64,000 nt of DNA. It comes from an uncultured cyanobacterium. GTDB taxonomy: Bacteria > Cyanobacteriota > Cyanobacteriia > PCC-9006 > JAAUQQ01. Below, piece by piece: positions 1 to 64,000 of the stretch (within the stretch, counting starts at the first letter, position 1; every line of letters starts with the position of its first letter). Below the pieces are notes generated by a model that did not search any database, was not told the origin of the DNA, and worked only from the letters and a program-made list of their open reading frames with translations. The position numbers were made by a program, and so were the translations under genes. Where the stretch lies: assembly GCA_963718615.1 (NCBI GenBank), contig OY970368.1, positions 5,888,001 through 5,952,000 on the forward strand. Reading direction: 5' to 3'.

Positions 1-1
1 G

Positions 2-589
2 AACCAAGGACTGATGCAGATCGACCTCAACCTTGAGCTGCGGGTGGAAAAAGCTCTCCTCCCAACCATAGGACTCCTTACGGGAGTAGCCTTGAGATAA
101 GAGAAACTCACCAGCCTGCCTAAAGTCCTCAGGCTTAACCAGTAGATCCAGATCCGTAAACTTTCTTAGGCCTAGATCCTGATAGGCAAGTTGAGCAAGG
201 GTAGGACCTTTATAAGGAATCGCAATAAGGTTCCTTTGCCCCATACCCTCCAAGAGTCGAGCCAATTCTCGGGTCAGAAAAACCGTTCGCATTCGATTGG
301 CCAGAAAACTAGTCTGTAAAGTTCTAGAAACGGATGATGGCAACACATGCGGATAAAAGACCCTGAGATTATGACTCACTAACGCCGTTACACCCTGTTG
401 AAGTGCCAAATGTAAGAAAGCTTGCCAATCGAGATCACGAAACAACTCAGGTTCTAGCTCTTGGGCTGGGGCAACCGAGAACGTACTCAAGGATAGCCGA
501 AAGAGAAGTTGCCATTCCTGGCTTAGGTGAGGATTCTGCTGGAATGGATTGTAGGGAGTTGGGCGATCGCCTGACCCAGTCGTTTTCAT
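2..589 (-). CDS. Nucleotidyltransferase family protein (NTP_transf_5-like), 3'-partial at window edge; absent from ORF track
   Basis: Manual translation from ATG at 589: MKTTGSGDR...LDWQAFLHLALQQGV...IPYKGPTLAQLAYQDLGLRKFTDLDLLVKPEDF...VEVDLH; contains the KG..LA..Y...R...DxD motif; no stop before base 1. Confidence 0.85.
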   Translation of the reverse strand, partial: MKTTGSGDRPTPYNPFQQNPHLSQEWQLLFRLSLSTFSVAPAQELEPELFRDLDWQAFLHLALQQGVTALVSHNLRVFYPHVLPSSVSRTLQTSFLANRMRTVFLTRELARLLEGMGQRNLIAIPYKGPTLAQLAYQDLGLRKFTDLDLLVKPEDFRQAGEFLLSQGYSRKESYGWEESFFHPQLKVEVDLHQSLV

Positions 590-669
590 ATTAAAAATTC
601 AATATTATTGACGTCAATCTTTGAACGATTAAATACCATCGACGCAAAATCTCCCTAGACAGCCTCCTT

Positions 670-1833
670 TTAAGCTGAGTATGGATTTCCCCAATTATTT
701 CGAAGCCTACGCCAAAAATGCCCAAGCTGACGCTGTAGGCCATAGGGCACAACCGTAAAGATAGATTTAATTTGCCAGCTATCCCGAAGAAACTGTAAGA
801 ATGCTAACCAAGATTCATTCTGTTCTAAGACCGAGGCTTGCCGCTGATATTGAACATATCGACGCACAATTCGAGCCATAAGATGATAATTCTGATTCAC
901 GACAAACATTGTCTCCCATTGCTCAAGTCTTGTAGGAACTGCGGATTCAACTAAATTCGACCATTTTGTACAATCTGGTAGAGAAATTTCTAACTGGCGT
1001 AGATCAGAAAAGAGTAATTGTAGAGGCGCTAAAAGCTTATACTGGATTGCAGACTTCAGCAAATCTTGCCCATCGACTTCACTGGCTTGTAATAGCGCAA
1101 TAAGTTCTACAAAATCTAACAGTAAAGATTCCCGGTTATCGACCATAGCCACAACTCGATACAAAATCTGATCCGTCAGAGACCAAGTTCGGCTGCTGAC
1201 TTCGCCCATGTTTCCATCTAAATCATAGGCAATCGAACGCTCCCAAAGCTTCTGCACAATCGCGGGAGAAGGACTCCAATGACTCAACTGACGATACAAC
1301 AATAACGGTGGATAGGTATCATGGATAAACCAGAGACACCCTGCCCACCGTAGTGTCTCTAGGGGATTTAAGGAATTGCTCTTCCATCCCAACTGCTGTA
1401 ATTGGGTTGCGATCGCCGTACAGTGTTCGAGGTGAATTTGGAACCGTAGATCCCTGATCGGAGCAAGACCCTTATCATAGGGGTTTTCAGCTTGCCATAA
1501 GCCTCGGTTGAGCCAAACAATCGGAACTTTAGACTCATGACAAAATTGAAACAGAGATCTTAACGCTAACAGAATCGTCTGGTTTTTACACCAGGAAAGT
1601 CGTTGTACTCCCTTAATTCGAGGTAGAAGAGGGGTTTGAATCCCTGAGGCTATGAGTTTTCTATGAATGTTTGGAAGGAGCTGATAGGTTTGTCCATCCA
1701 GATCTTCAAAGTCAATTTTATTTAACCATTTTTTCCATAAAATATCTGCCGAGACATCAGATGAATAAAGAAACTTTAATAGATATTGATGTTCTAAATT
1801 CAAGTTCTTCAACAAAGACTGCATGATAGCCAT
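670..1833 (-). CDS. Nucleotidyltransferase-like protein (NTP_transf_5-like), degenerate active site
   Basis: N-terminal W..W...IDFEDLD...YQLLP...RIKG..R.SW.KN pattern typical of this family; KG and DxD motifs replaced by WLNRG / IRDLR. Confidence 0.6.
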   Translation of the reverse strand: MAIMQSLLKNLNLEHQYLLKFLYSSDVSADILWKKWLNKIDFEDLDGQTYQLLPNIHRKLIASGIQTPLLPRIKGVQRLSWCKNQTILLALRSLFQFCHESKVPIVWLNRGLWQAENPYDKGLAPIRDLRFQIHLEHCTAIATQLQQLGWKSNSLNPLETLRWAGCLWFIHDTYPPLLLYRQLSHWSPSPAIVQKLWERSIAYDLDGNMGEVSSRTWSLTDQILYRVVAMVDNRESLLLDFVELIALLQASEVDGQDLLKSAIQYKLLAPLQLLFSDLRQLEISLPDCTKWSNLVESAVPTRLEQWETMFVVNQNYHLMARIVRRYVQYQRQASVLEQNESWLAFLQFLRDSWQIKSIFTVVPYGLQRQLGHFWRRLRNNWGNPYSA

Positions 1834-1905
1834 GATGGATAGAAGTTTACAAATGCTAGAAGTTTAATGATGCGGGACTAAAGCCCCTACAGAATAGGAA
1901 GATCG

Positions 1906-3615
1906 TTAAGCAGATAGACTATCGGGTGAAGTGGATGCTTGAGGAGAGAAGGCTGAATAGGGGAGGAGTTGGCGATCGCGCAACTCATAAATCTCGTCTG
2001 CCTCTTCAAGTACTTCTGGATTATGGCTAATTATTAAGATTGCAGGCATATTTTCCAACTGTCTCAGATTCTTTAGAAGGGTTTTGATGGCTTGAATATC
2101 AAGATGATTGGTCGGTTCGTCTAGGAGTAGTAGCTTGGGCTGAGTGATTAGGGCGCGGGCGATCGCCAATCTCTGACGCTGCCCTCCCGAGAGTCGCACA
2201 CCCCGTTCTCCAACTAACGTCTCATAACCTAGCTCCAAACCACAAATAAACTCATGGGCCATTGCAAGCTTACAAATCTGAACGAGCCGCTCATCATCAA
2301 TCCCAGAAACACCATAAAGAATATTTTCCCGAACCGAACCCTCAAAAATAGAACCATCCTGCATAACAACTCCAATCTGTTTGCGAAAATGTCTAATATC
2401 GAGAACTTGATAGGGATAGCCATCGGCCCAAAGACTGCCGCAAGTCGGCTCATGGAATCCAATTATTAGCGAGAGCAACGTACTCTTGCCTATGCCATTC
2501 GGGCCAATAATCACAATCACTCTGCCTGGCCAAGTCACTAGATTAACATGATGGAACAATGCTGCACTCGATTGACTAGAATAGGAGAATTCTACATCTC
2601 TCAATTCTATATGACCTGTAAAATCAATCTGTGTTTTTCCCTTATAAGGCGTGAAAGAGACTTCCGAAAACATTACCTCATAGAGCTTTAAGAGTGACTC
2701 ATGACCTTCAAGAATATCAGGTAAAAGCTGGAGAACTCGGAACGCATGTTCTTTTGCCAACCAAGCTGTACCCAAAAAGGCCAAGGTCTCTCCAGGCGTT
2801 GTTTGCCCCTGACTCAACAGAAAGCTGCTCGTTACCAAGACAAGCATGATTAATGTCGTCATCATCAGGTTATTCACTTGACCGTGAAATGCACCCAGCC
2901 AAACAAAATTCAAGTGGGTAACGTGTTCTTGTCGGACAAGCTGCATTTGTCGGGAAATTTCTTCTTCTTCTGCTCCGCGTAAGCGAGTCAGATCGATTTG
3001 TTGAAAAACGAAACGAGATCCTCGAGCATAGTCTTCACAAGCGCGATGATATCGACTAATTCGCCCTTGAATACGTTTCCCAATCCAGAAGTTTACACCA
3101 TAGACTAAGGGAATTAGAATAAAGGCTAACAAAGATAGAATTAAATTTAGTTTAACGAGAATGCCAACAAAAATAATCGTTATCAGAAAAGAGGGAATGA
3201 CCTGAGAGATCAGGTTAATCATCATGACATCTAATCGACGAGTATCTTGGTTGATGATAGTATGGAGTCGATTTTGATCGGCTTGGCTATAATAAGTTTT
3301 TGAAAAGCTATATAATCGCCTTAGTAGAGCTATCCAAAACTTTCGAATTGCGGTCTTACCAATTTTCAGCATATTGTAGCGGCTCCAAAGAATCGCCACG
3401 CTATTAAGCAGATAGAGAAGCATAATGCTGCCGGTTGCTAGCCCTAGTTGTTTATAATTCTGGCTAGGCAAAACTGAATCAGCAACGTACTTCATGATTA
3501 GTGGAATCGGAAGTAGGATTAAAACCTGAAAAACTGATATCAGAATAGAGAAGGCTAGCCAAACATAATGACCTCGATAAAACTGGAGATAGTACAGCCA
3601 TGGATTTGATTTCAT
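1906..3615 (-). CDS. ABC exporter, fused TM + ATPase domains (no C39 peptidase domain)
   Basis: N-terminal TM segments; Walker A GPNGIGKST, signature LSGGQRQR, Walker B LLLLDE. Confidence 0.95.
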   Translation of the reverse strand: MKSNPWLYYLQFYRGHYVWLAFSILISVFQVLILLPIPLIMKYVADSVLPSQNYKQLGLATGSIMLLYLLNSVAILWSRYNMLKIGKTAIRKFWIALLRRLYSFSKTYYSQADQNRLHTIINQDTRRLDVMMINLISQVIPSFLITIIFVGILVKLNLILSLLAFILIPLVYGVNFWIGKRIQGRISRYHRACEDYARGSRFVFQQIDLTRLRGAEEEEISRQMQLVRQEHVTHLNFVWLGAFHGQVNNLMMTTLIMLVLVTSSFLLSQGQTTPGETLAFLGTAWLAKEHAFRVLQLLPDILEGHESLLKLYEVMFSEVSFTPYKGKTQIDFTGHIELRDVEFSYSSQSSAALFHHVNLVTWPGRVIVIIGPNGIGKSTLLSLIIGFHEPTCGSLWADGYPYQVLDIRHFRKQIGVVMQDGSIFEGSVRENILYGVSGIDDERLVQICKLAMAHEFICGLELGYETLVGERGVRLSGGQRQRLAIARALITQPKLLLLDEPTNHLDIQAIKTLLKNLRQLENMPAILIISHNPEVLEEADEIYELRDRQLLPYSAFSPQASTSPDSLSA

Positions 3616-3619
3616 AAAG

Positions 3620-4501
3620 CTATCTGTTATGAATGGGAACAGTTCTATGCATTAACGACAATCCTGAGTCAATCTTTAGAACCGTTCCTGTCGTATATTG
3701 TGAAAAATAGTTTGATGCTAAATAAATGGCTGCACGTGCTATATATTGAGGAGGAATTTTTGTCCCATAAAGTTGACCTTTATGATCAGGTATTGGAGTA
3801 TTATTGTCATCCAGACCTATCCAACCAGGTGCAATACCATTAACTCGAATATTCATCGGTGCTAGTTCAACCGCAAGTTCTTGGATAATCATACCGATCG
3901 CAGCCTTAGAAGAGCTATAACAGGCATAGCCTAAAGGGATCCATTGGTGGATAGAAGACAGAAAAATCATGTTGCCCATGATCTGCTTTTGTATCATTTC
4001 TTGAGCCAATAGATGTGTCAGGTATACAGGGCCAAGAATATTAGTCTGATATGTTGTCTGCCACTCAGCAAGAGCAAATTTTTTGATGGAGCTGGGTAAG
4101 GTAATGCCTACATTATTGATTAACACATCAATAGTGACATCTATTTCCGTTAAGCCTTGAAAGACTTGATCAATTTGTGCGAAGTTTGTAATGTCACAGA
4201 CAAATCCTTGACAGAAGCCTCCTATCGCTTTTAAGTCTTGCTCAAGCTTTTGCTTAAGCTCTTGGTCGATTTCGATAAAATAGATATTGGCTCCTTGTTG
4301 TATGCATTCGAGGGCGATCGCCCTACCAATATTACGTCCAGCTCCCGTAATCAAAACATTTTTTCCCTTCAATAAACTTCCCATGGCTACGAGCTGAATA
4401 TCTGGCGGATATTGAATGGAGCAAACGTTTGTTTGACTTTGAGATTCTGGCGGTGACATAAAAGCGTGAACAGCAGCTCTAATTCTAGGAAATGTAAACA
4501 T
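3620..4501 (-). CDS. SDR family oxidoreductase
   Basis: TGAGRNIG NAD(P)-binding motif, NNVG, YSSSK catalytic motif, IRVNGIAPG. Confidence 0.9.
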   Translation of the reverse strand: MFTFPRIRAAVHAFMSPPESQSQTNVCSIQYPPDIQLVAMGSLLKGKNVLITGAGRNIGRAIALECIQQGANIYFIEIDQELKQKLEQDLKAIGGFCQGFVCDITNFAQIDQVFQGLTEIDVTIDVLINNVGITLPSSIKKFALAEWQTTYQTNILGPVYLTHLLAQEMIQKQIMGNMIFLSSIHQWIPLGYACYSSSKAAIGMIIQELAVELAPMNIRVNGIAPGWIGLDDNNTPIPDHKGQLYGTKIPPQYIARAAIYLASNYFSQYTTGTVLKIDSGLSLMHRTVPIHNR

Positions 4502-4546
4502 AATTGATTTCCCTATCTTCTATTTCCTATTCTCTTTTATACATTT

Positions 4547-7027
4547 TCAACTTACATCATGTTTTGACAAAACTTTCCGAATTAACCCCAAGTAGCTCTC
4601 TATCATCTGCTTCTCTCGAAAGACGGTCTCTGCTCTTTGCTTACAAGCCGCTCCAAGCTGCGGCAGCAGCTCTGGCCGATTGGCCCAACTTGCTAGGGTG
4701 TCTGCTAATGCTCTAACTGTCGCTTCAGAATCAACCGCCGGGTCCGGTAGTAAGACTCCAGTATTTCCTAACTCTTCAGGGATTCCGCTGACGGCAGAGG
4801 CAATCACAGGCACTCCTTTAGCCATGGCTTCCATAATTGCAAGGGGCATGCCTTCAAATTGAGAAGGTAAAATAAAGATATCTGCCGCATCTAGTAAATC
4901 GGGTATATCGTTACGCTCACCGAGAAATTGGATGCGATTTTGGAATCCTAAATCCCTGACTAGTTTTGTGAGACGGGCATCATCGTTGCCAGTACCTGCC
5001 CACAAAAAGTGCAGATAATTAAAGACTGCATGCTCCTGTAACTGCTGAAGTGCTTTTAGTTGATATTGATAGCCTTTACAAGGATCTAATCGAGCAGTTG
5101 TAAGACAGGCTATTGCATCGTGAGGCACATTCAAGCTTTCACGAATTCTCTTACGATTTTGCTTGTCTTTTTGTTCAAAATAAATATTAGGCCTACCGTT
5201 ATAGATAACTTGTCCAAAATTCTGATTTAGAGCGAATTTTTGATGCAACAAATCAAGATTTTCCTGAGAAACTGTAACAATAGCTTCTGCATGCTTATGA
5301 ATTTTAGAGATTCGTTCGATATAAGGACTTAATAGATCAGCCCAAGTCCTTGTTACACAGTGAATGACTACAATAAAAGGGATTTTTAAATCTCGTGCAA
5401 CTTCCATCGCCGTTAAATTGGATGAAGGTTCCCCATTAGAAAAAACTATTAGTTCTGGCCTGATCTTTTGAAAAATTTTGAAGGACTCAGACCAATCGCA
5501 AAGCTCACGATCCGTAGTGATTGTGAGATATTGACCGGGCTTGAGCCAATGGTGATAGATCCCTAGTTGCTCTCGTTCCAGAAAAAGAGAATCATCTAAC
5601 TGAGGCTGCACACAAGAAATCTGAAAATTCTCTTCGGACAATGCTAAAAGTAGACGATGATTCCACTGCCCAACACCATAGATCCCCGTCCGATTACTAT
5701 AGAGTAAAATGTTTCTGGCCGTAGAAGATTTTTCTCCTTTCAATGATTCACTAGAACAGCTAGGTTTAATAACACCTAGGTTTACAAGCTGCTGACTATT
5801 TTTAAAACAAATAGAGATTTCCTGGTCATAAAGGCTGAGATTATGACATTCACGAAGTTTTTTAGCGTATTGTTTATATTGAAATGCTCCTTCATGATGT
5901 TCCTGTCTAAGAACTTCGCGTTCAACATAATCAATAAAGTTTCTAATATATTTAAAATGCAATACTGCTCCAGTTTCAGTTGAAATTTGATCTTCAAATG
6001 TCCCGATAAAATGTTGACCACCACTCAATAACATAGAAGAATGGTACTTGATGAGCGGAATTTTATTGAGATAATAATCACCCTCCTCTCCAAATACTCT
6101 TGCTCGCATTCCTCCTGTATAGCGTATTTGACCTGTATAGGGAGGCTGGGTTTCAGTAATTTTTCTATGGAAAGGCACTTTATCAAAATAGGGACAAACA
6201 TCTAAAAAGTCCTGACCTGCTTGATAGGTTGTTTCCTGGATTGGGCGATCGCTATACATATCCAACAAAATAGCAGGAAAAGCTCGCTTGTATTGACGAT
6301 CTAAATCTGCACAAAGATCTTTGATGCTACGTGTTTCACAATCGGGATAGATAAGTACTTCATCGGCATCAATCGTAAGACACCAGTGGTCAATTCCATA
6401 TTTCTGAAGTAAAAGTTCAAACCAAGCAGAACCGAAGTTGACCTGGTTAAATGAATAATTGCTGTTCCAAACCATTACATCAGCTTGGGTTTGTAAATAA
6501 GAGCCGGTCTCATCACTTGAGTTGTTGTTGACAATCAGAAACCGATCTACACCCTTTTGACGATAGTATTGAAGCAGATAAGGTAGCCGAAGACTTTCAT
6601 TTCGCACTACAATACAGCACAAAATATCATCCTGTTTAATCTCTAGGGCTTCCCCACTCATTCGTCGTAAGTCGTAGTGCTCAAATGCAGCCTCAAATCC
6701 CTTGACCTTAATCAGCAGATGACTCAGTTGCTTATGAAATTGCTCAACATTAGAATAATAAGATAATGCCTGACTATAATGTTGAATTGCCTCTTCCAGG
6801 CATCCTTGCTTTATGAGTAAAGGTCCACAGCGTGCGTATGCTTCCAGGCAGTTAGGTTGGAGTTGAATAACCTGACGATAGCCCGTGATCGCTTGTTCAA
6901 TGCGCCCAGTCAAACTCCAGGCATGAGACAACTTCAATCGAGCCTGAGCCTGCTCGGTGAGCTCTTGTTCTCCAAACGTCTTCCCACAAAGCTTTTGGAT
7001 ATCGTCAAATGAATCTAGCATGGCCAT
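4547..7027 (-). CDS. TPR + GT2-like (Glyco_tranf_2_4 type) + GT4 multidomain glycosyltransferase
   Basis: N-terminal TPR (EQAITGYRQVIQLQPN); VRNE..RLPYLLQYYRQKGVDRF, WCLTIDADE and LHFKY; C-terminal GT-B motif FILPSQFEGMPLAIMEAMAKG. Confidence 0.85.
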   Translation of the reverse strand: MAMLDSFDDIQKLCGKTFGEQELTEQAQARLKLSHAWSLTGRIEQAITGYRQVIQLQPNCLEAYARCGPLLIKQGCLEEAIQHYSQALSYYSNVEQFHKQLSHLLIKVKGFEAAFEHYDLRRMSGEALEIKQDDILCCIVVRNESLRLPYLLQYYRQKGVDRFLIVNNNSSDETGSYLQTQADVMVWNSNYSFNQVNFGSAWFELLLQKYGIDHWCLTIDADEVLIYPDCETRSIKDLCADLDRQYKRAFPAILLDMYSDRPIQETTYQAGQDFLDVCPYFDKVPFHRKITETQPPYTGQIRYTGGMRARVFGEEGDYYLNKIPLIKYHSSMLLSGGQHFIGTFEDQISTETGAVLHFKYIRNFIDYVEREVLRQEHHEGAFQYKQYAKKLRECHNLSLYDQEISICFKNSQQLVNLGVIKPSCSSESLKGEKSSTARNILLYSNRTGIYGVGQWNHRLLLALSEENFQISCVQPQLDDSLFLEREQLGIYHHWLKPGQYLTITTDRELCDWSESFKIFQKIRPELIVFSNGEPSSNLTAMEVARDLKIPFIVVIHCVTRTWADLLSPYIERISKIHKHAEAIVTVSQENLDLLHQKFALNQNFGQVIYNGRPNIYFEQKDKQNRKRIRESLNVPHDAIACLTTARLDPCKGYQYQLKALQQLQEHAVFNYLHFLWAGTGNDDARLTKLVRDLGFQNRIQFLGERNDIPDLLDAADIFILPSQFEGMPLAIMEAMAKGVPVIASAVSGIPEELGNTGVLLPDPAVDSEATVRALADTLASWANRPELLPQLGAACKQRAETVFREKQMIESYLGLIRKVLSKHDVS

Positions 7028-7030
7028 AAC

Positions 7031-7750
7031 TTACTGCTCCGGTAAGGTATTGCTTGAGGACATTCTATCTCCTGCACGACGGCGATCGAGCGAAGCCTTA
7101 ATTGCATGCAGGTATTGATTGCGATCCTCCCGATTGGTTAGGCCTACATTCGTTTTATGTAATCGCCGCTTTGCTAGGACATCAGGTAATGTCAAGCTTT
7201 TTAAGCTTGCATCCTGAGCACGAATTAACCACTCTACAAATTCCCCCGCTGTCAAACACTCGTTAAAATTTCCAACGGTTTGAAAGACCGAGTGACGAGC
7301 CATCATGGTTGTAGCATTATGGCCTACTACTGGAGATGGCGGACAATAGAGGCGAGTCTTTGCTTCCGGTTCTAAGTCTGGACTTACAAAACACTGAAGA
7401 TGGGTGAAAATCAGATCCGTAGAGGGCTGATCAAGAATGGCTTGCACTTGCCGTTCTATTTTAGTCGGCATCCACAGGTCATCTGCATCTAAAAAGGCTA
7501 TCCAGTTGCCACTGGCCCTTGCAAGTCCAAGATTGCGAGATGCAGGTGCACCTTGGTGAGAATTTTGAATTGGAGTAACTTGGGGGAATTGGCTGGCGAT
7601 CGCCAAACTCCTATCCGTAGAACCATCGTCTACCACAAGAATCTCATGCACAGGAAAACTTTGAGCCAAGACGCTTTCAATCGTCTGTCCTAGATAGCGT
7701 TCTCCGTTATAAACAGGAATAATGGCACTAATGGAGAGTTTGTTGTTCAT
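7031..7750 (-). CDS. Glycosyltransferase family 2
   Basis: ISAIIPVYNGE, VDDGSTD, FLDADD. Confidence 0.93.
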   Translation of the reverse strand: MNNKLSISAIIPVYNGERYLGQTIESVLAQSFPVHEILVVDDGSTDRSLAIASQFPQVTPIQNSHQGAPASRNLGLARASGNWIAFLDADDLWMPTKIERQVQAILDQPSTDLIFTHLQCFVSPDLEPEAKTRLYCPPSPVVGHNATTMMARHSVFQTVGNFNECLTAGEFVEWLIRAQDASLKSLTLPDVLAKRRLHKTNVGLTNREDRNQYLHAIKASLDRRRAGDRMSSSNTLPEQ

Positions 7751-7777
7751 TTTTCTCGAGCAACCAAGGAAACATAA

Positions 7778-8557
7778 TCAATTTATCAATTCACTACCAT
7801 GTCCAACATATGCCGAAACACTTGGAAAGTTAGGAGGTGGGGGAACCTGAAGCGTAGCATCCTGTCGTATTCGATTGAGACGACGCTTATAAATTTGAAC
7901 AGTGCCTAACTCGATTTGATTTTTGTTGCGAGTCATATTCGCTTCATGTCGTTGATAATGCAGGACTACATCCTCTATCTCAAGCTTCCATACTCTCTTT
8001 TCCCAAGCCCTCAAAAACCAGTCAATATCTTCTCCATACAGCAACGTCGAATCAAATAAACCAACCCGCTCGAACACGGATTTGCGATAGAGTGAGCTAC
8101 CTATGTTAACAAATCTATAAGTTTCTGAAGAAAACGCTCTATTTTCTGCTTCTTGATTGAGAGATTCGGTTGATCTGGCCTTCCAAACTTTCTGAAGTAT
8201 CAGTCCTTGAATAATATCAAACGATGGGTTTTGCTGTAAGCAAAGTGCCATCTTTGTGAGAATTTTATCTCCCCACAGATCATCAACATCAAGAAAAGCA
8301 ATCAAGTCTCCACTGGCAACTTGAATGCCATGATTTCTAGCAGCCGCAGGTCCTTGATTTTCCTGATATAAATATTTAATTTCATCTTGAAGGCTGAGTG
8401 CAATGTTCTCAGTGGAGTCAGTCGAACCATCATTCACAACGATAATCTCCAAAGGAGAATACCTCTGAGCTTGAATATTCTGAATGGTACCTCGCAGAAA
8501 TTTCTCGCCGTTATAAACTGGAAGCACAACGCTAATTAGGGGTAGAGGCACAGTCAT
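7778..8557 (-). CDS. Glycosyltransferase family 2
   Basis: ISVVLPVYNGE, VNDGSTD, FLDVDD, GEDIDW. Confidence 0.93.
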   Translation of the reverse strand: MTVPLPLISVVLPVYNGEKFLRGTIQNIQAQRYSPLEIIVVNDGSTDSTENIALSLQDEIKYLYQENQGPAAARNHGIQVASGDLIAFLDVDDLWGDKILTKMALCLQQNPSFDIIQGLILQKVWKARSTESLNQEAENRAFSSETYRFVNIGSSLYRKSVFERVGLFDSTLLYGEDIDWFLRAWEKRVWKLEIEDVVLHYQRHEANMTRNKNQIELGTVQIYKRRLNRIRQDATLQVPPPPNFPSVSAYVGHGSELIN

Positions 8558-8559
8558 TT

Positions 8560-9657
8560 TTATTGCCTCTCTAGAAGGAATCTTTTGATCAACTGGTGTA
8601 TTGCTTGGCTGTCTGTTCCAACATTCAGATAGAAACAGGGCAACTGAGACAATGTTTGTGTAATTAAGTCACAGGCGGCTTTACCGGCCCCCCCTAACTG
8701 CATAATGGTACTGGGTATCAATGCCACAAGACTCTCCTCTAGCGTGGCCTGAGTCATGGTAGTATTCAGTTTTCCGGTCACTCGCGGAATGAAAATAGCG
8801 TGAATTGGAGCAGATTTTAGAAGTTTTTCTGGCATCCACTCATGAATAAAATAAACGGCCTTCTCTTTATCTAGTTGTTCTGGATTGCTAATGTAGGGCT
8901 TCAGAAAGGGTAAGCGATCGAGATCGTTTGCGTTCTTTTTGCCCGTATTATAAATACTAAATACAGTTGGCTTAGGTTCTGCTGTGATCAAACAATAGTC
9001 ATCGCTGACATACCTCAAGTCCGAATTCAAACTGGATAATGCCGTCGTTGACTTTCCCGATCCCCCTTTTCCAACTAACAGTATACAGCCCTCAGGATAT
9101 CCAATTGATGCTGCATGCACTAGCTGAATCTTTTGCGCACTTAACCATACATTCAAAATACTTTGAAAAGGTGCCCCCCTTTCCCAATAGGGAATTAAAG
9201 TATGATCTTCAACCCAATACAGCGCAAGATTCTGTTGTTTATCTACAATTACAAGCGCGTTTGATTCCCATTGCCGAGCCGTGTAAATACGTTCATTGAC
9301 AAAACCACGGACCTCACCTCGCTTCTGATATTGGTACTCTTCCCAGACTGGTGCAGGTCGGGAGATGCCAGTTTCTTGGCTGCTGATGAGGCAAATGGTG
9401 AGGTCAGGAGTTTCAGCCGGTGAGACCTCTAGATGGGCGATCGCCCGCGTTAACAAATTAATCAGCGCTTCCCCGGTAAAGCGTAAACAAACAATAAAAT
9501 TAGCAATTTGAAAGTACCGAACTGTTAAGTTTTGACTTTCTAGTTCTGCCTTCTGATAGGTTTGATAAACCTGCTCAAAATATTCGATTGAGCGCGATTG
9601 CTGCAACTCTGCGCTGCTTTCCAATAGTGAGCTAGTCATTGAGTCTTGAGGGATCAA
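8560..9657 (-). CDS. HPr kinase-like P-loop Ser/Thr kinase
   Basis: HAASI...ILLVGKGGSGKSTT...YVSDD, the His / Walker A / DD signature of the HPrK catalytic domain. Confidence 0.8.
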   Translation of the reverse strand: MIPQDSMTSSLLESSAELQQSRSIEYFEQVYQTYQKAELESQNLTVRYFQIANFIVCLRFTGEALINLLTRAIAHLEVSPAETPDLTICLISSQETGISRPAPVWEEYQYQKRGEVRGFVNERIYTARQWESNALVIVDKQQNLALYWVEDHTLIPYWERGAPFQSILNVWLSAQKIQLVHAASIGYPEGCILLVGKGGSGKSTTALSSLNSDLRYVSDDYCLITAEPKPTVFSIYNTGKKNANDLDRLPFLKPYISNPEQLDKEKAVYFIHEWMPEKLLKSAPIHAIFIPRVTGKLNTTMTQATLEESLVALIPSTIMQLGGAGKAACDLITQTLSQLPCFYLNVGTDSQAIHQLIKRFLLERQ

Positions 9658-10100
9658 GCAGCTACATCCTTGGATACATTAGGCCAGCCTGACTCATCTA
9701 CATCATGAATAGGATCGACCAGCAACAACTCTTGCATATCGTTATACTTATTGAGTTCAGCTGGAATGAAGGCTAATCGATTATTACTCAAGTCTTGACT
9801 CAAATCTAGGCTCTGATCTGGAGCGGCTATCCCATCACTCTTTGAAACTAACCCTTCGTTTTCTAAAGACAGAACTAAAGCAGTGAGCGATGCCTGAATT
9901 TCCTCGGGTGAAGATATATATTTTTTCTCAAGTCTATCGCTGATCTCAGCCAACGAGCAGCCATGAATTAGCATTTCCCAAATCTCCGCGCCAGTCTCGA
10001 CAAGACTATAATAGTCTCCCGTCATCATGTTGATAATGACGACTTCTCCTGAGATAGTTTCTTGCAAAACTTGGGGAGCAACTTTAAATCTAGATTCCAT
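9654..10100 (-). CDS. PqqD/RRE family protein with C-terminal leader/core-like extension
   Basis: aa 1-86: ETISGEVVIINMMTGDYYSL.ETGAEIWE.L...SL..I...L...Y......L..EGLV (PqqD fold pattern); aa 111-148 extension FIPAELNKYNDMQELLLVDPIHDVDESGWPN. Confidence 0.85.
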   Translation of the reverse strand: MESRFKVAPQVLQETISGEVVIINMMTGDYYSLVETGAEIWEMLIHGCSLAEISDRLEKKYISSPEEIQASLTALVLSLENEGLVSKSDGIAAPDQSLDLSQDLSNNRLAFIPAELNKYNDMQELLLVDPIHDVDESGWPNVSKDVAA

Positions 10101-10498
10101 GTATTATATAAACTCCAAAAACACAAACCCAAAAAACGACTTGTCTCACTTCAATCCATAACTCTTAATGAATAGTAATGGGAAATGAGCAGTAATGGGA
10201 GCTTAAAATAGCCTAGAGAATGCAGAACAATTATTTTAGGCGATAATACAGGCTAACCGTAATAAAAGCAACAATATCGCCTGTTTTATTAAATAATGTA
10301 AAATTGGCCTGAGATTAATTTCACATTATTGCTCGTCATGATGTACAAGAAAGAATAAGATTTTGCGGCACAAGGCGTGATAGCACTCCTTCTGTCAGGG
10401 CAAGACTATGTCTCATTGCGACACCAAGTGTGCCGTCTTTTAAGGTTCTCTAAGATACAGTGTGTTTTGCGGTTGATTTCCTTACACAAAAAAGTTGT

Positions 10499-11779
10499 AT
10501 GATCGATCTTTTTGCGATCTGTCTTTTCGTTCTATTTTTGATTATCTGTATTCCGATTATACGAATTTTCTGGAAATTTATTATACTATTACGCTCTTTT
10601 AACCGCTCTCCCATAGATTTGAGTAGTTATCCCAAAGCTGCAATTGTCCTTAGCATTCGTGGCGTTGATCCATCTTTGCAATCATGTCTTGAAACGTTGT
10701 TCAATCAAGATTACCCCGATTATTATGTGTCTATTGTTGTAGATAGTGAAGAAGGTGAGGCTTGGCAAGATGTTAATTCGATTGTCCGTCAAGCTGCTCA
10801 AAGGAATATCCAAGTGTCTCCCCTACGCGATCGCTCTAACGCTTGCAGTCTTAAATGTAGTGCTCTAGTCCAAGCAATTTCAGAGCTGGATTCCTCCTAT
10901 GAAATTATTGCCATTATCGATGCAGATGTGGTCACTCACTCTTCTTGGCTGAGAGAACTTGCGACACCGTTAATTGACAATAGTCAGATCGGTATCACCT
11001 CAGGCATCCGGTGGTATGTACCGACTCTTAAAGCAATGGGTTCACTCAAAATGGGCTCGGTAGTTCGTTACCTATGGAATGTTTCTGCCGCGATCAGTAT
11101 GTTTTATTACAACTGTCCTTGGGGCGGATCTATGGCAATGCGGCGATCGCTCTTGCATGAAGGAGGACTTTTAGAGCTTTGGAAAAGAGTTCTATCCGAT
11201 GACAATACGGCTGCCACAACGGCTCAAGGTCTTGGACAGACTATCCAGTTTGTTCCTAGTGTCATTATGCTCAACCGTGAATCTTGTGATTTGTTGGGAT
11301 GTTGGCGCTTTATAAAACGGCAATTTCTATGGTCATGCCTCTATCATCCCCAATGGAATGAAATCATTGTGCGGGTATGGTTGAGAATTATTCTGCTTGG
11401 CATAGCGGCGATTCTTCTGCCCATTGCTCTGTTTACGCAGCAGTGGTCCACGGTATTGTGGACCCTAGGGGGAGTGCTTCTCTATAGCCTGACAATTATT
11501 GCTGCATTGGTCATCTCAGAAGTCGAAATTCGTAAGATTGTACAGTTTCGAGGGGAGAGGATTGAAAACTTTTCGATTGCCCAGATGATTCCCCTTGTTT
11601 TTCCCCTTGTCCTCGCCCATATCGTCTCTTTGGCTGGAGCGGTTGCAGCAACGACTATGCACCAAGTTGAGTGGCGAGGAATTAGGTACGACATCCAGAA
11701 TCCATTCCAGGTAAGCCTTCTCAACTACAAGCCCTATGGCACTGTATCTGTTGAGCGCAGTAATCGATCCATTCTGTAG
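10499..11779 (+). CDS. Membrane glycosyltransferase (GT2/GT21, HpnI/ceramide glucosyltransferase-like); ORF track start 10460
   Basis: N-terminal TM, L.QDYPDY, K..AL, IIDADV, WGGSMA, SDD, RQ..W motif, C-terminal TMs and VEWRGIRY. Confidence 0.8.
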   Translation: MIDLFAICLFVLFLIICIPIIRIFWKFIILLRSFNRSPIDLSSYPKAAIVLSIRGVDPSLQSCLETLFNQDYPDYYVSIVVDSEEGEAWQDVNSIVRQAAQRNIQVSPLRDRSNACSLKCSALVQAISELDSSYEIIAIIDADVVTHSSWLRELATPLIDNSQIGITSGIRWYVPTLKAMGSLKMGSVVRYLWNVSAAISMFYYNCPWGGSMAMRRSLLHEGGLLELWKRVLSDDNTAATTAQGLGQTIQFVPSVIMLNRESCDLLGCWRFIKRQFLWSCLYHPQWNEIIVRVWLRIILLGIAAILLPIALFTQQWSTVLWTLGGVLLYSLTIIAALVISEVEIRKIVQFRGERIENFSIAQMIPLVFPLVLAHIVSLAGAVAATTMHQVEWRGIRYDIQNPFQVSLLNYKPYGTVSVERSNRSIL

Positions 11780-11812
11780 TGAAATCCCTGAAAATACTTA
11801 TCTAGTTTTGGT

Positions 11813-12814
11813 TTATATCTCTTCCCTGTCACTATGATTAGGTAAATTATTCTGATTACTGTAGCGAAGAGAAACTCTCAATTTGAAGATTTCTATGGGA
11901 GTTAGCCAACGCTGTGTCTTTTTCATTTGTTTATAGTGTACGCATGACGTGCAGGGAATATCTTCTCTTTCCTCTTTTTTCCCCAACAACATATCTCTGG
12001 CGTAGGAGATTTTGGAACCCGTAAGAACTTCCTCTAAATCATCTTTAAACGCATTGCCAAAATCTCCCCAAAAATTTACACAACATCCCAATACACGGCC
12101 ATCCCAGTTGATTTGAGGAATATTCCAGAGCTGACTACAGGCTTCCTGATGCAAGATATCTTCTGAGAGCGTCTCTACGGCTATCGACTCCTCACATTCA
12201 CCCGAAGACAAATCTTCATCCCAGGAAGGTTTTAGAAAGAATCGCATCCCCAGCGACTTCGCTAAATCATGTGCTTTTTGAATCTCATGTTGATTATGCT
12301 TAAAACTAACAAACTGCCAGCCCAGATCAGGAAATAGAGTACGATACTTTTTCTTGTAAAAGTTTAATCTTTCGATGTTTGCTATAACTCTATTGAAGTC
12401 TCCTTCCCTTCGATACAAACTATAAGTTTCTGGGGTTGCACCGTCGATTGAACAAGTGATTGCGTAAAACTTATATTTACACAGTCCTTCCAAGACTTCT
12501 TCTTTTACCGTATTAAAGTTTACGCCATTCCTGGCTGTCAATCTAATGCTGTGCTCATGTGCGTATTTCATAATGTCAAGAATCTGCGGATTTAAGAATA
12601 TCTCTCCCCAGTTTGACAGTTCTATGGACAGGATTTGAGGATTTTTATCCAATAAAGTTTTAAAATCATCGAATTTGAGAAATCCTCCTCCAAGATGCTT
12701 CTTGATTTCGCCCATGGCTGTCGGACAAGAAGGACATTTTAATTGGCAGTTTGACGATGCTTCTAATCGAATATTTTGAAATTGATTATGGGATTGCATA
12801 GATTTTGTTGTCAC
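11813..12814 (-). CDS. Radical SAM protein with SPASM/twitch domain
   Basis: CQLKCPSC (CxxxCxxC), NWGE, SIDG; C-terminal CSQLW...INWDGRVLGCC...CTSC. Confidence 0.88.
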   Translation of the reverse strand: MTTKSMQSHNQFQNIRLEASSNCQLKCPSCPTAMGEIKKHLGGGFLKFDDFKTLLDKNPQILSIELSNWGEIFLNPQILDIMKYAHEHSIRLTARNGVNFNTVKEEVLEGLCKYKFYAITCSIDGATPETYSLYRREGDFNRVIANIERLNFYKKKYRTLFPDLGWQFVSFKHNQHEIQKAHDLAKSLGMRFFLKPSWDEDLSSGECEESIAVETLSEDILHQEACSQLWNIPQINWDGRVLGCCVNFWGDFGNAFKDDLEEVLTGSKISYARDMLLGKKEEREDIPCTSCVHYKQMKKTQRWLTPIEIFKLRVSLRYSNQNNLPNHSDREEI

Positions 12815-13030
12815 ACTTGTGTTTATATAGATTCTCGCGGCTAGGCTTTGAGTGCTAGATGCTGGAAAATTGAAAACAGTAAACCCACGACTCCTTAGGA
12901 ATGGGTCATCAAGTATCTCAAAGAGACCAAGCTAAAGAATACATCAATCGCTCAGTGATCCTTGTATTCTACCAGACTAGTTGATAGGGTACCAAAGCAC
13001 TCGCCTCTACAGAGGCTAACTCTCTCGTCG

Positions 13031-13948
13031 TTATTTATCTCGTTGGAACCTTGCACTTAGGGAATAAATCAGCAATCCTGTCCAAATCAAGCCAAACGTA
13101 AGTCCATGGGCTGATGTAAACGGTTCATGATACAACAAAACTCCTAGCGCTAGCTGTAGACTGGGCGCGAGATATTGAAAGAGGCCCAGGGTTGAAAGTC
13201 GCAGCCGCTTTGCCGCATTGTTAAACCAGAGCAACGGCAGGGACGTGACTAACCCAGACCCCACAAACAAAAGCGTGAATCCTGGTGTTTGGGTAAAATG
13301 CCCCGTCCCTGTGGCTTGCCAATGGAGCGCAAAGGCAAGCGCTACTGGCATGAGCAGCATTGTTTCCACTGCTAGCCCCACCATTGGAGCCACGGGAACG
13401 AGCTTGCGGAGCAGCCCATAGAAAGCAAATGAAATCGCCAAAATCAGCGCAATCCAAGGGACTTGTCCCAGTTGCCAAATAAACAAGCCAACGCCTAAGG
13501 TTGCTAAACCAACCGCAATTTGTTGCCAGCGGGTGAAGCGTTCTTGCATGAAGAGAAAGCCTAAAACCACTGTCACCAAGGGATTGATAAAATAGCCCAG
13601 ACTGGTTTCGACGACGCGATCGCTATTCACCCCGTAAATATAAATTCCCCAATTGCAGGCCAACAGCGACGCACTCAAAAACAGCATGAAAACGAGGCGG
13701 GGCGATCGCCACACCCCCAGCAGTTCCCGCCAACGCCCCAGCCCCATTAGCAAAAGCAAGAGCAATCCCGTAGACCAAATCATTCGATGACTCAAGACTT
13801 CCGCCGCCGGAATGCCCTTGCCAAACAACTTCCAGTACATTGGGAACAAACCCCAAGCTCCGTAGGCCAGGATGGCGTAGAGGGGGCCGAAGCGATCGCC
13901 CGGTAAAGGTTGAGCGGCCTGGGAGAGCAGCGGAGAAGAAGAAGCCAA
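13031..13948 (-). CDS. rarD: EamA family transporter RarD
   Basis: AYGAWGLFPMYWK, HRMIWS, NWGIYIYGVN, SLGYFINPL, LGLFQYLAPSLQ. Confidence 0.92.
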   Translation of the reverse strand: MASSSPLLSQAAQPLPGDRFGPLYAILAYGAWGLFPMYWKLFGKGIPAAEVLSHRMIWSTGLLLLLLMGLGRWRELLGVWRSPRLVFMLFLSASLLACNWGIYIYGVNSDRVVETSLGYFINPLVTVVLGFLFMQERFTRWQQIAVGLATLGVGLFIWQLGQVPWIALILAISFAFYGLLRKLVPVAPMVGLAVETMLLMPVALAFALHWQATGTGHFTQTPGFTLLFVGSGLVTSLPLLWFNNAAKRLRLSTLGLFQYLAPSLQLALGVLLYHEPFTSAHGLTFGLIWTGLLIYSLSARFQRDK

Positions 13949-14125
13949 AGGACGGACCCCATGGAATATCAGTGATCATGAGCCTTCACCCTAGCGATCG
14001 ACTCTGCCCTTCGCCAAGGCACAGCTCAGCCCGATTTTCGCCAACACAGATGCCAATGGCCCTAAATCCACCGTAATCGCGCTAAAAATGGACTACTGAC
14101 CTTTTATCGAACTCTAGCTATCCCC

Positions 14126-14365
14126 ATGTCTGGACTGGCGATTTTGATCGCGATCATTGTCATCGTCTTGCTCTGGTCTCAGTTTCGCCCAGGCCGTAGC
14201 AGCCCCTTGGGCCGAGGCAATAGCGCCAGGCAGCTAAGCAAACGCGTGGGTAAACAGGCGGCCAAGCGTCTGATCCAGCAGGTGCAGCGCAGCCATCCCG
14301 ATCGATCGCGCGACTGGTGTGCCGATAAAGCACTGTTTGATCTAGAGCGCGATCGCCGCTATTAG
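14126..14365 (+). CDS. Small single-TM hypothetical protein
   Basis: N-terminal hydrophobic helix; C-terminal A.RLI......PDRSRDW..DKA..DLERDR resembles a conserved cyanobacterial family. Confidence 0.7.
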   Translation: MSGLAILIAIIVIVLLWSQFRPGRSSPLGRGNSARQLSKRVGKQAAKRLIQQVQRSHPDRSRDWCADKALFDLERDRRY

Positions 14366-14510
14366 ACGCTGAGTAAGAATTTTTTGTATTGATTTCAACA
14401 AATCCCATTAAAGCCCGTTGCCGAAAAATTCCGATCCCTTAAGATAAAGCCTGCAACCCCGATCATTAGTACTGTGCTTGTCCGCCGTTTTTCACGGGTG
14501 CCATCTTCCT

Positions 14511-14966
14511 ATGACTAACCTTGAACTCGATGCTTTTCTGGCACAATGTTGTCAGCAGCTAGAGCGACGTCAAGCCTATCTCGTGCAGGAGTTTGGGCTG
14601 GGGCAGTGCGAGCGCTTTATCTTGGATTTAGAGCGGGGCTTACTGTCGGGATGCGATCGCCAACAGGTTCGCCTCCAAGCGAATATCACCCCCATTGGCT
14701 CCTACTGCCTGCGGCAGCGGCAGTGGCGGTGGGCTTGGGCTGATCAGAAGGTATCGCCCAGCCTCAAGGCAGAAGCAGCCTATCTCAAAGGCTTAGCCCA
14801 TCAGACAGGCTTAGCATTTTTTCAAGCAGAATCGTTCGAATCCGATGAACAATTGACCTGGGAACTCACGGCCATGGCCTGCCATTACCTGGACGCGGCA
14901 GGCTGGTATCGCATGGCGTCGGATGAGGGATTTTGGATTCTGGCACTCAACTCCATAGAGGGTTAG
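14511..14966 (+). CDS. Hypothetical protein (DUF6882-like); ORF track start 14478
   Basis: IGSY....QWRWAWAD and W.LTA.A...L.A.G.YR motifs. Confidence 0.55.
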   Translation: MTNLELDAFLAQCCQQLERRQAYLVQEFGLGQCERFILDLERGLLSGCDRQQVRLQANITPIGSYCLRQRQWRWAWADQKVSPSLKAEAAYLKGLAHQTGLAFFQAESFESDEQLTWELTAMACHYLDAAGWYRMASDEGFWILALNSIEG

Positions 14967-14987
14967 CACAAACCTTAAACATAGACC

Positions 14988-15734
14988 TTAAGTATAAATC
15001 TTAAACAGCGTCCCCTGGGCCGGGGGCCTCGCTTCTTGCAGGGTCACTGCCTGTTTTTCAAACCGGAGCTGAGTCGCTTTCAATTGTGTTTCAAACTGGG
15101 CTTGATAGGGACGATTTGGATCGATCAACCAGCATTGTCCCTGAGGTTTTAACACCGACTGAATGAGACCTAGTAAGGGTTCAATATTTCGCGTTTCGTA
15201 AATAACATCTGAAGCCAGCAGGAGATCAACTTCTAGACCTGCCGGGGGAACGCGCCAGTCCAGGGGGAGAGTCTCGAATTGTTCGCAGGGATGGAAGCCG
15301 TTGGCGATCGCATTCTCCGCCGCAAACCTCAACGCCGCGCTGTCATAGTCACTAAAGCAAACCCAAAACCCTTGCGCTAGGGCCGCGACACCGGGTAGAC
15401 CGACGCCACAACCGATTTCCAGCGCCCTGAGACCCATAGGCCAGCGGTTCAAAAGGATCGCTTGGGCGAGCATTTGGGCGGAGGGCCAGAGGTCGGCCCA
15501 ATAAGGCATATATTCGTCCCGCTCAAAGGCTTGATGGGTCGCGGGGTGGTCGAGCAGGGCGTCAATATTGCCGGGGTAGCGGATAGAAAAGGGGCGATCG
15601 CCCCGCCAATGACCATTGGAATCTTCCCATCCCAAGGTTTCAAACGTCAGAATTCGTTCTACAACCGAGCCTAAGGCTTCAGTTGGCGTCTCATGGAGAA
15701 AGGGTTGGGAGGGCATAACCAAACAGCCATACAA
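14988..15734 (-). CDS. Class I SAM-dependent methyltransferase (Methyltransf_16-like)
   Basis: PYWADLWPSA, LEIGCGVGLPG, SDY, LDWR, ASDVIYE. Confidence 0.88.
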   Translation of the reverse strand: MYGCLVMPSQPFLHETPTEALGSVVERILTFETLGWEDSNGHWRGDRPFSIRYPGNIDALLDHPATHQAFERDEYMPYWADLWPSAQMLAQAILLNRWPMGLRALEIGCGVGLPGVAALAQGFWVCFSDYDSAALRFAAENAIANGFHPCEQFETLPLDWRVPPAGLEVDLLLASDVIYETRNIEPLLGLIQSVLKPQGQCWLIDPNRPYQAQFETQLKATQLRFEKQAVTLQEARPPAQGTLFKIYT

Positions 15735-15780
15735 TAACGGTCATTCCAAGCAGACAAAAACAACAGGTAAAAAAGAATCC

Positions 15781-15827
15781 AAAAAAACAGGGACAATAGA
15801 CTATCTTAGAATAGCCCATTGTCCTGC
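15781..15827 (-). terminator. Putative intrinsic terminator downstream of csbD-like gene
   Basis: Minus strand CAGGACAATGGGCTATTCTAAGATAGTCTATTGTCCCTG forms a hairpin followed by TTTTTTT. Confidence 0.6.
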
Positions 15828-15966
15828 GATTCATTATTCCTCAATTCTCCTGTTGAGAACTTCCCTGTCGAAGATATTGGATTAATGATTGACCGATTGT
15901 CAAACACCCGTTAAATGCGCGTTTAATAGTATACCGAGAGTATTTCGTCAAACGCTAATCGATGAG

Positions 15967-16149
15967 TTAATCGATAACTCTTTTGGCTTGGTCCTTAACA
16001 TCTTCGACGGCATGACGGCCTTCCGCTTCCGCTTGCTTCCCTTGACCTTCAATCTGGTCTTTCTCGCTACCGGTGACTTTGCCTACTGTCTCTTGGATTT
16101 TACCTTCGACATTCTTAGCCGTTGCTTTGGCGCGATCTTCTAAACTCAT
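15967..16149 (-). CDS. CsbD family stress protein
   Basis: MSLEDRAKATAKNVEGKIQETVGKVTG...EGQGKQAEA; AGGAG upstream of ATG at 16149. Confidence 0.9.
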   Translation of the reverse strand: MSLEDRAKATAKNVEGKIQETVGKVTGSEKDQIEGQGKQAEAEGRHAVEDVKDQAKRVID

Positions 16150-16453
16150 GACTGGTCGTCTCCTAATTGATAGGGTTGAAACCTTGGATTTCGTCTTGTT
16201 CAACCTAAACCTAAATTTAGATGAAAACCAAGCCCCTGAATATCGCCCTAAGGAGTTGTTTGTTACTATGATTGACTCTTTCTAAAGATGCAGGCCATGG
16301 AATTTTGCAAAATCCAAAGATACAGAAGCCCAAAGATATGCTCAAAGAGATAAAGGTATTGAGCGTTACACACCTGCCCCCACAGCACGCTGGCCCGATC
16401 CCCTATCACCCTTTAGTCTGGTGGGACTGAGTTGATTCTAGCGAGGCAGCACC

Positions 16454-17134
16454 ATGGTTCCGTCGATTCAACAAGAGCGCAAGCGTTCAGGAAAGCTCCT
16501 CATGCGGGGTCTAAAGCACAGCTTGGTGCTGGCCAAGATGCGAGTCCATGCCATCGGGACTCGACTCTCCCGTCGGTTGCAGAGGGCAGTCTTCACATGG
16601 CCTTCGCGGGTGGGCTGGATTGATACGGTGATTGTGACGCTGCTTTATGGTTGTATTGCTCTCGTGGTAGGGTTTGCGTCAGGTTTAGTGAATCCGCCTA
16701 TTCCCAGCGAAATTTCCCGCGAGCTGTTTGCACCCAAAGCCTTGGTTGCGGCGCTTCTACCCGACCATTTTTGGACCTTTGCGGGAATATCGTTTTTGCT
16801 GCCTGCGCTGGCGGAGGAGTTGGTGTTTCGGGTTTTGTGGGTGCCTCGCCGGGAGGAGCGATCGCCCCGCTGGCGAAAATGGGCCTGGGCGGCCTTGGCC
16901 TTGGGTGCTTTTGTCCTCTGGCATCCGCTCAATGCAAGATTCTTTTTAACCGATGCCCAATCGGTTTTCACGCAACCCAGCTTTCTCGGTCTAGCCGCAC
17001 TTTTAGGCTTGGCCTGTACGGTGTTGTATCAGCGGACGGGTTCAGTTTGGAGTCCGGTGGTGTTTCATTGGTTGGTTGGAGTGGGCTGGAAACTGTTGGG
17101 TGGGTTTGCTTGGCTAGAATCCCTAGGACGCTAG
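16454..17134 (+). CDS. CPBP (CAAX/Abi) family intramembrane glutamic protease
   Basis: EELVFR, FVLWH and SPVVFHW motifs, multiple TMs. Confidence 0.85.
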   Translation: MVPSIQQERKRSGKLLMRGLKHSLVLAKMRVHAIGTRLSRRLQRAVFTWPSRVGWIDTVIVTLLYGCIALVVGFASGLVNPPIPSEISRELFAPKALVAALLPDHFWTFAGISFLLPALAEELVFRVLWVPRREERSPRWRKWAWAALALGAFVLWHPLNARFFLTDAQSVFTQPSFLGLAALLGLACTVLYQRTGSVWSPVVFHWLVGVGWKLLGGFAWLESLGR

Positions 17135-17178
17135 CAAACGCCAAATTCGTAAACGCTAAATTGATATGGGCATCAAGA

Positions 17179-18582
17179 CTACCAAGGACTACTCACCATG
17201 GTAAAGCTTGCCCAATAGAAAGGATTGGACAAGTCATCCGTTGTCGGAATTTCCAAGGCATCTGGCAAATCAACTGCGCCCCTAGACAACTGTAGTCGAA
17301 TGCCTTGGGATGTTGTAGCGCTGTTCTCTTCAAACCGCACTTCTCCTCGCAGCATCCGCAATTGGGCTTGCCGCAGCGCCTCGGCTTTAGTCGATGCCGT
17401 CCCTAGTTGGCTATAGAACTCTCCCATGAGTGCCAGCGTTTCCGCATCATTGACATTCCACAAACTTGCGACAGCCGATTTAACGCCTGATTGGAGCGCC
17501 ATCCCGGCAAACCCAAGCTCTGCTTGGTCATCCCCCAAAGCCGTTGAGCAGGCACTCAGCACCAAGAGCTCCAGCGGACGCCAGTGCAAATGATGCATGT
17601 GATCTAGAGCCAAGGGTTGATCCCACAACTGAATATAGGATTGTGCCGGTTTGCCTGTTCGGAAGGCGGCGTGGGTTGCGAGATGCGCCACATCAAAGGC
17701 TTGGGAGCTGAGGGCATTGCGTAGGTTTTTGAGCGTGAACGTTTCGTTTAAAAAGGACTGGCCTTGCCAAGGGCGTTGAGAGGTTTTAGTCGTCTGTAGT
17801 TCTTCAATAATGGTATTTAATTCCAGCGGAACGGCTGGCAATGGATCTTGTGTTTGAAACTTAGATGCTCCCATGGCCAAAATTTTTCGTTCTGGCAAAC
17901 CCGTATAATGGGTGTCAATGAGATTAAATGCCGGAATTCGCGTTAGCGCATACTTTTCAATTAAATATTGCTGACCGTCATGGAGGGCTGCGATCGGTAT
18001 CCCTCGTAACCCTTGGCCTAAACAGACGAGGATTGTATCGATGTTTTGTGCCTGCAAATAGTCCGCCTCAAAGGGCTTAATGATCCAATCATGCAACTTC
18101 TGAGCAGCAGCCAGCCGCACGATGGGCCGAGGGCTCACCACATCGCGATAAAACCGATGCACTGTGGTATCCAGTTGGGGACGAGCGGCCTCGGCTAAAT
18201 CTCGCACAATTGGTGCTTGCCCTGGTGTAATTAAAACCAAATGCAGTTCTTTTTCCCGAGGCATGACCCAGAGGACTGCGGGTTTTGTGCTGGTTTGTTC
18301 GCCAACCTGGGTGAGGGTCTGGGCGATCGCCGCTGGATCCTGGGTCACCTCTGTCAAATCCCGCCCAAAATAATCCTCAAACTCGGTCTCTAGACGTCGC
18401 TCCATGGCTAAGACTTGGTTGGATAGGCTGACTTCGGCGGCGATCGCCTCTCCCGGTCGGAGAAGATTAGGCACAAGACTAGGCCCTAAACCGACCCCAA
18501 GCACGAATACAAAGCTCAAGATTGCCCAAATCCATCTACGGCTTTTGCCCCTCAATGTCATTTTCATGAATGCCATTGCCAT
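17179..18582 (-). CDS. CHAT domain protein with N-terminal signal/TM segment
   Basis: HLATHA (His) and LVLSACSTALG (Cys) dyad intact; ASLWNVND; PFYWASF. Confidence 0.88.
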   Translation of the reverse strand: MAMAFMKMTLRGKSRRWIWAILSFVFVLGVGLGPSLVPNLLRPGEAIAAEVSLSNQVLAMERRLETEFEDYFGRDLTEVTQDPAAIAQTLTQVGEQTSTKPAVLWVMPREKELHLVLITPGQAPIVRDLAEAARPQLDTTVHRFYRDVVSPRPIVRLAAAQKLHDWIIKPFEADYLQAQNIDTILVCLGQGLRGIPIAALHDGQQYLIEKYALTRIPAFNLIDTHYTGLPERKILAMGASKFQTQDPLPAVPLELNTIIEELQTTKTSQRPWQGQSFLNETFTLKNLRNALSSQAFDVAHLATHAAFRTGKPAQSYIQLWDQPLALDHMHHLHWRPLELLVLSACSTALGDDQAELGFAGMALQSGVKSAVASLWNVNDAETLALMGEFYSQLGTASTKAEALRQAQLRMLRGEVRFEENSATTSQGIRLQLSRGAVDLPDALEIPTTDDLSNPFYWASFTMVSSPW

Positions 18583-18757
18583 GATCGTGTCCCTTCTCCG
18601 GAGAAACCTTGAGCATGATCGTTGTAATTATTACTAGCATTAAAATCTGCCTTTGGGTAGAGATTGAAGGCAGAGGTAGACAATTATGCTTGGGTCGTTT
18701 CTGCAATGGCTGGGTAAAATGCTTCTACATCCTTCAAAGAGCGTTGATAGATGTTCT

Positions 18758-21199
18758 TCAATTACGGTTTTGAGTTAAAAACAAATTTTCTAAAAGCTGT
18801 TGCCGTTTCTCCTGAGGAAAGTAATTACGAGTGCGAATACAGTGACACAGTAATGTGCAGCCGTGGTAATAGTTGCTTAAACCAGCAACAGCCGATGCTT
18901 CCCCATAGGCAGTGGTGGGAAACTGAAATTGTTGCGATTCTAAAAATTGATTTTGTTCCTTGTCGGGTTGCGATACAGCCCCAACCTGTTGACTCATGGC
19001 TTGGATAGCGATCGCCCCTCCCAATCCCCCCCGTTGCCGAAGCTGTTGCTGCGTTGCTCGAAACAAATCCACGACATCCTGCCGAAAATCCTGAGGATGC
19101 TCTAATACATAGTCAAAAAACAGGGCTCGTACTTCATCTACGCTATGGGCTGCTTGGATTCTATTGTGCAAGCTTGAATTCTGCCACACTTGACGCAATG
19201 CATCCCCAAAGTCAAAGGTATTACCCTGTTGTAATGCCTGTTGCGTTTGCCCATTGAGATTGCATTTAAAGCAATGGGCGAGGACTAAATCATGGCTAAA
19301 ATGATAATCTACCGCTAACACTCGGCTAATGCGTCGAGCTGGATCAAACGTATAGTGATAATCTGCACAAAAGGCACTGATTACAAGCCTAGGTTCTAGG
19401 GGAGATTGCTCCAGAATCTTGCGAGCCTGGGCTGGACTTGCGTCAGTGACTTGATAGTAGGTAATGATTTTTTGAGCGATCGCCCCCCCTGCACTAATTT
19501 GCGTTTGTACAACGGAGTCCTGATCTCCTAAATAAATCTGTAACTGTTGGGCGATAAATTCACAAAAGCGCCAATGCTGATCCTTAGAAAGCATCTCCGC
19601 CAAAAATAGAAAAACATCGTACCAATCTCGTCGAAACAGGCGATCCGGTTGAATCACCGGGTTTACCGCTTGGTCTGAGCCAGGAAGAGCCATGATTTGC
19701 TCAAACAGAGACAAGGCAATGAGATATTCGTGAAAAGACAAATGGGAAAAACGATAATTATTCCAGCCCTCTTGAATAATCAGACCACAGAAAACTTCAA
19801 TTTCATGAATAAACGACTGAACGGACACCTGATCCAGATTGGTAGGGATTAACGCAGCACATTGTAAGCGATCGTCCGAGGCGGAAAAGCATTTTCCAGG
19901 ATTCTCAAAGGTGGCTTGGGCGATCGCCTTCAAGATCCGCAGCTTCTCTCCATAGGATTGACGACTAAAATGATTACTCGGATCTAAAACATGACTTTTA
20001 TTCCAGTCCTCTAATAAACCATGTAAGGCCATTTCGTAAAGTTTGGCCTTGCCCTGGGGTAAAAAGTTAGAGCTTTGAAAAACGATGCAAAGGAGGGCCA
20101 ATAAGAGCGGAATTTCTGCTAAGGCTTGGTCTGCTTTTGGCCCTTGCCGAATTTGGTCAATCCAACCGAGAAATTGTCCAATGGTCTGGGAATTGGACTG
20201 AAACCAGCTATCGATAAAGGCTCGGATTTGCTCACCTGAGAAATTCTGAATGGTGGCTTGGGTGAACTGGCTATAGCTGTGCTGATGGGCTGCGGTTCGA
20301 CAACTTACGACAATATGGTTTTGATAGAAAACATCAAAATTGGTCAGGAGTAATGTCTTGGAAACCGCTTCGGAAATTTCATCTTCGCCATCGAGCAATA
20401 GGAGCACTGAACCCGAGCGAAATAGCTCTAGAACGGTTTCAGATTCCAATTGACAAGTGATTCCATAAATTTCTGCGATACAGTCAATGAGTGATTGATG
20501 CTCAAGCGCCTTGGAAATGTCCCGAAGGGCAACGAACAGTGGCACTAAATTTGGCTTAAATAGACCTTCAATACATTGAGTCGCCAGATACTTTAAAAAG
20601 GTGCTTTTTCCGGAACCCGGCAAACCTAAAACATAGAGATGCTGGTATTTGTCAACCGCCTCTTCTCCCGATAGGCTGGGCTGGGCTGGGCTGGGCGTTG
20701 CAAGAATTGCGCTTGAATCGGGGGTTGAGTTGAGGCTTGAGTTGAGGCTTGAATCAATAAATGCATAGGTACTGCTGCTGTCCTGAATCTTGAGTCGCGT
20801 GGGGACAGCCTGAAAATGTTGAGGCAAAACGGCCCCTAGCAGATGCATCATCTGGCAGCGCTGGCGAATATAGGGCCGGATGCGATCGCGGACCGATTGC
20901 ACCTCTGAATTCACCCCCTTAACTGGATGTTCTGGATTAACCGCAGCCGTTGCAGGGACTGGCATCGCCTCGGCAATTAACTCCTGCCAAGACAACCCTA
21001 AAAATGTAGAGATTTCTTTGAATTTCGGCGACCAGACAGGTTCTCCCCGCAGGAATTTTCCCACGACCGATCGATCGACCTGTAGCGCTTCCGCAACGGA
21101 CTGGCGGGTCAGCAGACGCTGTTGAAAGATCTGTAGTGCTTGCTCGACCCCTTGTGCAGAGGCCCTGAGAGAGGGCTTACCCCGTCGTGACGACTTCAT
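18758..21199 (-). CDS. NACHT NTPase with N-terminal XRE-like HTH
   Basis: LRASAQG...TRQSVAEAL...VGKFLRGEPV....F..I...LGL.W HTH; GLPGSGKST; LLLLDGEDE; VSCR; PLLL; FSHLSFHEY. Confidence 0.88.
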   Translation of the reverse strand: MKSSRRGKPSLRASAQGVEQALQIFQQRLLTRQSVAEALQVDRSVVGKFLRGEPVWSPKFKEISTFLGLSWQELIAEAMPVPATAAVNPEHPVKGVNSEVQSVRDRIRPYIRQRCQMMHLLGAVLPQHFQAVPTRLKIQDSSSTYAFIDSSLNSSLNSTPDSSAILATPSPAQPSLSGEEAVDKYQHLYVLGLPGSGKSTFLKYLATQCIEGLFKPNLVPLFVALRDISKALEHQSLIDCIAEIYGITCQLESETVLELFRSGSVLLLLDGEDEISEAVSKTLLLTNFDVFYQNHIVVSCRTAAHQHSYSQFTQATIQNFSGEQIRAFIDSWFQSNSQTIGQFLGWIDQIRQGPKADQALAEIPLLLALLCIVFQSSNFLPQGKAKLYEMALHGLLEDWNKSHVLDPSNHFSRQSYGEKLRILKAIAQATFENPGKCFSASDDRLQCAALIPTNLDQVSVQSFIHEIEVFCGLIIQEGWNNYRFSHLSFHEYLIALSLFEQIMALPGSDQAVNPVIQPDRLFRRDWYDVFLFLAEMLSKDQHWRFCEFIAQQLQIYLGDQDSVVQTQISAGGAIAQKIITYYQVTDASPAQARKILEQSPLEPRLVISAFCADYHYTFDPARRISRVLAVDYHFSHDLVLAHCFKCNLNGQTQQALQQGNTFDFGDALRQVWQNSSLHNRIQAAHSVDEVRALFFDYVLEHPQDFRQDVVDLFRATQQQLRQRGGLGGAIAIQAMSQQVGAVSQPDKEQNQFLESQQFQFPTTAYGEASAVAGLSNYYHGCTLLCHCIRTRNYFPQEKRQQLLENLFLTQNRN

Positions 21200-21652
21200 G
21201 GTGAGATTTATCTTGAATCTTGCTTGACTTGTGGATATTTTGCTGGTTTTATAAATTCAAGAGCGTATTCTGTTTAACGAATTTCTCAGCAATTCTGATT
21301 GGTTCTAAGCCTAACCACCAAACAGCGGGATTCCCCTGGGGAGATTGATGCTGTCTTGGTCCAGAGACCGTTCCTTATTTTGTCCTCATTGGTCCTGAGT
21401 GGGTCAAAAAGGGGCCGATAAAATCATCATAATCCAGGATTTGATGGATGGGGCGATCGCCGACCGGAAGGAACTGCTGCAGAACGATGACCCAGAACGA
21501 TGACAGTTTAAGGCTAACGACTTAAGGCTAACGACAGTTGCGCCTAGTCCTGTGGAGATAATGCTGGGCGTTTGGGGGAGATATCAGCCCCGCACCCCAT
21601 TCATGTCCCCAAAGGGCTGTCCCTTCATCGTCATTTTGGATGACCCTCGATC

Positions 21653-22036
21653 ATGTCACAGGATTTTCTATCGCCTCGCTTTGACCTGTCCGCATTTCCG
21701 TCCGTATCTTTAGACGAGCAGCTTCAGCAGCTTCTGCAACTGCCGGTCCAGAGTCTCGATCGCTCAAAAGCGCTGACTCAGTTGATTATTGCCATACAAA
21801 AGTCTGGCAATATTGGGGTTGGTCTGGGTGTTGAAGATCAGGCGGAAGGTTATGCGATCGCCCTCCAAAAAACCTGGCTCCATTTTTGCCAACATCCGGA
21901 ATGCTATGGGCGAGGGGTTATCGAGCATTTCAATCAAAGGTTATGGGTCAATCTTCAGTGCGCTTGTTTTAGTACAACTGCTTTTAACGTTCCCCCAGCG
22001 CTGCGCGTTACCATATTTGAGGACCGAGTTTCCTAG
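21653..22036 (+). CDS. Possible N-terminal fragment of a cyanobacterial sigma-70-like protein
   Basis: LDEQLQQL...SLDRSKALTQLI..IQKSG...Y..ALQKTWL.FC...Y...V...FN..L resembles the N-terminal half of that family; no C-terminal HTH. Confidence 0.4.
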   Translation: MSQDFLSPRFDLSAFPSVSLDEQLQQLLQLPVQSLDRSKALTQLIIAIQKSGNIGVGLGVEDQAEGYAIALQKTWLHFCQHPECYGRGVIEHFNQRLWVNLQCACFSTTAFNVPPALRVTIFEDRVS

Positions 22037-22097
22037 AACGCGTGAGTAGTTCTGCAAACCGTCCTGCAAAATCCCCTGTGAATTGAGGAGTCTCGCT

Positions 22098-22328
22098 ATG
22101 TTTTTTGATGAACTCTCCCCCTTTGTAAAAGAGCTGACCCAAAATCCCATTGCCTTCCTCGGGGGCTTCGCCGCAGGCATTCTGCGCCTTGACCTCAATC
22201 AAGACCCCGTTAAAACCTGGCTCGAACAGCAAGGAGCAACCCCCACTCCACCGGCAGGGGGCTCCGGCGGCAACTCCGGCGGCAACTCTGGCAATGGCAA
22301 CGGCCCCCAATCGATTTCAATTGATTAG
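22098..22328 (+). CDS. Conserved cyanobacterial small protein (UPF0426-like)
   Basis: MFFDELSPFVKELTQNPIAFLGGFAAGILRLDLNQDPVKTWL...GPQSISID; GAGGAG RBS before ATG at 22098. Confidence 0.8.
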   Translation: MFFDELSPFVKELTQNPIAFLGGFAAGILRLDLNQDPVKTWLEQQGATPTPPAGGSGGNSGGNSGNGNGPQSISID

Positions 22329-22339
22329 AGGGAATCTCC

Positions 22340-23434
22340 ATGGCGTTTTCTGCTGCACATCCCCTTGGGGTCGCCATCGTTGGCACTGGATTTGGTCAAA
22401 AGGTACATATTCCGGGGTTTCAGGCTTTCCCGAAGACTCAGGTGGTGGCGGTTTATCATCGCGATCGCCCCAAGGCCGAAGCCATCGCCACCACCCACCA
22501 AATCCCCCACGCCTGCACCGATCTCGATCGCCTGCTCGAACTTCCTGAGGTTCAAGCCGTTAGCCTGTCTACGCCGCCCTTTGCTCATTTTGAGATGGCC
22601 AAAGCGGTCCTCAAGGCGGGCAAGCATTTGCTCCTGGAAAAACCCACTGCGCTCAATGCCAACGAAGCCAGGGCGCTGTTGGATTTGGCCACCGCTCAAG
22701 GGGTCATGGCGACGCTGGATTTTGAATATCGGTTTGTCCCGGCTTGGCAATACCTGGCGGAGCTGCTGGAATCGGGGTTTGTGGGGCAAAAATACCTGGT
22801 GCGCATCGATTGGCTGATGTCTAGCCGTGCCGATAAGAGCCGTCCCTGGAATTGGTATGCCCAAAAATCCATGGGAGGCGGAGCGTTGGGGGCCTTGGGT
22901 TCCCATACCTTTGACTATATTTCCTGGCTCTTTGGGCCGGTGCAGCGGCTGTCGGCCCGGTTGTCCACGGCGATCGCCGAACGCACCGATCCCAGGACTG
23001 GCCAGCCCCGCCCCGTGGATGCTGATGATACCTGTTTGATTCATCTCGATTTAGCGGATGGCACGCCGGTTCAGGTGGCGCTGAGTTCAGTCAGTCGCAA
23101 TGGCCGGGGGCATTGGGTGGAGGTGTATGGCGATCGCGGTACCCTCGTTCTCGGCAGCAGCAACCAGCAGGACTACGTTCACGGGTTTCAACTTTGGAGT
23201 GCCCAGGCCGGCGAAGACCTGAGCGAAATGCCGATTCCAGCACGCTTTGCCTTTGAGAAGGACTATCCCGATGGTCGGCTCGCACCGTTTATCCGCGTCG
23301 TCGAAAACTGGGTCCGCAGCATTGAGCAAAACACGCCCAGCACACCGACGCTGCGAGAGGGGCTCTATTCTCAGATCCTGATGGATGCCACCCATCGCTC
23401 CCAGGAGACGGGGCAGTGGATCACGGTCGGCTAA
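22340..23434 (+). CDS. Gfo/Idh/MocA family oxidoreductase
   Basis: VAIVGTGFG, GKHLLLEKP, GGGALGALGSH. Confidence 0.92.
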   Translation: MAFSAAHPLGVAIVGTGFGQKVHIPGFQAFPKTQVVAVYHRDRPKAEAIATTHQIPHACTDLDRLLELPEVQAVSLSTPPFAHFEMAKAVLKAGKHLLLEKPTALNANEARALLDLATAQGVMATLDFEYRFVPAWQYLAELLESGFVGQKYLVRIDWLMSSRADKSRPWNWYAQKSMGGGALGALGSHTFDYISWLFGPVQRLSARLSTAIAERTDPRTGQPRPVDADDTCLIHLDLADGTPVQVALSSVSRNGRGHWVEVYGDRGTLVLGSSNQQDYVHGFQLWSAQAGEDLSEMPIPARFAFEKDYPDGRLAPFIRVVENWVRSIEQNTPSTPTLREGLYSQILMDATHRSQETGQWITVG

Positions 23435-23477
23435 AGCTGTGATCCAAAGGTTAGAGTGCCTTAGAGCACTTCTGTAC

Positions 23478-23816
23478 TTAGCTCACCGCAAAGTCCGTAT
23501 ACTGTCGGAGATGGGGAGCATGATAGGCTAAAACAATATCCTGCTTGGGTACTCCTAATTCGGCTAATTGGTCTGCGATCGCAACCTCAGACCCATCATG
23601 TTGCACCCAGATCTTCCCGTCTTTAATATCAACATGCACGACACAGCCATAAATACGGGTGCTGTTATCCTTCCAACCTGTGTGGACAATTTGGTAATGG
23701 TCCCGTTCCGTATCAAAAACGAGCTCCGTTTCTATGGATGAGTTCGAAGATTGAACTTGAGCTCTTTGCTGAAGTAAATCTTGGATATAGTGGCGATAAA
23801 GATTTAGTTTATCCAT
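23478..23816 (-). CDS. xisI: XisI family protein
   Basis: MDKLNLYR, FDTERDHYQ, GW, HVDIKDGKIWVQHDGSE, LGVPKQDIVLAYH. Confidence 0.92.
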   Translation of the reverse strand: MDKLNLYRHYIQDLLQQRAQVQSSNSSIETELVFDTERDHYQIVHTGWKDNSTRIYGCVVHVDIKDGKIWVQHDGSEVAIADQLAELGVPKQDIVLAYHAPHLRQYTDFAVS

Positions 23817-24220
23817 TGAATGATCCTTGGGGTTAACGTGCTATGAACAATTAAAGGAACTTGGTTACGCCGAACAGATTTCTGAACGAATGGATAGATA
23901 AAAAAACGTTTATAAATGTCTTCAGGTACAGCTAGATAAAGTCGCCTTTCGGGCTCTTCATCCTCTAGAGCAAGCCGATAGTTGATAAATTGGCCAATAG
24001 CTGCATGAAACTCAGAAATCGTTGAAGGTGCCAAAAAAGTCTTAATTTCAACGGCTATCTTTTCTGTATTGCGTTCCGCTGCAATCAGACGTTCTGCACC
24101 CAAATCGATATAAAGATCGGTAAAACCCAACTCAATTCGATACGGGTCATGAGTAATGCTCCAGCCTTCATCAAACAAAGCGTTTTTGACTAACTCATGG
24201 AAGAGATCCTTGGCCGACAT
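23804..24220 (-). CDS. xisH: XisH family protein
   Basis: MSAKDLFHELVKNAL..EGW.ITHDP, DLGAE, IAVEIKTF, A.GQFINYR, RRLYLAVP. Confidence 0.92.
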   Translation of the reverse strand: MSAKDLFHELVKNALFDEGWSITHDPYRIELGFTDLYIDLGAERLIAAERNTEKIAVEIKTFLAPSTISEFHAAIGQFINYRLALEDEEPERRLYLAVPEDIYKRFFIYPFVQKSVRRNQVPLIVHSTLTPRIIQWIN

Positions 24221-24380
24221 TCGCGACGCACCCCTAGCAGCGAGATAGATGTAGATCCTTTATCATCTTAACAATAAGAGTTCTTTCTACTGTGCAGGCA
24301 GTTGACTTTTCCTGGGAGGGGAACGAATTTCCGGCAATGGACGACTAAAATAGAAGCACTTTTTCGTTCCAGGGATTCAT

Positions 24381-27164
24381 ATGCCGCTGCGTTTTGCCTC
24401 GTTATCCGCTCGCCCGTTTGGTGGAGTTGCCCGTCTGTTGTGGGTTCTGGTGCTAACACCCCTGGGGGCAATGGCGATCGCAACCGGTACCCCAGCCCAG
24501 GAAACCTCCCCCAGCCCAACCCTCTCCCCCAACCCCTCCAGCCGCTCCAGCAGCGATCCCAGCAAGTTACGAAAAACCGCTGAGGACCAATACGCCGAGG
24601 GACAGTTCTCCGAAGCCCTGAAAACATTGCAAACGCTCTTGGCTGAGCAACAAAAGCTGCGTCAGCCCCAACAGGAAGCCGAAACCTTAAATCTCATTGG
24701 CTTAGTTCAAGACCGGCTGCAACAGTTTGAAGCGGCTTCCATGTCCTACCAAAAAGCTTTAGAGTTGTATGGCAATCTCAAGGCGACTCAGCCAGACATT
24801 GCTAAGCAGGGGGAAGCGCGGACGCTGAATAACCTGGGGACGCTCTATGCCTCAACGGCTAAAACTCCAGAAGCCCTCGGTTTTTTGGAACGAGCCTTGG
24901 GCCTGTTTCGTGAGCTTAAAAACCGCGAAAGCGAAGCCGTGACGCTGCGGAATCTGGGCAATTTGTATTTGCGGGCCAATCGGGGAGAAGAGGCGATCGC
25001 CGCTCTGGAAAAATCCCTCGCCCTCGAAACCGAACTCAAACGCCCGGTGCCCATGGTCGAAATTCTCGATCGCCTCAGTACGCTCTATCTCAGCGCCGGA
25101 GCCCCAAGCCAATCCTTGGCAGCGCTCCAACAGGCCTATGCAATTGTTGAGCCTACACCCGATCTAGAAACTAAACTGGCGTTGCTCACACGGATTGGGC
25201 AACTGTTTGAAAGCGGGGGACGACCGGACAAATCTGTTGAAGCCTATCAAACGGCTTTAGACTTAGTGCTCAAGGCCAGCACCGATCAAATTGGCGAAGC
25301 AAAACGCCCCCTAGAAGGTCGCCTGCGCAACCGCATTGCCGAAGTGTTTGCCGATGCGGGAGAAACGGAACGGGCCTTGGCTCAGTATGAGAAAGTGTTG
25401 GCGATCGCCCAGGATCTCAAAGACCCCTTCGGCCAAGCCCAAATCCTCACCAGTATTGGTGATCTTCAGCGTCGAGTCCAAAATCTTCCGGCGGCTCGCG
25501 ATCGCTACCAGCAAGCCCTCACCCTCATTCAACCCCTCAAACGTCCGATTGCTGAAGGACGTTTGCTCAGCGGTCTTGCCGTTGTGGCCCAGGAAGAGGG
25601 CCAAGTCCCCGAGGCGCTGAAACTGGCTAAGCAGGCCCTCGCGATGCAGGAGCAACCAACAGCTAATGAGGAAGAAGCCGACCTACAGCGGGCGGGAAAA
25701 GCCGTGACGCTCAGCTTGCTAGGGGATCTCTATCGCACTCAGAATCAATATGAACCTGCCGCAGCGGCCTATCAACAAGCACTAGTGGCCCTCGGTCCCC
25801 AGGGGAACTTGCTCTTACAAGGCGAGAACTTGACCCATCTCGGTGCCATGCTAATGCAACTTAAGAAGCCCGAGGACGCGGTCAAACCGTTGCAGCAGGC
25901 GATCGCGCTCTGGGAGGCCGTAGGGCTAGAATCGGCCCAGGGAGGCGATCGCGATCCCATCGAAGCATCCTACCGGTTGCTAACGGATGCCTTTTTGCTG
26001 CAAGAGCAACCGGACCAGGCTTTGGGGGTCGTGGAACAGGGGCGATCGCGCCTCTATCGCACCTTGCTAGACCTGCGCCAACCCACCCAAGCTCCACCGA
26101 TCAAGTCGCTCAGTCTGGAACAAATCAAACAAAGCGTTACTGAACAAAAGGCAACCGCACTCATTTACGATCTTGCCCAAACGGAGCAAGCATCCTCCAG
26201 ACCCTCACAGCCCCCAAGCTTGAATGCCACAACGTTAAGAATTTGGTTAATTCAATCGGATGGTACCGTTCGGTTTACGCCCGTGGCACTGACGCCTGAC
26301 CAGGCCAAGCTCCTGAAAACCCCGCCAGCAGTCACCCGTGAGGTCCTTCAGCAACTGGCCGTCCTCTTGCTAGATCCGATCGCAGAGCAGTTGCCCAAAT
26401 CCGGTAAAACTCCGCTACTGATTCAGCCATTGCCAAGCCTACAAAATTTGCCCTGGGCTGCCCTGCCCCTGGGCCAAAAACCGTTGTTAGAGTACCAGGC
26501 GATCGCCATCATCCCCAGCCTACAAATGCTGGTGCAACCTACCCTGGCAAAAACAACCACGACGTCCAGGGGAACGGCCCTGGTGGTTGGCAATCCCCAA
26601 TTTCCCAAGGGGGCAAATCATCCCGTTGCAGCGGAAGAAGCGGAGGCGATCGCCCAACTGCTCAATACCCAAGCCTTGACCGGCAAAGCAGCGACGTTGC
26701 AGGCGATCGCACCAGCCTTATCCCAGGCCAAAATCATCCATCTGGCGGTCCCAGAACTCAAGGTTGAAGACGTGGGGGAAGCCCTGATCTTTGCTTCAGA
26801 GCAGGAGCTCAAAGGCATTACCCCTGCTGATATTTTGGCCCTCAATCTGCAAGCGGATCTGGTGACCCTCCATGGTCTCCCTGGAAATCTTGATCAACCC
26901 GCCCAAGCCCCAATGAGCATCGCCCAAGCCTTTCGCGCTGCCGGTGCAACCACCGTGATCCACGACCCAGGTCAGGCTTCAGATGAAGCAACGCGGGATA
27001 TTCTGAAAGGATTTTATACCAACCTTAAATCAGGACAAACCACCGCCGAGGCCCTACGTCAGGCCATGCTGGCGGCCCGTAATCAGTATCCAAATCCCCA
27101 GGATTGGGCTGGACTGGCGCTGATGGGATCGTTTGCCCAAACGATCGCGATGCCGCAGTCCTAA
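24381..27164 (+). CDS. Signal peptide + TPR + CHAT-like protein, catalytic dyad degenerate
   Basis: Many TPRs (EAETLNLIG, EARTLNNLG); CHAT motifs LVVGNP, AEALRQAML, P.DWAG; His motif reads IIHLAVP and Cys motif reads LVTLHGL. Confidence 0.85.
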   Translation: MPLRFASLSARPFGGVARLLWVLVLTPLGAMAIATGTPAQETSPSPTLSPNPSSRSSSDPSKLRKTAEDQYAEGQFSEALKTLQTLLAEQQKLRQPQQEAETLNLIGLVQDRLQQFEAASMSYQKALELYGNLKATQPDIAKQGEARTLNNLGTLYASTAKTPEALGFLERALGLFRELKNRESEAVTLRNLGNLYLRANRGEEAIAALEKSLALETELKRPVPMVEILDRLSTLYLSAGAPSQSLAALQQAYAIVEPTPDLETKLALLTRIGQLFESGGRPDKSVEAYQTALDLVLKASTDQIGEAKRPLEGRLRNRIAEVFADAGETERALAQYEKVLAIAQDLKDPFGQAQILTSIGDLQRRVQNLPAARDRYQQALTLIQPLKRPIAEGRLLSGLAVVAQEEGQVPEALKLAKQALAMQEQPTANEEEADLQRAGKAVTLSLLGDLYRTQNQYEPAAAAYQQALVALGPQGNLLLQGENLTHLGAMLMQLKKPEDAVKPLQQAIALWEAVGLESAQGGDRDPIEASYRLLTDAFLLQEQPDQALGVVEQGRSRLYRTLLDLRQPTQAPPIKSLSLEQIKQSVTEQKATALIYDLAQTEQASSRPSQPPSLNATTLRIWLIQSDGTVRFTPVALTPDQAKLLKTPPAVTREVLQQLAVLLLDPIAEQLPKSGKTPLLIQPLPSLQNLPWAALPLGQKPLLEYQAIAIIPSLQMLVQPTLAKTTTTSRGTALVVGNPQFPKGANHPVAAEEAEAIAQLLNTQALTGKAATLQAIAPALSQAKIIHLAVPELKVEDVGEALIFASEQELKGITPADILALNLQADLVTLHGLPGNLDQPAQAPMSIAQAFRAAGATTVIHDPGQASDEATRDILKGFYTNLKSGQTTAEALRQAMLAARNQYPNPQDWAGLALMGSFAQTIAMPQS

Positions 27165-27194
27165 CGGCGATATTCCTAACAGCAATCCCGGTCC

Positions 27195-28169
27195 TTAGGG
27201 TTTTGAAGCTTCGTACTGTTCATAGGCCGCCACGATTTGTTGGACTAGCGGATGGCGAACCACGTCGGCCTGGGTAAACGAGCAAAAGGCAATGCCTTCG
27301 ACATGGCGCAAAATCCGATGGGCCACGGCCAGACCCGAAGTTTGGTGCTCCGCCAAATCCGTTTGCGTTAGGTCTCCGGTGACCACCATGCGCGACTTAA
27401 AGCCCAAGCGGGTCAACACCATCTTCATTTGGGCAGGTGTCGTGTTTTGGGCTTCATCCAGGATCACAAAGGCATTGTTGAGCGTGCGTCCCCGCATGTA
27501 GGCCAGCGGAGCGACTTCAATGATGCCGCGCTCCATCAAGTTGGCAATCTTTTCTGGGTCCACAATCTCATAGAGCGCATCGTAAAGCGGGCGCAGATAG
27601 GGATTCACCTTTTGCTGCAAATCCCCCGGCAAAAAGCCTAGCCGCTCCCCCGCTTCCACCGCAGGACGGGTCAGGATGAGCCGTTCGTACTCCCCCTCCA
27701 TCAAGGATTGAATGCCCAGAATCGCCGCTAAATAGGTTTTGCCCGTGCCTGCAGGCCCCACACAGACCGTTAGGGCATGGCTGCGGATGGCCTTGAGATA
27801 GCGTCGCTGATGGAAAGTTTTGGCTCGGACCGCTTCTCCCCGACGGGTGCGGGCGATCGCATCTTGCCGCAGGGCTTTCAGCTCATCCTGCTGTTCGGTA
27901 TCAATGGCGTGCCGAGCAGTCAGAATGTCAACGGGCGTGACTAATGTACCGACTTCCCAGAGCGCCGATAGCGCCGTCAGTAATTTCTGGGTCAGTTCAA
28001 CCTGGCTCGGGGTTCCGGCCATGTGAAGGGATTGACCTCGCAGAACCAACTTTGCCCCCGTTTGTCGGGAAAGTAGCTTGAGGGTTTCTTCCTGTTCACC
28101 GGCTAGGGCGATCGCACTTTCAATCGTGGGCAGTTCTAGAACAGCAGTTTCGGGATTGCTCTGAGCCAT
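27195..28169 (-). CDS. phoH: PhoH family ATPase
   Basis: GPAGTGKTYLA, LTRPAVEAGERLGFLPGDL, ILDEAQN, DVVRHPLV. Confidence 0.95.
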   Translation of the reverse strand: MAQSNPETAVLELPTIESAIALAGEQEETLKLLSRQTGAKLVLRGQSLHMAGTPSQVELTQKLLTALSALWEVGTLVTPVDILTARHAIDTEQQDELKALRQDAIARTRRGEAVRAKTFHQRRYLKAIRSHALTVCVGPAGTGKTYLAAILGIQSLMEGEYERLILTRPAVEAGERLGFLPGDLQQKVNPYLRPLYDALYEIVDPEKIANLMERGIIEVAPLAYMRGRTLNNAFVILDEAQNTTPAQMKMVLTRLGFKSRMVVTGDLTQTDLAEHQTSGLAVAHRILRHVEGIAFCSFTQADVVRHPLVQQIVAAYEQYEASKP

Positions 28170-28177
28170 GGTGGGGA

Positions 28178-28564
28178 TCAACCGTCACGACGGCGAGGCT
28201 TGGGAGGTGCGATCGAGCGGCGAGGGCGATCCTCTGGCTGCTGCCGAGGTGCTCGATCGGCAGAGGCTTCGTCCTCATGGAGGTCACCGTGATGGTCGCC
28301 ATGGTGCTCACCCCCGAAGATTTCCAGGGTGATGTGCTGGGAAGCATTTTGGGCCGCAGCTTGTAGGATGGCACGGACAGCCCGAATATTGCGTCCGCCT
28401 CGACCGAAGAAACGACCGCGATCGGCATCTCCCTCCAGAGCAATCCGCACCCACACCCTTGTGCCACCCCCTAGGATTTCACAGCTAACTTTGAGGTGAT
28501 CCGCAGAGCCCACCAGGGGCTCCATCAGAAACCGGGTGAGCTGAATATAGTTGGGAGAAGCCAT
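28178..28564 (-). CDS. khpA: KH domain RNA-binding protein (KhpA-like)
   Basis: DRGRFFGRGGRNIRAVR; position between rpsP and phoH. Confidence 0.85.
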   Translation of the reverse strand: MASPNYIQLTRFLMEPLVGSADHLKVSCEILGGGTRVWVRIALEGDADRGRFFGRGGRNIRAVRAILQAAAQNASQHITLEIFGGEHHGDHHGDLHEDEASADRAPRQQPEDRPRRSIAPPKPRRRDG

Positions 28565-28570
28565 GGATAA

Positions 28571-28819
28571 TTAGGAGTTGACCTGTTCAAACACGTTTGC
28601 TTTGGTCAAAATCTTACGCACGGTATCGGAAGGCTGAGCCCCTTGCTTCAGGCGGGTGACGATGGCGGGAACGTCAAGGCGAGTTTCGTCGGTGCGGGGA
28701 TTGTAAAAGCCCAGTTCTTCAATGGGGCGACCATCCCGGCGGGAGGTGCTGTTGGTGACCACCAGGCGGTAGCTGGCCTCGCGCTTTTTACCAAATCGCT
28801 TGAGTCGGATTTTGAGCAT
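28571..28819 (-). CDS. rpsP: 30S ribosomal protein S16
   Basis: [21 protein letters not shown]...[15 protein letters not shown]. Confidence 0.99.
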
Positions 28820-29135
28820 GGTCTTTCGGAGTTCGCTATCTTCTTAGGGTATTCGGAGCTGGAAAGGTTCGCGTTCTCAGCGTTTTTCTCAGCGTTTTTC
28901 GGGGCTTGCTTGGCGGCTAGAGGGTGTTTTGCCAGATCAATCCGTCAGTCACCGCGATGGCCACCAAATATGAAATGGTAGCACAGGATGCAGCCTTAGC
29001 CCAAGGCCACGTTCCCAACTGTTTGACAACGCCGTAACAATCACGCTTTTGTGACAATCACGCTTGCCAAGGCTAGAAACGCAGCTCCCTGCCAAGGTTT
29101 TCTCAGTTTAGCGTTTCCAGTTTAGTGTTGATGGC

Positions 29136-29678
29136 TCAAAACCCTGATCGCTGATGGGCGATCGCAATCATCCCATCCACCGTCAAATCATCAAAAATGT
29201 CCAATGTGGGTAAACGATCCGAGCCAGCATAAATTCTAGGCAGTTCTGCTCCCTGCCAAACCCAAATTTGCTGTTGCTGAATATCGATTAACCAAGCGAG
29301 TTTTGTGCCGTTGCCCAAGCAATGGAGAATCTTGTTTTGCAAATCCAAGGTGCTCTGCCCCGGTGATCGAATTTCAATCATCCAATCTGGTGCCTCTGGA
29401 AACGGGCCATCCTCTTGGGGTAATCGCTCAACCGCAATGACTACAATATCTGGAACCGGTGAAAGGGGCGGAACAATACAGCGTAGCTCCTGAATTGCCT
29501 CGTATTCGTCTGTTTGGCTATTAATCAGATTGACGAAATCACGCTGCAAACGGGAGTGAAATAACGTTGGCATTGGTTTTTGCTGCGATCGCCCATCAAT
29601 AAATTCCCAAGCCGGAGAACTTTCAATGTAGTCCTCCTTGAGAAATTCAGTCAGTGCACTAGTGGTCACGGATAGCAT
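29136..29678 (-). CDS. Uma2 (DUF820) family endonuclease
   Basis: KPMPTLFHSRLQ, VPDI, APDWMIEIRSP, WLID. Confidence 0.9.
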   Translation of the reverse strand: MLSVTTSALTEFLKEDYIESSPAWEFIDGRSQQKPMPTLFHSRLQRDFVNLINSQTDEYEAIQELRCIVPPLSPVPDIVVIAVERLPQEDGPFPEAPDWMIEIRSPGQSTLDLQNKILHCLGNGTKLAWLIDIQQQQIWVWQGAELPRIYAGSDRLPTLDIFDDLTVDGMIAIAHQRSGF

Positions 29679-29726
29679 GGCGTTACTCCCTCAACCCAGA
29701 ACTATGCAATACAACGCTCCAAAGCA

Positions 29727-31208
29727 TCACAACTCTCCAAAGCCCTTTTTCTTCTTATTTTTGTTCTTATTTTTCTTCGATGCACCGCCTTGCCCGCGCC
29801 AACCGGGCTGAGGCTGACCCCCGCCAAACATGCCGCCCATACCGGGCATGCCACCGCCCATACCGGGCATTCCCATACCGGGCATGCCGCCCATCCCTGG
29901 AATGCCACCGCCCATGCCCATTTGCTGCATCATCGACCGCATGCGCTGAAAGTTGCGAATCAGGTCGCTGACTTCCTTCTCGGGGTGGCCCGAGCCCTTG
30001 GCGATGCGGCGGCGGCGACTGGGGGAATTAGACAGTAAATCTGGGTTCTTGCGTTCCTCAGCGGTCATGGACCCGATCATGGCTTCGACGCGCTTGAGCT
30101 GAACTTCGCCCTTTTCGAGCATGTCCGTGGGAATTTTGTTCATCCCCGGAATCATTTTCATAATGCTGCCCAGGGAGCCCATGTTTTTGAGCAGGCGCAT
30201 CTGCTTGACGAAGTCCGTGAAGTCGAACTGAGCCGTGAGGATTTTCTCCTGCATTTTCTCAGCGTCGGCCAGGTCGAATTCTTCCTGGGCTTTCTCGACG
30301 AGGGTGAGAACATCGCCCATGCCGAGGATGCGGGAGGCCATGCGATCGGGGAAGAAGGGCTGGAGGGCCTCGACTTTTTCGCCAACGCCGATGAATTTGA
30401 TCGGCTGACCGGAAATTTGCCGCACGGACAGCGCCGCACCCCCTCGGGCATCACCGTCCATTTTGGTGAGAATTGCGCCGGTAATGCCGATTTTTTCGTG
30501 GAAGGAGCGGGTGAGGTTCGCTGCTTCTTGGCCGGTCATCGCATCGACAACCAGCAGCACTTCGTCGGGATTGATGGCCGCTTTGATCTGGGCCAGTTCG
30601 TCCATGAGGTTTTCGTCGATTTGCAGACGACCAGCGGTGTCTACGATGACGGTGTCAATGCCGTCAGCCTTGGCTTTTTCGACGCCTTGGCGGGCAATCT
30701 CGACGGGGTTGGCGTCGCTCCCGAGTTCAAAGACCGGAACGTTGATTTGTTTGCCCAGGGTGATGAGCTGATCAATGGCTGCCGGTCGGTAAACGTCGGT
30801 GGCAACCATCAGGGTTGAGCGTTCTTCCTTACGCAGATGTAGGGCGAGTTTGGCCGTCGCGGTCGTTTTACCCGTCCCCTGCAATCCGGCCATCAGGACG
30901 ACGGTGGGTCCGTTGCCATCCCGATGGGCTAGGGGAGCGTTGCTGTCGCCCATGAGGCGCACGAGTTCTTCGTGGACGACTTGGACAAATTTCTGTTCGG
31001 GCTTAATGCCCTTGATGACTTCGACGCCCTGGGCTTTTTCTTTGACTTCAGCGACAAATTCCTTGACGACTTCAAGATTGACGTCCGCTTCCAGGAGTGC
31101 CCGCCGTACTTCGCGGAGGGCCTCTTGAATGTTGGAGTCGGTGATTTTGTCCTGGCCGCGCAGCTTAACCCAGGCTTGCTCCAGACGTTCGGAAAGGGCG
31201 TCAAACAT
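29727..31208 (-). CDS. ffh: Signal recognition particle protein Ffh
   Basis: ALLEADV, GLQGTGKTT, DTAGRL, TKMDGDARGGAALS, M domain. Confidence 0.99.
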   Translation of the reverse strand: MFDALSERLEQAWVKLRGQDKITDSNIQEALREVRRALLEADVNLEVVKEFVAEVKEKAQGVEVIKGIKPEQKFVQVVHEELVRLMGDSNAPLAHRDGNGPTVVLMAGLQGTGKTTATAKLALHLRKEERSTLMVATDVYRPAAIDQLITLGKQINVPVFELGSDANPVEIARQGVEKAKADGIDTVIVDTAGRLQIDENLMDELAQIKAAINPDEVLLVVDAMTGQEAANLTRSFHEKIGITGAILTKMDGDARGGAALSVRQISGQPIKFIGVGEKVEALQPFFPDRMASRILGMGDVLTLVEKAQEEFDLADAEKMQEKILTAQFDFTDFVKQMRLLKNMGSLGSIMKMIPGMNKIPTDMLEKGEVQLKRVEAMIGSMTAEERKNPDLLSNSPSRRRRIAKGSGHPEKEVSDLIRNFQRMRSMMQQMGMGGGIPGMGGMPGMGMPGMGGGMPGMGGMFGGGQPQPGWRGQGGASKKNKNKNKKKKGFGEL

Positions 31209-31421
31209 TGCTGAATTCTGATCGAAATGAAGGACAAGAGTGCTTTAGATCTCTTGTCCATTCTAAGCCGGGGACACCCTCCCCAGGGAGGGTCAACGTT
31301 TTGTGATACAAAATACCAGCTTTGTCGTCGCGAGAGGGCTGCAAAAAATTAAGATGCTAGCAGGGGATTTATCCGTCTCCTACCCCTAACCCTTTCGCAT
31401 CGGTCCCCAGAGGAACGTTCC

Positions 31422-32585
31422 ATGAAGTTGGCTGCCCGCATTCAGCAAGTGTCCCCCTCCATGACCTTGGAAATTGCCGCCAAGGCTAAATCCATGCAGG
31501 CCGAGGGCTTAGATGTCTGTAGTTTTAGTGCGGGGGAGCCGGATTTTGGCACGCCGGAGCATATTAAAAATGCGGCCAAAGCGGCGCTGGATGCGGGGAA
31601 AACCGGCTATGGTCCGGCGGCGGGGGAACCGAAACTGCGGGAGGCGATCGCCCAAAAACTCCGCACCGACAACCAACTCGACTACACCGCCCAAAACGTC
31701 ACCGTCACCAACGGCGGTAAGCAATCCCTCTATAACCTCATGCAGGTCTTACTCGACCCCGGCGATGAGGTGATTATTCCTTCCCCTTTCTGGCTGAGCT
31801 ATCCCGAAATGGTCAAGCTAGCGGACGGAGTACCGGTGATCGTTTCCACGACCGCTGAGCAAGGGTTTCGCATGTCTCCGGCCCAGCTCGAAGCCGCGAT
31901 TACGCCGAAGACCCGGCTGGTGATTCTCAATTCTCCCTCCAACCCGACGGGGATGGTCTATTCACCCGACGAAATCCGGGCCTTGGCCAAGGTCATTGTC
32001 AAGCATGACCTATTGGTCGTCTCGGACGAAATCTACGAAAAAATTCTCTACGACGATTGCGAACACCTCAGCATTGGGGCCGCTGGTCCAGAAATCTTTG
32101 CCCGTACGATTATTAGCAATGGCTTTGCAAAAGCCTATGCCATGACCGGTTGGCGCATTGGCTATTTGGCCGGTCCGGTGGAGCTTATCCAAGCGGCGAC
32201 GACATTGCAAAGCCAGAGCACGTCGAATGTTTGTACGTTTGCTCAGTATGGGGCGATCGCCGCCCTCGAAGGTTCCCAGGACTGTGTGGCAACCATGCTC
32301 GATGCCTTCGCCCAGCGGCGACAGGTGATCCTAGATCGGCTGAATGCCATGCCCGGTGTCATTTGTCCCCAGCCCACGGGTGCTTTTTATGTTTTTCCCA
32401 ATATTAGTAAGTTTGGGCTCTCTTCGCTGGACTTTTGCAAACAGCTTCTCGATCAGCACCAGGTCGCTACGGTTCCCGGCGCGGCCTTTGGCGAGGACGG
32501 TTGCATTCGGCTCTCCTACGCCACCGATTTAACAACCATCGAGAAAGGGCTGGAGCGGCTAGAGACGTTTTTAGCAGGACTCTAG
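31422..32585 (+). CDS. aspC: Class I PLP-dependent aminotransferase (aspartate aminotransferase)
   Basis: [34 protein letters not shown]. Confidence 0.9.
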
Positions 32586-32847
32586 CGAGGAGACTTTGGC
32601 AGGACCGTGGCAGGACCGTGGCAGGATTGCCGGGACGAAAAATCAGGATTGCCGGGAAGAAAAATATAGGAAAACTCCAAAATCGGTTTAAAGAAGCTTT
32701 ATCGGGAGAGACAAAGCCTATGGGTAACATAAAGATACGTGTTTGCTACTAAATCGATTGGCGTAGATGGGTATTTTCTATACACGAATGATTTAGAGAG
32801 CTAGCAGTCCCAGGGTGTTGATTGTCTAGCTTCTCTTCATCGCTGCG

Positions 32848-33897
32848 ATGTGTCCTGGTTTAGGTCGCAGGAGTGTTGTGCTTTCATCTCATCCCATCGT
32901 GATTCAGATGCTGTCTTCCTCTTCTCCCCCGCTTGTTTCCATTGGGCTGCCGGTTTTTAATGGCGAAAACTATCTAGAGCAGGCCATTCAATCGATCCTG
33001 GCGCAAACGTTGACGGATTTTGAGCTGATTATTTCGGATAATGGTTCGAGCGATCGCACCGAAATCCTCTGCCGCCAATACGCCGCCCAGGACGATCGCA
33101 TCCGTTATGTGCGCAACGCCGAAAATCTAGGTGGTGCGGCGAATTTTAATCGCACGGTGGCCTTGGCGCGAGGCAAATATTTTAAGTGGGCGGCCCATGA
33201 TGATGTGATCGCCCCCAGCTTCCTCGCCACCTGTGTCGCCGCCCTCGAAACCCATCCTGACTGCGTTTTGGCCCATCCCTGGACGACCATCATGAACGAA
33301 AAGGGTCAGGCTCAGCAGCCCTACCAGCGGGATGGAACGCTACGCACCCAGTCTCTGGAACGGCGAGAGCGATTTGGGGATTTGGTTCTGTGTCAGCACC
33401 AGTGCTATCAGCTCTTTGGCCTGATGCAAACGGAAGTACTGCGTCAAACGCCGCTCCATGGCAACTATGGCCATGCCGATGGGGTTTTGCTGGCGCGATT
33501 GGCGTTGATGGGGCCGTTTTGTGAGATCCCCGAACGGTTATTTTGGGCGCGATCGCACCCCGAGCAAACCCTCTATCGCTTTATCTGGAGCCAAAAGCGC
33601 CCGGATTACTATGGGTTGACGATCTGGTGTGATCCTGCCCAGGCCGGACGGTTGATTTTGCCCAAATGGAAAATTCTGACTGAATATGCTCGGGCGATCG
33701 CCGCTGTTCCAATGGACCGGGGCGATCGCTGGGCCTGTGGGCAAATTCTGCTGCGCTGGGCTCGGATCTATTGGAAGGGACTGGTCCGAGACGGAGTCGT
33801 CGCATGCTCCTATCCTGGGCAAAAACTCGTTCGAGTCTGCCTGTCTCGGTTTCCCAAAATCGGCCCTGCTTCTCTCCCCTTTAAAGCGATTTCCTAG
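32848..33897 (+). CDS. Glycosyltransferase family 2 (start possibly 32908)
   Basis: VSIGLPVFNGE, SDNGSSD, FKWAAHDD. Confidence 0.9.
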   Translation: MCPGLGRRSVVLSSHPIVIQMLSSSSPPLVSIGLPVFNGENYLEQAIQSILAQTLTDFELIISDNGSSDRTEILCRQYAAQDDRIRYVRNAENLGGAANFNRTVALARGKYFKWAAHDDVIAPSFLATCVAALETHPDCVLAHPWTTIMNEKGQAQQPYQRDGTLRTQSLERRERFGDLVLCQHQCYQLFGLMQTEVLRQTPLHGNYGHADGVLLARLALMGPFCEIPERLFWARSHPEQTLYRFIWSQKRPDYYGLTIWCDPAQAGRLILPKWKILTEYARAIAAVPMDRGDRWACGQILLRWARIYWKGLVRDGVVACSYPGQKLVRVCLSRFPKIGPASLPFKAIS

Positions 33898-33912
33898 GTT
33901 TGGGTTAGGTTT

Positions 33913-34731
33913 ATGTTGATCTTTATTATTCCCCTACGGGGACGAGCCACGGCTCGGTCCTGGTTCCAGGTTTGCCAACTGTTTGAGCGCTGTCTACGCT
34001 CGGTCTGTAACCAGCGGAGCGATCGCTTTCAGGTCATTGTGGTTTGCAACGAAAAACCGGCAATTCCCTTTGAGCATCCTCAGGTGGAATACGTACAAGT
34101 GGATTATCCCCTGCCGCTCCATGAGCGAGGACGGTCTGAGGCGGAAACCCGGCTGATTATCGGTCACACGGACAAAGGTCGAAAAATTTTGCAAGGGCTG
34201 GTCGAAGCCGAAAAATATTATCCCACCCACACCATGGTGGTCGATGCTGATGATTGCGTCAGTCGGCGGTTAGCGGAATTCGTCAGCCATGCGCCCCAGG
34301 CCAACGGTTGGTTTATTCGGCGAGGGTATCGCTATCGAGAAGGGGGCGATCGCCTCTACCTCAAACGTCGAAAATTCCATGAAATGTGCGGCACTTGCAA
34401 TATTATCCGCTACGACCTCAATGCCCTTCCCCCAGAACCCGAATACGACCGGGGTTACGGCTATTACACGTTTTATATTGATCACGAAAAAGTGAAGGGG
34501 AATCTCGATCGCCACCACCATCCCCTCAAACCGCTGCCGTTCCTAGGCGCAATTTATATTGTTGGGACCGGCGAAAATCTCTACTATGACGCGCACAGAC
34601 TCACCACGTCACCCTTGGCTCGACTCAATCAAAAAGCCTTGACCCCGAAGATTCGCGGCGAATTTGGGCTGTATCCTTTGAGTCTGGATCAGCCCAAACC
34701 GGTCCTGATTGATTTTTTGCGGCTAACTTAA
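33913..34731 (+). CDS. GT-A fold glycosyltransferase-like protein
   Basis: FIIPL, S..NQ, DKGRK, MVVDADD. Confidence 0.7.
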
Positions 34732-34970
34732 AAAACCTGTTCGATTTCGGCGATTTCAGGGATACATTCCCGCAGCTTGCGTTCGATCCCCATCCGCAGC
34801 GTCATTGCCGAACTGGGGCAGGAACCGCAAGCTCCTTGGAGACGAAGTTTGACGACGGGGCCCTCAATGTCCACTAACTCCACGTTGCCGCCGTCGGCCA
34901 TGAGATAAGGGCGCAGTTCGTTGAGGACCGTTTCTACGTTGTCGTTTGTGAGTGCTAATGCTTCAGCCAT
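34728..34970 (-). CDS. NifU/Nfu family Fe-S scaffold
   Basis: [14 protein letters not shown]...[11 protein letters not shown]. Confidence 0.95.
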
Positions 34971-35039
34971 GGTAATTTCTTCAGGTTGCTAGAGAAAGAG
35001 GCAGTTCCCTCTCAATGGTACACAAAGAACCGAAACCCG

Positions 35040-35080
35040 AAAAAAATGCCAGCCTCGCTCCCTGTAAACGCGGCTGGCAA
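35040..35080 (-). terminator. Putative intrinsic terminator
   Basis: Minus strand TGCCAGCC...GGCTGGCA hairpin followed by TTTTTTT. Confidence 0.65.
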
Positions 35081-35209
35081 TCATCATCTGAACAGAACGA
35101 GGACTTCCGCAGAGACCTTGGGCTCTGATTCCCTGGGAAGACATTAAGATGCACCCTAAACCTAAAAACCTAAAATGCTTGAGGTTAAGATTTGGGCGAA
35201 AGCTGGGGC

Positions 35210-35344
35210 TTAGGCGTCTTCTTCAAGACGAATAATATAGCCCTTACGCTTTTCGGGTTTGGGCTTATCTTTGGCATCTGCCGCCGCAAGCTCCTTGGTA
35301 AAGATCGCTAGGAAGAGAACTCCTAACAAAATCGGCATAATCAT
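35210..35344 (-). CDS. Putative 44-aa small membrane/secreted protein (not in ORF track)
   Basis: MIMPILLGVLFLAIFTKELAAADAKDKPKPEKRKGYIIRLEEDA*; AGGGA upstream; terminator downstream. Confidence 0.5.
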   Translation of the reverse strand: MIMPILLGVLFLAIFTKELAAADAKDKPKPEKRKGYIIRLEEDA

Positions 35345-35544
35345 GGTGTGATATTCCCTGAGAACGGTGAGTGAAGCCGTTTGATTAGCTTGTCTCTACT
35401 TTCCCAGGGGTCTCAGATTCTGTCGATACAGGATCCGTCAGAGTTTTCGGGACCAAAAGATAAGGATTTGTTCACAAAGCGCTTCCAATTGCAGCAAACT
35501 ACAGGAAAATACAGCGATCGCCCCGGTAAACTACTGAAATCCCT

Positions 35545-37101
35545 GTGTCTATCTGTGCATTCATGCGCGATCGCAAACCAATGGGGGCTAACGAGGCTCT
35601 GCAATTTATTAACGAGGTGCTGACCCAGGAGCTGGGTGAGCAGGCGCTGAATGATCTTCAGCAGGAGCTTTTGCGAGGGGTCTGGGTGGGAAAAAGCTAC
35701 AAGGAGATTCACCGGGACTTTCCTGTCTGTGGCCTAGAACATCTCAGCCGGAATGTGGCTTCTCAGCTTTGGCAACGGTTAAGCAAGGTGACGGGGGAGA
35801 AGGTCAGAAAGACCACTGTGCGGACGGCGATCGCCCGCGCCATCGAACAGCGACAATGGCAGCCTCTGGGATATTCTACGCCTCAGTCCTTAAATCCGCA
35901 GCCTTCTGCCGAAGATTTCACAGAAGCTTTCATGGAAGATTGCACAGAGGCCTTCACGGAAGCTGCTTCAGAGGCATCAGAGCTTCACCCAGCGCCGCAA
36001 TCTATCCTAGCGGAAGCGGACGGAGATTTTTCTGATTCTGGAGAATTTCCCGATCGCGGCTTTCCGGAGGCCCATGAACAACCCCAGCTTAGTTGGGTAG
36101 AAGCTCCGGATACGAGCATTTTTTATGGGCGTAAACAGGAACTCCAGGAGCTCGACCAGCGGATTCGGCTAGATGGCTGTCGGCTTTTGGTTCTCTGCGG
36201 TACGGCGGGAGTTGGTAAGACGCTGCTGGCCAGTAAGCTCGGGCAGCAGGTGAAGCAGCAGTTTAAGCAGATGGTCTGGAAGTCGCTGCGCGACTCGCCG
36301 CCGCTGCCGTTGGAGCATTTGATCGCGGACTTGATGCGATCGCTCACCGGATCTCCCACGGCGCTCAATTCTCCAGCGGTTCCAACCTCCTTAGATCTGG
36401 TGAAATACTTATTTGAACAAAGCTGTTTGATTGTATTGGATAGCTTTGAGACCGTGCTTCTGGGGGGAGACGACGAAGGTCGCTATTGCCGGGGGTACGA
36501 GGCCTATCGCGATTTGATTTTGCGGCTGGGCAGCACAGCCCATCAGAGTTGTGTGGTGCTGACCACGCGGGAAAAACCCCAAGAAGTGGCAACGTTGGAA
36601 GGACCGGAGGGGCGAACCGTCTGTCTGACCTTGCAGGGGCTCAAGGAACTGGATGCCCAGGATTTGCTAGAAAGTAAAGGGCTGTGGGCGGATTCCCCAG
36701 GGGCTTGGCTACCGCTGATGCAGGCTTGTGATGGCAATCCTCGGGCGCTGCAGGCGATCGCCAGTCAATGTCGCGAATTGTTTGATGGCAATGCCCAGCT
36801 CCTGCTGCGCTATCTTCGGCCCTGCATCGACTCTGACATTCTGCAACTCCAGGCGGCGCAGTGGCAGCGACTTTCGCGCGCTGAACAGCAGACGTTGCAG
36901 GCGTTGCTGCAAGCGCGTCAGCAGCCCCGCACAGTGCCGACGTTGCTTTATTTTACGGAGGTGCAGCCCATTCCAGAGGTGGCTCCGGAGCGGTTGCCGA
37001 TGGTGTTGCAGTCGTTATTGAGGCGATCCCTCGTGACGAAATCCGGGGCCTATTATGCAGTAGTGCCGTTAATGGAGCAGTATCTCCGATCCATGGGCTG
37101 A
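35545..37101 (+). CDS. NB-ARC/STAND NTPase with N-terminal HTH, no C-terminal repeats (start possibly 35581)
   Basis: LNDLQQELLRGVW.GKSYKEI HTH; FYGRKQEL; GTAGVGKT; LIVLDSFE; LTTRE; GNPRAL. Confidence 0.85.
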   Translation: MSICAFMRDRKPMGANEALQFINEVLTQELGEQALNDLQQELLRGVWVGKSYKEIHRDFPVCGLEHLSRNVASQLWQRLSKVTGEKVRKTTVRTAIARAIEQRQWQPLGYSTPQSLNPQPSAEDFTEAFMEDCTEAFTEAASEASELHPAPQSILAEADGDFSDSGEFPDRGFPEAHEQPQLSWVEAPDTSIFYGRKQELQELDQRIRLDGCRLLVLCGTAGVGKTLLASKLGQQVKQQFKQMVWKSLRDSPPLPLEHLIADLMRSLTGSPTALNSPAVPTSLDLVKYLFEQSCLIVLDSFETVLLGGDDEGRYCRGYEAYRDLILRLGSTAHQSCVVLTTREKPQEVATLEGPEGRTVCLTLQGLKELDAQDLLESKGLWADSPGAWLPLMQACDGNPRALQAIASQCRELFDGNAQLLLRYLRPCIDSDILQLQAAQWQRLSRAEQQTLQALLQARQQPRTVPTLLYFTEVQPIPEVAPERLPMVLQSLLRRSLVTKSGAYYAVVPLMEQYLRSMG

Positions 37102-37306
37102 GCCTCGCGCAATGGAGCTTAAGAAACTTGCAGATCAGGTTCTTGCAGATGGTCCTCCGTCTGCTTCTTCGAGTCCCTTCTATCCTCCCTTCTATCCTAA
37201 GATAGATTTTTGAATCTCTATCAAAAGTAATAGTCTGTAGAAAATAAATAAATCTCACTTAGACTTTAGTCTGTTTTCTCAAACCCTCGGATCTTTAGGA
37301 TTACTC

Positions 37307-39244
37307 ATGTCCAGTTCCTATCGAACCATTCTTATCCTCTGTGATGCAGATGAATGCGATCGCTCCTATCTCCATGACCTAGCACGCGACTCTAATTTTA
37401 GACTTGTCATCGGGCGAACCGATAGTCCGATTGTTAGTCTATGCAAATCCCAGAACATTGATGTGATTGTCTGGGATTTGTCTGAATCCGAGGGTGATCC
37501 GATTGAAAGCTTGCATCAATTCCAGCCCCAGTTATCTGCAAGTCAGCGACCGTGGGTTGTGATTGGGGGCGATCAGGTGGAGGTTGCTGTGGGTTGCTTG
37601 CAGGCTGGAGCCGCCGATTATCTGGTCAAAACCAGGCTTACGCCTGAGCGCTTACGGCTGGCGCTGAAGACAGAAAGCGCCTTGCACCAATCGGAAGCAC
37701 GCTATCGAGTCCTATTCAAAACCATGGAGGATGGTTTCTGCGTCATTGAGGTGATATTTGATGCTGAAAAAACACCCGTTGACTATCGTTTTGTCGAACT
37801 TAATCCCGCCTTTGAACGACATACCGGCCTTCGAGAAGCCGCAGGCAAAACTGCCCGTCAACTGCTTCCAGAGTTAGAAGAGCATTGGTTCCAAATCTAC
37901 GGCAGCGTTGCCCTGACGGGGGAGCCAGTTCGATTTGAGAATGGCTCTGAGGCCATGAATCGCTGGTTTGAAGTCTATGCCTTTCGGATTGAACAGCCGG
38001 AAGATCGCAAAGTTGCTGTGCTGTTTAGGGAGATTAGCGATCGCAAAACCCTTGAAACCCAGCAAGAGCGGCTGTTAAAACAAGAGCAGAAAGCCCGAGA
38101 GGCAGCGGAGCGAGCCAATCGCATCAAAGACGATTTTTTGGCGATTTTATCCCATGAGTTGCGATCGCCCCTCAACCCCATTTTAGGATGGTCAAGGCTA
38201 TTGCAAACCCATAGTCTCAATGCGGAGAAAACAGCCTTAGCCCTAGCCACAATTGAGCGCAATGCAAAATTGCAAACACAACTCGTCGATGATTTGTTGG
38301 ATGTTGCAAAAATTCTTCGCGGCAAGCTGACCTTGAACAGGGCTCCGGTTAACCTTTCTGAGATGATTGAGTCGGCCATTGAGACGGTTAGAGCCTTTGC
38401 TCAAATGCACGCGGTTTCGCTCTATATGGACATCCAATCGATGGGGCCAGTGTGTGGCGACGAAGCTCGTCTGCAACAGGTGATTTGGAATCTCCTATCC
38501 AATGCAATCAAATTTACGCCTAGGGGGGGTCGGGTTGATATTTATTTAGAACAAGTCGACCATCATGCTCAAATCCGAATTCAGGATACGGGAAAAGGCA
38601 TTAATCCTACATTTCTGCCGCATATTTTTGATTCTTTTCGTCAGGAAGATGCTTCTATTACCCGTCAGCATGGGGGGCTTGGCCTGGGGCTGGCGATTGT
38701 TCGGCATTTAGTCGAAACTCAGGGCGGAACGATCGCCGCAGAAAGTGCAGGCGAAGGCCAAGGGGCGACCTTTACCGTCACATTTCCGCTATTCAATCAG
38801 GAAAACAATTCAGCGATCGCGGCTCAGAATGCCCCTGAAAATTTTGATCTGACCGGCCTTCGTATCCTCACAGTGGATGACAACTCCGATGCCTGTGAAC
38901 TGATGCAAATCCTACTTGCCCAATACGGAGCCAACGTGATGACGGCTGCCTCGGCGACTGAAGCCTTGGCCCTGCTAGAGGTTTTTCAGCCGGATGTATT
39001 GGTCAGCGATTTGGGAATGCCTGAAATGGATGGTTATGCCTTGATTGAGCAGATTCGGACATTCTCCCCCGAGCGCTGTGGGCAGATTCCGGCGATCGCC
39101 CTCACCGCCTACGCCCGAGAAACAGATATCCAACGAGCTCTCGCCTGCGGCTATCAAAAGCACTTAATTAAGCCCCTCGATGTAGACCATCTGATTCAAG
39201 CCGTTGCTGCGTTGATGGCCAATCCGCCAATTTCGAGACCTTAG
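37307..39244 (+). CDS. Hybrid sensor histidine kinase (degenerate REC-PAS-HisKA-HATPase-REC)
   Basis: LSHELRSPL, NLLSNAIKFT, DTGKGI, GLGLGL; C-terminal VDD...SDLGMPEMDG...KP. Confidence 0.95.
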   Translation: MSSSYRTILILCDADECDRSYLHDLARDSNFRLVIGRTDSPIVSLCKSQNIDVIVWDLSESEGDPIESLHQFQPQLSASQRPWVVIGGDQVEVAVGCLQAGAADYLVKTRLTPERLRLALKTESALHQSEARYRVLFKTMEDGFCVIEVIFDAEKTPVDYRFVELNPAFERHTGLREAAGKTARQLLPELEEHWFQIYGSVALTGEPVRFENGSEAMNRWFEVYAFRIEQPEDRKVAVLFREISDRKTLETQQERLLKQEQKAREAAERANRIKDDFLAILSHELRSPLNPILGWSRLLQTHSLNAEKTALALATIERNAKLQTQLVDDLLDVAKILRGKLTLNRAPVNLSEMIESAIETVRAFAQMHAVSLYMDIQSMGPVCGDEARLQQVIWNLLSNAIKFTPRGGRVDIYLEQVDHHAQIRIQDTGKGINPTFLPHIFDSFRQEDASITRQHGGLGLGLAIVRHLVETQGGTIAAESAGEGQGATFTVTFPLFNQENNSAIAAQNAPENFDLTGLRILTVDDNSDACELMQILLAQYGANVMTAASATEALALLEVFQPDVLVSDLGMPEMDGYALIEQIRTFSPERCGQIPAIALTAYARETDIQRALACGYQKHLIKPLDVDHLIQAVAALMANPPISRP

Positions 39245-39347
39245 GCACGGTACTCAAGCCGTTTTCAAACAGGCAAGCTAAGGTTGAAAGAACCCTAGAC
39301 GGTGATGGATCGGCTGGGGAGAGACCATCGAATGTGATCGAGACGCT

Positions 39348-41393
39348 ATGAACTTTTTGCAGGATTTAGACCAGGTGGCGATCGCCCGCCAAAAGGCCGT
39401 AACTCATCTGGGCCAGATCATCCATCTTCTGAGCGAGTCTGAAACTGCCGAGCCAGGTCGATCGGGGGCGCTAGAGCTGAGCCAAGCGGTGGAAACCCTC
39501 AAAACCACCCGGCAAAACCTGGAAATGGGGGTGTTTCGGCTGTTGGTCCTGGGGGATCTGAAGCGGGGGAAAAGTACGCTGCTGAATGCCCTCTTGGGCG
39601 ATCGCCTCCTGCCCAGTGATGTGACGCCTTGCACGGCGGTCCTGACGGTGGTCAAGTATGGGCCGCAAAAGCAGGTGACGGTGTATTTTGTGGGCGATCG
39701 CCCCCCGCAAACCCTGAGTTTTGACGCCTTTCGCGAAACCTACACGATTTCCCCCGACGAAACCAAACGGCTGGAAGCGGAGCAACAATTGGCCTTTCCA
39801 CAGGTCAGCCATGCGGTCGTCGAGCATCCGCTGCCGCTGCTGCAATCGGGAATTGAGCTGATCGACACACCGGGGCTGAACGACACCGAAGCCCGCAATC
39901 GTCAGGTCTTGGACTATCTCAACAGTTGCCATGCAGTTCTGTTTGTGCTCAGCGCCTCCCAGCCCTGCACGCTAGAGGAGCGGCGGTATTTGCAAAACTA
40001 TTTGCTCAATCGGGGGTTGACGGTCTTTTTCCTAATCAATGGCTGGGACCGGATTCGGGACGGGTTGGTGGATCCAGAAGACGCCAATGCAGTTGCTGAG
40101 GCAGAAGCGAAGGTTCGACAGGTGTTTCAGGCCGGTTTGGGTGATGCGGTGACGACGGAGGCGTATGGCGATCGCGTCTTCGAAATTTCGGCGCTGCAAG
40201 CCCTGCGCCAGAAGCTCAAGCATCCCGAAGCAACCCTGGAAGGCACGGGACTGGATCGGTTTTTGGCGACGTTGGGGCAATATTTAGCTCGCGATCGCGC
40301 TCCAGCGGAACTCCAGCGCGTCCAAGCCCTGGCCCAGCAAACCCATCAGCGGGTGCGGGAGGCGATCGAACGGCGGATTCCCCTGTTGGAACAAAGCCAG
40401 ATGGAATTGGAGGCCAACATTGCGTCGATCCAGTCGGAATTTGACCAGTTGGCGGCAATTCGGGACCAGTTTGGCCAATTGATTCAGCGCACCCGAGAGG
40501 AACAGGCGGGGGCGATCGCCGAGTCATTTAAAACCTATATTCTCAAACTGGAACTGACGTTTGAAGAGGACTTTGTCGCCTCCCAGCCAGACCTAGAATT
40601 TCTGCAATTTATCCAAAAGGAAAATCGCGCTAAGTTTCACCGCCAGTTTCGCCAAGCCTTCGAACGCTACATGAACGATCGCCTGGTGGCCTGGGAATTC
40701 ATGGCAAAACAGAACCTCGGCAAAAGTTTTGATCAGCTCCAGGAAGAGGCTAAGGTCTATGCAGATGCCTATGCAAAAGTGATTGATGTCATGAATCAGA
40801 AGCTGTTGGGCGATCGCTTTACCCTCTTCGAGCAACAGTACAAGTCGGAGGAGGGACAGGCTTGGTTGGATGCGATCGCAGAGATTTTCGAAGCCCTGCC
40901 GGATCAGCTTAACCAAAGCATCCGGCCCTTCAATCAGTTTTGGCAGCAGGTCTTGCTCTATGCCTGTATCTACGCAGCGGTGAATATTGCCGTAATTTTA
41001 GTCGGTATTGTTTTCAGCAGTTTGTTCCTCAGCATTGTGGCGGCGTTAGCTGTAGGAGCAGGGGTTGTGGGAGCGCAGGCAGAAGTTGTGCGGCAAACTT
41101 TTCTTAAGAAAACCAAGGAAGAGTTCGTCAAATGTTTGCCTCAAATTGCCGATGAGCAACAGCCGCTGATTCGTCGTGCAGTCCAGCGATGCTTTGACAA
41201 CTACGAAGCGGAGGTGACAGAACGGATCAATGGCGACATTGGCCGACGCCGCGCCGAGCTCAACAATCTGCTCAAGCAAAAGGAATCGACAGCGGTGAAT
41301 CAGGGGCAAGAGGTTCAGCGATTGCGGCAGTTGGAGCAGAGCCTAACGGAGCAAGTGCAGCAGCTTGGACAGGTTATCCCCCAGACTGATTGA
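39348..41393 (+). CDS. Bacterial dynamin-like protein
   Basis: G1 GDLKRGKST, LLP...PCTAV, G3 DTPG, G4 NGWD; long helical stalk and hydrophobic paddle. Confidence 0.9.
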   Translation: MNFLQDLDQVAIARQKAVTHLGQIIHLLSESETAEPGRSGALELSQAVETLKTTRQNLEMGVFRLLVLGDLKRGKSTLLNALLGDRLLPSDVTPCTAVLTVVKYGPQKQVTVYFVGDRPPQTLSFDAFRETYTISPDETKRLEAEQQLAFPQVSHAVVEHPLPLLQSGIELIDTPGLNDTEARNRQVLDYLNSCHAVLFVLSASQPCTLEERRYLQNYLLNRGLTVFFLINGWDRIRDGLVDPEDANAVAEAEAKVRQVFQAGLGDAVTTEAYGDRVFEISALQALRQKLKHPEATLEGTGLDRFLATLGQYLARDRAPAELQRVQALAQQTHQRVREAIERRIPLLEQSQMELEANIASIQSEFDQLAAIRDQFGQLIQRTREEQAGAIAESFKTYILKLELTFEEDFVASQPDLEFLQFIQKENRAKFHRQFRQAFERYMNDRLVAWEFMAKQNLGKSFDQLQEEAKVYADAYAKVIDVMNQKLLGDRFTLFEQQYKSEEGQAWLDAIAEIFEALPDQLNQSIRPFNQFWQQVLLYACIYAAVNIAVILVGIVFSSLFLSIVAALAVGAGVVGAQAEVVRQTFLKKTKEEFVKCLPQIADEQQPLIRRAVQRCFDNYEAEVTERINGDIGRRRAELNNLLKQKESTAVNQGQEVQRLRQLEQSLTEQVQQLGQVIPQTD

Positions 41394-41434
41394 CAGTCGG
41401 GTCTGACCTGCCATTGGGGGAGTCTGCTCCTGAT

Positions 41435-42169
41435 TTAGAGATCCTCAGGGCGAATGCCAAGTTCCAACAGCTTAGTCCGTAAACGAGCATTTTCTGTTTC
41501 TATGGTTTGTTGCGTTGCCGTCAAGGTCTGGTTTGCCTTGAGTAAGGCTTGATTGGCCTCGGATAGCTCGTCGGGGGTTAGGAGCTTTTCTCCGGTGTCC
41601 TCACGGTAAAACCGCAGCAAACCGTCTTCAACGACCAATCTTAACTGGAGGACTTCGCTGCGGCGATCGCCCACCACTTGGTAGCGCTCACCATCATGGC
41701 GGTAGCCCAACAAATGCTCCGCAATCCACTCCCCCTTGGGATCAAATTGCCAGTATTCTCGTACACCCAGTTGCTCATAAAGTAACTTTTTGAAGGTTTG
41801 ATCCTCATCCTGCGTTCCCTTCGAGGTGACTTCAAAAATAATGGCTGGGACTTCACCTTCCTCCCAAAGTTTGTAATGCTCCCGTCCACCAGGTAGCACA
41901 TCAAAAACCACCATGACATCTGGAGCTACACGCAATCTGGGGTAGCCTTGGGCATAGTAGAGAAATTGGTTGGAGAGGACGGTGCCGGGGTGATCCGGCG
42001 ATCGCGAAAACCGGCTCGATTCTGTGTTGAGATATTGTTTGAGAATCGAGAAGATCGTGATGATCGCCACTAAATGTACATAGGTCTCTGCCAACGGTTC
42101 ACCATCACTGCTGGGATAGACAATCTCAAGGGATTGGGGCGGCTGGGACTGAGCGCTCAGAATGGTCAT
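41435..42169 (-). CDS. Uma2 (DUF820) family endonuclease
   Basis: YPSSDGEPLAET..H, VAPDV, FEVTS, LGVREYWQFDP. Confidence 0.9.
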   Translation of the reverse strand: MTILSAQSQPPQSLEIVYPSSDGEPLAETYVHLVAIITIFSILKQYLNTESSRFSRSPDHPGTVLSNQFLYYAQGYPRLRVAPDVMVVFDVLPGGREHYKLWEEGEVPAIIFEVTSKGTQDEDQTFKKLLYEQLGVREYWQFDPKGEWIAEHLLGYRHDGERYQVVGDRRSEVLQLRLVVEDGLLRFYREDTGEKLLTPDELSEANQALLKANQTLTATQQTIETENARLRTKLLELGIRPEDL

Positions 42170-42241
42170 GCTCGCCTAGGGTTGAAAGGAGTAAGAAAGC
42201 TACTCTCTATGCTAAACGAAAGGTTGAGACTGCTTTTGATC

Positions 42242-42275
42242 AAAAAGCTGGGGACACTGCAATGCAATGTCCCCA
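42242..42275 (-). terminator. Putative intrinsic terminator of chlP
   Basis: Minus strand GGGGACATTGCA-T-TGCAGTGTCCCC hairpin followed by AGCTTTTT. Confidence 0.6.
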
Positions 42276-42320
42276 AGAAATTTTCTAGGTCAATCCATCA
42301 ATCCGTCAGTATGCCTGGGG

Positions 42321-43547
42321 CTAGGGAGCCAAAGCATTGCCGCGAATCAGACTGCCGATCGTCTTCGCCGTGATCTTGAGCTGCACCAGGGGATTGGCCG
42401 GAACCACCGTCTTATACAGATAGCTATCAAACGTTAGCTTCTGCACATCAATGTCTTCGCACATTTCCACGAAGGCTTCACGGGCGGCATCGGAGGTGTA
42501 GAACACCTTCTGGAGAATATCCAGCACCTTGTAAGTGGCCCCGTAGGTTTTGTCCCACTTCTTCAGGTAGGCCTTTTTCAAGCCTGCTTCCGTCGGGACC
42601 TTTGCGCCTGCTTCAGACAACGCGACGATCGCCTCCGCACACATCCGACCAGACTTGGCCGCGAAATAAATGCCCTCGCCAGAGCACTTCGTCACATAGC
42701 CTGCTGCATCACCCACCAGCGCCACGCGACCCACAACCCGGCGGGGACGGGGATGCTCGGGAATTGGGTGAGCTTCTACCTTGATGATTTCGCCACCTTC
42801 AATGCGGTGGGCTGCGCGTTTGCGAATGCCTGCTTGGAGCTTCTTGATATCGCGCTGGTTGACGCTCATGGTGCCAGTGCCAACGGCGACGTGGTCGTAT
42901 TTGGGGAAGACCCAGGCATAGAAATCTGTGGAAACATCGTCCCCCACATACATTTCGGCCCGCTCTTTGTAATACTCCATCTTGTCGTCGGGGATGCGGA
43001 TGCGCTCTTGGAAGGCGATCGCATAATTATAGTCCCCGGCATCGATGGCCTTGGCAACGCGGGAGTTGGCCCCATCCGCTCCAATCACCAGATCGACTTT
43101 CAGCGTCTTGGCTTCGCCTTGCAGCCCTTCGCCCGAGTGGTCCGCATAGTGCAGGACGTAGGGATCTTTGTCGTTCCCTGGAATTTCTAACTTGTGAACC
43201 GTGCCATTAATCAGATGAGCACCGAGCTCCGCCGCCCGGTTACGTAGGAACCCATCCAGGACTTCGCGGCGGCACATGCCAATGTACTCGTTGTCCTTGA
43301 GTGTATGACCGATGTCCACTTCCACATTGGACGGTGAAATCATCTTCATCTTCCGCACGCGGCGATCGATGATCTCCTGAGGTAAGTCAAACTCTTCCAC
43401 CATGCACAGCGGAATGGCACCACCGCAGGGCTTCGCGTTATCTAATTTGCGCTCGATTAAGTAGGTCTCAATCCCAGCTTTTACTAGGGTCTCAGCAGCG
43501 CAAGAGCCTGCTGGACCACCCCCTACAACAGCTACCCGTAGTGCCAA
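42321..43547 (-). CDS. chlP: Geranylgeranyl reductase
   Basis: VAVVGGGPAG, ERKLDNAKPCGGAIPLCMV, GDAAGYVTKCSGEGIYFAAKSGR. Confidence 0.98.
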   Translation of the reverse strand: MALRVAVVGGGPAGSCAAETLVKAGIETYLIERKLDNAKPCGGAIPLCMVEEFDLPQEIIDRRVRKMKMISPSNVEVDIGHTLKDNEYIGMCRREVLDGFLRNRAAELGAHLINGTVHKLEIPGNDKDPYVLHYADHSGEGLQGEAKTLKVDLVIGADGANSRVAKAIDAGDYNYAIAFQERIRIPDDKMEYYKERAEMYVGDDVSTDFYAWVFPKYDHVAVGTGTMSVNQRDIKKLQAGIRKRAAHRIEGGEIIKVEAHPIPEHPRPRRVVGRVALVGDAAGYVTKCSGEGIYFAAKSGRMCAEAIVALSEAGAKVPTEAGLKKAYLKKWDKTYGATYKVLDILQKVFYTSDAAREAFVEMCEDIDVQKLTFDSYLYKTVVPANPLVQLKITAKTIGSLIRGNALAP

Positions 43548-43721
43548 GGCCGTTCTCCAGATTACTGATGGCTACGAGGATGGATCCTATCATGGTCGTT
43601 GGAGGGGCTGATCCTGTGGTCTCGGTCTATGTGACTGAACTGAAATGGAGCGTAATTTTTTGAAATATTTTGTGAACTATGCCGTTAAATGCGTGAATCA
43701 GGTGCATGGCTTGAGACGCTT

Positions 43722-44468
43722 TTAGGCTTGCGATGCTTGACCGAAGCGCTCACGCCGTTTTTTGAGCACACTGACCCCAAAACCGATCAGCCCTGGTAGC
43801 AATGCCGGTGTTGGCACTGAGGTGGGAGGGACTGTTTGAATTTGGGCTGTGAATTGGGTGGAGTCACTCAGATCATTGCCTTCAGGGTTAATGGCAAAAT
43901 CCAAAACACTGCCGACTGCCAAGGTCTGCTGTAATGAGTAGTTAAAGACGGTGAAATTATTGGTGGCCTGCTCGTAGATCTTTGCGCCATCTAGAAAGAT
44001 ATAGCCGATGGTGCCGTCATTCGATTGCGAGTTGATGTCGCCAAAGCGTCCAGAGATCGTCACGTCGCCTGCAAAATCGCTGACCCAACGCCGCACGGCC
44101 CAATGGTTTTCTGTATCCGGGAATGTGGCGGGGTGACCCATGACATTGTTCAGCATCGTCCAAGTGTATTGGGTTGACGGGTCGTATTGAGTCTCATTAG
44201 GCTGATCGATGGTTTCTTCCCAGAACTGTCCGCTGTCAAAATATTTCATTTCCTGGAAAGTCGAGGTCGGGATCGAACTAAAGGCTGTTTGGTTTTTAGG
44301 GATTTCGTAGTAGCCGTAGTACCAGCCATCTTGACCCTGTTGATCTGAAAAATCTTGTACAGAATCTGCAATTACAGCTGCTTGCACAGACTGGGGTGGG
44401 AGGGCGATCGCCCCACAAAATAAGCCCATTGCCAGAGGAATTGTCCTAAACATGCTAAGCTTAACCAT
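43722..44468 (-). CDS. PTPA-CTERM (PEP-CTERM-type) sorted surface protein; ORF track start 44567
   Basis: Signal peptide ending QSVQAA; C-terminal VPTPALLPGLIGFGVSVLKKRR. Confidence 0.85.
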   Translation of the reverse strand: MVKLSMFRTIPLAMGLFCGAIALPPQSVQAAVIADSVQDFSDQQGQDGWYYGYYEIPKNQTAFSSIPTSTFQEMKYFDSGQFWEETIDQPNETQYDPSTQYTWTMLNNVMGHPATFPDTENHWAVRRWVSDFAGDVTISGRFGDINSQSNDGTIGYIFLDGAKIYEQATNNFTVFNYSLQQTLAVGSVLDFAINPEGNDLSDSTQFTAQIQTVPPTSVPTPALLPGLIGFGVSVLKKRRERFGQASQA

Positions 44469-44818
44469 AATATCCACCGACTTCAACACAGAGATACAAC
44501 AGGTGGTAGATTCTGATTTTGATCCTGACTTGGCCGCAATAGAGACGTGTGCGCAGATTGAGTTCACTGACTGTACTCAATATTACTTTTCCCAGAATGA
44601 ATCTAGCGATCGCACCTCTAGGGTTTATCAAAGTTTTATCGAACGAGCCAGAATTATCTCGATTCCTCGCGGTTCCTCCCCTAGGACTGTTACGTTTCGA
44701 TAGATTGCTTAATCTTGTAAGAGGTTTTAGGCCAATTGGCTACGCGCAATGGCTGAAGCTAGGAGGGAGAGGCTGGGGCGATCGCCTATGGGCTAGTCGT
44801 GAACGTCGTCTTTCTCGA

Positions 44819-45080
44819 TTAGCGGGTAACAATCTCTCCTCTCCACAGGTACTGGCTTAATTGCTGACCGACTCGGCGTTCTTCTTCTGGGTGCTTGGGT
44901 AATTGCCAGCGCAGGGCATCGTAGAGGAGATGACGGTAGAGGTCGAAGCTGGCTTCGAGGAGGTCGCTGTAGGTAGTGGTAGTGGCGATCGCCCAACGAT
45001 AGGCAAACAAGGCAGAAGATAATCCTAGTGGTATGACCAACAAATCTCAAGATTTGCCCCCCATGGCCCAAATTCCTCGG
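44819..45080 (-). pseudogene. Orphan 3' fragment paralogous to the C-terminus of the upstream membrane protein
   Basis: FAYRWAIA...YLWRG matches the upstream gene at 37/57 residues by manual alignment; in-frame TGA just before 45043. Confidence 0.75.
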
Positions 45081-45086
45081 AATCAG

Positions 45087-46098
45087 TCAGTTCAGATAGC
45101 TTATGAAGCCGGATTGTAGGTATCGGGTCAGGTCTTGACCCACTCGGCGTTCAATGGTTGGGTCGGGAGGGAGAGTCCAGCGGAGGGCTTGGTAGAGCAG
45201 GTGGCGATGGAGGTCGAAGGTGGCTTCGATTAGTTCGCCGTAGAGGCTGGCAGCGGCGATCGCCCAGCGGTAAGCAAACCAAGCTGAGAGTAGGCCCAGC
45301 AACAAAGGCCAGGTCGCTAAAGGCGTTTGGGCAAGGGCGGCCCAGCCGCAGAAGAGGAGGCTCCACAACCAGACGCGGACGGCAGTGTTGAGGTCGGCGC
45401 GGGCTTCTTGGAGGTCTTTTTTGACGGGGTCGGGCAGGAGCATCCAGAAGGCGAGACCAGCAAATGATGGCGTCGAGGCCATATTTGTGGAGGGGTTGGC
45501 GCTCGGCGGCGCGGAGCAGGTTGCCGAGGCGGGTGGGCATGAGGTCGGTGTTGGTTTGGGGCAGGGCTCGCAGTTCTTGCCGGATGCGGATTAGGGTTTG
45601 TTGTTGCTGGGGGGTGAGGAGGTGCTCGTTGAGTTGGAGATAGTCGGTGCGTTGGGCGGGGGTGAGCTGGGCTGCACCTTGGGTTTCGATGATCGTTTTT
45701 AGGGTTTGGAGTTTTGTGCGTTGTTGGGCTTCGAGGCTGCGGAGGGTTTGGCTGTCTTTGCTGAGTTGGGTTTTGCGATCGCGATACTGCCGAATTCGCC
45801 ATTGTTTAAGCGGACGGATCCAGAGGGGGCCGTAGCCTTCGAGGAAGCGCAGGGTGGCGAAGTCGAAGCGTTGGACAATGAAGGCGGAGGTGGCGATCGC
45901 GCAAAAGACACCGACAAGCAAGGCGGTTTGCAGGGGGTTGGGATATTGGCTGAATTGTGCGATGAGGGGTTTCCAGCCCCAGCGTTGCAGGATGGCGGCG
46001 AAGCCCCCGAGCCAGAAGACAAAGGCGGGGGTGAGTAGGGTGGCGACCCATTGTTCGGCGAGTTTACCGCCAAAGCTTTCGAGGACTTTTGCGGTCAT
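45087..46098 (-). pseudogene. Multi-TM protein (~336 aa reconstructed), split by a +1 frameshift near 45448
   Basis: Minus strand TGG TCT CGC CTT C TGG ATG CTC; removing one base joins ...KYGLDAIICWSRL to WMLLPDPVKKDL... (ORFs 45151-46098 and 45087-45482). Confidence 0.8.
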
Positions 46099-46107
46099 GG
46101 ATGCACC

Positions 46108-46503
46108 TTAGGACTGGGCGGGAACGAGGGGAACGAGATGGGTGGGGCAGAGAGGGATGGGCTCATTCCCTTCCCGATACCAAGTGTAGTCATCGCCGAT
46201 CGGGCAAACATATTTCGTTGCAGGTTGGAGTGCTTCGTTGCCAGCGAGACGAGAATCGCCGAGGGAACGTGTAATCTGGTCTGGATTTTCCCCCTTGAGA
46301 TAGCGCTTCATCCAGGCTCGGGTGGACTCGAATTGCCGCAGTTCTTCGGTTATTAAAAGTTCAACTGATTGTCCAGGTTTTGTTTGGGTGAGTAGGATTT
46401 GTAATCGTTGATCAACCTGTTCCGCAGTTGCCGAGTCGAGTAATGTTGACAGCTCAGAACGAATCGCATGGGCAGCGTCAGTGATGGTTCTGGGTTGAGT
46501 CAT
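46108..46503 (-). CDS. Small helical protein with C-terminal putative Zn-binding motif
   Basis: YVCPIGDDYTWYREGNEPIPLCPTH; 9 nt upstream of the membrane gene start. Confidence 0.75.
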   Translation of the reverse strand: MTQPRTITDAAHAIRSELSTLLDSATAEQVDQRLQILLTQTKPGQSVELLITEELRQFESTRAWMKRYLKGENPDQITRSLGDSRLAGNEALQPATKYVCPIGDDYTWYREGNEPIPLCPTHLVPLVPAQS

Positions 46504-46557
46504 GTTGGGTTACCTGGGGTGCAAAGGATGGCTCAGGGGCAGGCAGATTCGATCAGG

Positions 46558-46983
46558 TTATTGCCAGGGGTTGAGCAGGCTTAGTCCCGTGGTGCTGAAG
46601 TCTGATACGTTACGGGTTACAAGGATTATTCTATGCCGTAGGGCGACAGCGGCGATGAGAGAGTCCATTACCGCCATGGGGGTTCCTTGCTGTCGTTGTT
46701 GGGCTGTCATCTGTCCCCAAATTAAAAATACGTCGCTATCTAGGGGCAGAATTCGGTTGGCAAATTGATGAAAGAGGGATTCGTTGAGCCAGATCTCTAG
46801 CTCGGTGCGTCGATTGGATGGGGGGCGGTTATTGATGCCGAACTGGATTTCGCCAATGGTGACAGCACTGAGGAAGACTTGCTCCGGATCTGTGCGGTTG
46901 AGCCAATCGATGACTTTGGGTTCGGGCTGGGGTTTGACGAATTCGGAAATGACGCAGGTATCGAGGAGGTATTGCAGGGTCAT
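46558..46983 (-). CDS. vapC: VapC-type PIN domain toxin
   Basis: YLLDTCVISE, SAVTIGEI, DSLIAAVA, LVTRNVSDF, NPW. Confidence 0.92.
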   Translation of the reverse strand: MTLQYLLDTCVISEFVKPQPEPKVIDWLNRTDPEQVFLSAVTIGEIQFGINNRPPSNRRTELEIWLNESLFHQFANRILPLDSDVFLIWGQMTAQQRQQGTPMAVMDSLIAAVALRHRIILVTRNVSDFSTTGLSLLNPWQ

Positions 46984-47231
46984 AGCTCAATCGGACGGAG
47001 GCTGGTGCTGGGATTGCGGTCCAGGTTTAGTCCACTATCGCGCAGCGGGGAAGCGAGGAAGAAGTCTCCGAGGCGCTGTTGGGGGGCGGTGAGTTTTTTG
47101 TATTTGGCGAAGGGCATGACCACGGCGATTTCGACGCCATGGCGGGTGATGATTTGGGGGCCTTCGGAGAGTGCCCGATCGATTAGCTCAGAGAGTTTGT
47201 TTTTGGCTTCTTGGAGTTGCCAGGAGGTCAT
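46980..47231 (-). CDS. Phd/YefM family antitoxin
   Basis: WQLQEAKNKLSELIDRA..EGPQIITRHG; 4-nt overlap with the toxin. Confidence 0.92.
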   Translation of the reverse strand: MTSWQLQEAKNKLSELIDRALSEGPQIITRHGVEIAVVMPFAKYKKLTAPQQRLGDFFLASPLRDSGLNLDRNPSTSLRPIEL

Positions 47232-47305
47232 GGTGGTTGGGAGATTCCAGCTAGACTGTCTAGATTATAGTCGGAGCTGTTCGGGTTTTGGGGGGACGGG
47301 AGGGG

Positions 47306-50300
47306 CTAGATGCCGGTGTAGCTGAAGGCTGCCCAGTGGAAGGGGTGGGCGTAGGTGCGATCGCTGGGGTCTTCCCAGGCGAGTTTGTTGTAGAGGTCGC
47401 GGGCGATCGCCTCTGGGAGGCCGAGGAAGCGATCGCGGGGGGCTTGGGGAGGAGGGCTGTCGGGGAATTCTGGGAGTACGGCTTTTAGTGCCTGGATTTT
47501 TTCAGCGTTGGTGGTGTCGCGGAGCCAGATTTGGGCTTGGCGCAGGGCTTGGTCGGGTTCAAGCTGGTGGCTGCGCCAGAGGTCGTAGAATTTGGTGAGC
47601 AGGAGCATGGTGCTGAGGTCGCTGACGGCCCAGAGGGAGGCGATGACGGCGGCGACTCCGGCTTGGAGGAGGCCGGTGGGGAGGCTGATGGCTTCGTCGG
47701 CGTTTTCGGTGCCGATCATGCCGGTTTCGCAGGCGGAGAGGATGGCGAGGCGGAGGCCGCTGTTGCCCTTTTCGGTATCGGCGAGGTTGAGGGCGAAGAT
47801 GTCTTTGAGGGTGAGGAGGCCGTCGCTCATGAGCAGGCCGCTTTGGAGGGGTTCGCGCAGGTTGGCGGTGCCGTGGCAGGCGAAGTGGGCGATCGCCACG
47901 TTGGTCAGTTGCGATCGCACCTGTTCTACGGTGGCTTGGTCATGACGAAGGACGGTGGAATTCTGGAAGGTGGCGATCGCGGCTTGTACTTCGCGTTCTG
48001 AGCTAGGCAGGTCTTGTTTGGGGTTGTCGATGGCTAGGATCGAATTAGCCTGGACGCGATCGGCAATGGCTTTTGCGGCGGTAAGGGATTTGGCGTTGGG
48101 GGCGTAGGTGATCTGGAGGTGGTCGAGGGCGTAGCGGCGGCCTGTGGGTTGGGTTTTGTCTGGGGTCCAGGCGGCGTGGAGGGGGAGGAGGCTGATGTAG
48201 CCGGTGGGGATGAGGGTGGTGCGATCGAATCCGAGGTCTTTGAGCTGCTGAACCATTGGCCCGATTAGGGGTTCCCAGATTTGCTGGGTGATGGCGTCGA
48301 TTATGTTGTGCCAGGTTTGGCGATCGTTGCTGGCGTTGTTGTAGGCGGCGAACCAGGTTTGGATGAGGTCGGTGAGTTGGGTGTCGGTGAAGTCGTTGAG
48401 CCAGATTGGATAGATGTCGTTGGGGGTGACGACGAGGGCGAGGCTGCCTGCGGGGGTGGTGAGGAGGTAGGTGAGGGGGGTGTCTGGGGTGACGGCTTTT
48501 TGAACGTCTTCGAGTGTGGGGAGGGTGAGGAAGGTTTCGTAGCCGGGTTGTTGGCGGATTTGGTCGATGGTTTCGGTGAGTTCTTGGCGGAGGCGGGTGG
48601 CTTCGTTGCGGAGGGTTTCGGGGGTGATGCTGTGGCGATCGACGCTGGTCATGCGATCGCGCTGTTGGGCTTCGAGGTTGCGGAGTTGTTGGGTGATGGT
48701 TTGGTATTGAATGTAGGGATCTGGAGCTAGAGTTTGCAGTTGGGTGAGGTTGGCGCGATCGCGATCGAGGCTTTCACTGAGTCCACGGGCGCGACCTTGC
48801 TCTAGGGCGAGGACGGCTTTGGATAAATTTCTTGTGCGAGCGAAGGCATAGGCGGCACGGTGGGGAAGATTGGCGGTCTCGGATAGTGAGGCAGATTTGC
48901 TGTCGAGGAGGGTGGCGCTTTGATAGAGACTTTCTGCGGCGGTAAGTGCTTGGTCATAAATAGGAACGGCTTCTGACCAGCGTTGCTGATCGCTGTAGAG
49001 ATTGGCTAGACTGCGAGCGGTTATTCGACATTCATAGGAGAATCGTGTTGGTTCAAAGATGGTCAGGCTAGCGCAGTAATTGGCGATTGCTTGTTCAATA
49101 TTCTTCGCACGATCGCCTTCGATGCGGAAATAGTATGCAACTGCCAGATTCATGGTGGTTTGTGCCCACTCGAACGGCATGGCGGTTTGCGTCCTCACGG
49201 TCAAGGCTCGCTTATATGCGGCGATCATTTGTTCAATGTTCTCGGCGTGATCGCCTTCGATTCGGGAATAGTATGCACTTGCCAGGCCCATGGTGGTTTG
49301 TGCCCACTCGATCGGCATCGCCGCTTCCGTCCTCACCGTCAAGGCTTGCTCGTAGGCTTTGATCGCCTGTTCGATATTCTCCGCGCGATCGCCTTTAATA
49401 CGGTCAGCGTATGAATTTGCCAGGTTCATGGTGGCTTGTGCCCACTCGAACGGCATGGCGGTTTGCGTCATCACCAACAAGGCTTGCTCGTAGTAGGCAA
49501 TTGCTTGTTCAATATTCTTGGCGCGATCGCCTTTGATGCGTTGTTTGTATACAGCTGCCAGATTCATGGTGGTTTCTGCCCACTCGATCGGCATGGCCGC
49601 TTCCGTCCTCACGGTCAAGGCTTGCCCGTAGGCTTTGATCGCCTGTTCGATATTCTCCGCGCGATCGCCTTTAATACGGTCAGCGTATGAATTTGCCAGG
49701 TTCATGGTGGCTTGTGCCCACTCGAACGGCATGGCGGTTTGCGTCATCACCAACAAGGCTTGCTCATGGAAGGCGATCGCTCGTTCAATATTCTCGGCGC
49801 GATCACCTTTAATGCGGTTATTGTATGCAAGTGCCAGATTCATGGTGGTTCGTGCCCACTCAATCGGCATGGCGGTTCGTGTCATCACGGTCAATGCTTG
49901 CTGGTAGAAGGCGATCGCTTGTTCAATATTCTCGGTGCGATCGCCTTTAATGCGGTTATTGTATGCAAGTGCCAGATTCATGGTGGTTCGTGCCCAATCG
50001 AACGGCATGGCGGTTTGCGTCGTCACCAACAAGGCTTGCTCGTAGAAAGCGATCGCTCGTTCAATGTTCTTGGAGCGATCGCCTTTGATGCGGTTATTGT
50101 ATACATTTGCCAGACCCATGGTGGTTTGTGCCCATTCGATCGGCATTGCGGTTTGCGTCCTCACCCTCAATGCTTGCTCGTAGAAGGCGATCGCTTGTTC
50201 CATATTCTCGGAGCGATCGCCTTTGATGCGGTTCTTGTATGCGGTTGCCAAGTTATTGGTGGTTTGTGCCCACTCGATCGGCATTGCGGTTTGCGTCATC

Positions 50301-51403
50301 ACCGTCAAGGCTTGCTCGTAGAAGGCGATCGCTTGTTCAATGTTCTTGGAGCGATCGCCTTTGATGCGGTCAGAGTATGCAGTTGCCAGACCCATGGTGG
50401 TTTGTGCCCACTCGATCGGCATCGCCGCTTCCGTCATCACCGTCAAGGCTTGCTCGTAAGCTTTGATCGCTCGTTCCATATTCTCGGCTCGATCGCCTTT
50501 GATGCGTTCATAGTATGCGGTTGCCAAGTTATTTGTGGTGGTGGCCCACTTGATCGGCATCGCCGCTTCCGTCCTCACTGTCAAGGCTTGCTCGTAGGCT
50601 TTGATCGCTTGTTCCATATTCTCGGCACGATCACCTTTGATTCGGTTCTTGTATGCGGTTGCCAAGCTAATGGTGGTTTGTGCCCAATCGATCGGCATCG
50701 CCGCTTGCGTCCTCACCGTCAAGACTTGCTCGTAGGCTTTGATCGCCTGTTCGATATTCTCCGCCCGATCGCCTTTGATGCGGAAATAGTATGCGATTGC
50801 CAAGTTCATGGTGCTTTGTGCCCACATTGGCGGATTTGCTGTCTGGGTTCTAACCGACAAAACAACCGCACACCCGGCCAGGGCGATTTCGATATTATTA
50901 GCCCGACTCCCCAATGGAAAATTCTGGAAATGGATGCTGATATTTTCAACTAGAGCTGCTATTGCTTCGGCTGTCTCTGCGTCAGCAAACTCAAGCACAG
51001 CCTTAGCCCAAGTCTGCAATGTTTGAGCCAATCCTAGATGCAGTTTGGTTTGATTGGCCGCTAAAATGGAGTGCACAGCCTGTTGGCCCGTCCCAAAATT
51101 CTCCAATTCAGCCTTGAAAATTGCCATCAATAATGGCATCAGCGCCGCTTCATCCAAATTATCTGCATTCGTTGATTTCACTAATCCCAACCCTTGCGCC
51201 AACTGCCCCGCAAATTGCCGCAGCCTTCCCGCATTACCTTCACCTTGACTCTCCATCCAGTCAGCATATTGCCCCATCACCGCCACCAGCCCCTCATCCA
51301 CCAACCCCGCATTCGCCTCAAGCAGCGCCGCCTCTTCCCCCTGAGCACAGCCCAGCAGTTGCTCAATCAACCGCGCGTAGGCATTCAATCGTTCCTCACC
51401 CAT
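47306..51403 (-). CDS. TPR-repeat CHAT (caspase-like) protease
   Basis: 13 tandem 46-aa TPR-like repeats; CHAT dyad intact (IAHFACHG, ILSACETG); ASLWAVSD; PFHWAAF. Confidence 0.93.
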   Translation of the reverse strand: MGEERLNAYARLIEQLLGCAQGEEAALLEANAGLVDEGLVAVMGQYADWMESQGEGNAGRLRQFAGQLAQGLGLVKSTNADNLDEAALMPLLMAIFKAELENFGTGQQAVHSILAANQTKLHLGLAQTLQTWAKAVLEFADAETAEAIAALVENISIHFQNFPLGSRANNIEIALAGCAVVLSVRTQTANPPMWAQSTMNLAIAYYFRIKGDRAENIEQAIKAYEQVLTVRTQAAMPIDWAQTTISLATAYKNRIKGDRAENMEQAIKAYEQALTVRTEAAMPIKWATTTNNLATAYYERIKGDRAENMERAIKAYEQALTVMTEAAMPIEWAQTTMGLATAYSDRIKGDRSKNIEQAIAFYEQALTVMTQTAMPIEWAQTTNNLATAYKNRIKGDRSENMEQAIAFYEQALRVRTQTAMPIEWAQTTMGLANVYNNRIKGDRSKNIERAIAFYEQALLVTTQTAMPFDWARTTMNLALAYNNRIKGDRTENIEQAIAFYQQALTVMTRTAMPIEWARTTMNLALAYNNRIKGDRAENIERAIAFHEQALLVMTQTAMPFEWAQATMNLANSYADRIKGDRAENIEQAIKAYGQALTVRTEAAMPIEWAETTMNLAAVYKQRIKGDRAKNIEQAIAYYEQALLVMTQTAMPFEWAQATMNLANSYADRIKGDRAENIEQAIKAYEQALTVRTEAAMPIEWAQTTMGLASAYYSRIEGDHAENIEQMIAAYKRALTVRTQTAMPFEWAQTTMNLAVAYYFRIEGDRAKNIEQAIANYCASLTIFEPTRFSYECRITARSLANLYSDQQRWSEAVPIYDQALTAAESLYQSATLLDSKSASLSETANLPHRAAYAFARTRNLSKAVLALEQGRARGLSESLDRDRANLTQLQTLAPDPYIQYQTITQQLRNLEAQQRDRMTSVDRHSITPETLRNEATRLRQELTETIDQIRQQPGYETFLTLPTLEDVQKAVTPDTPLTYLLTTPAGSLALVVTPNDIYPIWLNDFTDTQLTDLIQTWFAAYNNASNDRQTWHNIIDAITQQIWEPLIGPMVQQLKDLGFDRTTLIPTGYISLLPLHAAWTPDKTQPTGRRYALDHLQITYAPNAKSLTAAKAIADRVQANSILAIDNPKQDLPSSEREVQAAIATFQNSTVLRHDQATVEQVRSQLTNVAIAHFACHGTANLREPLQSGLLMSDGLLTLKDIFALNLADTEKGNSGLRLAILSACETGMIGTENADEAISLPTGLLQAGVAAVIASLWAVSDLSTMLLLTKFYDLWRSHQLEPDQALRQAQIWLRDTTNAEKIQALKAVLPEFPDSPPPQAPRDRFLGLPEAIARDLYNKLAWEDPSDRTYAHPFHWAAFSYTGI
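49060..50830 (-). repeat. Intragenic tandem array of ~138-bp units (13 copies, approximate boundaries)
   Basis: RI(K/E)GD(R/H) recurs every 46 aa; GATCGCCTTC at 49111 and 49249 are 138 bp apart. Confidence 0.92.
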
Positions 51404-51621
51404 GGTGGCAGCCGCTCCGTAATCGATATCTGTGCCATTGATATCTCTATATTTACCTACGGCAAACGGCTAAATCAGTGATCTTACGCATAAAACATAT
51501 TTCAGCCCGCTTCCATCAAGCCCCCATCAACCCCGCAGAGCATCACCCCATAGCCCCCAAATGACTATCTACCTCCAAAAACCACCTCCGCACCCAACTC
51601 AAGCGAGAACCACACCTCTAC

Positions 51622-52215
51622 CTACAACACCTCACTCAAATCCACCACCAATCCCGGCAATACATCCTCACCACTGAGTTGACCAGGAGAGACCTGCACC
51701 TCCGCAGTAGCTTCACCCACACGATAAATCTCCACAGTTTTCTGTTGGGGATTCACCAACCAACCCAAACGCACACCATTCTCACGATACTCCTGCATCT
51801 TCGCCTGCAAAGTTGTCAAACTATCACTTTTGGACCGCAACTCAATCACAAAATCCGGAACGATCGCCGGAAAAGTCACCGCTGCTGACAGCCCAGCCAG
51901 CTTCTCTTGGGCAATCCAAGTAACATCAGGCGATCGCACTGCTCCAGAAGGCAACACAAACCCGCCCGAAGAATCAAAAACCTCACCCAACCGACTTTGT
52001 AAATTCCACTGGTACACCTGTGAAGCAAGATTAATATTTTTTTTCGAGCTTTCCCAACCGACAGGTGGCATAGTCACCAATTCTCCGTTAGCCGTCAACT
52101 CAAAATTTAGGTCTGGATTATCTAGGCAAATCTGCTGGAATTCAGCAAGAGTCAACCGCAGCGTAACATTGCGGATATCAATGAGTAGCGGTTGAGATGT
52201 CTCTAGAACCTGCAT
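51622..52215 (-). CDS. Uma2 (DUF820) family endonuclease
   Basis: ELTANGELVTMPP, FDSSGGF.LP.GA.RSPD, PDFVIELRS, GVRLGWLVNP. Confidence 0.92.
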   Translation of the reverse strand: MQVLETSQPLLIDIRNVTLRLTLAEFQQICLDNPDLNFELTANGELVTMPPVGWESSKKNINLASQVYQWNLQSRLGEVFDSSGGFVLPSGAVRSPDVTWIAQEKLAGLSAAVTFPAIVPDFVIELRSKSDSLTTLQAKMQEYRENGVRLGWLVNPQQKTVEIYRVGEATAEVQVSPGQLSGEDVLPGLVVDLSEVL

Positions 52216-52319
52216 AGACTACCTCGAAGCATATCTATCTCCTATTGTAAGTGACAGACACGAGATCAACCCATGCAAATGGAAGCGCTTTTCATCAGTC
52301 TCGATCGCCTTTGACACAG

Positions 52320-52553
52320 TCAGAGCATCCATTTACCCGTATTCAAAACAATGTCACTCATCAACGACAAATGCCTCGTCTCCCGTCGCCACTGAGCAGC
52401 CAATTGCTCGAATCGTTGGGATAAATCTGACGAAGCGTCCAAGGTAGCCGGAAACTCCAGCAATCGCTCTTGCAAAACCTCAGCAGGCGATCGCCCACCT
52501 TCAGCGAGGCGCGCCAACAGCTCATCCGGAATCTCTAAGCTAATCTGTGCCAT
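52320..52553 (-). pseudogene. Short antitoxin-like ORF, apparently chimeric or truncated
   Basis: MAQISLEIPDELLARL N-terminus; RFEQLAAQWRRETRHLS segment ends abruptly. Confidence 0.4.
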
Positions 52554-52671
52554 CGGTTTCTGGCCCATAGAGTCTCCGTCTCAGTGTAGCTTACAGGCTA
52601 ATGGAAGGGGGGAGGTCGCCCACTCCCAGCACCGAAGGTCTTGCTTCACTGCATTTATCAACATTGTCAAT

Positions 52672-52746
52672 CAGCGCCAATTCCAATCCGTCCAAACTCA
52701 CTTGGATAACCTTGATCGCGATACAGCTACACCGAAATGAGGAGAC
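52672..52746 (+). repeat. 75-bp imperfect direct repeat, copy 1
   Basis: 68/75 identical to 54471-54545 by manual comparison. Confidence 0.9.
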
Positions 52747-52752
52747 AAATCG

Positions 52753-52947
52753 ATGAACTCAAACGTCAAGTTTCAGGCGCAGATTCAGAGCATGAAAGCC
52801 CAGATTGAAGCGATGCGAGCCGAAACTGAAGCCTCTGCCAAGCAGCATGACGACTGGGTTGCCCAGCAAAATCAACGGCAGTCCAAATCCATACTGGCCC
52901 GCATCGTCCACAGCGTCCTGGTTGCACTGAAACTCATGGCCTCGTGA
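52753..52947 (+). CDS. Hypothetical 64-aa protein
   Basis: GAGGAG RBS supplied by the end of repeat copy 1; coiled-coil-like sequence. Confidence 0.55.
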   Translation: MNSNVKFQAQIQSMKAQIEAMRAETEASAKQHDDWVAQQNQRQSKSILARIVHSVLVALKLMAS

Positions 52948-53110
52948 GCGATCGCCTCCTCGCCACCTTCGGCACCAGGGAAGACGATCGCCTTCACCCA
53001 GCTCCAGAGGATCGCCCCGTCGAAACCAGCATCAACGACATCTAAAAAGCCATCTCTGACAGCGTTACAATTAAATCTCCCCCTCAACTCTCACCTAAGG
53101 AGGCGTAGCG

Positions 53111-53473
53111 ATGACCATCCAAGACACCGCCATCGAAAAACTCCGCCACCTTCCCGACCCCCTCGCCCAACTGGTCAACGACTTCATCGACATCCTCCTC
53201 AACCAGTGGGCCAAACTCCCCCAATACCGATCCCATCAGACCCCGCTCACGCCAGCCTCTACCTTTACCGCACTAGCTCCAGATCCCCAAACCGCCTGGG
53301 ATAGCGCCATGGCCCAAATCGCCAACCCCGACCCCAATCAACATGCCGCAGTCACCCATCTCTTCGCGACTTGGGCCACAGAAAACGACGCAGCAGAACA
53401 ACAACAAACTCTCCAATGGCTCACCCGAGCCCTAGACGAAGATCGCCTCTCCGATTGCCCCCTCTTCCCATGA
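53111..53473 (+). CDS. Antitoxin-like protein (DUF2281-like N-terminus)
   Basis: AGGAGG RBS; MTIQDTAIEKLRHLPDPLAQLVNDFIDIL; C-terminal EQQQTLQWL..ALDEDRLS..PLFP; ATGA overlap with the next ORF. Confidence 0.6.
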   Translation: MTIQDTAIEKLRHLPDPLAQLVNDFIDILLNQWAKLPQYRSHQTPLTPASTFTALAPDPQTAWDSAMAQIANPDPNQHAAVTHLFATWATENDAAEQQQTLQWLTRALDEDRLSDCPLFP

Positions 53474-53583
53474 GTCGTATCGTTCTATTCGTCAAAAATA
53501 ACGGTCACGAAGTCATTGTCGCGACCTCCAATGTCGGCCATCTCACCCGATTTATTGCAGCCGCAGACTGGCAGGCCATTTAG
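53470..53583 (+). pseudogene. PIN-like toxin remnant with large in-frame internal deletion (37 aa)
   Basis: MSRIVLF joined directly to EVIVATSNVGHLTRFIAAADWQAI, which resemble the two ends of a PIN-type protein. Confidence 0.65.
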
Positions 53584-53651
53584 GAAATTGAGCGTTAAAC
53601 CGATGTGCTACGAGCGATCCTAATTTCCACCTTTATTAAATCAATAACGCC

Positions 53652-53930
53652 ATGCCTCCGATCCAACTCCTAGACATCGCAACGACCCTCAAACCCATCC
53701 CTGCCCAAAAACTAACCCTCGTAGAACCCGAGCATCAATCCATCGCCAGCCTTCCCACCGGACAAGTGGGCACAATCGTTGAAATCTATCCCACCGAACA
53801 ATCCTCTACCGATCAACCTAAATATCTGATCGAATTTGCCGACACCCAAGGCCGCGAATACGCCATGGTCATCCTGCGCGCCGATGAGATCCTCGTCCTG
53901 CACTACGAGCTAGCCGTCGCCGCAGGCTGA
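53652..53930 (+). CDS. DUF4926 family protein
   Basis: LPTGQVGTIVEIY...YLIEFADTQGREYA. Confidence 0.8.
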   Translation: MPPIQLLDIATTLKPIPAQKLTLVEPEHQSIASLPTGQVGTIVEIYPTEQSSTDQPKYLIEFADTQGREYAMVILRADEILVLHYELAVAAG

Positions 53931-54142
53931 AGCAACGCCAAAATTGGCAAACTCAACGGTTGCTGCCCCACCCGCTTAGAAAAAAACAAAATTTCCAACA
54001 TCTCAATATTGCCCGACTCCGGATTCACCCGAGCCAACACCTCATCCGCCAACTCCTCCATTTCCTGCTCAGCATAGCTAGAACAAAGCTGAATCGTCAG
54101 AATATCGCCCACCGGGTCATAACAGAACGTCAAATTTCCCAT
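53903..54142 (-). CDS. DUF2283 family protein
   Basis: LTFCYDPVGDILTI...EELADEVLARVNPESGNIEMLEIL; GGAGG before ATG at 54142. Confidence 0.75.
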   Translation of the reverse strand: MGNLTFCYDPVGDILTIQLCSSYAEQEMEELADEVLARVNPESGNIEMLEILFFSKRVGQQPLSLPILALLQPAATASS

Positions 54143-54146
54143 GATC

Positions 54147-54410
54147 TCAACTTCCTCCAGCAAGCTTACGCGCAGTGTAGGCCGTAATAATCCAATGACG
54201 AGTTGGGTCGCTATCTGAAATTGTAACAACCACAAAGTAGCGCCCAGTACGAATGGAATCAAACCACTTGGAAAATCGCAGTCCTCTGTGATCGCGATCG
54301 CTAGGCCGCACCAGATCTGGCTCAGCTAAGGTCTCCACCAGCTCTGAACGATAATCAGGCAGCGTTCCCGGATGGCTGACCCTAATGTGTTGTTCCCGCT
54401 CATCCGTTAA
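54147..54410 (-). pseudogene. 5'-truncated RelE/BECR-like nuclease toxin
   Basis: LTDEREQHI...HP...VETLAEPD.VR.S.RD....F.KW......YFVVV......WIITAYTARK; no plausible start before the junction near 54410. Confidence 0.6.
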
Positions 54411-54470
54411 GGCATCGACGCCGACATCTGGCAAACCCTCACCTACACCCAAAAAGTTAAAATCCTCATC

Positions 54471-54545
54471 CAGCGCCAACTCCAATCCGTCCAAACCCAC
54501 TTGGACAACCTTGACCGCGAGACAGCCATACCGAAATGAGGAGAC
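54471..54545 (+). repeat. 75-bp imperfect direct repeat, copy 2
   Basis: 68/75 identical to 52672-52746. Confidence 0.9.
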
Positions 54546-54567
54546 CACTAGATTGCTCACTCCGTTT

Positions 54568-55785
54568 CTAGGCAATACTGCCCCGCTTCCGTGCTTCCTT
54601 GTAGGATGTGCCCACATTCTTCAACCCTGCTTTGACCATTTGCCGTTCCAGCATGCCGAAAAAGCGCTGGCGATCGCCCCCCCGCACCACCGCCTGATTA
54701 TGGGCCTCCGCCAACGCCACCGGATAGCCATAGCCCTTCTGCACCTGCCCCAGCATTAAACTCAACGCCGAATCGAGAAACGCTGGATCCCTCGCCACCC
54801 AAGCGGGAACCTCCACCCGCGCAATTTCGCTGCCCACATGGACATAGCAAAAATAAACCGTTTGCTGGGGACCATAGTCCGCCAAAACCTTCGCCGAGCT
54901 GCGCCAGAGCGGTCCCCGTTCTCCCGGCTCTAAATAGCTTGACCAAAGCGTCACATCCCGCAAGGCAGACAGGGTTTGGCAAGGCGCAGCATCGATTTTG
55001 CCCCCACAGTGCGTCTCGCAATCAGGATAGTTGTAAGGACAAGTCTGAAGTCGCAGAAAATTGAGCGATTCGGTGCTGCGCGAGGCGCTAATGTAGCTCA
55101 GGAGTGGGATCTTTTGGTGCTGCAACTGTTCCCAGGCCGTGAGAATGGGAGGAAGAATGCGATCGCGCGCCTCCCCCGGCAATCCCTCCAAAAACCAATA
55201 AATCAACGACCCATCCACCATCGCCAATATCGGTGCAACCCCGTAGGGACGAACCGCCGTTCGTCCAGATTCTGCCGTTTGTCCCAGCCCTTGCCCCAAC
55301 TCCGCCAGAATTTCGATTTCCGAAACCGTCCGTCGATACCCCATCCATTCCTCCGTGCGAATCCCCCAGGGTCGCGATTCGTAGAGATCTTCCGGTTGAT
55401 AGACAATTTCCGGCAAACTATCGAGCTGGGGATGGCGACTTTGGCCATAGTGGAGGACAACGCGACCAATATTGATCAGATAACAATAGGCAATTTCGTG
55501 GTGGCTGGGGGCAATTTGGGAACCGTCCGTGGCGAGGATCGTGTGTTGAGGGGGGGGAGGGGCGATCGCCACCCGTGTTTCCAACGGTTCCATCGGTTCA
55601 GCGGCAGTGAAGGCAAGGCGATCGCCCCAGTCCAGGAGCTTTTGGGCTAACTCTGCTTGCTGGGGTTGGGCTTGGGCGACCAACCGCCGGGCACGTTCCA
55701 GGCGCTTTTGACTAGCGATCGCCTCCTGGGCCAAATGATCACTAATCCCCTGCATTTGTCGGGCCAACTGAGTGAGGTCTAGCAT
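54568..55785 (-). CDS. nurA: NurA domain nuclease
   Basis: ATDGSQIAP, AMVDGSL, GYGYPVALAEAHNQAVV. Confidence 0.85.
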   Translation of the reverse strand: MLDLTQLARQMQGISDHLAQEAIASQKRLERARRLVAQAQPQQAELAQKLLDWGDRLAFTAAEPMEPLETRVAIAPPPPQHTILATDGSQIAPSHHEIAYCYLINIGRVVLHYGQSRHPQLDSLPEIVYQPEDLYESRPWGIRTEEWMGYRRTVSEIEILAELGQGLGQTAESGRTAVRPYGVAPILAMVDGSLIYWFLEGLPGEARDRILPPILTAWEQLQHQKIPLLSYISASRSTESLNFLRLQTCPYNYPDCETHCGGKIDAAPCQTLSALRDVTLWSSYLEPGERGPLWRSSAKVLADYGPQQTVYFCYVHVGSEIARVEVPAWVARDPAFLDSALSLMLGQVQKGYGYPVALAEAHNQAVVRGGDRQRFFGMLERQMVKAGLKNVGTSYKEARKRGSIA

Positions 55786-55836
55786 GGTCGTTTACCCGTG
55801 ATCTTTTTGCCCGTGCTCTCTTTACCAGTGCTCTCT

Positions 55837-56658
55837 TTACCAGTGCTCTAGGGGGTCCGTAAACCGTTGTAAGCTGAGCAGCGAAATTTGAGAATCCGCT
55901 TGGGCGGCTTGGCGATCGCCCTCCAGGTTATAGCCCCAGTCTACCAAGAACAATCGTACTTCCTGCAAATCTTCTTGGGCCTGGACCCCCCGCAGGGCTT
56001 CAAGACGATCTTCGACAAACCAGAGGCTGGGGTTTCTCCCTTCCTGGGCGTTGAATTGTGCTTTGAGGTCGCGCAGGGTCTGGTATTTGGGCTGTTTGAT
56101 TGCTTTGCCGATGATTTGAGCCGGGTCCAGGGCCACGCCCGCCTCGGCCAACAATTGCTGGATAAAGCGGCCTTCCTTGGTAGAGACGATAAACAGTTGG
56201 GTGGAGCTGGCTTGGATGGCTTGGAGTTGGCCGAGAACGCCGGGATAGAAGCGGTGGAGGGCGAGCCATTGGTCTAGGTTCGTTTGGATTTGGCGATCGC
56301 GCTCCCCATCCACTTGCTGGGCTAACTGCCGAGGGTCTTGGCGTTCATTTTCGCCTCCATATTCCCGTTCATTCTCCAGAATGGCTTGCCGCACCTGAGG
56401 CCAATCCGCCAAAATCGCGGCTTCATCCACTCCCTGCACCAAACCAGCAATCAGCACTGGCATTTCCCACCCAGTTTCAATCACCGGACGCAGGCGATAG
56501 AACTGCTCAGCCAGACCCTGGGGCGGCGTTATCTTGGTTGCGATCTCGGCAATCCGCCAAGCCCGCCCATAGGCCTGCCAAGCGGTTTGAAAGTATTCCT
56601 GGAGTCCATCACAAATGACCCCATCAAAGTCCAGGGCAAGAAGATCCGGGGGCTGCAT
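55837..56658 (-). CDS. HAD family hydrolase; ORF track start 56751
   Basis: LALDFDGVICD, IVSTK, FVEDRL, L.DWGYN. Confidence 0.88.
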   Translation of the reverse strand: MQPPDLLALDFDGVICDGLQEYFQTAWQAYGRAWRIAEIATKITPPQGLAEQFYRLRPVIETGWEMPVLIAGLVQGVDEAAILADWPQVRQAILENEREYGGENERQDPRQLAQQVDGERDRQIQTNLDQWLALHRFYPGVLGQLQAIQASSTQLFIVSTKEGRFIQQLLAEAGVALDPAQIIGKAIKQPKYQTLRDLKAQFNAQEGRNPSLWFVEDRLEALRGVQAQEDLQEVRLFLVDWGYNLEGDRQAAQADSQISLLSLQRFTDPLEHW

Positions 56659-56782
56659 GATTCGGGATGGGGATAAAAGGATAAACACAAGGATAAACAC
56701 AAGAAAGGACGCGAGGCGATCGCGTCCTTCTGATTTAGCTGAGTTAGCCAAAGATTGGCTTTTAGCTGGAGATTGGCTGAAG

Positions 56783-56854
56783 CTGGGGTGCTAGGATTCG
56801 AACCCAGGAATGGCGAGACCAAAACCCGCTGCCTTACCACTTGGCGACACCCCA
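56783..56854 (-). tRNA. tRNA-Gln(TTG)
   Basis: TGGGGTG/CACCCCA acceptor stem, anticodon arm GCGGG-TTTTGGT-CTCGC, GGTTCGAATCC T-loop; CCA not encoded. Confidence 0.97.
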
Positions 56855-56958
56855 TTGGTGTTTGCCTTTGTAAGAATAACAGCAGGCACCGGGGAGGTGT
56901 CAAGATCTTCCCCAAAAAATCTTTGAGGAACGTTCAAGAGTGGATCTAAAGAGCGGAT

Positions 56959-58968
<2,010 letters not shown>

Positions 58969-59027
58969 AGAGGGACGAAACTTCAAAAGGATAAAAGGAC
59001 AGATCAAAACGTAGAAAAAAGAGTTTG

Positions 59028-60221
59028 TTAAACCACCGAACCGGGAAACCGCATGGGCGTAGCCGGATGACTCCGAGCCTTTGCAACATCACAGTCAGAC
59101 GCTGAGGTCTGTCCCTTAAGGGGTCTGACAAAACCAGTAGCGATCGCCACCGCTTGCTGAAACAGATCGGGGTGATCTTCCAGGAGTCCCGGTCGATCTT
59201 CCAAGGCCGTCAGCACCGGCAAGAGTGCCGCACGGGCCGAGCTACCATAGGCAACCCCGGCGATCGTGCGTTTCCCTAATCGGTCCTGTATACGGTCCTG
59301 CTGCAGCAAGCCCAGGGTGCGGAGTTTGGCCACGGTGTATCGATTCGTGCCGCCCGCGAGTTGAATAAAGCCCGGCAGATGATGCGCGTGCAGTTGCAAC
59401 ACCTTCTTCGCCAGTTGAATCGTGGCATGGGTGGTGCCCGCGCCAATGTCGCCACTCATAGGGCGACCATCGGTTTGCCAAATCAAAACCAGTCGGTCTG
59501 GACCTTGATCTGGCGCTTCTGGATCTGGCCCGCCTAGGGTTTTGAGCTCCGGAGCCATGATTTGGTAAAGCTGTTGCAAATAGTCGGTGATGCCATCGCC
59601 ATCGGGACAGCTCACGGCAACGAGTTTCAGCTGAGAAAGCCAAGGGGCGATCGCGCCCCACAACCGCTGAAAGCCCTCAATGTGACCGACCTGGGTATGG
59701 ATCTCAACGGCATCTATGCCCATCTTGGTCACCAATGCCATGACGCTCGCCGGAGCCGATAGATAAGCGCGAGTCGTGATCTGCCCCACCGGACAAACGG
59801 GTAAGCAGCGACCACAACCATAGCAGCGGCTGTCGAGCACCCCACTGGTTGATTCCGATGAAAAGACAATTGCCTGGGCCGGGCAAATCCGTTCGCAGGG
59901 CCGGGGGCAATCTCTGGGACACCGTTGGGGATCAAACTCGGCCTTGCGGAAATGGGGATCTTCGCCGTCGTTGAGGCTGACCATGAGGAGGGGTCGGTCA
60001 AGACCTCGGCGATCGCGTTCCGGCTGGGCCACCCGAATCCCCTCTAAAGCCGCAGCCACCACAGCGGGATCAGCCGCCACATCAACACAGTCTGCGCCAC
60101 TCCAGGCATAGGCCAATGCCAAGCTGCGGACGCTCGGCAAATGTTGGAAACTGGCACCACAAATGAGCTTAAACCAGTGACCGTCTTCCAGGGATCGTAG
60201 GGGATGGTGTAATGAACTCAC
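59028..60221 (-). CDS. ldpA: Circadian input Fe-S protein LdpA
   Basis: [57 protein letters not shown]. Confidence 0.93.
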
Positions 60222-60345
60222 CCTTTGATATTAGCGTCAATTCAAGGCGTCGGTAGGCTAAGCGTACCAATTTCCTCCTTGATCCCCGGTAGTTTACAAA
60301 ACAAAACCGAAAACAGATCCCCAAACCCAGATCCCCAAACCCGAT

Positions 60346-60837
60346 CTAAATCAATTCGCTTAGGGGTTTCCAGCTAAACTGGCGATCGCCCCCCATTTCC
60401 ACAACGATTTTGATCCGGCTCTCTTTTTTCGGCAGGTTCACTAAATAGCTCAGCTCTTGCTTCGAAAGCACCTGGCCCTCTATTAGCCAAAGCAACACGC
60501 CCTTGGTTTTGGCATCCAACTCGCCCAACTGGCAGCTCAAAATCGGGGGCACAAAATAAACAGGACCGACAGCCGCTTCACGGCCAATGGTCTTTTTACC
60601 CAAGTGGGGCGGACGCACCCCGTGGACCCCATTCAGATAGCGGTCCAAATCGCCCAGCCCCCGTGCCGTCAGGGAAACGGCTCGATAGCCGGAGGCCCGA
60701 GCTCGCCGTAGATAGCGACCTTCCATTCCCCCTTCCAGGGGCGCATAGACCGCCAGGGCTCCGGCCTGCTCCAATGCCTTAATAAACGGACGACCTGTGC
60801 TCAGAATCGGCGGAAAAGAAAGGGCAGAGAAAACCAT
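60346..60837 (-). CDS. ndhN: NDH-1 subunit N (start uncertain)
   Basis: GALAVYAPLEGGMEGRY, TARGLGD, GVHGVRPPHLGK, VVEMGGDRQFSWKPL. Confidence 0.95.
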   Translation of the reverse strand: MVFSALSFPPILSTGRPFIKALEQAGALAVYAPLEGGMEGRYLRRARASGYRAVSLTARGLGDLDRYLNGVHGVRPPHLGKKTIGREAAVGPVYFVPPILSCQLGELDAKTKGVLLWLIEGQVLSKQELSYLVNLPKKESRIKIVVEMGGDRQFSWKPLSELI

Positions 60838-60951
60838 AGGGATGGAGCACTTGCTAAACAATATTCTTCCGTTGCCTATTGTGGCCTATTGTATAGCGCC
60901 AGTCTATCTCCCCGGTTCAACCTGGGCCGTTCAAAAAAATCCGTATTCATA

Positions 60952-60980
60952 TAGACAAAACGGTCCCCTATCCCTATACT
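60952..60980 (+). promoter_or_regulatory. Putative sigma70 promoter of the rplC operon
   Basis: TAGACA (60952-57), 17-nt spacer, TATACT (60975-80). Confidence 0.7.
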
Positions 60981-61389
60981 GAATAACTGCCGCCAAAATT
61001 GGGGGTTGACCTTAAACGAGCGTTCGACAACTGTTAGGCGAACGTTTTAAGGCAGCTCATCAGAAAGTGCGAATGAGATGACCCGTAAGGGTTAAGCTTG
61101 CCAAGCGTTTCTGGTTGTTCAGGGATACTGGGAGAACCTCTCCTAAGTCCTGGCAAGTTGCGGTTAAGAAGTGAAACCTGTCTTTCGTTGCCGAAAATCC
61201 TTAGGATTTTGGGCGTTGGAGTTCGGTTGCCAGAATACGAGCAGTTACAAGGGCTCTTTCCCGAAGAGCGCTTGCCTGTTTTGCTGCTTGCTAATTCGGG
61301 TGGGTTGCGTGTGTCGCACAATCTCATAGTTGATATGCGCATCATAGCCCCGCTTCCACTGTCCTGTATGTATAGGGAGAACATTTGCC

Positions 61390-62025
61390 GTGTCTATCGG
61401 TATTCTCGGCACCAAGGTGGGGATGACCCAAATTTTTGACGAAGCAGGAAAGGCAATCCCTGTGACCGTCATTCAGGCTGGTCCTTGCACCGTTACCCAG
61501 GTGAAGACCCAGCAAACTGACGGCTATGAAGCTGTGCAGTTGGGCTATGGCGAAACTCGCGAAAAGCTCCTGAATAAGCCTCAAAAAGGCCATCTGGCCA
61601 AATCGAACGCGGGCAATCTGCGTCACCTCAAGGAGTACCGCGTGGATAGCGCCGGATCCTATGAGCTCGGTCAGGCGATCGGCGTAGATCGGTTTGAGTC
61701 GGGCCAGTTGATCGATGTAACGGGTAAAACCATGGGGCGTGGTTTTTCGGGTTACCAAAAACGTCACAACTTTAAGCGGGGTCCCATGACCCACGGTTCG
61801 AAAAACCACCGTCAGCCGGGTTCTACGGGAGCCGGTACGACCCCTGGGCGGATCTATCCCGGTAAGCGCATGGCGGGTCGCTATGGCAACGAACAAGTTA
61901 CGGTTCGGAAGCTTACCGTTGTACGGGTGGACACCGAGCAAAACTTGATTTTGGTTCGCGGTGCGGTCCCTGGCAAGCCTGGAGCCCTCCTCAGTATCGC
62001 GCCAGCCAACATCGTTGGACGTTAA
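61390..62025 (+). CDS. rplC: 50S ribosomal protein L3
   Basis: [33 protein letters not shown]. Confidence 0.99.
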
Positions 62026-62105
62026 GGGATTGGCTGTGGCCGGTCAAGAATGGGGCACGTCCTTCGTGCGATCGCATTTGAGTGCAAAGGCAGAGGAATT
62101 GAGAG

Positions 62106-62738
62106 ATGGTTGATTGCGACGTTAAAGATTGGCAGGGAGAATCCGCCGGTAAGGCATCCCTAGACCTCAAAACGGCAAAAGAAGAAAACGCCCGCCACAT
62201 TGTTCACCGGGCGCTGGTGCGCCAACTGGCCAATGCTCGCCAGGGAACGGTATCGACTAAAACCCGTGCTGAAGTCCGGGGGGGCGGTCGGAAGCCTTGG
62301 CGGCAAAAAGGAACGGGTCGGGCCCGTGCCGGTTCGATTCGGTCGCCGTTGTGGCGGGGTGGGGGTGTCATTTTTGGCCCCAAGCCTCGGGACTATAGCC
62401 TCAAGATGAACCGCAAAGAGCGGCGTCTTGCGCTCCGGACCGCCCTGATCAGCCGCTCGGAAGACTTGATTGTGGTCAAAGAGTTTGCGGAGCAGCTCCC
62501 CCGTCCCAAAACCAAGTCCTTTATGGAAGCGGTTGAGCGTTGGGGCATTGAAGCCGGTCAAAAGGTTTTGTTGATCGTGGCGGAGAAAAACGAGAATGTC
62601 TATCTCTCGGTCCGCAATATTGCCACGGTCAAGCTGATCCTGGCAGATAGTCTTAATGTTTATGACCTGCTCAATGCCGACAAGATTGTCAGCACTGAAG
62701 CGGCGATCGCAAAAATCCAGGAGGTTTACGGTGAGTAA
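62106..62738 (+). CDS. rplD: 50S ribosomal protein L4
   Basis: [31 protein letters not shown]. Confidence 0.99.
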
Positions 62739-63036
62739 AAGATTTGAAGCCCGCGACTTAGCGGATATCATTTATCGCCCCATCATTACCGAGAAAGCCA
62801 CGCGCCTCCTGGAAGAAAACCAGTACACCTTTGAGGTGGATCCTCGGGCCGCTAAGCCCGATATCAAGGCGGCGATCGAATCTTTGTTTAATGTCAAAGT
62901 CGTTGGGATTAGCACCCTGCGCCCTCCCCGCAAAAAGCGTCGCGTCGGTCAATACGTCGGCCATCGCGCCCAGGTTAAGCGCGCCATCGTTAAGCTCGCC
63001 GAGGGAGATAGCATTACCCTCTTCCCCGAAGTTTAA
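62731..63036 (+). CDS. rplW: 50S ribosomal protein L23 (GTG start at 62731)
   Basis: [35 protein letters not shown]. Confidence 0.97.
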
Positions 63037-63112
63037 GTTCGCTGCGGTCGAACTCCCCCTTGGGATGAACCGCTCCTGCTCACTGTCGCACTGATGTATC
63101 AGGTTTGAAGAA

Positions 63113-63976
63113 ATGGGTATCCGTGCATATCGGCCATACACCCCCGGCACTCGCGAGCGCGTCGTCTCCGACTTTGCGGAGATCACCCGCGATAAGCCCG
63201 AAAAGTCCTTAACGAAGGCAAAGCACCGCGCCAAAGGTCGAAACAACCGAGGTGTGATTACCTGTCGCCACCGGGGCGGCGGTAGTAAAAAGCGTTACCG
63301 GGTTGTGGATTTTCGTCGCGACAAGCGCAATGTTCCCGCCAAAGTTGCAGCGATCGAGTACGATCCCAACCGCAATGCGCGAATTGCGCTCCTTTATTAC
63401 GAAGATGGCGAAAAGCGCTACATTCTTCATCCCGCTGGCCTAGAAGTCGGCGGCACCGTCATCGCTGGAGAAGAGGTGGCCTTTGAAGTCGGCAATGCAA
63501 TGCCCTTGGCCAATGTGCCCTTGGGTTCCCAAGTTCATAATGTAGAGCTGGTTGCCGGTAAGGGAGGACAAATTGTCCGAGCCGCAGGTGCTTCCGCTCA
63601 GGTTGTGGCCAAGGATGGTAACTATGTTGCGCTCAAGCTGCCTTCTACTGAAGTTCGTTTGGTTCGCCGCGAATGTTATGCCACGCTTGGCGTTGTGGGC
63701 AACGGAGAAGTGCGCAACACGACCTTGGGCAAAGCGGGCCGGACGCGCTGGAAAGGTCGTCGTCCCCAGGTTCGCGGTAGCGTCATGAACCCAGTGGATC
63801 ACCCCCATGGTGGCGGTGAGGGTCGTGCACCGATTGGTCGTAGCGGACCGGTAACCCCTTGGGGTAAACCTGCCTTGGGCAAGAAGACCCGCAAGAAGAA
63901 CAAACCGAGCGATCGCTTAGTTCTCCGCCGCCGCCGTAAGACCTCGAAGCGGAGCCGTGGTGGCCGTGAGGCTTAA
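63113..63976 (+). CDS. rplB: 50S ribosomal protein L2
   Basis: [42 protein letters not shown]. Confidence 0.99.
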
Positions 63977-64000
63977 GGCAAAGCCCTTTACTGGCGCTTA

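Follow-up and report, generated by a model that had tools for sequence, protein, structure and literature searches.

The window, the whole 64,000-nucleotide stretch of cyanobacterial DNA analysed here, carries a gene for an RRE protein with a C-terminal tail. It heads a conserved cassette encoding an HprK/PEPCK-fold kinase, two or three GT2 glycosyltransferases, an NTP_transf_5 nucleotidyltransferase and an MsbA-like exporter (Table 1). The 148-residue translation ends in ...NNRLAFIPAELNKYNDMQELLLVDPIHDVDESGWPNVSKDVAA; the codon for F111 begins at base 9770 and that for A148 finishes at 9657. Residues 111-148 and the stop codon occupy 9654-9770, exactly where an earlier sequence-only reading had placed a leader- and core-like tail. 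The gene occurs once in the 6.10-Mb genome. A promoter and terminator scan of 9500-10700 returned 4 elements against 3.8 expected, which is chance level.

Table 1. Features of the RRE-tail gene and its cassette in the window
Feature	Position	Strand	Basis or remark
RRE-with-tail gene	9654..10100	(-)	ORF, 148 aa; stop 9654-9656; Pfam PqqD
PqqD/RRE domain	9846..10046	(-)	residues 19-85; fold ~4-88; PF05402
Variable linker	9771..9836	(-)	residues 89-110; mean 0.70 bits/column, length varies; pLDDT 70-77
Leader-like motif in cis, F111-I-P-A-E-L116-N-K-Y119	9744..9770	(-)	family consensus FxxPxLxKY
Exposed near-invariant segment, D121-MQELLLV-D129-P-I-H132-DVDES-G138-W-P140	9681..9740	(-)	conservation, low pLDDT
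Variable C-terminal end	9657..9680	(-)	residues 141-148; 0.91 bits/column
HprK-like P-loop kinase, 365 aa	8560..9657	(-)	immediately downstream of the RRE-tail gene
GT2 glycosyltransferase	7778..8557	(-)	PF00535, 7.7e-32
GT2 glycosyltransferase	7031..7750	(-)	PF00535, 6.7e-33
TPR + GT2_4 + GT4 fusion glycosyltransferase, accessory	4547..7027	(-)	relatives in 9/80 loci only
SDR oxidoreductase, accessory	3620..4501	(-)	
MsbA-like ABC exporter	1906..3615	(-)	membrane and ATPase parts fused; no peptidase domain
Divergent NTP_transf_5-like protein	670..1833	(-)	clusters with PF14907 protein of L002
NTP_transf_5 nucleotidyltransferase	2..589	(-)	PF14907, 3.3e-35; cut by window edge

Conservation of the cassette was assessed in 80 related loci and in the 38 with full flanks (6 kb or more to either side). 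An HprK-like gene was found in 75/80 loci and in 36 of the 38 with full flanks, the two without it being L021 and L034. GT2 genes were present in 74/80 (37/38), NTP_transf_5 in 30 and the ABC exporter in 20 of the full-flank loci. The radical-SAM/SPASM gene (11813-12814) and the GT21-like gene (10460-11779) of the window were rejected as cassette members, each recurring in 0/38 full-flank loci. The window cassette genes and the scanned conserved neighbour clusters yielded neither a peptidase nor a cyclase. Eighteen loci with a tail-less RRE from the same phylum all lacked an HprK-like gene, and no tail-like ORF occurred in them either, the one match at E<=1 (0.72) being at chance level. The divergent protein at 670..1833 matched no Pfam or NCBIfam model; it aligned to the PF14907 protein of L002 with 22% identity (E 4e-13). 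Glycan genes abound in these loci, among them GT4, GlcNAc-2-epimerase-like and SDR/epimerase genes.

The kinase gene overlaps the RRE-tail gene by 4 nt if translation starts at TTG; with the ATG at 9639 as start, the two lie 14 nt apart. Its P-loop region gave weak matches to TIGR04355, TIGR04352 and Hpr_kinase_C, the scores for TIGR04352 and TIGR04355 (22.8 and 23.7 bits) falling short of the cutoff of 200. The P-loop and DD motif are kept, with G196, G199, G201, K202, D219 and D220 invariant. AF2 modelled the protein at pLDDT 95.2, and the top Foldseek matches were ATP-dependent PEP carboxykinases aligned across both domains (E 5.6e-11); the predicted fold is PEPCK/HprK-like. Natural fusions of the layout RRE-tail/RRE/RRE/kinase exist, as in P0219 (34% identity, E 3e-65). 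Among 15 long ORFs of the HprK cluster (584-855 aa), all three that were scanned with Pfam proved to be HprK-GT2 fusions. A PqqD-family chaperone beside an HprK-related kinase, as here, also marks the HPr-rel-A and HprK-related kinase A and B systems (TIGR04352, TIGR04353, TIGR04355). All three models scored far below cutoff, however (18.7 against 35, in addition to the two scores above), and the PqqD models of those systems span 74 aa and have no tail.

Profile and structure comparisons identified the recognition domain. PF05402 (Pfam PqqD) matched residues 19-85 with E 1.6e-13 and 51.2 bits against a gathering cutoff of 23.4. AF2 predicted residues 1-90 at pLDDT 90-98, and AF2 and Foldseek both gave the winged helix-turn-helix RRE fold, a three-stranded sheet with three helices. 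The top Foldseek matches were lasso B1 RREs with leader, namely TbiB1 5v1v (TMt 0.92), 5v1u and TfuB1 6jx3, with TMt 0.88-0.93 for TbiB1 and TfuB1. A profile search against PDB likewise placed the family nearer to lasso B1 (TbiB1 3.9e-18, PbaB1 9x90 5.6e-14, TfuB1 2.1e-7) than to LppB (9x8z, 3.8e-6). The PbaB1 pocket residues Y38-N40, L41, I48, L65, Y69, F83, L87 and L92 map to Y30-S32, L33, I40, L57, Y61, L75, L79 and L84. In an alignment of 148 diverse homologues, from which all conservation counts were taken, the mapped positions rank with the best conserved of the RRE and are kept in 95-148 of the 148 rows, with the exception of position 75, where F is the majority residue (80/148). The hydrophobic leader-binding cleft is thus retained.

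Membership in the lasso B1 family was rejected. The NCBIfam models NF033536 and NF033530 scored below their curated cutoffs (43.6 against 80 and 32.2 against 70), and no lasso cyclase (C) or B2 protease occurs among window genes 2-12814 or the scanned conserved neighbour clusters. Nor does the tail carry the lasso precursor signature. The motif lies in cis, and the equivalents of positions -2 and +1 are L126 (L in 134/148) and V/L128 (L in 113/148), in agreement with the earlier remark that Thr(-2)/Gly1 is absent.

Of 308 candidate homologues, 280 scored at E<=1e-3, and query coverage was 91-100% in the 120 homologues listed. Exhaustive phmmer searching returned 4895 cluster representatives at E<=1e-3, with 1865 at E<=1e-10, and in all of the best 150 of the 4895 matches listed the alignment reached query residue 135 or beyond. 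The family was present in 327 species genomes among those scanned, from many phyla, including Acidobacteriota, Chloroflexota, Nitrospirota, Gemmatimonadota and Cyanobacteria. In the alignment of 148, mean information was 3.15 bits/column in the tail (110-140), 2.10 in the RRE (10-88) and 0.70 in the linker (89-109). The tail consensus, F-x-x-P-x-L-x-K-Y-x-D-M-Q-x-L-L-L-x-D-P-I-H-x-V-D-E-x-G-W-P, bears out the logo predicted from the single sequence (F/YxxPxL..Y.DM..LLL.DPIH.V...GWP after a variable linker). D121, D129, P130, G138 and W139 are found in 148/148 rows, H132 in 147 and P140 in 146; F111 is found in 134, P114 in 140 and L116 in 124. The complete [FYW]xxPx[LVIAFMY] motif is present in 138/148, and position 119 is Y in 114 rows, F in 29 and H in 5. 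No indel interrupts F111-V134 in any of the 148 rows, and a single residue is inserted between 134 and 139 in 9/148. The displaced Pro noticed in FIPAEL is real for the window copy (P113, A114); judged by the family consensus P114, FIPAEL is an off-consensus copy of the family motif [F/Y]xxPxL. Taken by itself, the exposed segment matched nothing in Pfam (E up to 10) or the ESM atlas.

Residues 111-120 were predicted by AF2 at pLDDT 95, with a strand at 117-119 (DSSP), while residues 121-148 had pLDDT 56-59 and were not docked on the RRE. In the solved PbaB1-leader complex (9x90), the three residues after the motif Leu extend the RRE sheet (PMC13381572), and the predicted strand 117-119 occupies those three residues in the same register. 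The leader motif of lasso and linear polyphosphorylated peptide (LPP) systems, of the type [Y/F/W]xxPxL, equals the family consensus (PMC13381572, PMC10368454). Eight multi-RRE proteins contain 21 RRE copies, of which 13 are followed by a strict motif of their own 17-21 residues past the domain, against a rough chance expectation of ~2. Exactly one DPxH..GWP segment occurs in each of seven of the eight; in the eighth, P0259, none was found by pattern and a degenerate one was seen by eye. Computation therefore supports binding of the [F/Y]xxPxL motif in cis, within the leader groove of the very RRE that carries it, groove docking resting on pLDDT, DSSP and homology. The sequence-only reading had the RRE bind its own tail and suggested looking for an added beta strand. 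The strand is predicted, and self-binding is supported for residues 111-120 by pLDDT, strand, motif, groove and multi-RRE proteins; it is not supported for the DPIH..GWP part, which is undocked.

A separate precursor was searched for in the same loci. When the tail HMM was applied to every stop-to-stop ORF of 20 aa or longer in the 80 loci and the window, it found one tail per locus, always in the RRE ORF, and no small same-strand ORF was conserved in the 80 loci among ORFs within ~8 kb. A word search with residues 105-148 for a stand-alone tail peptide returned P0270 as its sole short match, and this match lies on a 505-bp contig and represents a fragment of a full-length homologue. A search for longer forms found none, though fused forms occur among the phmmer matches listed. 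The absence of a stand-alone precursor, first suspected in the window, therefore extends to the 80 loci.

DPIHDVDESGWP, which the earlier reading inferred to be presented to the tailoring enzymes, may be the modified core, but the Ser among its proposed acceptors is not conserved. Position 137 is S in 39, T in 37 and A in 34 of the 148 homologues; Ser and Thr are missing altogether downstream of and including D129 in 27/148 tails, and over the whole stretch beginning with F111 in 4/148, with S/T120 present in 107/148. HprK-like RiPP kinases known so far act specifically on Ser, and LppK rejects S3T and S3Y (PMC13381572). Ser phosphorylation of the LPP and paeninodin kind is therefore ruled out as the chemistry, and the candidate modification sites would be D129, H132, W139 and S/T120. 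Phospho-Ser3 of LPP is 18 residues away from Y-16; the same distance counted from F111 leads to the invariant D129, a register with ~1 in 6 chance of hitting an invariant residue.

Complex prediction of the RRE-tail protein with the kinase gave an ipSAE of 0.32 (runs 0.44, 0.32 and 0.11), against 0.01 for the best of three controls. The 0.32 mark is reached by 116/157 solved complexes and 2/215 mismatched pairs, and with scores of 0.60 or under by 18/157 solved complexes and both mismatches. The runs had at least 44% of contacts in common and partner pLDDT of at least 69, and no interface was reported. The prediction lends weak support to the exposed segment being a substrate. In P0155, P0219 and P0245 the segment is internal, with more domains after it, so release of a free peptide is not general.

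We infer that the free exposed segment is the substrate of the cassette. In the explanation that we favour, to which we give about an even chance, the RRE is self-leadered: its own motif occupies the groove, and D121...D129-P-I-H...G-W-P140 would be left flexible and exposed where the leader-core junction would be. The adjacent HprK/PEPCK-fold kinase would recognise the RRE-leader unit, by homology with the RRE-dependent lasso and LPP kinases, and the GT2s and the NTP_transf_5 transferase probably recognise it too. These enzymes would act on the exposed segment, and the RRE protein itself, as acceptor or primer, would come to bear a decoration containing phosphate and sugar, a product that the MsbA-like pump may then handle. 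Against this best explanation stand the lack of a conserved hydroxyl and of a peptidase, the kinase-less loci L021 and L034, and the complex prediction without a reported interface.

RiPP cores are not typically invariant, and a docking motif fits the conservation equally well. The tail might be a peptide that recruits or activates, with the RRE and its cis pseudo-leader forming a stable adaptor and the real substrate lying elsewhere (a sugar, a lipid-linked glycan or another protein). D..DPIH..GWP would in that case dock into the kinase, a GT2 or NTP_transf_5, assembling or switching on the machine. We regard this reading, its docking step included, as possible and clearly less probable than self-leadering. 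It draws on the near-total invariance without conserved Ser/Thr that is typical of docking motifs, on the disorder of the segment by itself, and on the kinase fusions that keep it internal. The glycan-gene-rich loci, the transport of glycolipids as well by MsbA-type pumps (NCBIfam names), and a weak complex score that suits binding as much as catalysis also speak for it. However, the RRE-leader unit of all characterised relatives delivers the downstream peptide to the enzymes (PMC13381572), no alternative acceptor gene is conserved, and the leader-core-like register is kept free of indels.

A further possibility, which we consider improbable, is that the protein primes or carries a phosphate-linked glycan, which would be built on a residue without a hydroxyl group. 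The invariant Asp129-Pro130(-Ile-His) lies both at the LPP phospho-Ser position and at the point where lasso and LPP leaders are cut. The PEPCK-fold kinase might activate Asp129 (or His132); alternatively, the Asp129-Pro130 bond might self-process, replacing the missing leader peptidase, and either free P130-I-H...GWP or join the new Asp terminus to a GT2-made glycan. Asp-Pro self-processing occurs in GDPH/VWD domains and in the RTX 'clip-and-link' module.

The docked motif could instead be an autoinhibitory pseudo-leader, filling the groove until a trans precursor encoded elsewhere displaces it, with a regulatory role for the invariant segment. A leader-like motif docked in cis fits this idea, and our ORF survey covered ~8 kb around the loci. 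We nevertheless think it quite unlikely, since each RRE copy in multi-RRE proteins tends to carry its own motif, tethering gives that motif a high effective concentration, the gene is single-copy with no other tail-like ORF within the 64-kb window, and the 80 loci yielded no small conserved ORF. Finally, a purely structural extension that stabilises an otherwise insoluble RRE, with no catalytic or recruiting role, agrees with the insolubility of LppB without leader (PMC13381572) and the packing of 111-120 onto the domain, but is very improbable because the most conserved stretch (121-140) is the unpacked one and an HprK-like gene accompanies tail-bearing RREs in 75/80 loci against 0/18 for tail-less ones.

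Among known systems, the LPP/paeninodin-type phospho(glyco)peptide machinery (Popov et al., Nat Commun 2026) comes nearest, with the leader here fused in cis. LPP clusters of Bacillota (lppA-K-B-S-D-N) have the RRE, HprK-like kinase, NTP transferase and MsbA-like exporter in common with the cassette, and both are glycosyltransferase-rich and without a macrolactam cyclase (PMC13381572). The LPP-type set is thus present in full, save that the RRE is not strictly 'discrete', as it carries a tail. In LPP the RRE cleft takes up a [Y/W]xxPx[L/V..] leader, leaving the rest free for the enzymes, as proposed here; however, that leader is the N-terminus of a separate 35-200-aa precursor, whereas here it is fused to the RRE C-terminus (PMC13381572). 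Only the [F/Y]xxPxL part of the LPP precursor pattern YxxPxVLxHQxIxFETxxS is common to both (PMC13381572). The anchor residue is Tyr in LPP and Phe here, and the post-motif segment is variable with a phospho-Ser in LPP and invariant without one here. A SipW-like peptidase belongs to LPP clusters, whereas the window cassette and the scanned conserved neighbour clusters showed none. LPP is called restricted to Bacillota (PMC13381572), whereas the RRE-tail family occurs in many phyla. No description of an RRE with its own leader was found in the literature searched, nor by term look-ups in PMC12710340 and PMC7470986.

For LPP, paeninodin, Bsf and pseudomycoidin alike, the RRE-bound peptide is modified by the same enzyme trio, accompanied by an MsbA-like pump (PMC13381572, PMC10368454, PMC8498205). 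In the last three, a B1-type RRE binding YxxPxL at -17..-12 is accompanied by an HprK-like kinase and a nucleotidyltransferase, an arrangement comparable to that found here, and the pseudomycoidin nucleotidyltransferase adds hexoses to the phosphate (PMC8498205, PMC10368454). Unlike these phospho-lasso peptides, the present system has no cyclase, B2 protease, Thr(-2)/Gly1 or C-terminal Ser acceptor. Borosins, with a core fused in cis to a methyltransferase, and NHLP/Nif11 peptides, with protein-sized leaders, likewise unite the substrate and a recognition or enzyme module in one polypeptide. Their partner module, however, is an enzyme or leader domain instead of an RRE that engages its own leader.

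What LPP- and paeninodin-type products do is not known (PMC13381572), so an invariant acceptor would be an easier entry point. The 148-aa protein is a defined object for mass-spectrometric mapping of NTP_transf_5 and non-Ser HprK-like kinase chemistry. RREs are regarded as adaptors that catch a separate leader; if self-leadering is true, the recognition protein is itself the precursor, a new modification architecture which would explain the thousands of precursor-less 'orphan' RRE/HprK-kinase/nucleotidyltransferase/glycosyltransferase cassettes obtained from genome mining.

The tail sequence and position quoted in the sequence-only reading proved exact, with the codon for F111 beginning at base 9770 and the stop codon at 9654-9656. 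The RRE-tail protein, present as one copy in the host genome (6.10 Mb, one contig), carries a PqqD domain (PF05402) on residues 19-85 (E 1.6e-13, over the Pfam gathering score), a linker (residues 89-110) and then the tail. Its top NCBIfam matches were two lasso-peptide PqqD chaperone models, each under its own cutoff. Foldseek against the PDB returned the lasso B1 RREs TbiB1 and TfuB1 with their leaders as the six best matches (TMt 0.88-0.93, identity 25-29%), and the family profile matched TbiB1 (3.9e-18), the paeninodin-type PbaB1 (9x90, 5.6e-14), TfuB1 (2.1e-7) and LppB (9x8z, 3.8e-6), the RRE of linear polyphosphorylated peptide (LPP) clusters. By these matches, the RRE is of the lasso type.

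Conservation of the tail among homologues had been set beforehand as a test. A word-indexed search yielded 280 homologues at E<=1e-3 out of 308 candidates, the 120 listed being 141-158 aa long with query coverage of 91-100%. Exhaustive phmmer against 1.84 billion cluster representatives matched 4895 at E<=1e-3, of which 1865 reached E<=1e-10, and in 150/150 matches listed the alignment extended to query residue 135 or further. In an alignment of 148 homologues, D121, D129, P130, G138 and W139 were invariant, and H132 and P140 were found in 147 and 146 rows. F111-V134 contained no indel in any row; one additional residue preceded GWP in 9/148. Mean information per column reached 3.15 bits over 110-140, as against 2.10 in the RRE and 0.70 in the linker. 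The predicted logo, a conserved tail after a variable linker, was thus recovered, and the tail is better conserved than the RRE itself.

Discrete lasso RREs recognize [Y/W]xxPx[L/V/I/A/F] (PMC13381572), located at -17 to -12 of lasso leaders (PMC13381572, PMC10368454). The window copy, F-I-P-A-E-L, is off-consensus, with Pro one position early, as first described, but the family consensus is a regular F-x-x-P-x-L: P114 occurs in 140/148 sequences and the full [FYW]xxPx[LVIAFMY] in 138/148. In the AlphaFold2 model built on this alignment (mean pLDDT 85, pTM 0.76), pLDDT was 90-98 across residues 1-90, fell to 70-77 in the linker, rose to 95 at 111-120 and dropped to 56-59 over 121-148, and DSSP assigned a strand at 117-119. 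In the solved PbaB1-leader complex, the motif sits in a cleft between beta4 and the helices, and the three residues just past its Leu are added to the antiparallel sheet; 117-119 are the same three residues here. Numbering was transferred by HMM alignment (PbaB1 number = RRE-tail number + 8, verified on 16 named residues). PbaB1 pocket and sheet residues Y38-N40, L41, I48 and L65 correspond to Y30, Y31, S32, L33, I40 and L57, and Y69, F83, L87 and L92 to Y61, L75 (consensus F), L79 and L84. Conservation at these positions is among the highest in the RRE. Docking of 111-120 in the canonical groove is therefore indicated by model confidence, secondary structure and homology rather than by observed contacts. 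The earlier proposal of a docked tail adding a beta strand holds in the model for 111-120 but not for 121-148.

Eight of the relatives listed are multi-RRE proteins, with two or three such domains each (P0121, P0142, P0148, P0155, P0219, P0238, P0245 and P0259). The strict motif lies 17-21 residues past the domain in 13 of their 21 RRE copies, and several of the other 8 carry a relaxed version, e.g., with Pro displaced as in the window copy. Exactly one DPxH..GWP segment was found in 7/8 proteins, internal and after the first RRE in P0155, P0219 and P0245; in P0259 (two RREs) the search pattern found none, and only a degenerate D-P segment was seen by eye. By these counts, the leader-like motif travels with each RRE, whereas the invariant segment forms a module of its own that is usually single. 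P0155 and P0219 have a C-terminal HprK-like domain, which in P0219 is 34% identical to the window kinase (E 3e-65).

Across 185,579 species genomes scanned, 327 loci were found to encode a relative. The 80 retained come from Acidobacteriota, Chloroflexota, Nitrospirota, Gemmatimonadota, Cyanobacteria, delta-proteobacterial groups, Verrucomicrobiota, Bacteroidota, Actinomycetota and others; tblastn detected HprK-like genes in 75/80 and a GT2 in 74/80. The GT21/HpnI-like gene, present in 0/80, is not conserved with the cassette. Where the flanks extended 6 kb or more in both directions (38 loci), we found the kinase in 36, GT2 in 37, NTP_transf_5 in 30, an ABC exporter in 20, and the window's radical-SAM and GT21-like genes in none. 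The typical order is RRE-tail, kinase, two to three GT2s, with GT4, GlcNAc-2-epimerase-like, SDR/epimerase and methyltransferase genes as accessories. The window cassette, which starts at 10100 and continues down to the window edge, holds the kinase, two GT2s, a TPR-GT fusion, an SDR, an MsbA-like exporter and two NTP_transf_5-type genes; such pairs also occur in loci L011, L050 and L080.

Features of the cassette, its neighbours and related loci
Feature	Position	Strand	Remarks
RRE-tail ORF	9654..10100	-	148 aa
HprK-like kinase	8560-9657	-	two-domain PEP-carboxykinase-like model
Divergent NTP_transf_5-like protein	670-1833	-	22% identity, E 4e-13 to PF14907 member; missed by Pfam and NCBIfam
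Second NTP_transf_5	2-589	-	cut at window edge; adjoins 670-1833 gene
Radical-SAM/SPASM protein	11813-12814	-	333 aa; adjoins cassette; best NCBIfam match tungsten-cofactor oxidoreductase maturase, far under cutoff
Membrane GT21/HpnI-like glycosyltransferase	10460-11779	+	divergent from RRE gene
HprK-like/GT2 fusions (Pfam)	L012:11707-13512, L049:4660-7224, L064:12321-14393		one with two GT2 domains

A match reaching the tail was found in 9/201 sampled genomes of the phylum, the host included, and 0/18 tail-less RRE loci of this sample had an HprK-like neighbour. One genome holds a second tail-bearing copy (G122:C24:25502-25915) with an in-frame TAG within the match, which may be a pseudogene. 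In two others, runs of roughly 320-aa ORFs, each with a C-terminal RRE-like domain, adjoin a tail-less RRE (L094:1646-6491 and L089:811-2734) and probably represent a different RRE-fusion family. At related loci no conserved same-strand small ORF was found, and a tail HMM detected exactly one tail per locus, on the RRE ORF every time, in agreement with the earlier remark that a stand-alone precursor is missing. Neither a peptidase nor a cyclase was found in the window cassette.

The kinase model (pLDDT 95.2) resembles ATP-dependent PEP carboxykinases across both domains (Foldseek, E 5.6e-11, TMq about 0.5); the protein is more than an HprK C-terminal domain, its N-terminal 170 residues lacking a family assignment. 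It looks catalytically competent, since P-loop residues G196, G199, G201 and K202, together with D219-D220, never vary across 46 sequences (S203 is nearly invariant). Predicted as a complex with the RRE-tail protein, the kinase scored ipSAE 0.32 (runs 0.44, 0.32 and 0.11; best of three controls 0.01), a mark attained by 116/157 solved complexes and 2/215 mismatched pairs, although the range from it to 0.60 holds only 18 of those solved complexes but both mismatches. Runs shared at least 44% of contacts, with partner pLDDT of at least 69. This prediction weakly suggests that the kinase binds the RRE-tail protein. HprK clusters also contain 15 long ORFs (584-855 aa), and 3/3 scanned by Pfam were HprK-GT2 fusions; since such natural fusions exist, kinase and glycosyltransferase may act together.

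According to Popov et al. (PMC13381572), LPP clusters come from Bacillota, precursors begin YxxPxVLxHQxIxFETxxS, and the kinase poly-phosphorylates core Ser3, rejecting Thr or Tyr there. PMC8498205 describes phosphorylation of the C-terminal Ser of paeninodin-type lasso peptides by a kinase and, in pseudomycoidin, hexoses put on the phosphate by a nucleotidyltransferase. Such systems share RRE, kinase, nucleotidyltransferase and pump with the present cassette, which differs in having the leader-like motif fused to the RRE, no peptidase, an invariant rather than variable post-motif segment, and no conserved Ser/Thr in the tail. Ser, proposed earlier as an acceptor, is thus disfavoured: 27/148 tails contain no Ser/Thr at all from D129 onwards. 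The 18-residue spacing from aromatic anchor to LPP phospho-Ser3 places F111+18 on invariant D129, on its own a weak coincidence (about 1 in 6) because five of about 30 positions are invariant. Full-text literature searches, with term look-ups in RRE survey papers, turned up neither a natural RRE-leader fusion nor any account of this tail.

A bolder and rather improbable idea, suggested by analogous GDPH/VWD and RTX clip-and-link modules, is that the invariant Asp-Pro bond is activated or self-cleaved, which would make up for the absent peptidase. The main rival to the substrate reading, which we consider less likely, is that 121-140 would serve to dock or activate the enzymes, the substrate being something else. 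We favour with good confidence the view that the leader-like motif is bound by the very RRE that carries it, with 121-140 left exposed as the cassette's functional handle. Of the original idea that the RRE binds its tail and presents it to enzymes, the binding step draws on the modelled docking and the conserved pocket; such binding in cis would leave 121-140 free for the cassette enzymes. The chances are about even that this handle is itself the substrate, a built-in acceptor on which phosphate and sugar decoration would be placed; any chemistry there would have to be on Asp, His, Trp or the partly conserved S/T120.

What the first reader, a model, noticed from the sequence alone, without database searches (positions are those of the whole stretch)
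44819..51403. Candidate caspase-triggered membrane-effector system: TPR-CHAT + small Zn-motif protein + multi-TM protein
Seen: co-oriented intact-dyad TPR-CHAT, a 131-aa protein (helical part, linker ITRSLGDSRLAG, then CP...W.R....P.CPTH) and, 9 nt later, a ~336-aa multi-TM protein with a soluble PTRLGNLLRAAE..P..KYGLD loop. Established: CHAT/caspase-like proteases with repeat sensors activate neighbouring substrates in bacterial immunity (gasdermin loci, Csx29-Csx30, CATRA-type systems). The two partner genes do not match any such named component that I recognise. Inference: TPRs sense a ligand, the protease cuts the small protein or the TM protein, and the membrane effector causes abortive death or signalling.
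Basis: partly seen in the sequence, partly recalled or inferred. Interest (0 to 1): 0.78.

Follow-up and report, generated by a model that had tools for sequence, protein, structure and literature searches.

The report
Caspase-like protease with two unnamed partners
A caspase-like protease gene sits beside a small zinc-ribbon-type protein gene and a four-helix membrane protein gene, a trio that recurs across several bacterial phyla and looks like an undescribed protease-triggered membrane cell-death or immunity module, although the copy in this genome appears to be broken.

Summary
The genes exist as described, with amendments. The 4-TM gene is broken by a one-base insertion near 45449 and is followed by a 74-codon copy of its own 3' end.

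In 80 loci fetched with the TM protein, the small gene lies directly upstream in 76. A same-strand clan-CD protease lies within 3.6 kb in 66 (32 of 34 loci with 5 kb or more on both sides). The protease is either TPR-CHAT or, in a nested clade, a Peptidase_C14-NB-ARC/WD40 protein. All 42 pair-linked CHAT domains form one clade that excludes 31 other CHATs of this genome.

Neither partner matches Pfam (including CATASP), PADLOC, NCBIfam or any solved fold.

Best reading (0.5): a protease-gated membrane effector module, analogous to gasdermin and EACC1 systems but built from new parts. Cleavage, toxicity and defence are all untested.

The parts
47306..51403 (-). TPR-CHAT protease gene, 1365 aa, cytoplasmic (no signal peptide, no N-terminal TM segment)
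   Evidence: ORF. Pfam CHAT 2.1e-56 plus TPR_10 and TPR_12. Member of the pair-linked CHAT clade.
49082..50825 (-). TPR repeat array inside the CHAT gene: 138-nt period, 12.6 copies, 82% matches
   Evidence: protein repeats are visible
47318..48292 (-). CHAT catalytic domain (residues 1038-1362), with His1177 (codon 47875-47873) and Cys1225 (codon 47731-47729)
   Evidence: coordinates computed from the ORF start
46980..47231 (-). Phd/YefM-type antitoxin, 83 aa. Probably an insertion into the module, not a core part.
   Evidence: Pfam PF02604, 63.1 bits against a cut-off of 29.8. Absent at this position in most related loci.
46558..46983 (-). PIN-domain (VapC-type) toxin, 141 aa. Overlaps the antitoxin gene by 4 nt.
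   Evidence: Pfam PF01850, 55.5 bits against a cut-off of 23.6; coordinates
46108..46503 (-). Small partner protein, 131 aa: five-helix N-domain (about residues 1-86), a low-confidence linker with invariant Gly88 and a conserved basic residue, and a C-terminal zinc-ribbon-like hairpin domain (C100, C119, H122)
   Evidence: No Pfam, PADLOC or NCBIfam match.
45087..46098 (-). 4-TM partner gene (intact homologues 290-340 aa), split here by a one-base insertion at about 45449 into frames 46098..45151 and 45482..45087
44819..45043 (-). 74-codon remnant copy of the TM gene's 3' end (last TM helix plus C-terminal helix)

Best explanation
The locus is one copy of a conserved three-gene conflict module. 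Its parts are:
- a cytoplasmic clan-CD protease carrying its own repeat sensor. This is TPR-CHAT here; in a nested clade it is a Peptidase_C14-NB-ARC/WD40 protein;
- a small soluble protein made of a helical domain, a flexible linker and a zinc-ribbon-like domain;
- an inner-membrane protein with 2+2 TM helices and a large cytosolic domain that includes an antiparallel coiled-coil hairpin.

Proposed mechanism (inferred): the repeat or NTPase sensor detects an invader or stress signal and switches on the protease. The protease cuts the small protein in its conserved linker. Candidate sites are the conserved [K/R]-[G/S/N]-[F/Y/L] or the invariant L-x-G. It may instead cut the cytosolic part of the TM protein. 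The cut releases the TM protein to disrupt membrane integrity or membrane potential, giving growth arrest or death of the infected cell.

Shown: gene content, conserved adjacency, swapping of protease families, a dedicated CHAT subfamily and patchy cross-phylum spread. Not shown: sensing, cleavage, binding, toxicity or defence.

In this genome the module has a VapBC pair inserted, and the TM gene carries a frameshift and a 3' remnant. It is probably inactive, unless the frameshift is an assembly error.
For: 1. Pair. The small gene is upstream on the same strand in 76 of 80 loci. In 67 of those 76 the called ORFs lie 60 nt or less apart or overlap.
2. Protease linkage. A same-strand CHAT or C14 protease lies within 3.6 kb in 66 of 80 loci: CHAT upstream 45, CHAT downstream 2, C14 upstream 5, C14 downstream 18, both kinds 2. 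Among loci with 5 kb or more on both sides the figure is 32 of 34. Pfam confirms CHAT in 43 of 43 and Peptidase_C14 in 23 of 26 of the two large neighbour clusters.
3. Two different clan-CD families serve the same pair. The TM tree needs at least 3 CHAT/C14 changes.
4. All 42 pair-linked CHAT domains fall in one clade (SH-aLRT 99) that excludes 31 other CHATs of this genome.
5. The trio persists outside cyanobacteria: 8 of 9 loci from Pseudomonadota, Chloroflexota and Acidobacteriota have a protease.
6. Distribution is sporadic, as for accessory genes: 8 of 41 relatives and 7 of 301 phylum genomes, both counts including the window's own genome.
7. The linker of the small protein is predicted disordered (pLDDT below 50 at residues 86-91). 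It holds the only invariant linker residue, G88, and a conserved basic residue in both CHAT-linked and C14-linked sets.
8. P0171 fuses the small protein's N-domain to a CHAT domain (hhalign probability 96.7%, E 3.5e-10; CHAT at residues 367-581).
9. The same two protease families, with TPR, WD40 or NACHT add-ons, flank bacterial gasdermins (passages read). Other small or membrane effectors are licensed by such proteases in Evans et al. 2025 (abstract and sections 4 and 9 read).
Against: - No experiment and no structural match assigns a pore or toxin function to the TM protein. Foldseek found nothing at E 0.001 or better. The wide VIA search gave only generic coiled-coil matches, Z up to 8.6.
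- Fourteen of 80 loci show no protease. Most are cut by contig ends, but L056 has full flanks and none, and the TM gene in L049 is in pieces.
- The main C14 clade also contains C14 proteins of this genome that are not next to the pair, so that protease subfamily is not exclusive to it.
- Three linked C14 domains (L069, L079, L080) fall outside the main clade. L079's lies 2.5 kb away and may be incidental.
- The P1 preference of this CHAT subfamily is unknown, so the proposed cut site is a guess.
- Neighbouring genes are mostly housekeeping or small selfish genes, not recognised defence islands.
- The local copy is frameshifted.
Confidence: 0.5

Rival explanations
1. The order of action is reversed. 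The membrane protein is a sensor or anchor, for example of membrane damage or phage genome entry, and the small protein is an adaptor. Together they recruit or activate the protease, which is itself the effector and degrades cellular or phage proteins.
For: - TPR and WD40 repeats bind proteins, so the small protein could be their ligand.
- The small protein's N-domain is found fused directly to a CHAT domain in P0171, as expected for a recruitment domain.
- Kaur et al. 2020 proposed a sensor role for the membrane-associated EACC1 (passage read).
Against: - The same paper series later showed EACC1 to be the cleaved effector, not the sensor (section 9 read).
- NB-ARC/WD40 and TPR proteases already carry their own sensor modules.
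- The pair is the constant part while sensor architectures vary, which also fits a constant effector.
Confidence: 0.2
2. The trio is a housekeeping or developmental regulatory-proteolysis circuit rather than immunity. It would be comparable to the CHAT protease HetF acting on PatU3 in Anabaena, with the membrane protein as a channel, division or envelope factor tuned through cleavage of the small regulator.
For: - HetF/PatU3 shows that cyanobacterial CHAT proteases have non-immune substrates (abstracts seen in the listing).
- Flanking genes are often housekeeping.
- No PADLOC model matches the two partners.
Against: - Occurrence is sporadic: 7 of 301 sampled phylum genomes and 8 of 41 relatives.
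- The module is spread across phyla.
- The TM gene is found in pieces in L045, L049 and L084, in relative genome G003 and in the window.
- Toxin-antitoxin and Uma2 genes are repeatedly inserted into the module.
- A STAND-type NB-ARC/WD40 protease partner is typical of conflict systems.
Confidence: 0.12
3. The adjacency is inherited synteny or chance in CHAT-rich genomes, and the protease has no functional tie to the pair.
For: This genome alone holds 50 CHAT and 12 C14 matches. Many loci come from related Nostocales and Leptolyngbya-like genomes.
Against: - Pair-linked CHATs form one clade that excludes 31 other CHATs of this genome.
- Linkage survives in three other phyla.
- Linkage survives a change of protease family and of position, upstream versus downstream.
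- Expected chance adjacency is about 4% against 66 of 80 observed (my arithmetic).
Confidence: 0.03

Closest known systems
Bacterial gasdermin operons (bGSDM plus a caspase-like C14 or CHAT protease, often with TPR/LRR/WD40/NACHT)
   Same: The same two protease families with the same kinds of sensor add-ons sit next to a membrane-acting partner (Johnson et al. preprint, passages read). The expected logic is the same: the protease licenses a membrane effector.
   Different: The partner here is not a gasdermin. It is an integral, all-helical 4-TM protein plus a separate small soluble protein. There is no Pfam or fold match, and any inhibition would act in trans rather than through a C-terminal peptide.
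EACC1-caspase two-gene system (Kaur et al. 2020; Evans et al. 2025)
   Same: A small constant gene lies 5' of a protein with an N-terminal caspase domain and variable sensor regions. The system is enriched in multicellular bacteria. EACC1 is cut by its protease and then permeabilises membranes.
   Different: EACC1 is a single protein of about 13 kDa with one conserved TM helix. Here the small protein has no hydrophobic segment (maximum 19-residue hydropathy 0.49), and a second gene encodes the 4-TM protein. Most copies use TPR-CHAT, not an N-terminal caspase.
CATRA / CATASP (CATRA-associated small protein; Burroughs and Aravind 2020, not readable here)
   Same: A small protein is genomically tied to a caspase-type protease with TPRs. 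The CHAT protein gives a weak, sub-threshold TPR-S match (24.8 bits against a cut-off of 27.6).
   Different: The Pfam CATASP model (PF20271) matches neither the small protein nor anything in this genome. What I know of CATRA beyond the name is recalled, not read.
Type III-E CRISPR Craspase: Csx29 (TPR-CHAT) cutting Csx30
   Same: A TPR-CHAT protease cuts a partner protein in a linker to release a regulatory fragment. The CHAT domain gives a weak hit to the NCBIfam Csx29 model (66.4 bits).
   Different: The score is far below the Csx29 cut-off of 300 bits. No Cas genes appear among the neighbours scanned. There is no sigma factor, and the partner proteins are unrelated.
VapBC-type type II toxin-antitoxin pair
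   Same: The two inserted genes are an ordinary Phd/YefM antitoxin plus a PIN toxin with a 4-nt overlap.
   Different: They are not part of the conserved trio. Other loci carry different small inserts at the same spot: MNT/HepT, PIN, or DUF4160 with DUF29.

Membership tests
Bacterial gasdermin system | Effector with the gasdermin fold or family | tested here: not met
   No Pfam family for the TM or the small protein. The TM model is all-helical with 4 TM segments.
Bacterial gasdermin system | Adjacent caspase-like (C14/CHAT) protease, often with repeat or NTPase sensor domains | tested here: met
Bacterial gasdermin system | Proteolytic removal of an inhibitory segment activates membrane permeabilisation | not testable with these tools
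   Needs cleavage and liposome or toxicity assays.
CATRA / CATASP | Small partner belongs to Pfam CATASP (PF20271) | tested here: not met
   No CATASP hit for the small protein or for homologues, even at E up to 1. No hit anywhere in the genome; the 14 control genomes did not ring either, so that genome scan is weak evidence.
CATRA / CATASP | Protease carries a TPR-S sensor scaffold | tested here: inconclusive
   PF20308 TPR-S scores 24.8 bits, below the cut-off of 27.6, in the window protein. 8 of 43 homologues match at E 0.001 or better.
EACC1-caspase system | Small partner with a single conserved TM helix (Kaur et al. 2020, passage read) | tested here: not met
   The small protein's maximum 19-residue hydropathy is 0.49. 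The model shows soluble helices and hairpins.
Type III-E Craspase (Csx29/Csx30) | Protease meets the NCBIfam Csx29 model | tested here: not met
   NF041237 scores 66.4 bits against a cut-off of 300.
Type III-E Craspase (Csx29/Csx30) | Association with gRAMP/Cas7-11 and a CRISPR array | tested here: inconclusive
   No Cas family among 18 neighbouring ORFs scanned. No dedicated CRISPR search was run.
CHAT protease (Pfam PF12770, clan CD) | CHAT domain above the gathering score, with the His/Cys dyad | tested here: met
   191.9 bits against a cut-off of 24. His1177 and Cys1225 contexts are intact.
Type II toxin-antitoxin (Phd/YefM with PIN/VapC) | Adjacent small antitoxin and PIN toxin genes, both above their Pfam cut-offs | tested here: met
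   63.1 bits against 29.8 and 55.5 bits against 23.6; 4-nt overlap.
Known anti-phage systems in PADLOC-DB v2 | Partner proteins match a PADLOC model | tested here: not met
   No credible hit for the small or the TM protein. The only hit is LmuA at E 0.0056 and 13 bits, which I treat as noise.

The most novel reading that the evidence does not exclude
The 4-TM protein is a new family of alpha-helical, already membrane-embedded death effectors. A separate small zinc-ribbon protein holds it in check. A clan-CD sensor-protease fires it by cutting that small subunit's linker. This would be two-component, in-trans licensing, unlike the in-cis autoinhibition of gasdermin, EACC1 and Pepco. The module has moved between CHAT and caspase/STAND sensors and across at least four phyla.
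Probability: 0.3. Interest if true: 0.8.

Novelty: new variant of a known kind. Interest (0 to 1): 0.62.

Why it matters
Protease-licensed effectors are emerging as a main logic of bacterial immunity and as the prokaryotic counterpart of caspase/gasdermin signalling. The catalogue I could read lists ten such modules (Evans et al. 2025), and none fits this pair.

The small protein family is large: 782 representatives at 50% identity with E 0.001 or better. Both partner families lack any annotation.

If the model holds, it adds a new effector type: an integral helical membrane protein with a detachable regulator. It would also give a defined substrate for the very numerous but functionally opaque cyanobacterial TPR-CHAT proteins, of which this genome alone has 50 matches. 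The prediction is directly testable with three genes.

Tried and rejected
- Complex prediction of the small protein with the TM protein (alignments A7 and A6): score 0.24, below the mark of 0.32, so no verdict. I do not use it either way.
- Fold searches. For the small-protein model, Foldseek against PDB gave nothing at E 0.001 or better. The wide VIA search gave a best Z of 6.1, with CARD chains only at Z 4.2 among noise. For the TM model, Foldseek gave nothing and the wide VIA search gave only generic coiled-coil hairpins, Z up to 8.6.
- Profile searches against PDB sequences gave nothing below E 0.6.
- The Atlas search found only unnamed clusters. Two, commonest in Actinomycetota, have TM-scores of 0.72-0.78. 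I did not follow them up.
- Sequencing runs: no run holds more than 0.13 of the sampled words and no RNA holder is listed. The frameshift and expression could therefore not be checked, and read laying was not used.
- Earlier findings of this scan: nothing at this place or with this sequence. The word search returned other CHAT/sigma-factor modules unrelated to this pair.
- Literature, 7 searches. They found no description of a small zinc-ribbon plus 4-TM pair next to CHAT or caspase genes. Burroughs and Aravind 2020 (J Bacteriol) and Nicastro et al. 2023 (NAR) are not held. Supplementary tables of the Kaur et al. papers were not opened. Any of these could already list the module.
- BASS/Bell amyloid signalling was rejected. 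The partner NLR-type proteins start directly with the caspase domain, and no shared terminal motif was seen.
- An anti-sigma (ZAS) role was rejected. No sigma factor recurs among the neighbour clusters.

Full report
WHAT IS THERE

On the minus strand the window encodes the following, in order.
- A 1365-aa TPR-CHAT protein, 51403..47306. Pfam CHAT E 2.1e-56 at residues 1038-1362, plus TPR_10 and TPR_12.
- An 83-aa Phd/YefM antitoxin, 47231..46980.
- A 141-aa PIN (VapC-type) toxin, 46983..46558, overlapping the antitoxin gene by 4 nt.
- A 131-aa protein with no family match, 46503..46108.
- Nine nucleotides later, a membrane-protein gene starting at 46098.

The CHAT protein has no signal peptide. 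Its catalytic contexts FACHG (His1177) and SACETG (Cys1225) are intact. Its TPR region is a 138-nt repeat array of 12.6 copies, 49082-50825.

The membrane-protein gene is broken. Frame one (46098..45151) matches intact homologues up to '...KYGLDAIICWSRL'. Frame two (45482..45087) continues with 'WMLLPDPVKK...' to the normal C-terminus. Aligned with two relatives, the window has one extra base at about 45449. Downstream, 45043..44819 encodes a 74-residue copy of the protein's last TM helix and C-terminal helix. It is 78.7% identical over 108 nt to the gene's own 3' end.

No public run holds enough of this stretch to check the frameshift on reads. The genome is a single 6.10-Mb contig and holds one copy each of the small and TM genes.

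THE TWO PARTNERS

Neither protein matches Pfam, PADLOC or NCBIfam. Intact homologues of both were scanned against all three libraries, against Pfam at E up to 1, and gave nothing credible.

The small protein:
- 50 homologues in the 90%-clustered collection, all 'hypothetical' apart from one source label, and mostly cyanobacterial.
- 782 representatives at E 0.001 or better in the 50%-clustered library, 389 at 1e-10 or better. Nearly all are stand-alone proteins of 125-140 aa.
- Its model (pLDDT 79.8) has five helices (residues 7-86), a low-confidence linker (86-91) and small hairpins (96-125).
- Invariant residues are A10, L18, L38, W64, G88, Y98, C100, C119 and H122.
- Across 77 family members many carry CPxC...CxxH. 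The window's branch has lost the second Cys.
- The linker keeps a basic residue followed by G/S/N and an aromatic or Leu, then L-[P/A]-G. This holds in both CHAT-linked and C14-linked sets.
- It has no hydrophobic segment.

The TM protein:
- 376 homologues at E 0.001 or better.
- Its model, built from the intact homologue P0051 with 109 aligned sequences, is confident (pLDDT 90, pTM 0.82) and all-helical.
- TM helices lie at about 17-38, 55-77, 240-258 and 263-285.
- A long antiparallel coiled-coil hairpin spans 95-177. Its length varies between homologues.
- Conserved cytosolic segments are LMPTRLGN..RAAE and KYGLDAIICW.RLW.
- Fold searches found only generic coiled coils.
- The Atlas lists unnamed structural relatives, commonest in Actinomycetota.

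LINKAGE TEST

A scan of one genome per species with the TM alignment matched 161 stretches. Of these, 105 encode relatives and the best 80 were kept as loci.

The small gene is upstream on the same strand in 76 of 80 loci. The four without it are L030, L057, L070 and L078; L057 and L070 are cut at the contig end. In 67 of the 76 the ORFs are 60 nt or less apart or overlap.

Clustering all neighbours within 8 kb gave only two large recurrent clusters.
- One lies upstream on the same strand. It is TPR-CHAT: 43 of 43 members match Pfam CHAT.
- The other lies mostly downstream. It is a Peptidase_C14 caspase domain followed by NB-ARC-type NTPase and WD40 or other repeats. 23 of 26 members match C14 and 14 of 26 match WD40.

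With domain HMMs built from these clusters, a same-strand protease lies within 3.6 kb of the TM gene in 66 of 80 loci: CHAT upstream 45, CHAT downstream 2, C14 upstream 5, C14 downstream 18, both kinds 2. Among loci with 5 kb or more on both sides the figure is 32 of 34. The 14 without a protease are mostly contig-edge cases. L056 has full flanks and none, and the TM gene of L049 is in pieces.

Other recurrent neighbours are unrelated: histidine kinases, ABC transporters and glycosyltransferases.

Small selfish genes are inserted inside the module in several loci:
- MNT/HepT in L045, and by cluster membership in L071 and L075;
- PIN in L076, and by cluster membership upstream of the CHAT gene in L061 and L063;
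- DUF4160 with DUF29 in L061;
- Uma2 between the small and TM genes in L018, and by cluster membership in L017, L019, L020, L023 and L025.

The window's VapBC pair is one more such insert.

IS THE LINKAGE MORE THAN SYNTENY OR CHANCE?

This genome has 50 CHAT and 12 Peptidase_C14 matches, so chance adjacency is not negligible. I estimate about 4% per gene.

CHAT tree. It holds 77 CHAT domains:
- 32 near-full-length domains of the 50 own-genome matches (18 partial or weak ones were left out);
- 41 pair-linked domains from the loci;
- 4 other domains from the loci.
All 42 pair-linked domains, including the window's, fall in one clade of 44 (SH-aLRT 99, stem 1.07). The two extras are second CHAT genes further upstream in L036 and L080. 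None of the 31 other own-genome CHATs falls inside.

TM tree. It holds 75 TM proteins; five loci with ORFs under 270 aa were left out. CHAT linkage is spread over the whole tree. C14 linkage is concentrated in one nested clade of 28. At least 3 CHAT/C14 changes are needed.

C14 tree. This picture is less clean. 20 of 23 linked C14 domains sit in one clade (SH-aLRT 99), which also holds three unlinked C14 proteins of this genome. L069, L079 and L080 fall elsewhere.

Taxonomy. 66 loci are Cyanobacteriota, 4 Pseudomonadota, 4 Chloroflexota, 1 Acidobacteriota and 5 unnamed. Eight of the nine non-cyanobacterial loci keep a protease.

Occurrence is sporadic: 8 of 41 related genomes, and 7 of 301 sampled genomes of the phylum at E 1e-10 or better, with at most 7 candidates scored per genome. 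Both counts include the window's own genome.

A FUSION

A 606-aa metagenomic protein (P0171) carries the small protein's N-terminal helical domain at residues 1-73 (hhalign probability 96.7%, E 3.5e-10). It also carries a CHAT domain at 367-581. This ties the helical domain physically to a CHAT protease in at least one lineage. Its gene context could not be fetched.

HOW IT MOST LIKELY WORKS

The constant pair, the interchangeable sensor-proteases, the disordered conserved linker and the cytosolic exposure of most of the TM protein fit the logic now established for other systems. Caspase-like C14 or CHAT proteases with TPR, WD40 or NACHT sit next to bacterial gasdermins (passages read). Proteases cut EACC1, Pepco, MBL and alpha/beta-hydrolase partners to unleash them (Evans et al. 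2025: abstract, sections 4 and 9, and passages).

I therefore favour, at 0.5, a protease-gated membrane effector in which the small protein is the cleaved regulator of the 4-TM protein. The reverse order (the pair as sensor or anchor, the protease as effector) gets 0.2. A non-immune regulatory circuit gets 0.12. Meaningless adjacency gets 0.03. Every mechanistic step beyond the gene linkage is inference.

COMPARISON WITH THE KNOWN

The module works like gasdermin or EACC1 systems but is a member of neither.
- The effector has no gasdermin fold.
- The small protein has no EACC1-type TM helix (EACC1 description read).
- It is not CATASP by the Pfam model.
- The protease is far below the Csx29 cut-off.

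Seven literature searches found no description of this pair. Two key computational papers were not available, and supplementary tables were not opened. Prior cataloguing therefore cannot be excluded.

VERDICT

The proposed linkage is strongly supported at family level. The partners are unannotated families. The local copy is probably decayed, with the toxin-antitoxin insertion, the frameshift and the 3' remnant. I rate it a new variant of a known kind, interest 0.62.

Noticed in passing
window 44819-45043 (-): A 74-codon remnant of the TM gene's 3' end lies just downstream of the gene. It is 78.7% identical over 108 nt to the gene's own 3' end, and in protein it is closer to the C-terminus of homologue P0051 than the gene's own end is. 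This suggests a past replacement or partial duplication of the gene's 3' part.
   Followed up: partly
window 44001-54000: Strong GC skew: +0.21 to +0.31 over 44-50 kb and -0.20 to -0.25 over 50-54 kb. The sign change falls inside the CHAT gene near 50 kb. No cause established.
   Followed up: no
whole genome G000; window about 17194-18111 (-) and 26340-27131 (+): The genome holds 50 CHAT and 12 Peptidase_C14 matches. Two further CHAT genes lie in this window, and a C14 gene lies just upstream of it (G000 5886053-5886706). None of these has the small/TM pair.
   Followed up: partly
loci L017-L020, L023, L025 (between the small and TM genes); L045, L071, L075, L076, L061, L063 (between the CHAT and small genes): Small selfish genes (Uma2, MNT/HepT, PIN, DUF4160 with DUF29) are repeatedly inserted inside the module, as the Phd/VapC pair is here. 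The intergenic spots of this module seem to be favoured landing sites.
   Followed up: partly
L080:8538-9968 (also protein P0254) and L012:8407-9234: Variant small proteins. In a Thiomargarita locus the small-protein domain sits at the C-terminus of a 476-aa protein with a ParA/MinD-like P-loop N-terminus. In Elainella the ORF is 275 aa and scores as if it held two tandem copies.
   Followed up: no
G003:C251:3187-4188 (L086); L045, L049, L084: The TM gene appears in several frames or pieces in other genomes too. Either it decays recurrently or these are low-coverage assembly errors (L045's contig has about 3.7x coverage by its title).
   Followed up: no
window 35545-37101 (+), 39348-41393 (+), 54568-55785 (-), 41435-42169 (-), 51622-52215 (-): Other conflict-type or notable genes nearby: a STAND (NB-ARC/nSTAND1) NTPase, a bacterial dynamin-like protein, a NurA-domain protein and two Uma2 genes.
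   Followed up: no
own genome C14 genes at G000 5034048, 2743449 and 3513080: Three Peptidase_C14 proteins of this genome belong to the same clade as the pair-linked C14 proteases of other genomes but are not next to the pair. Their own partners were not examined.
   Followed up: no
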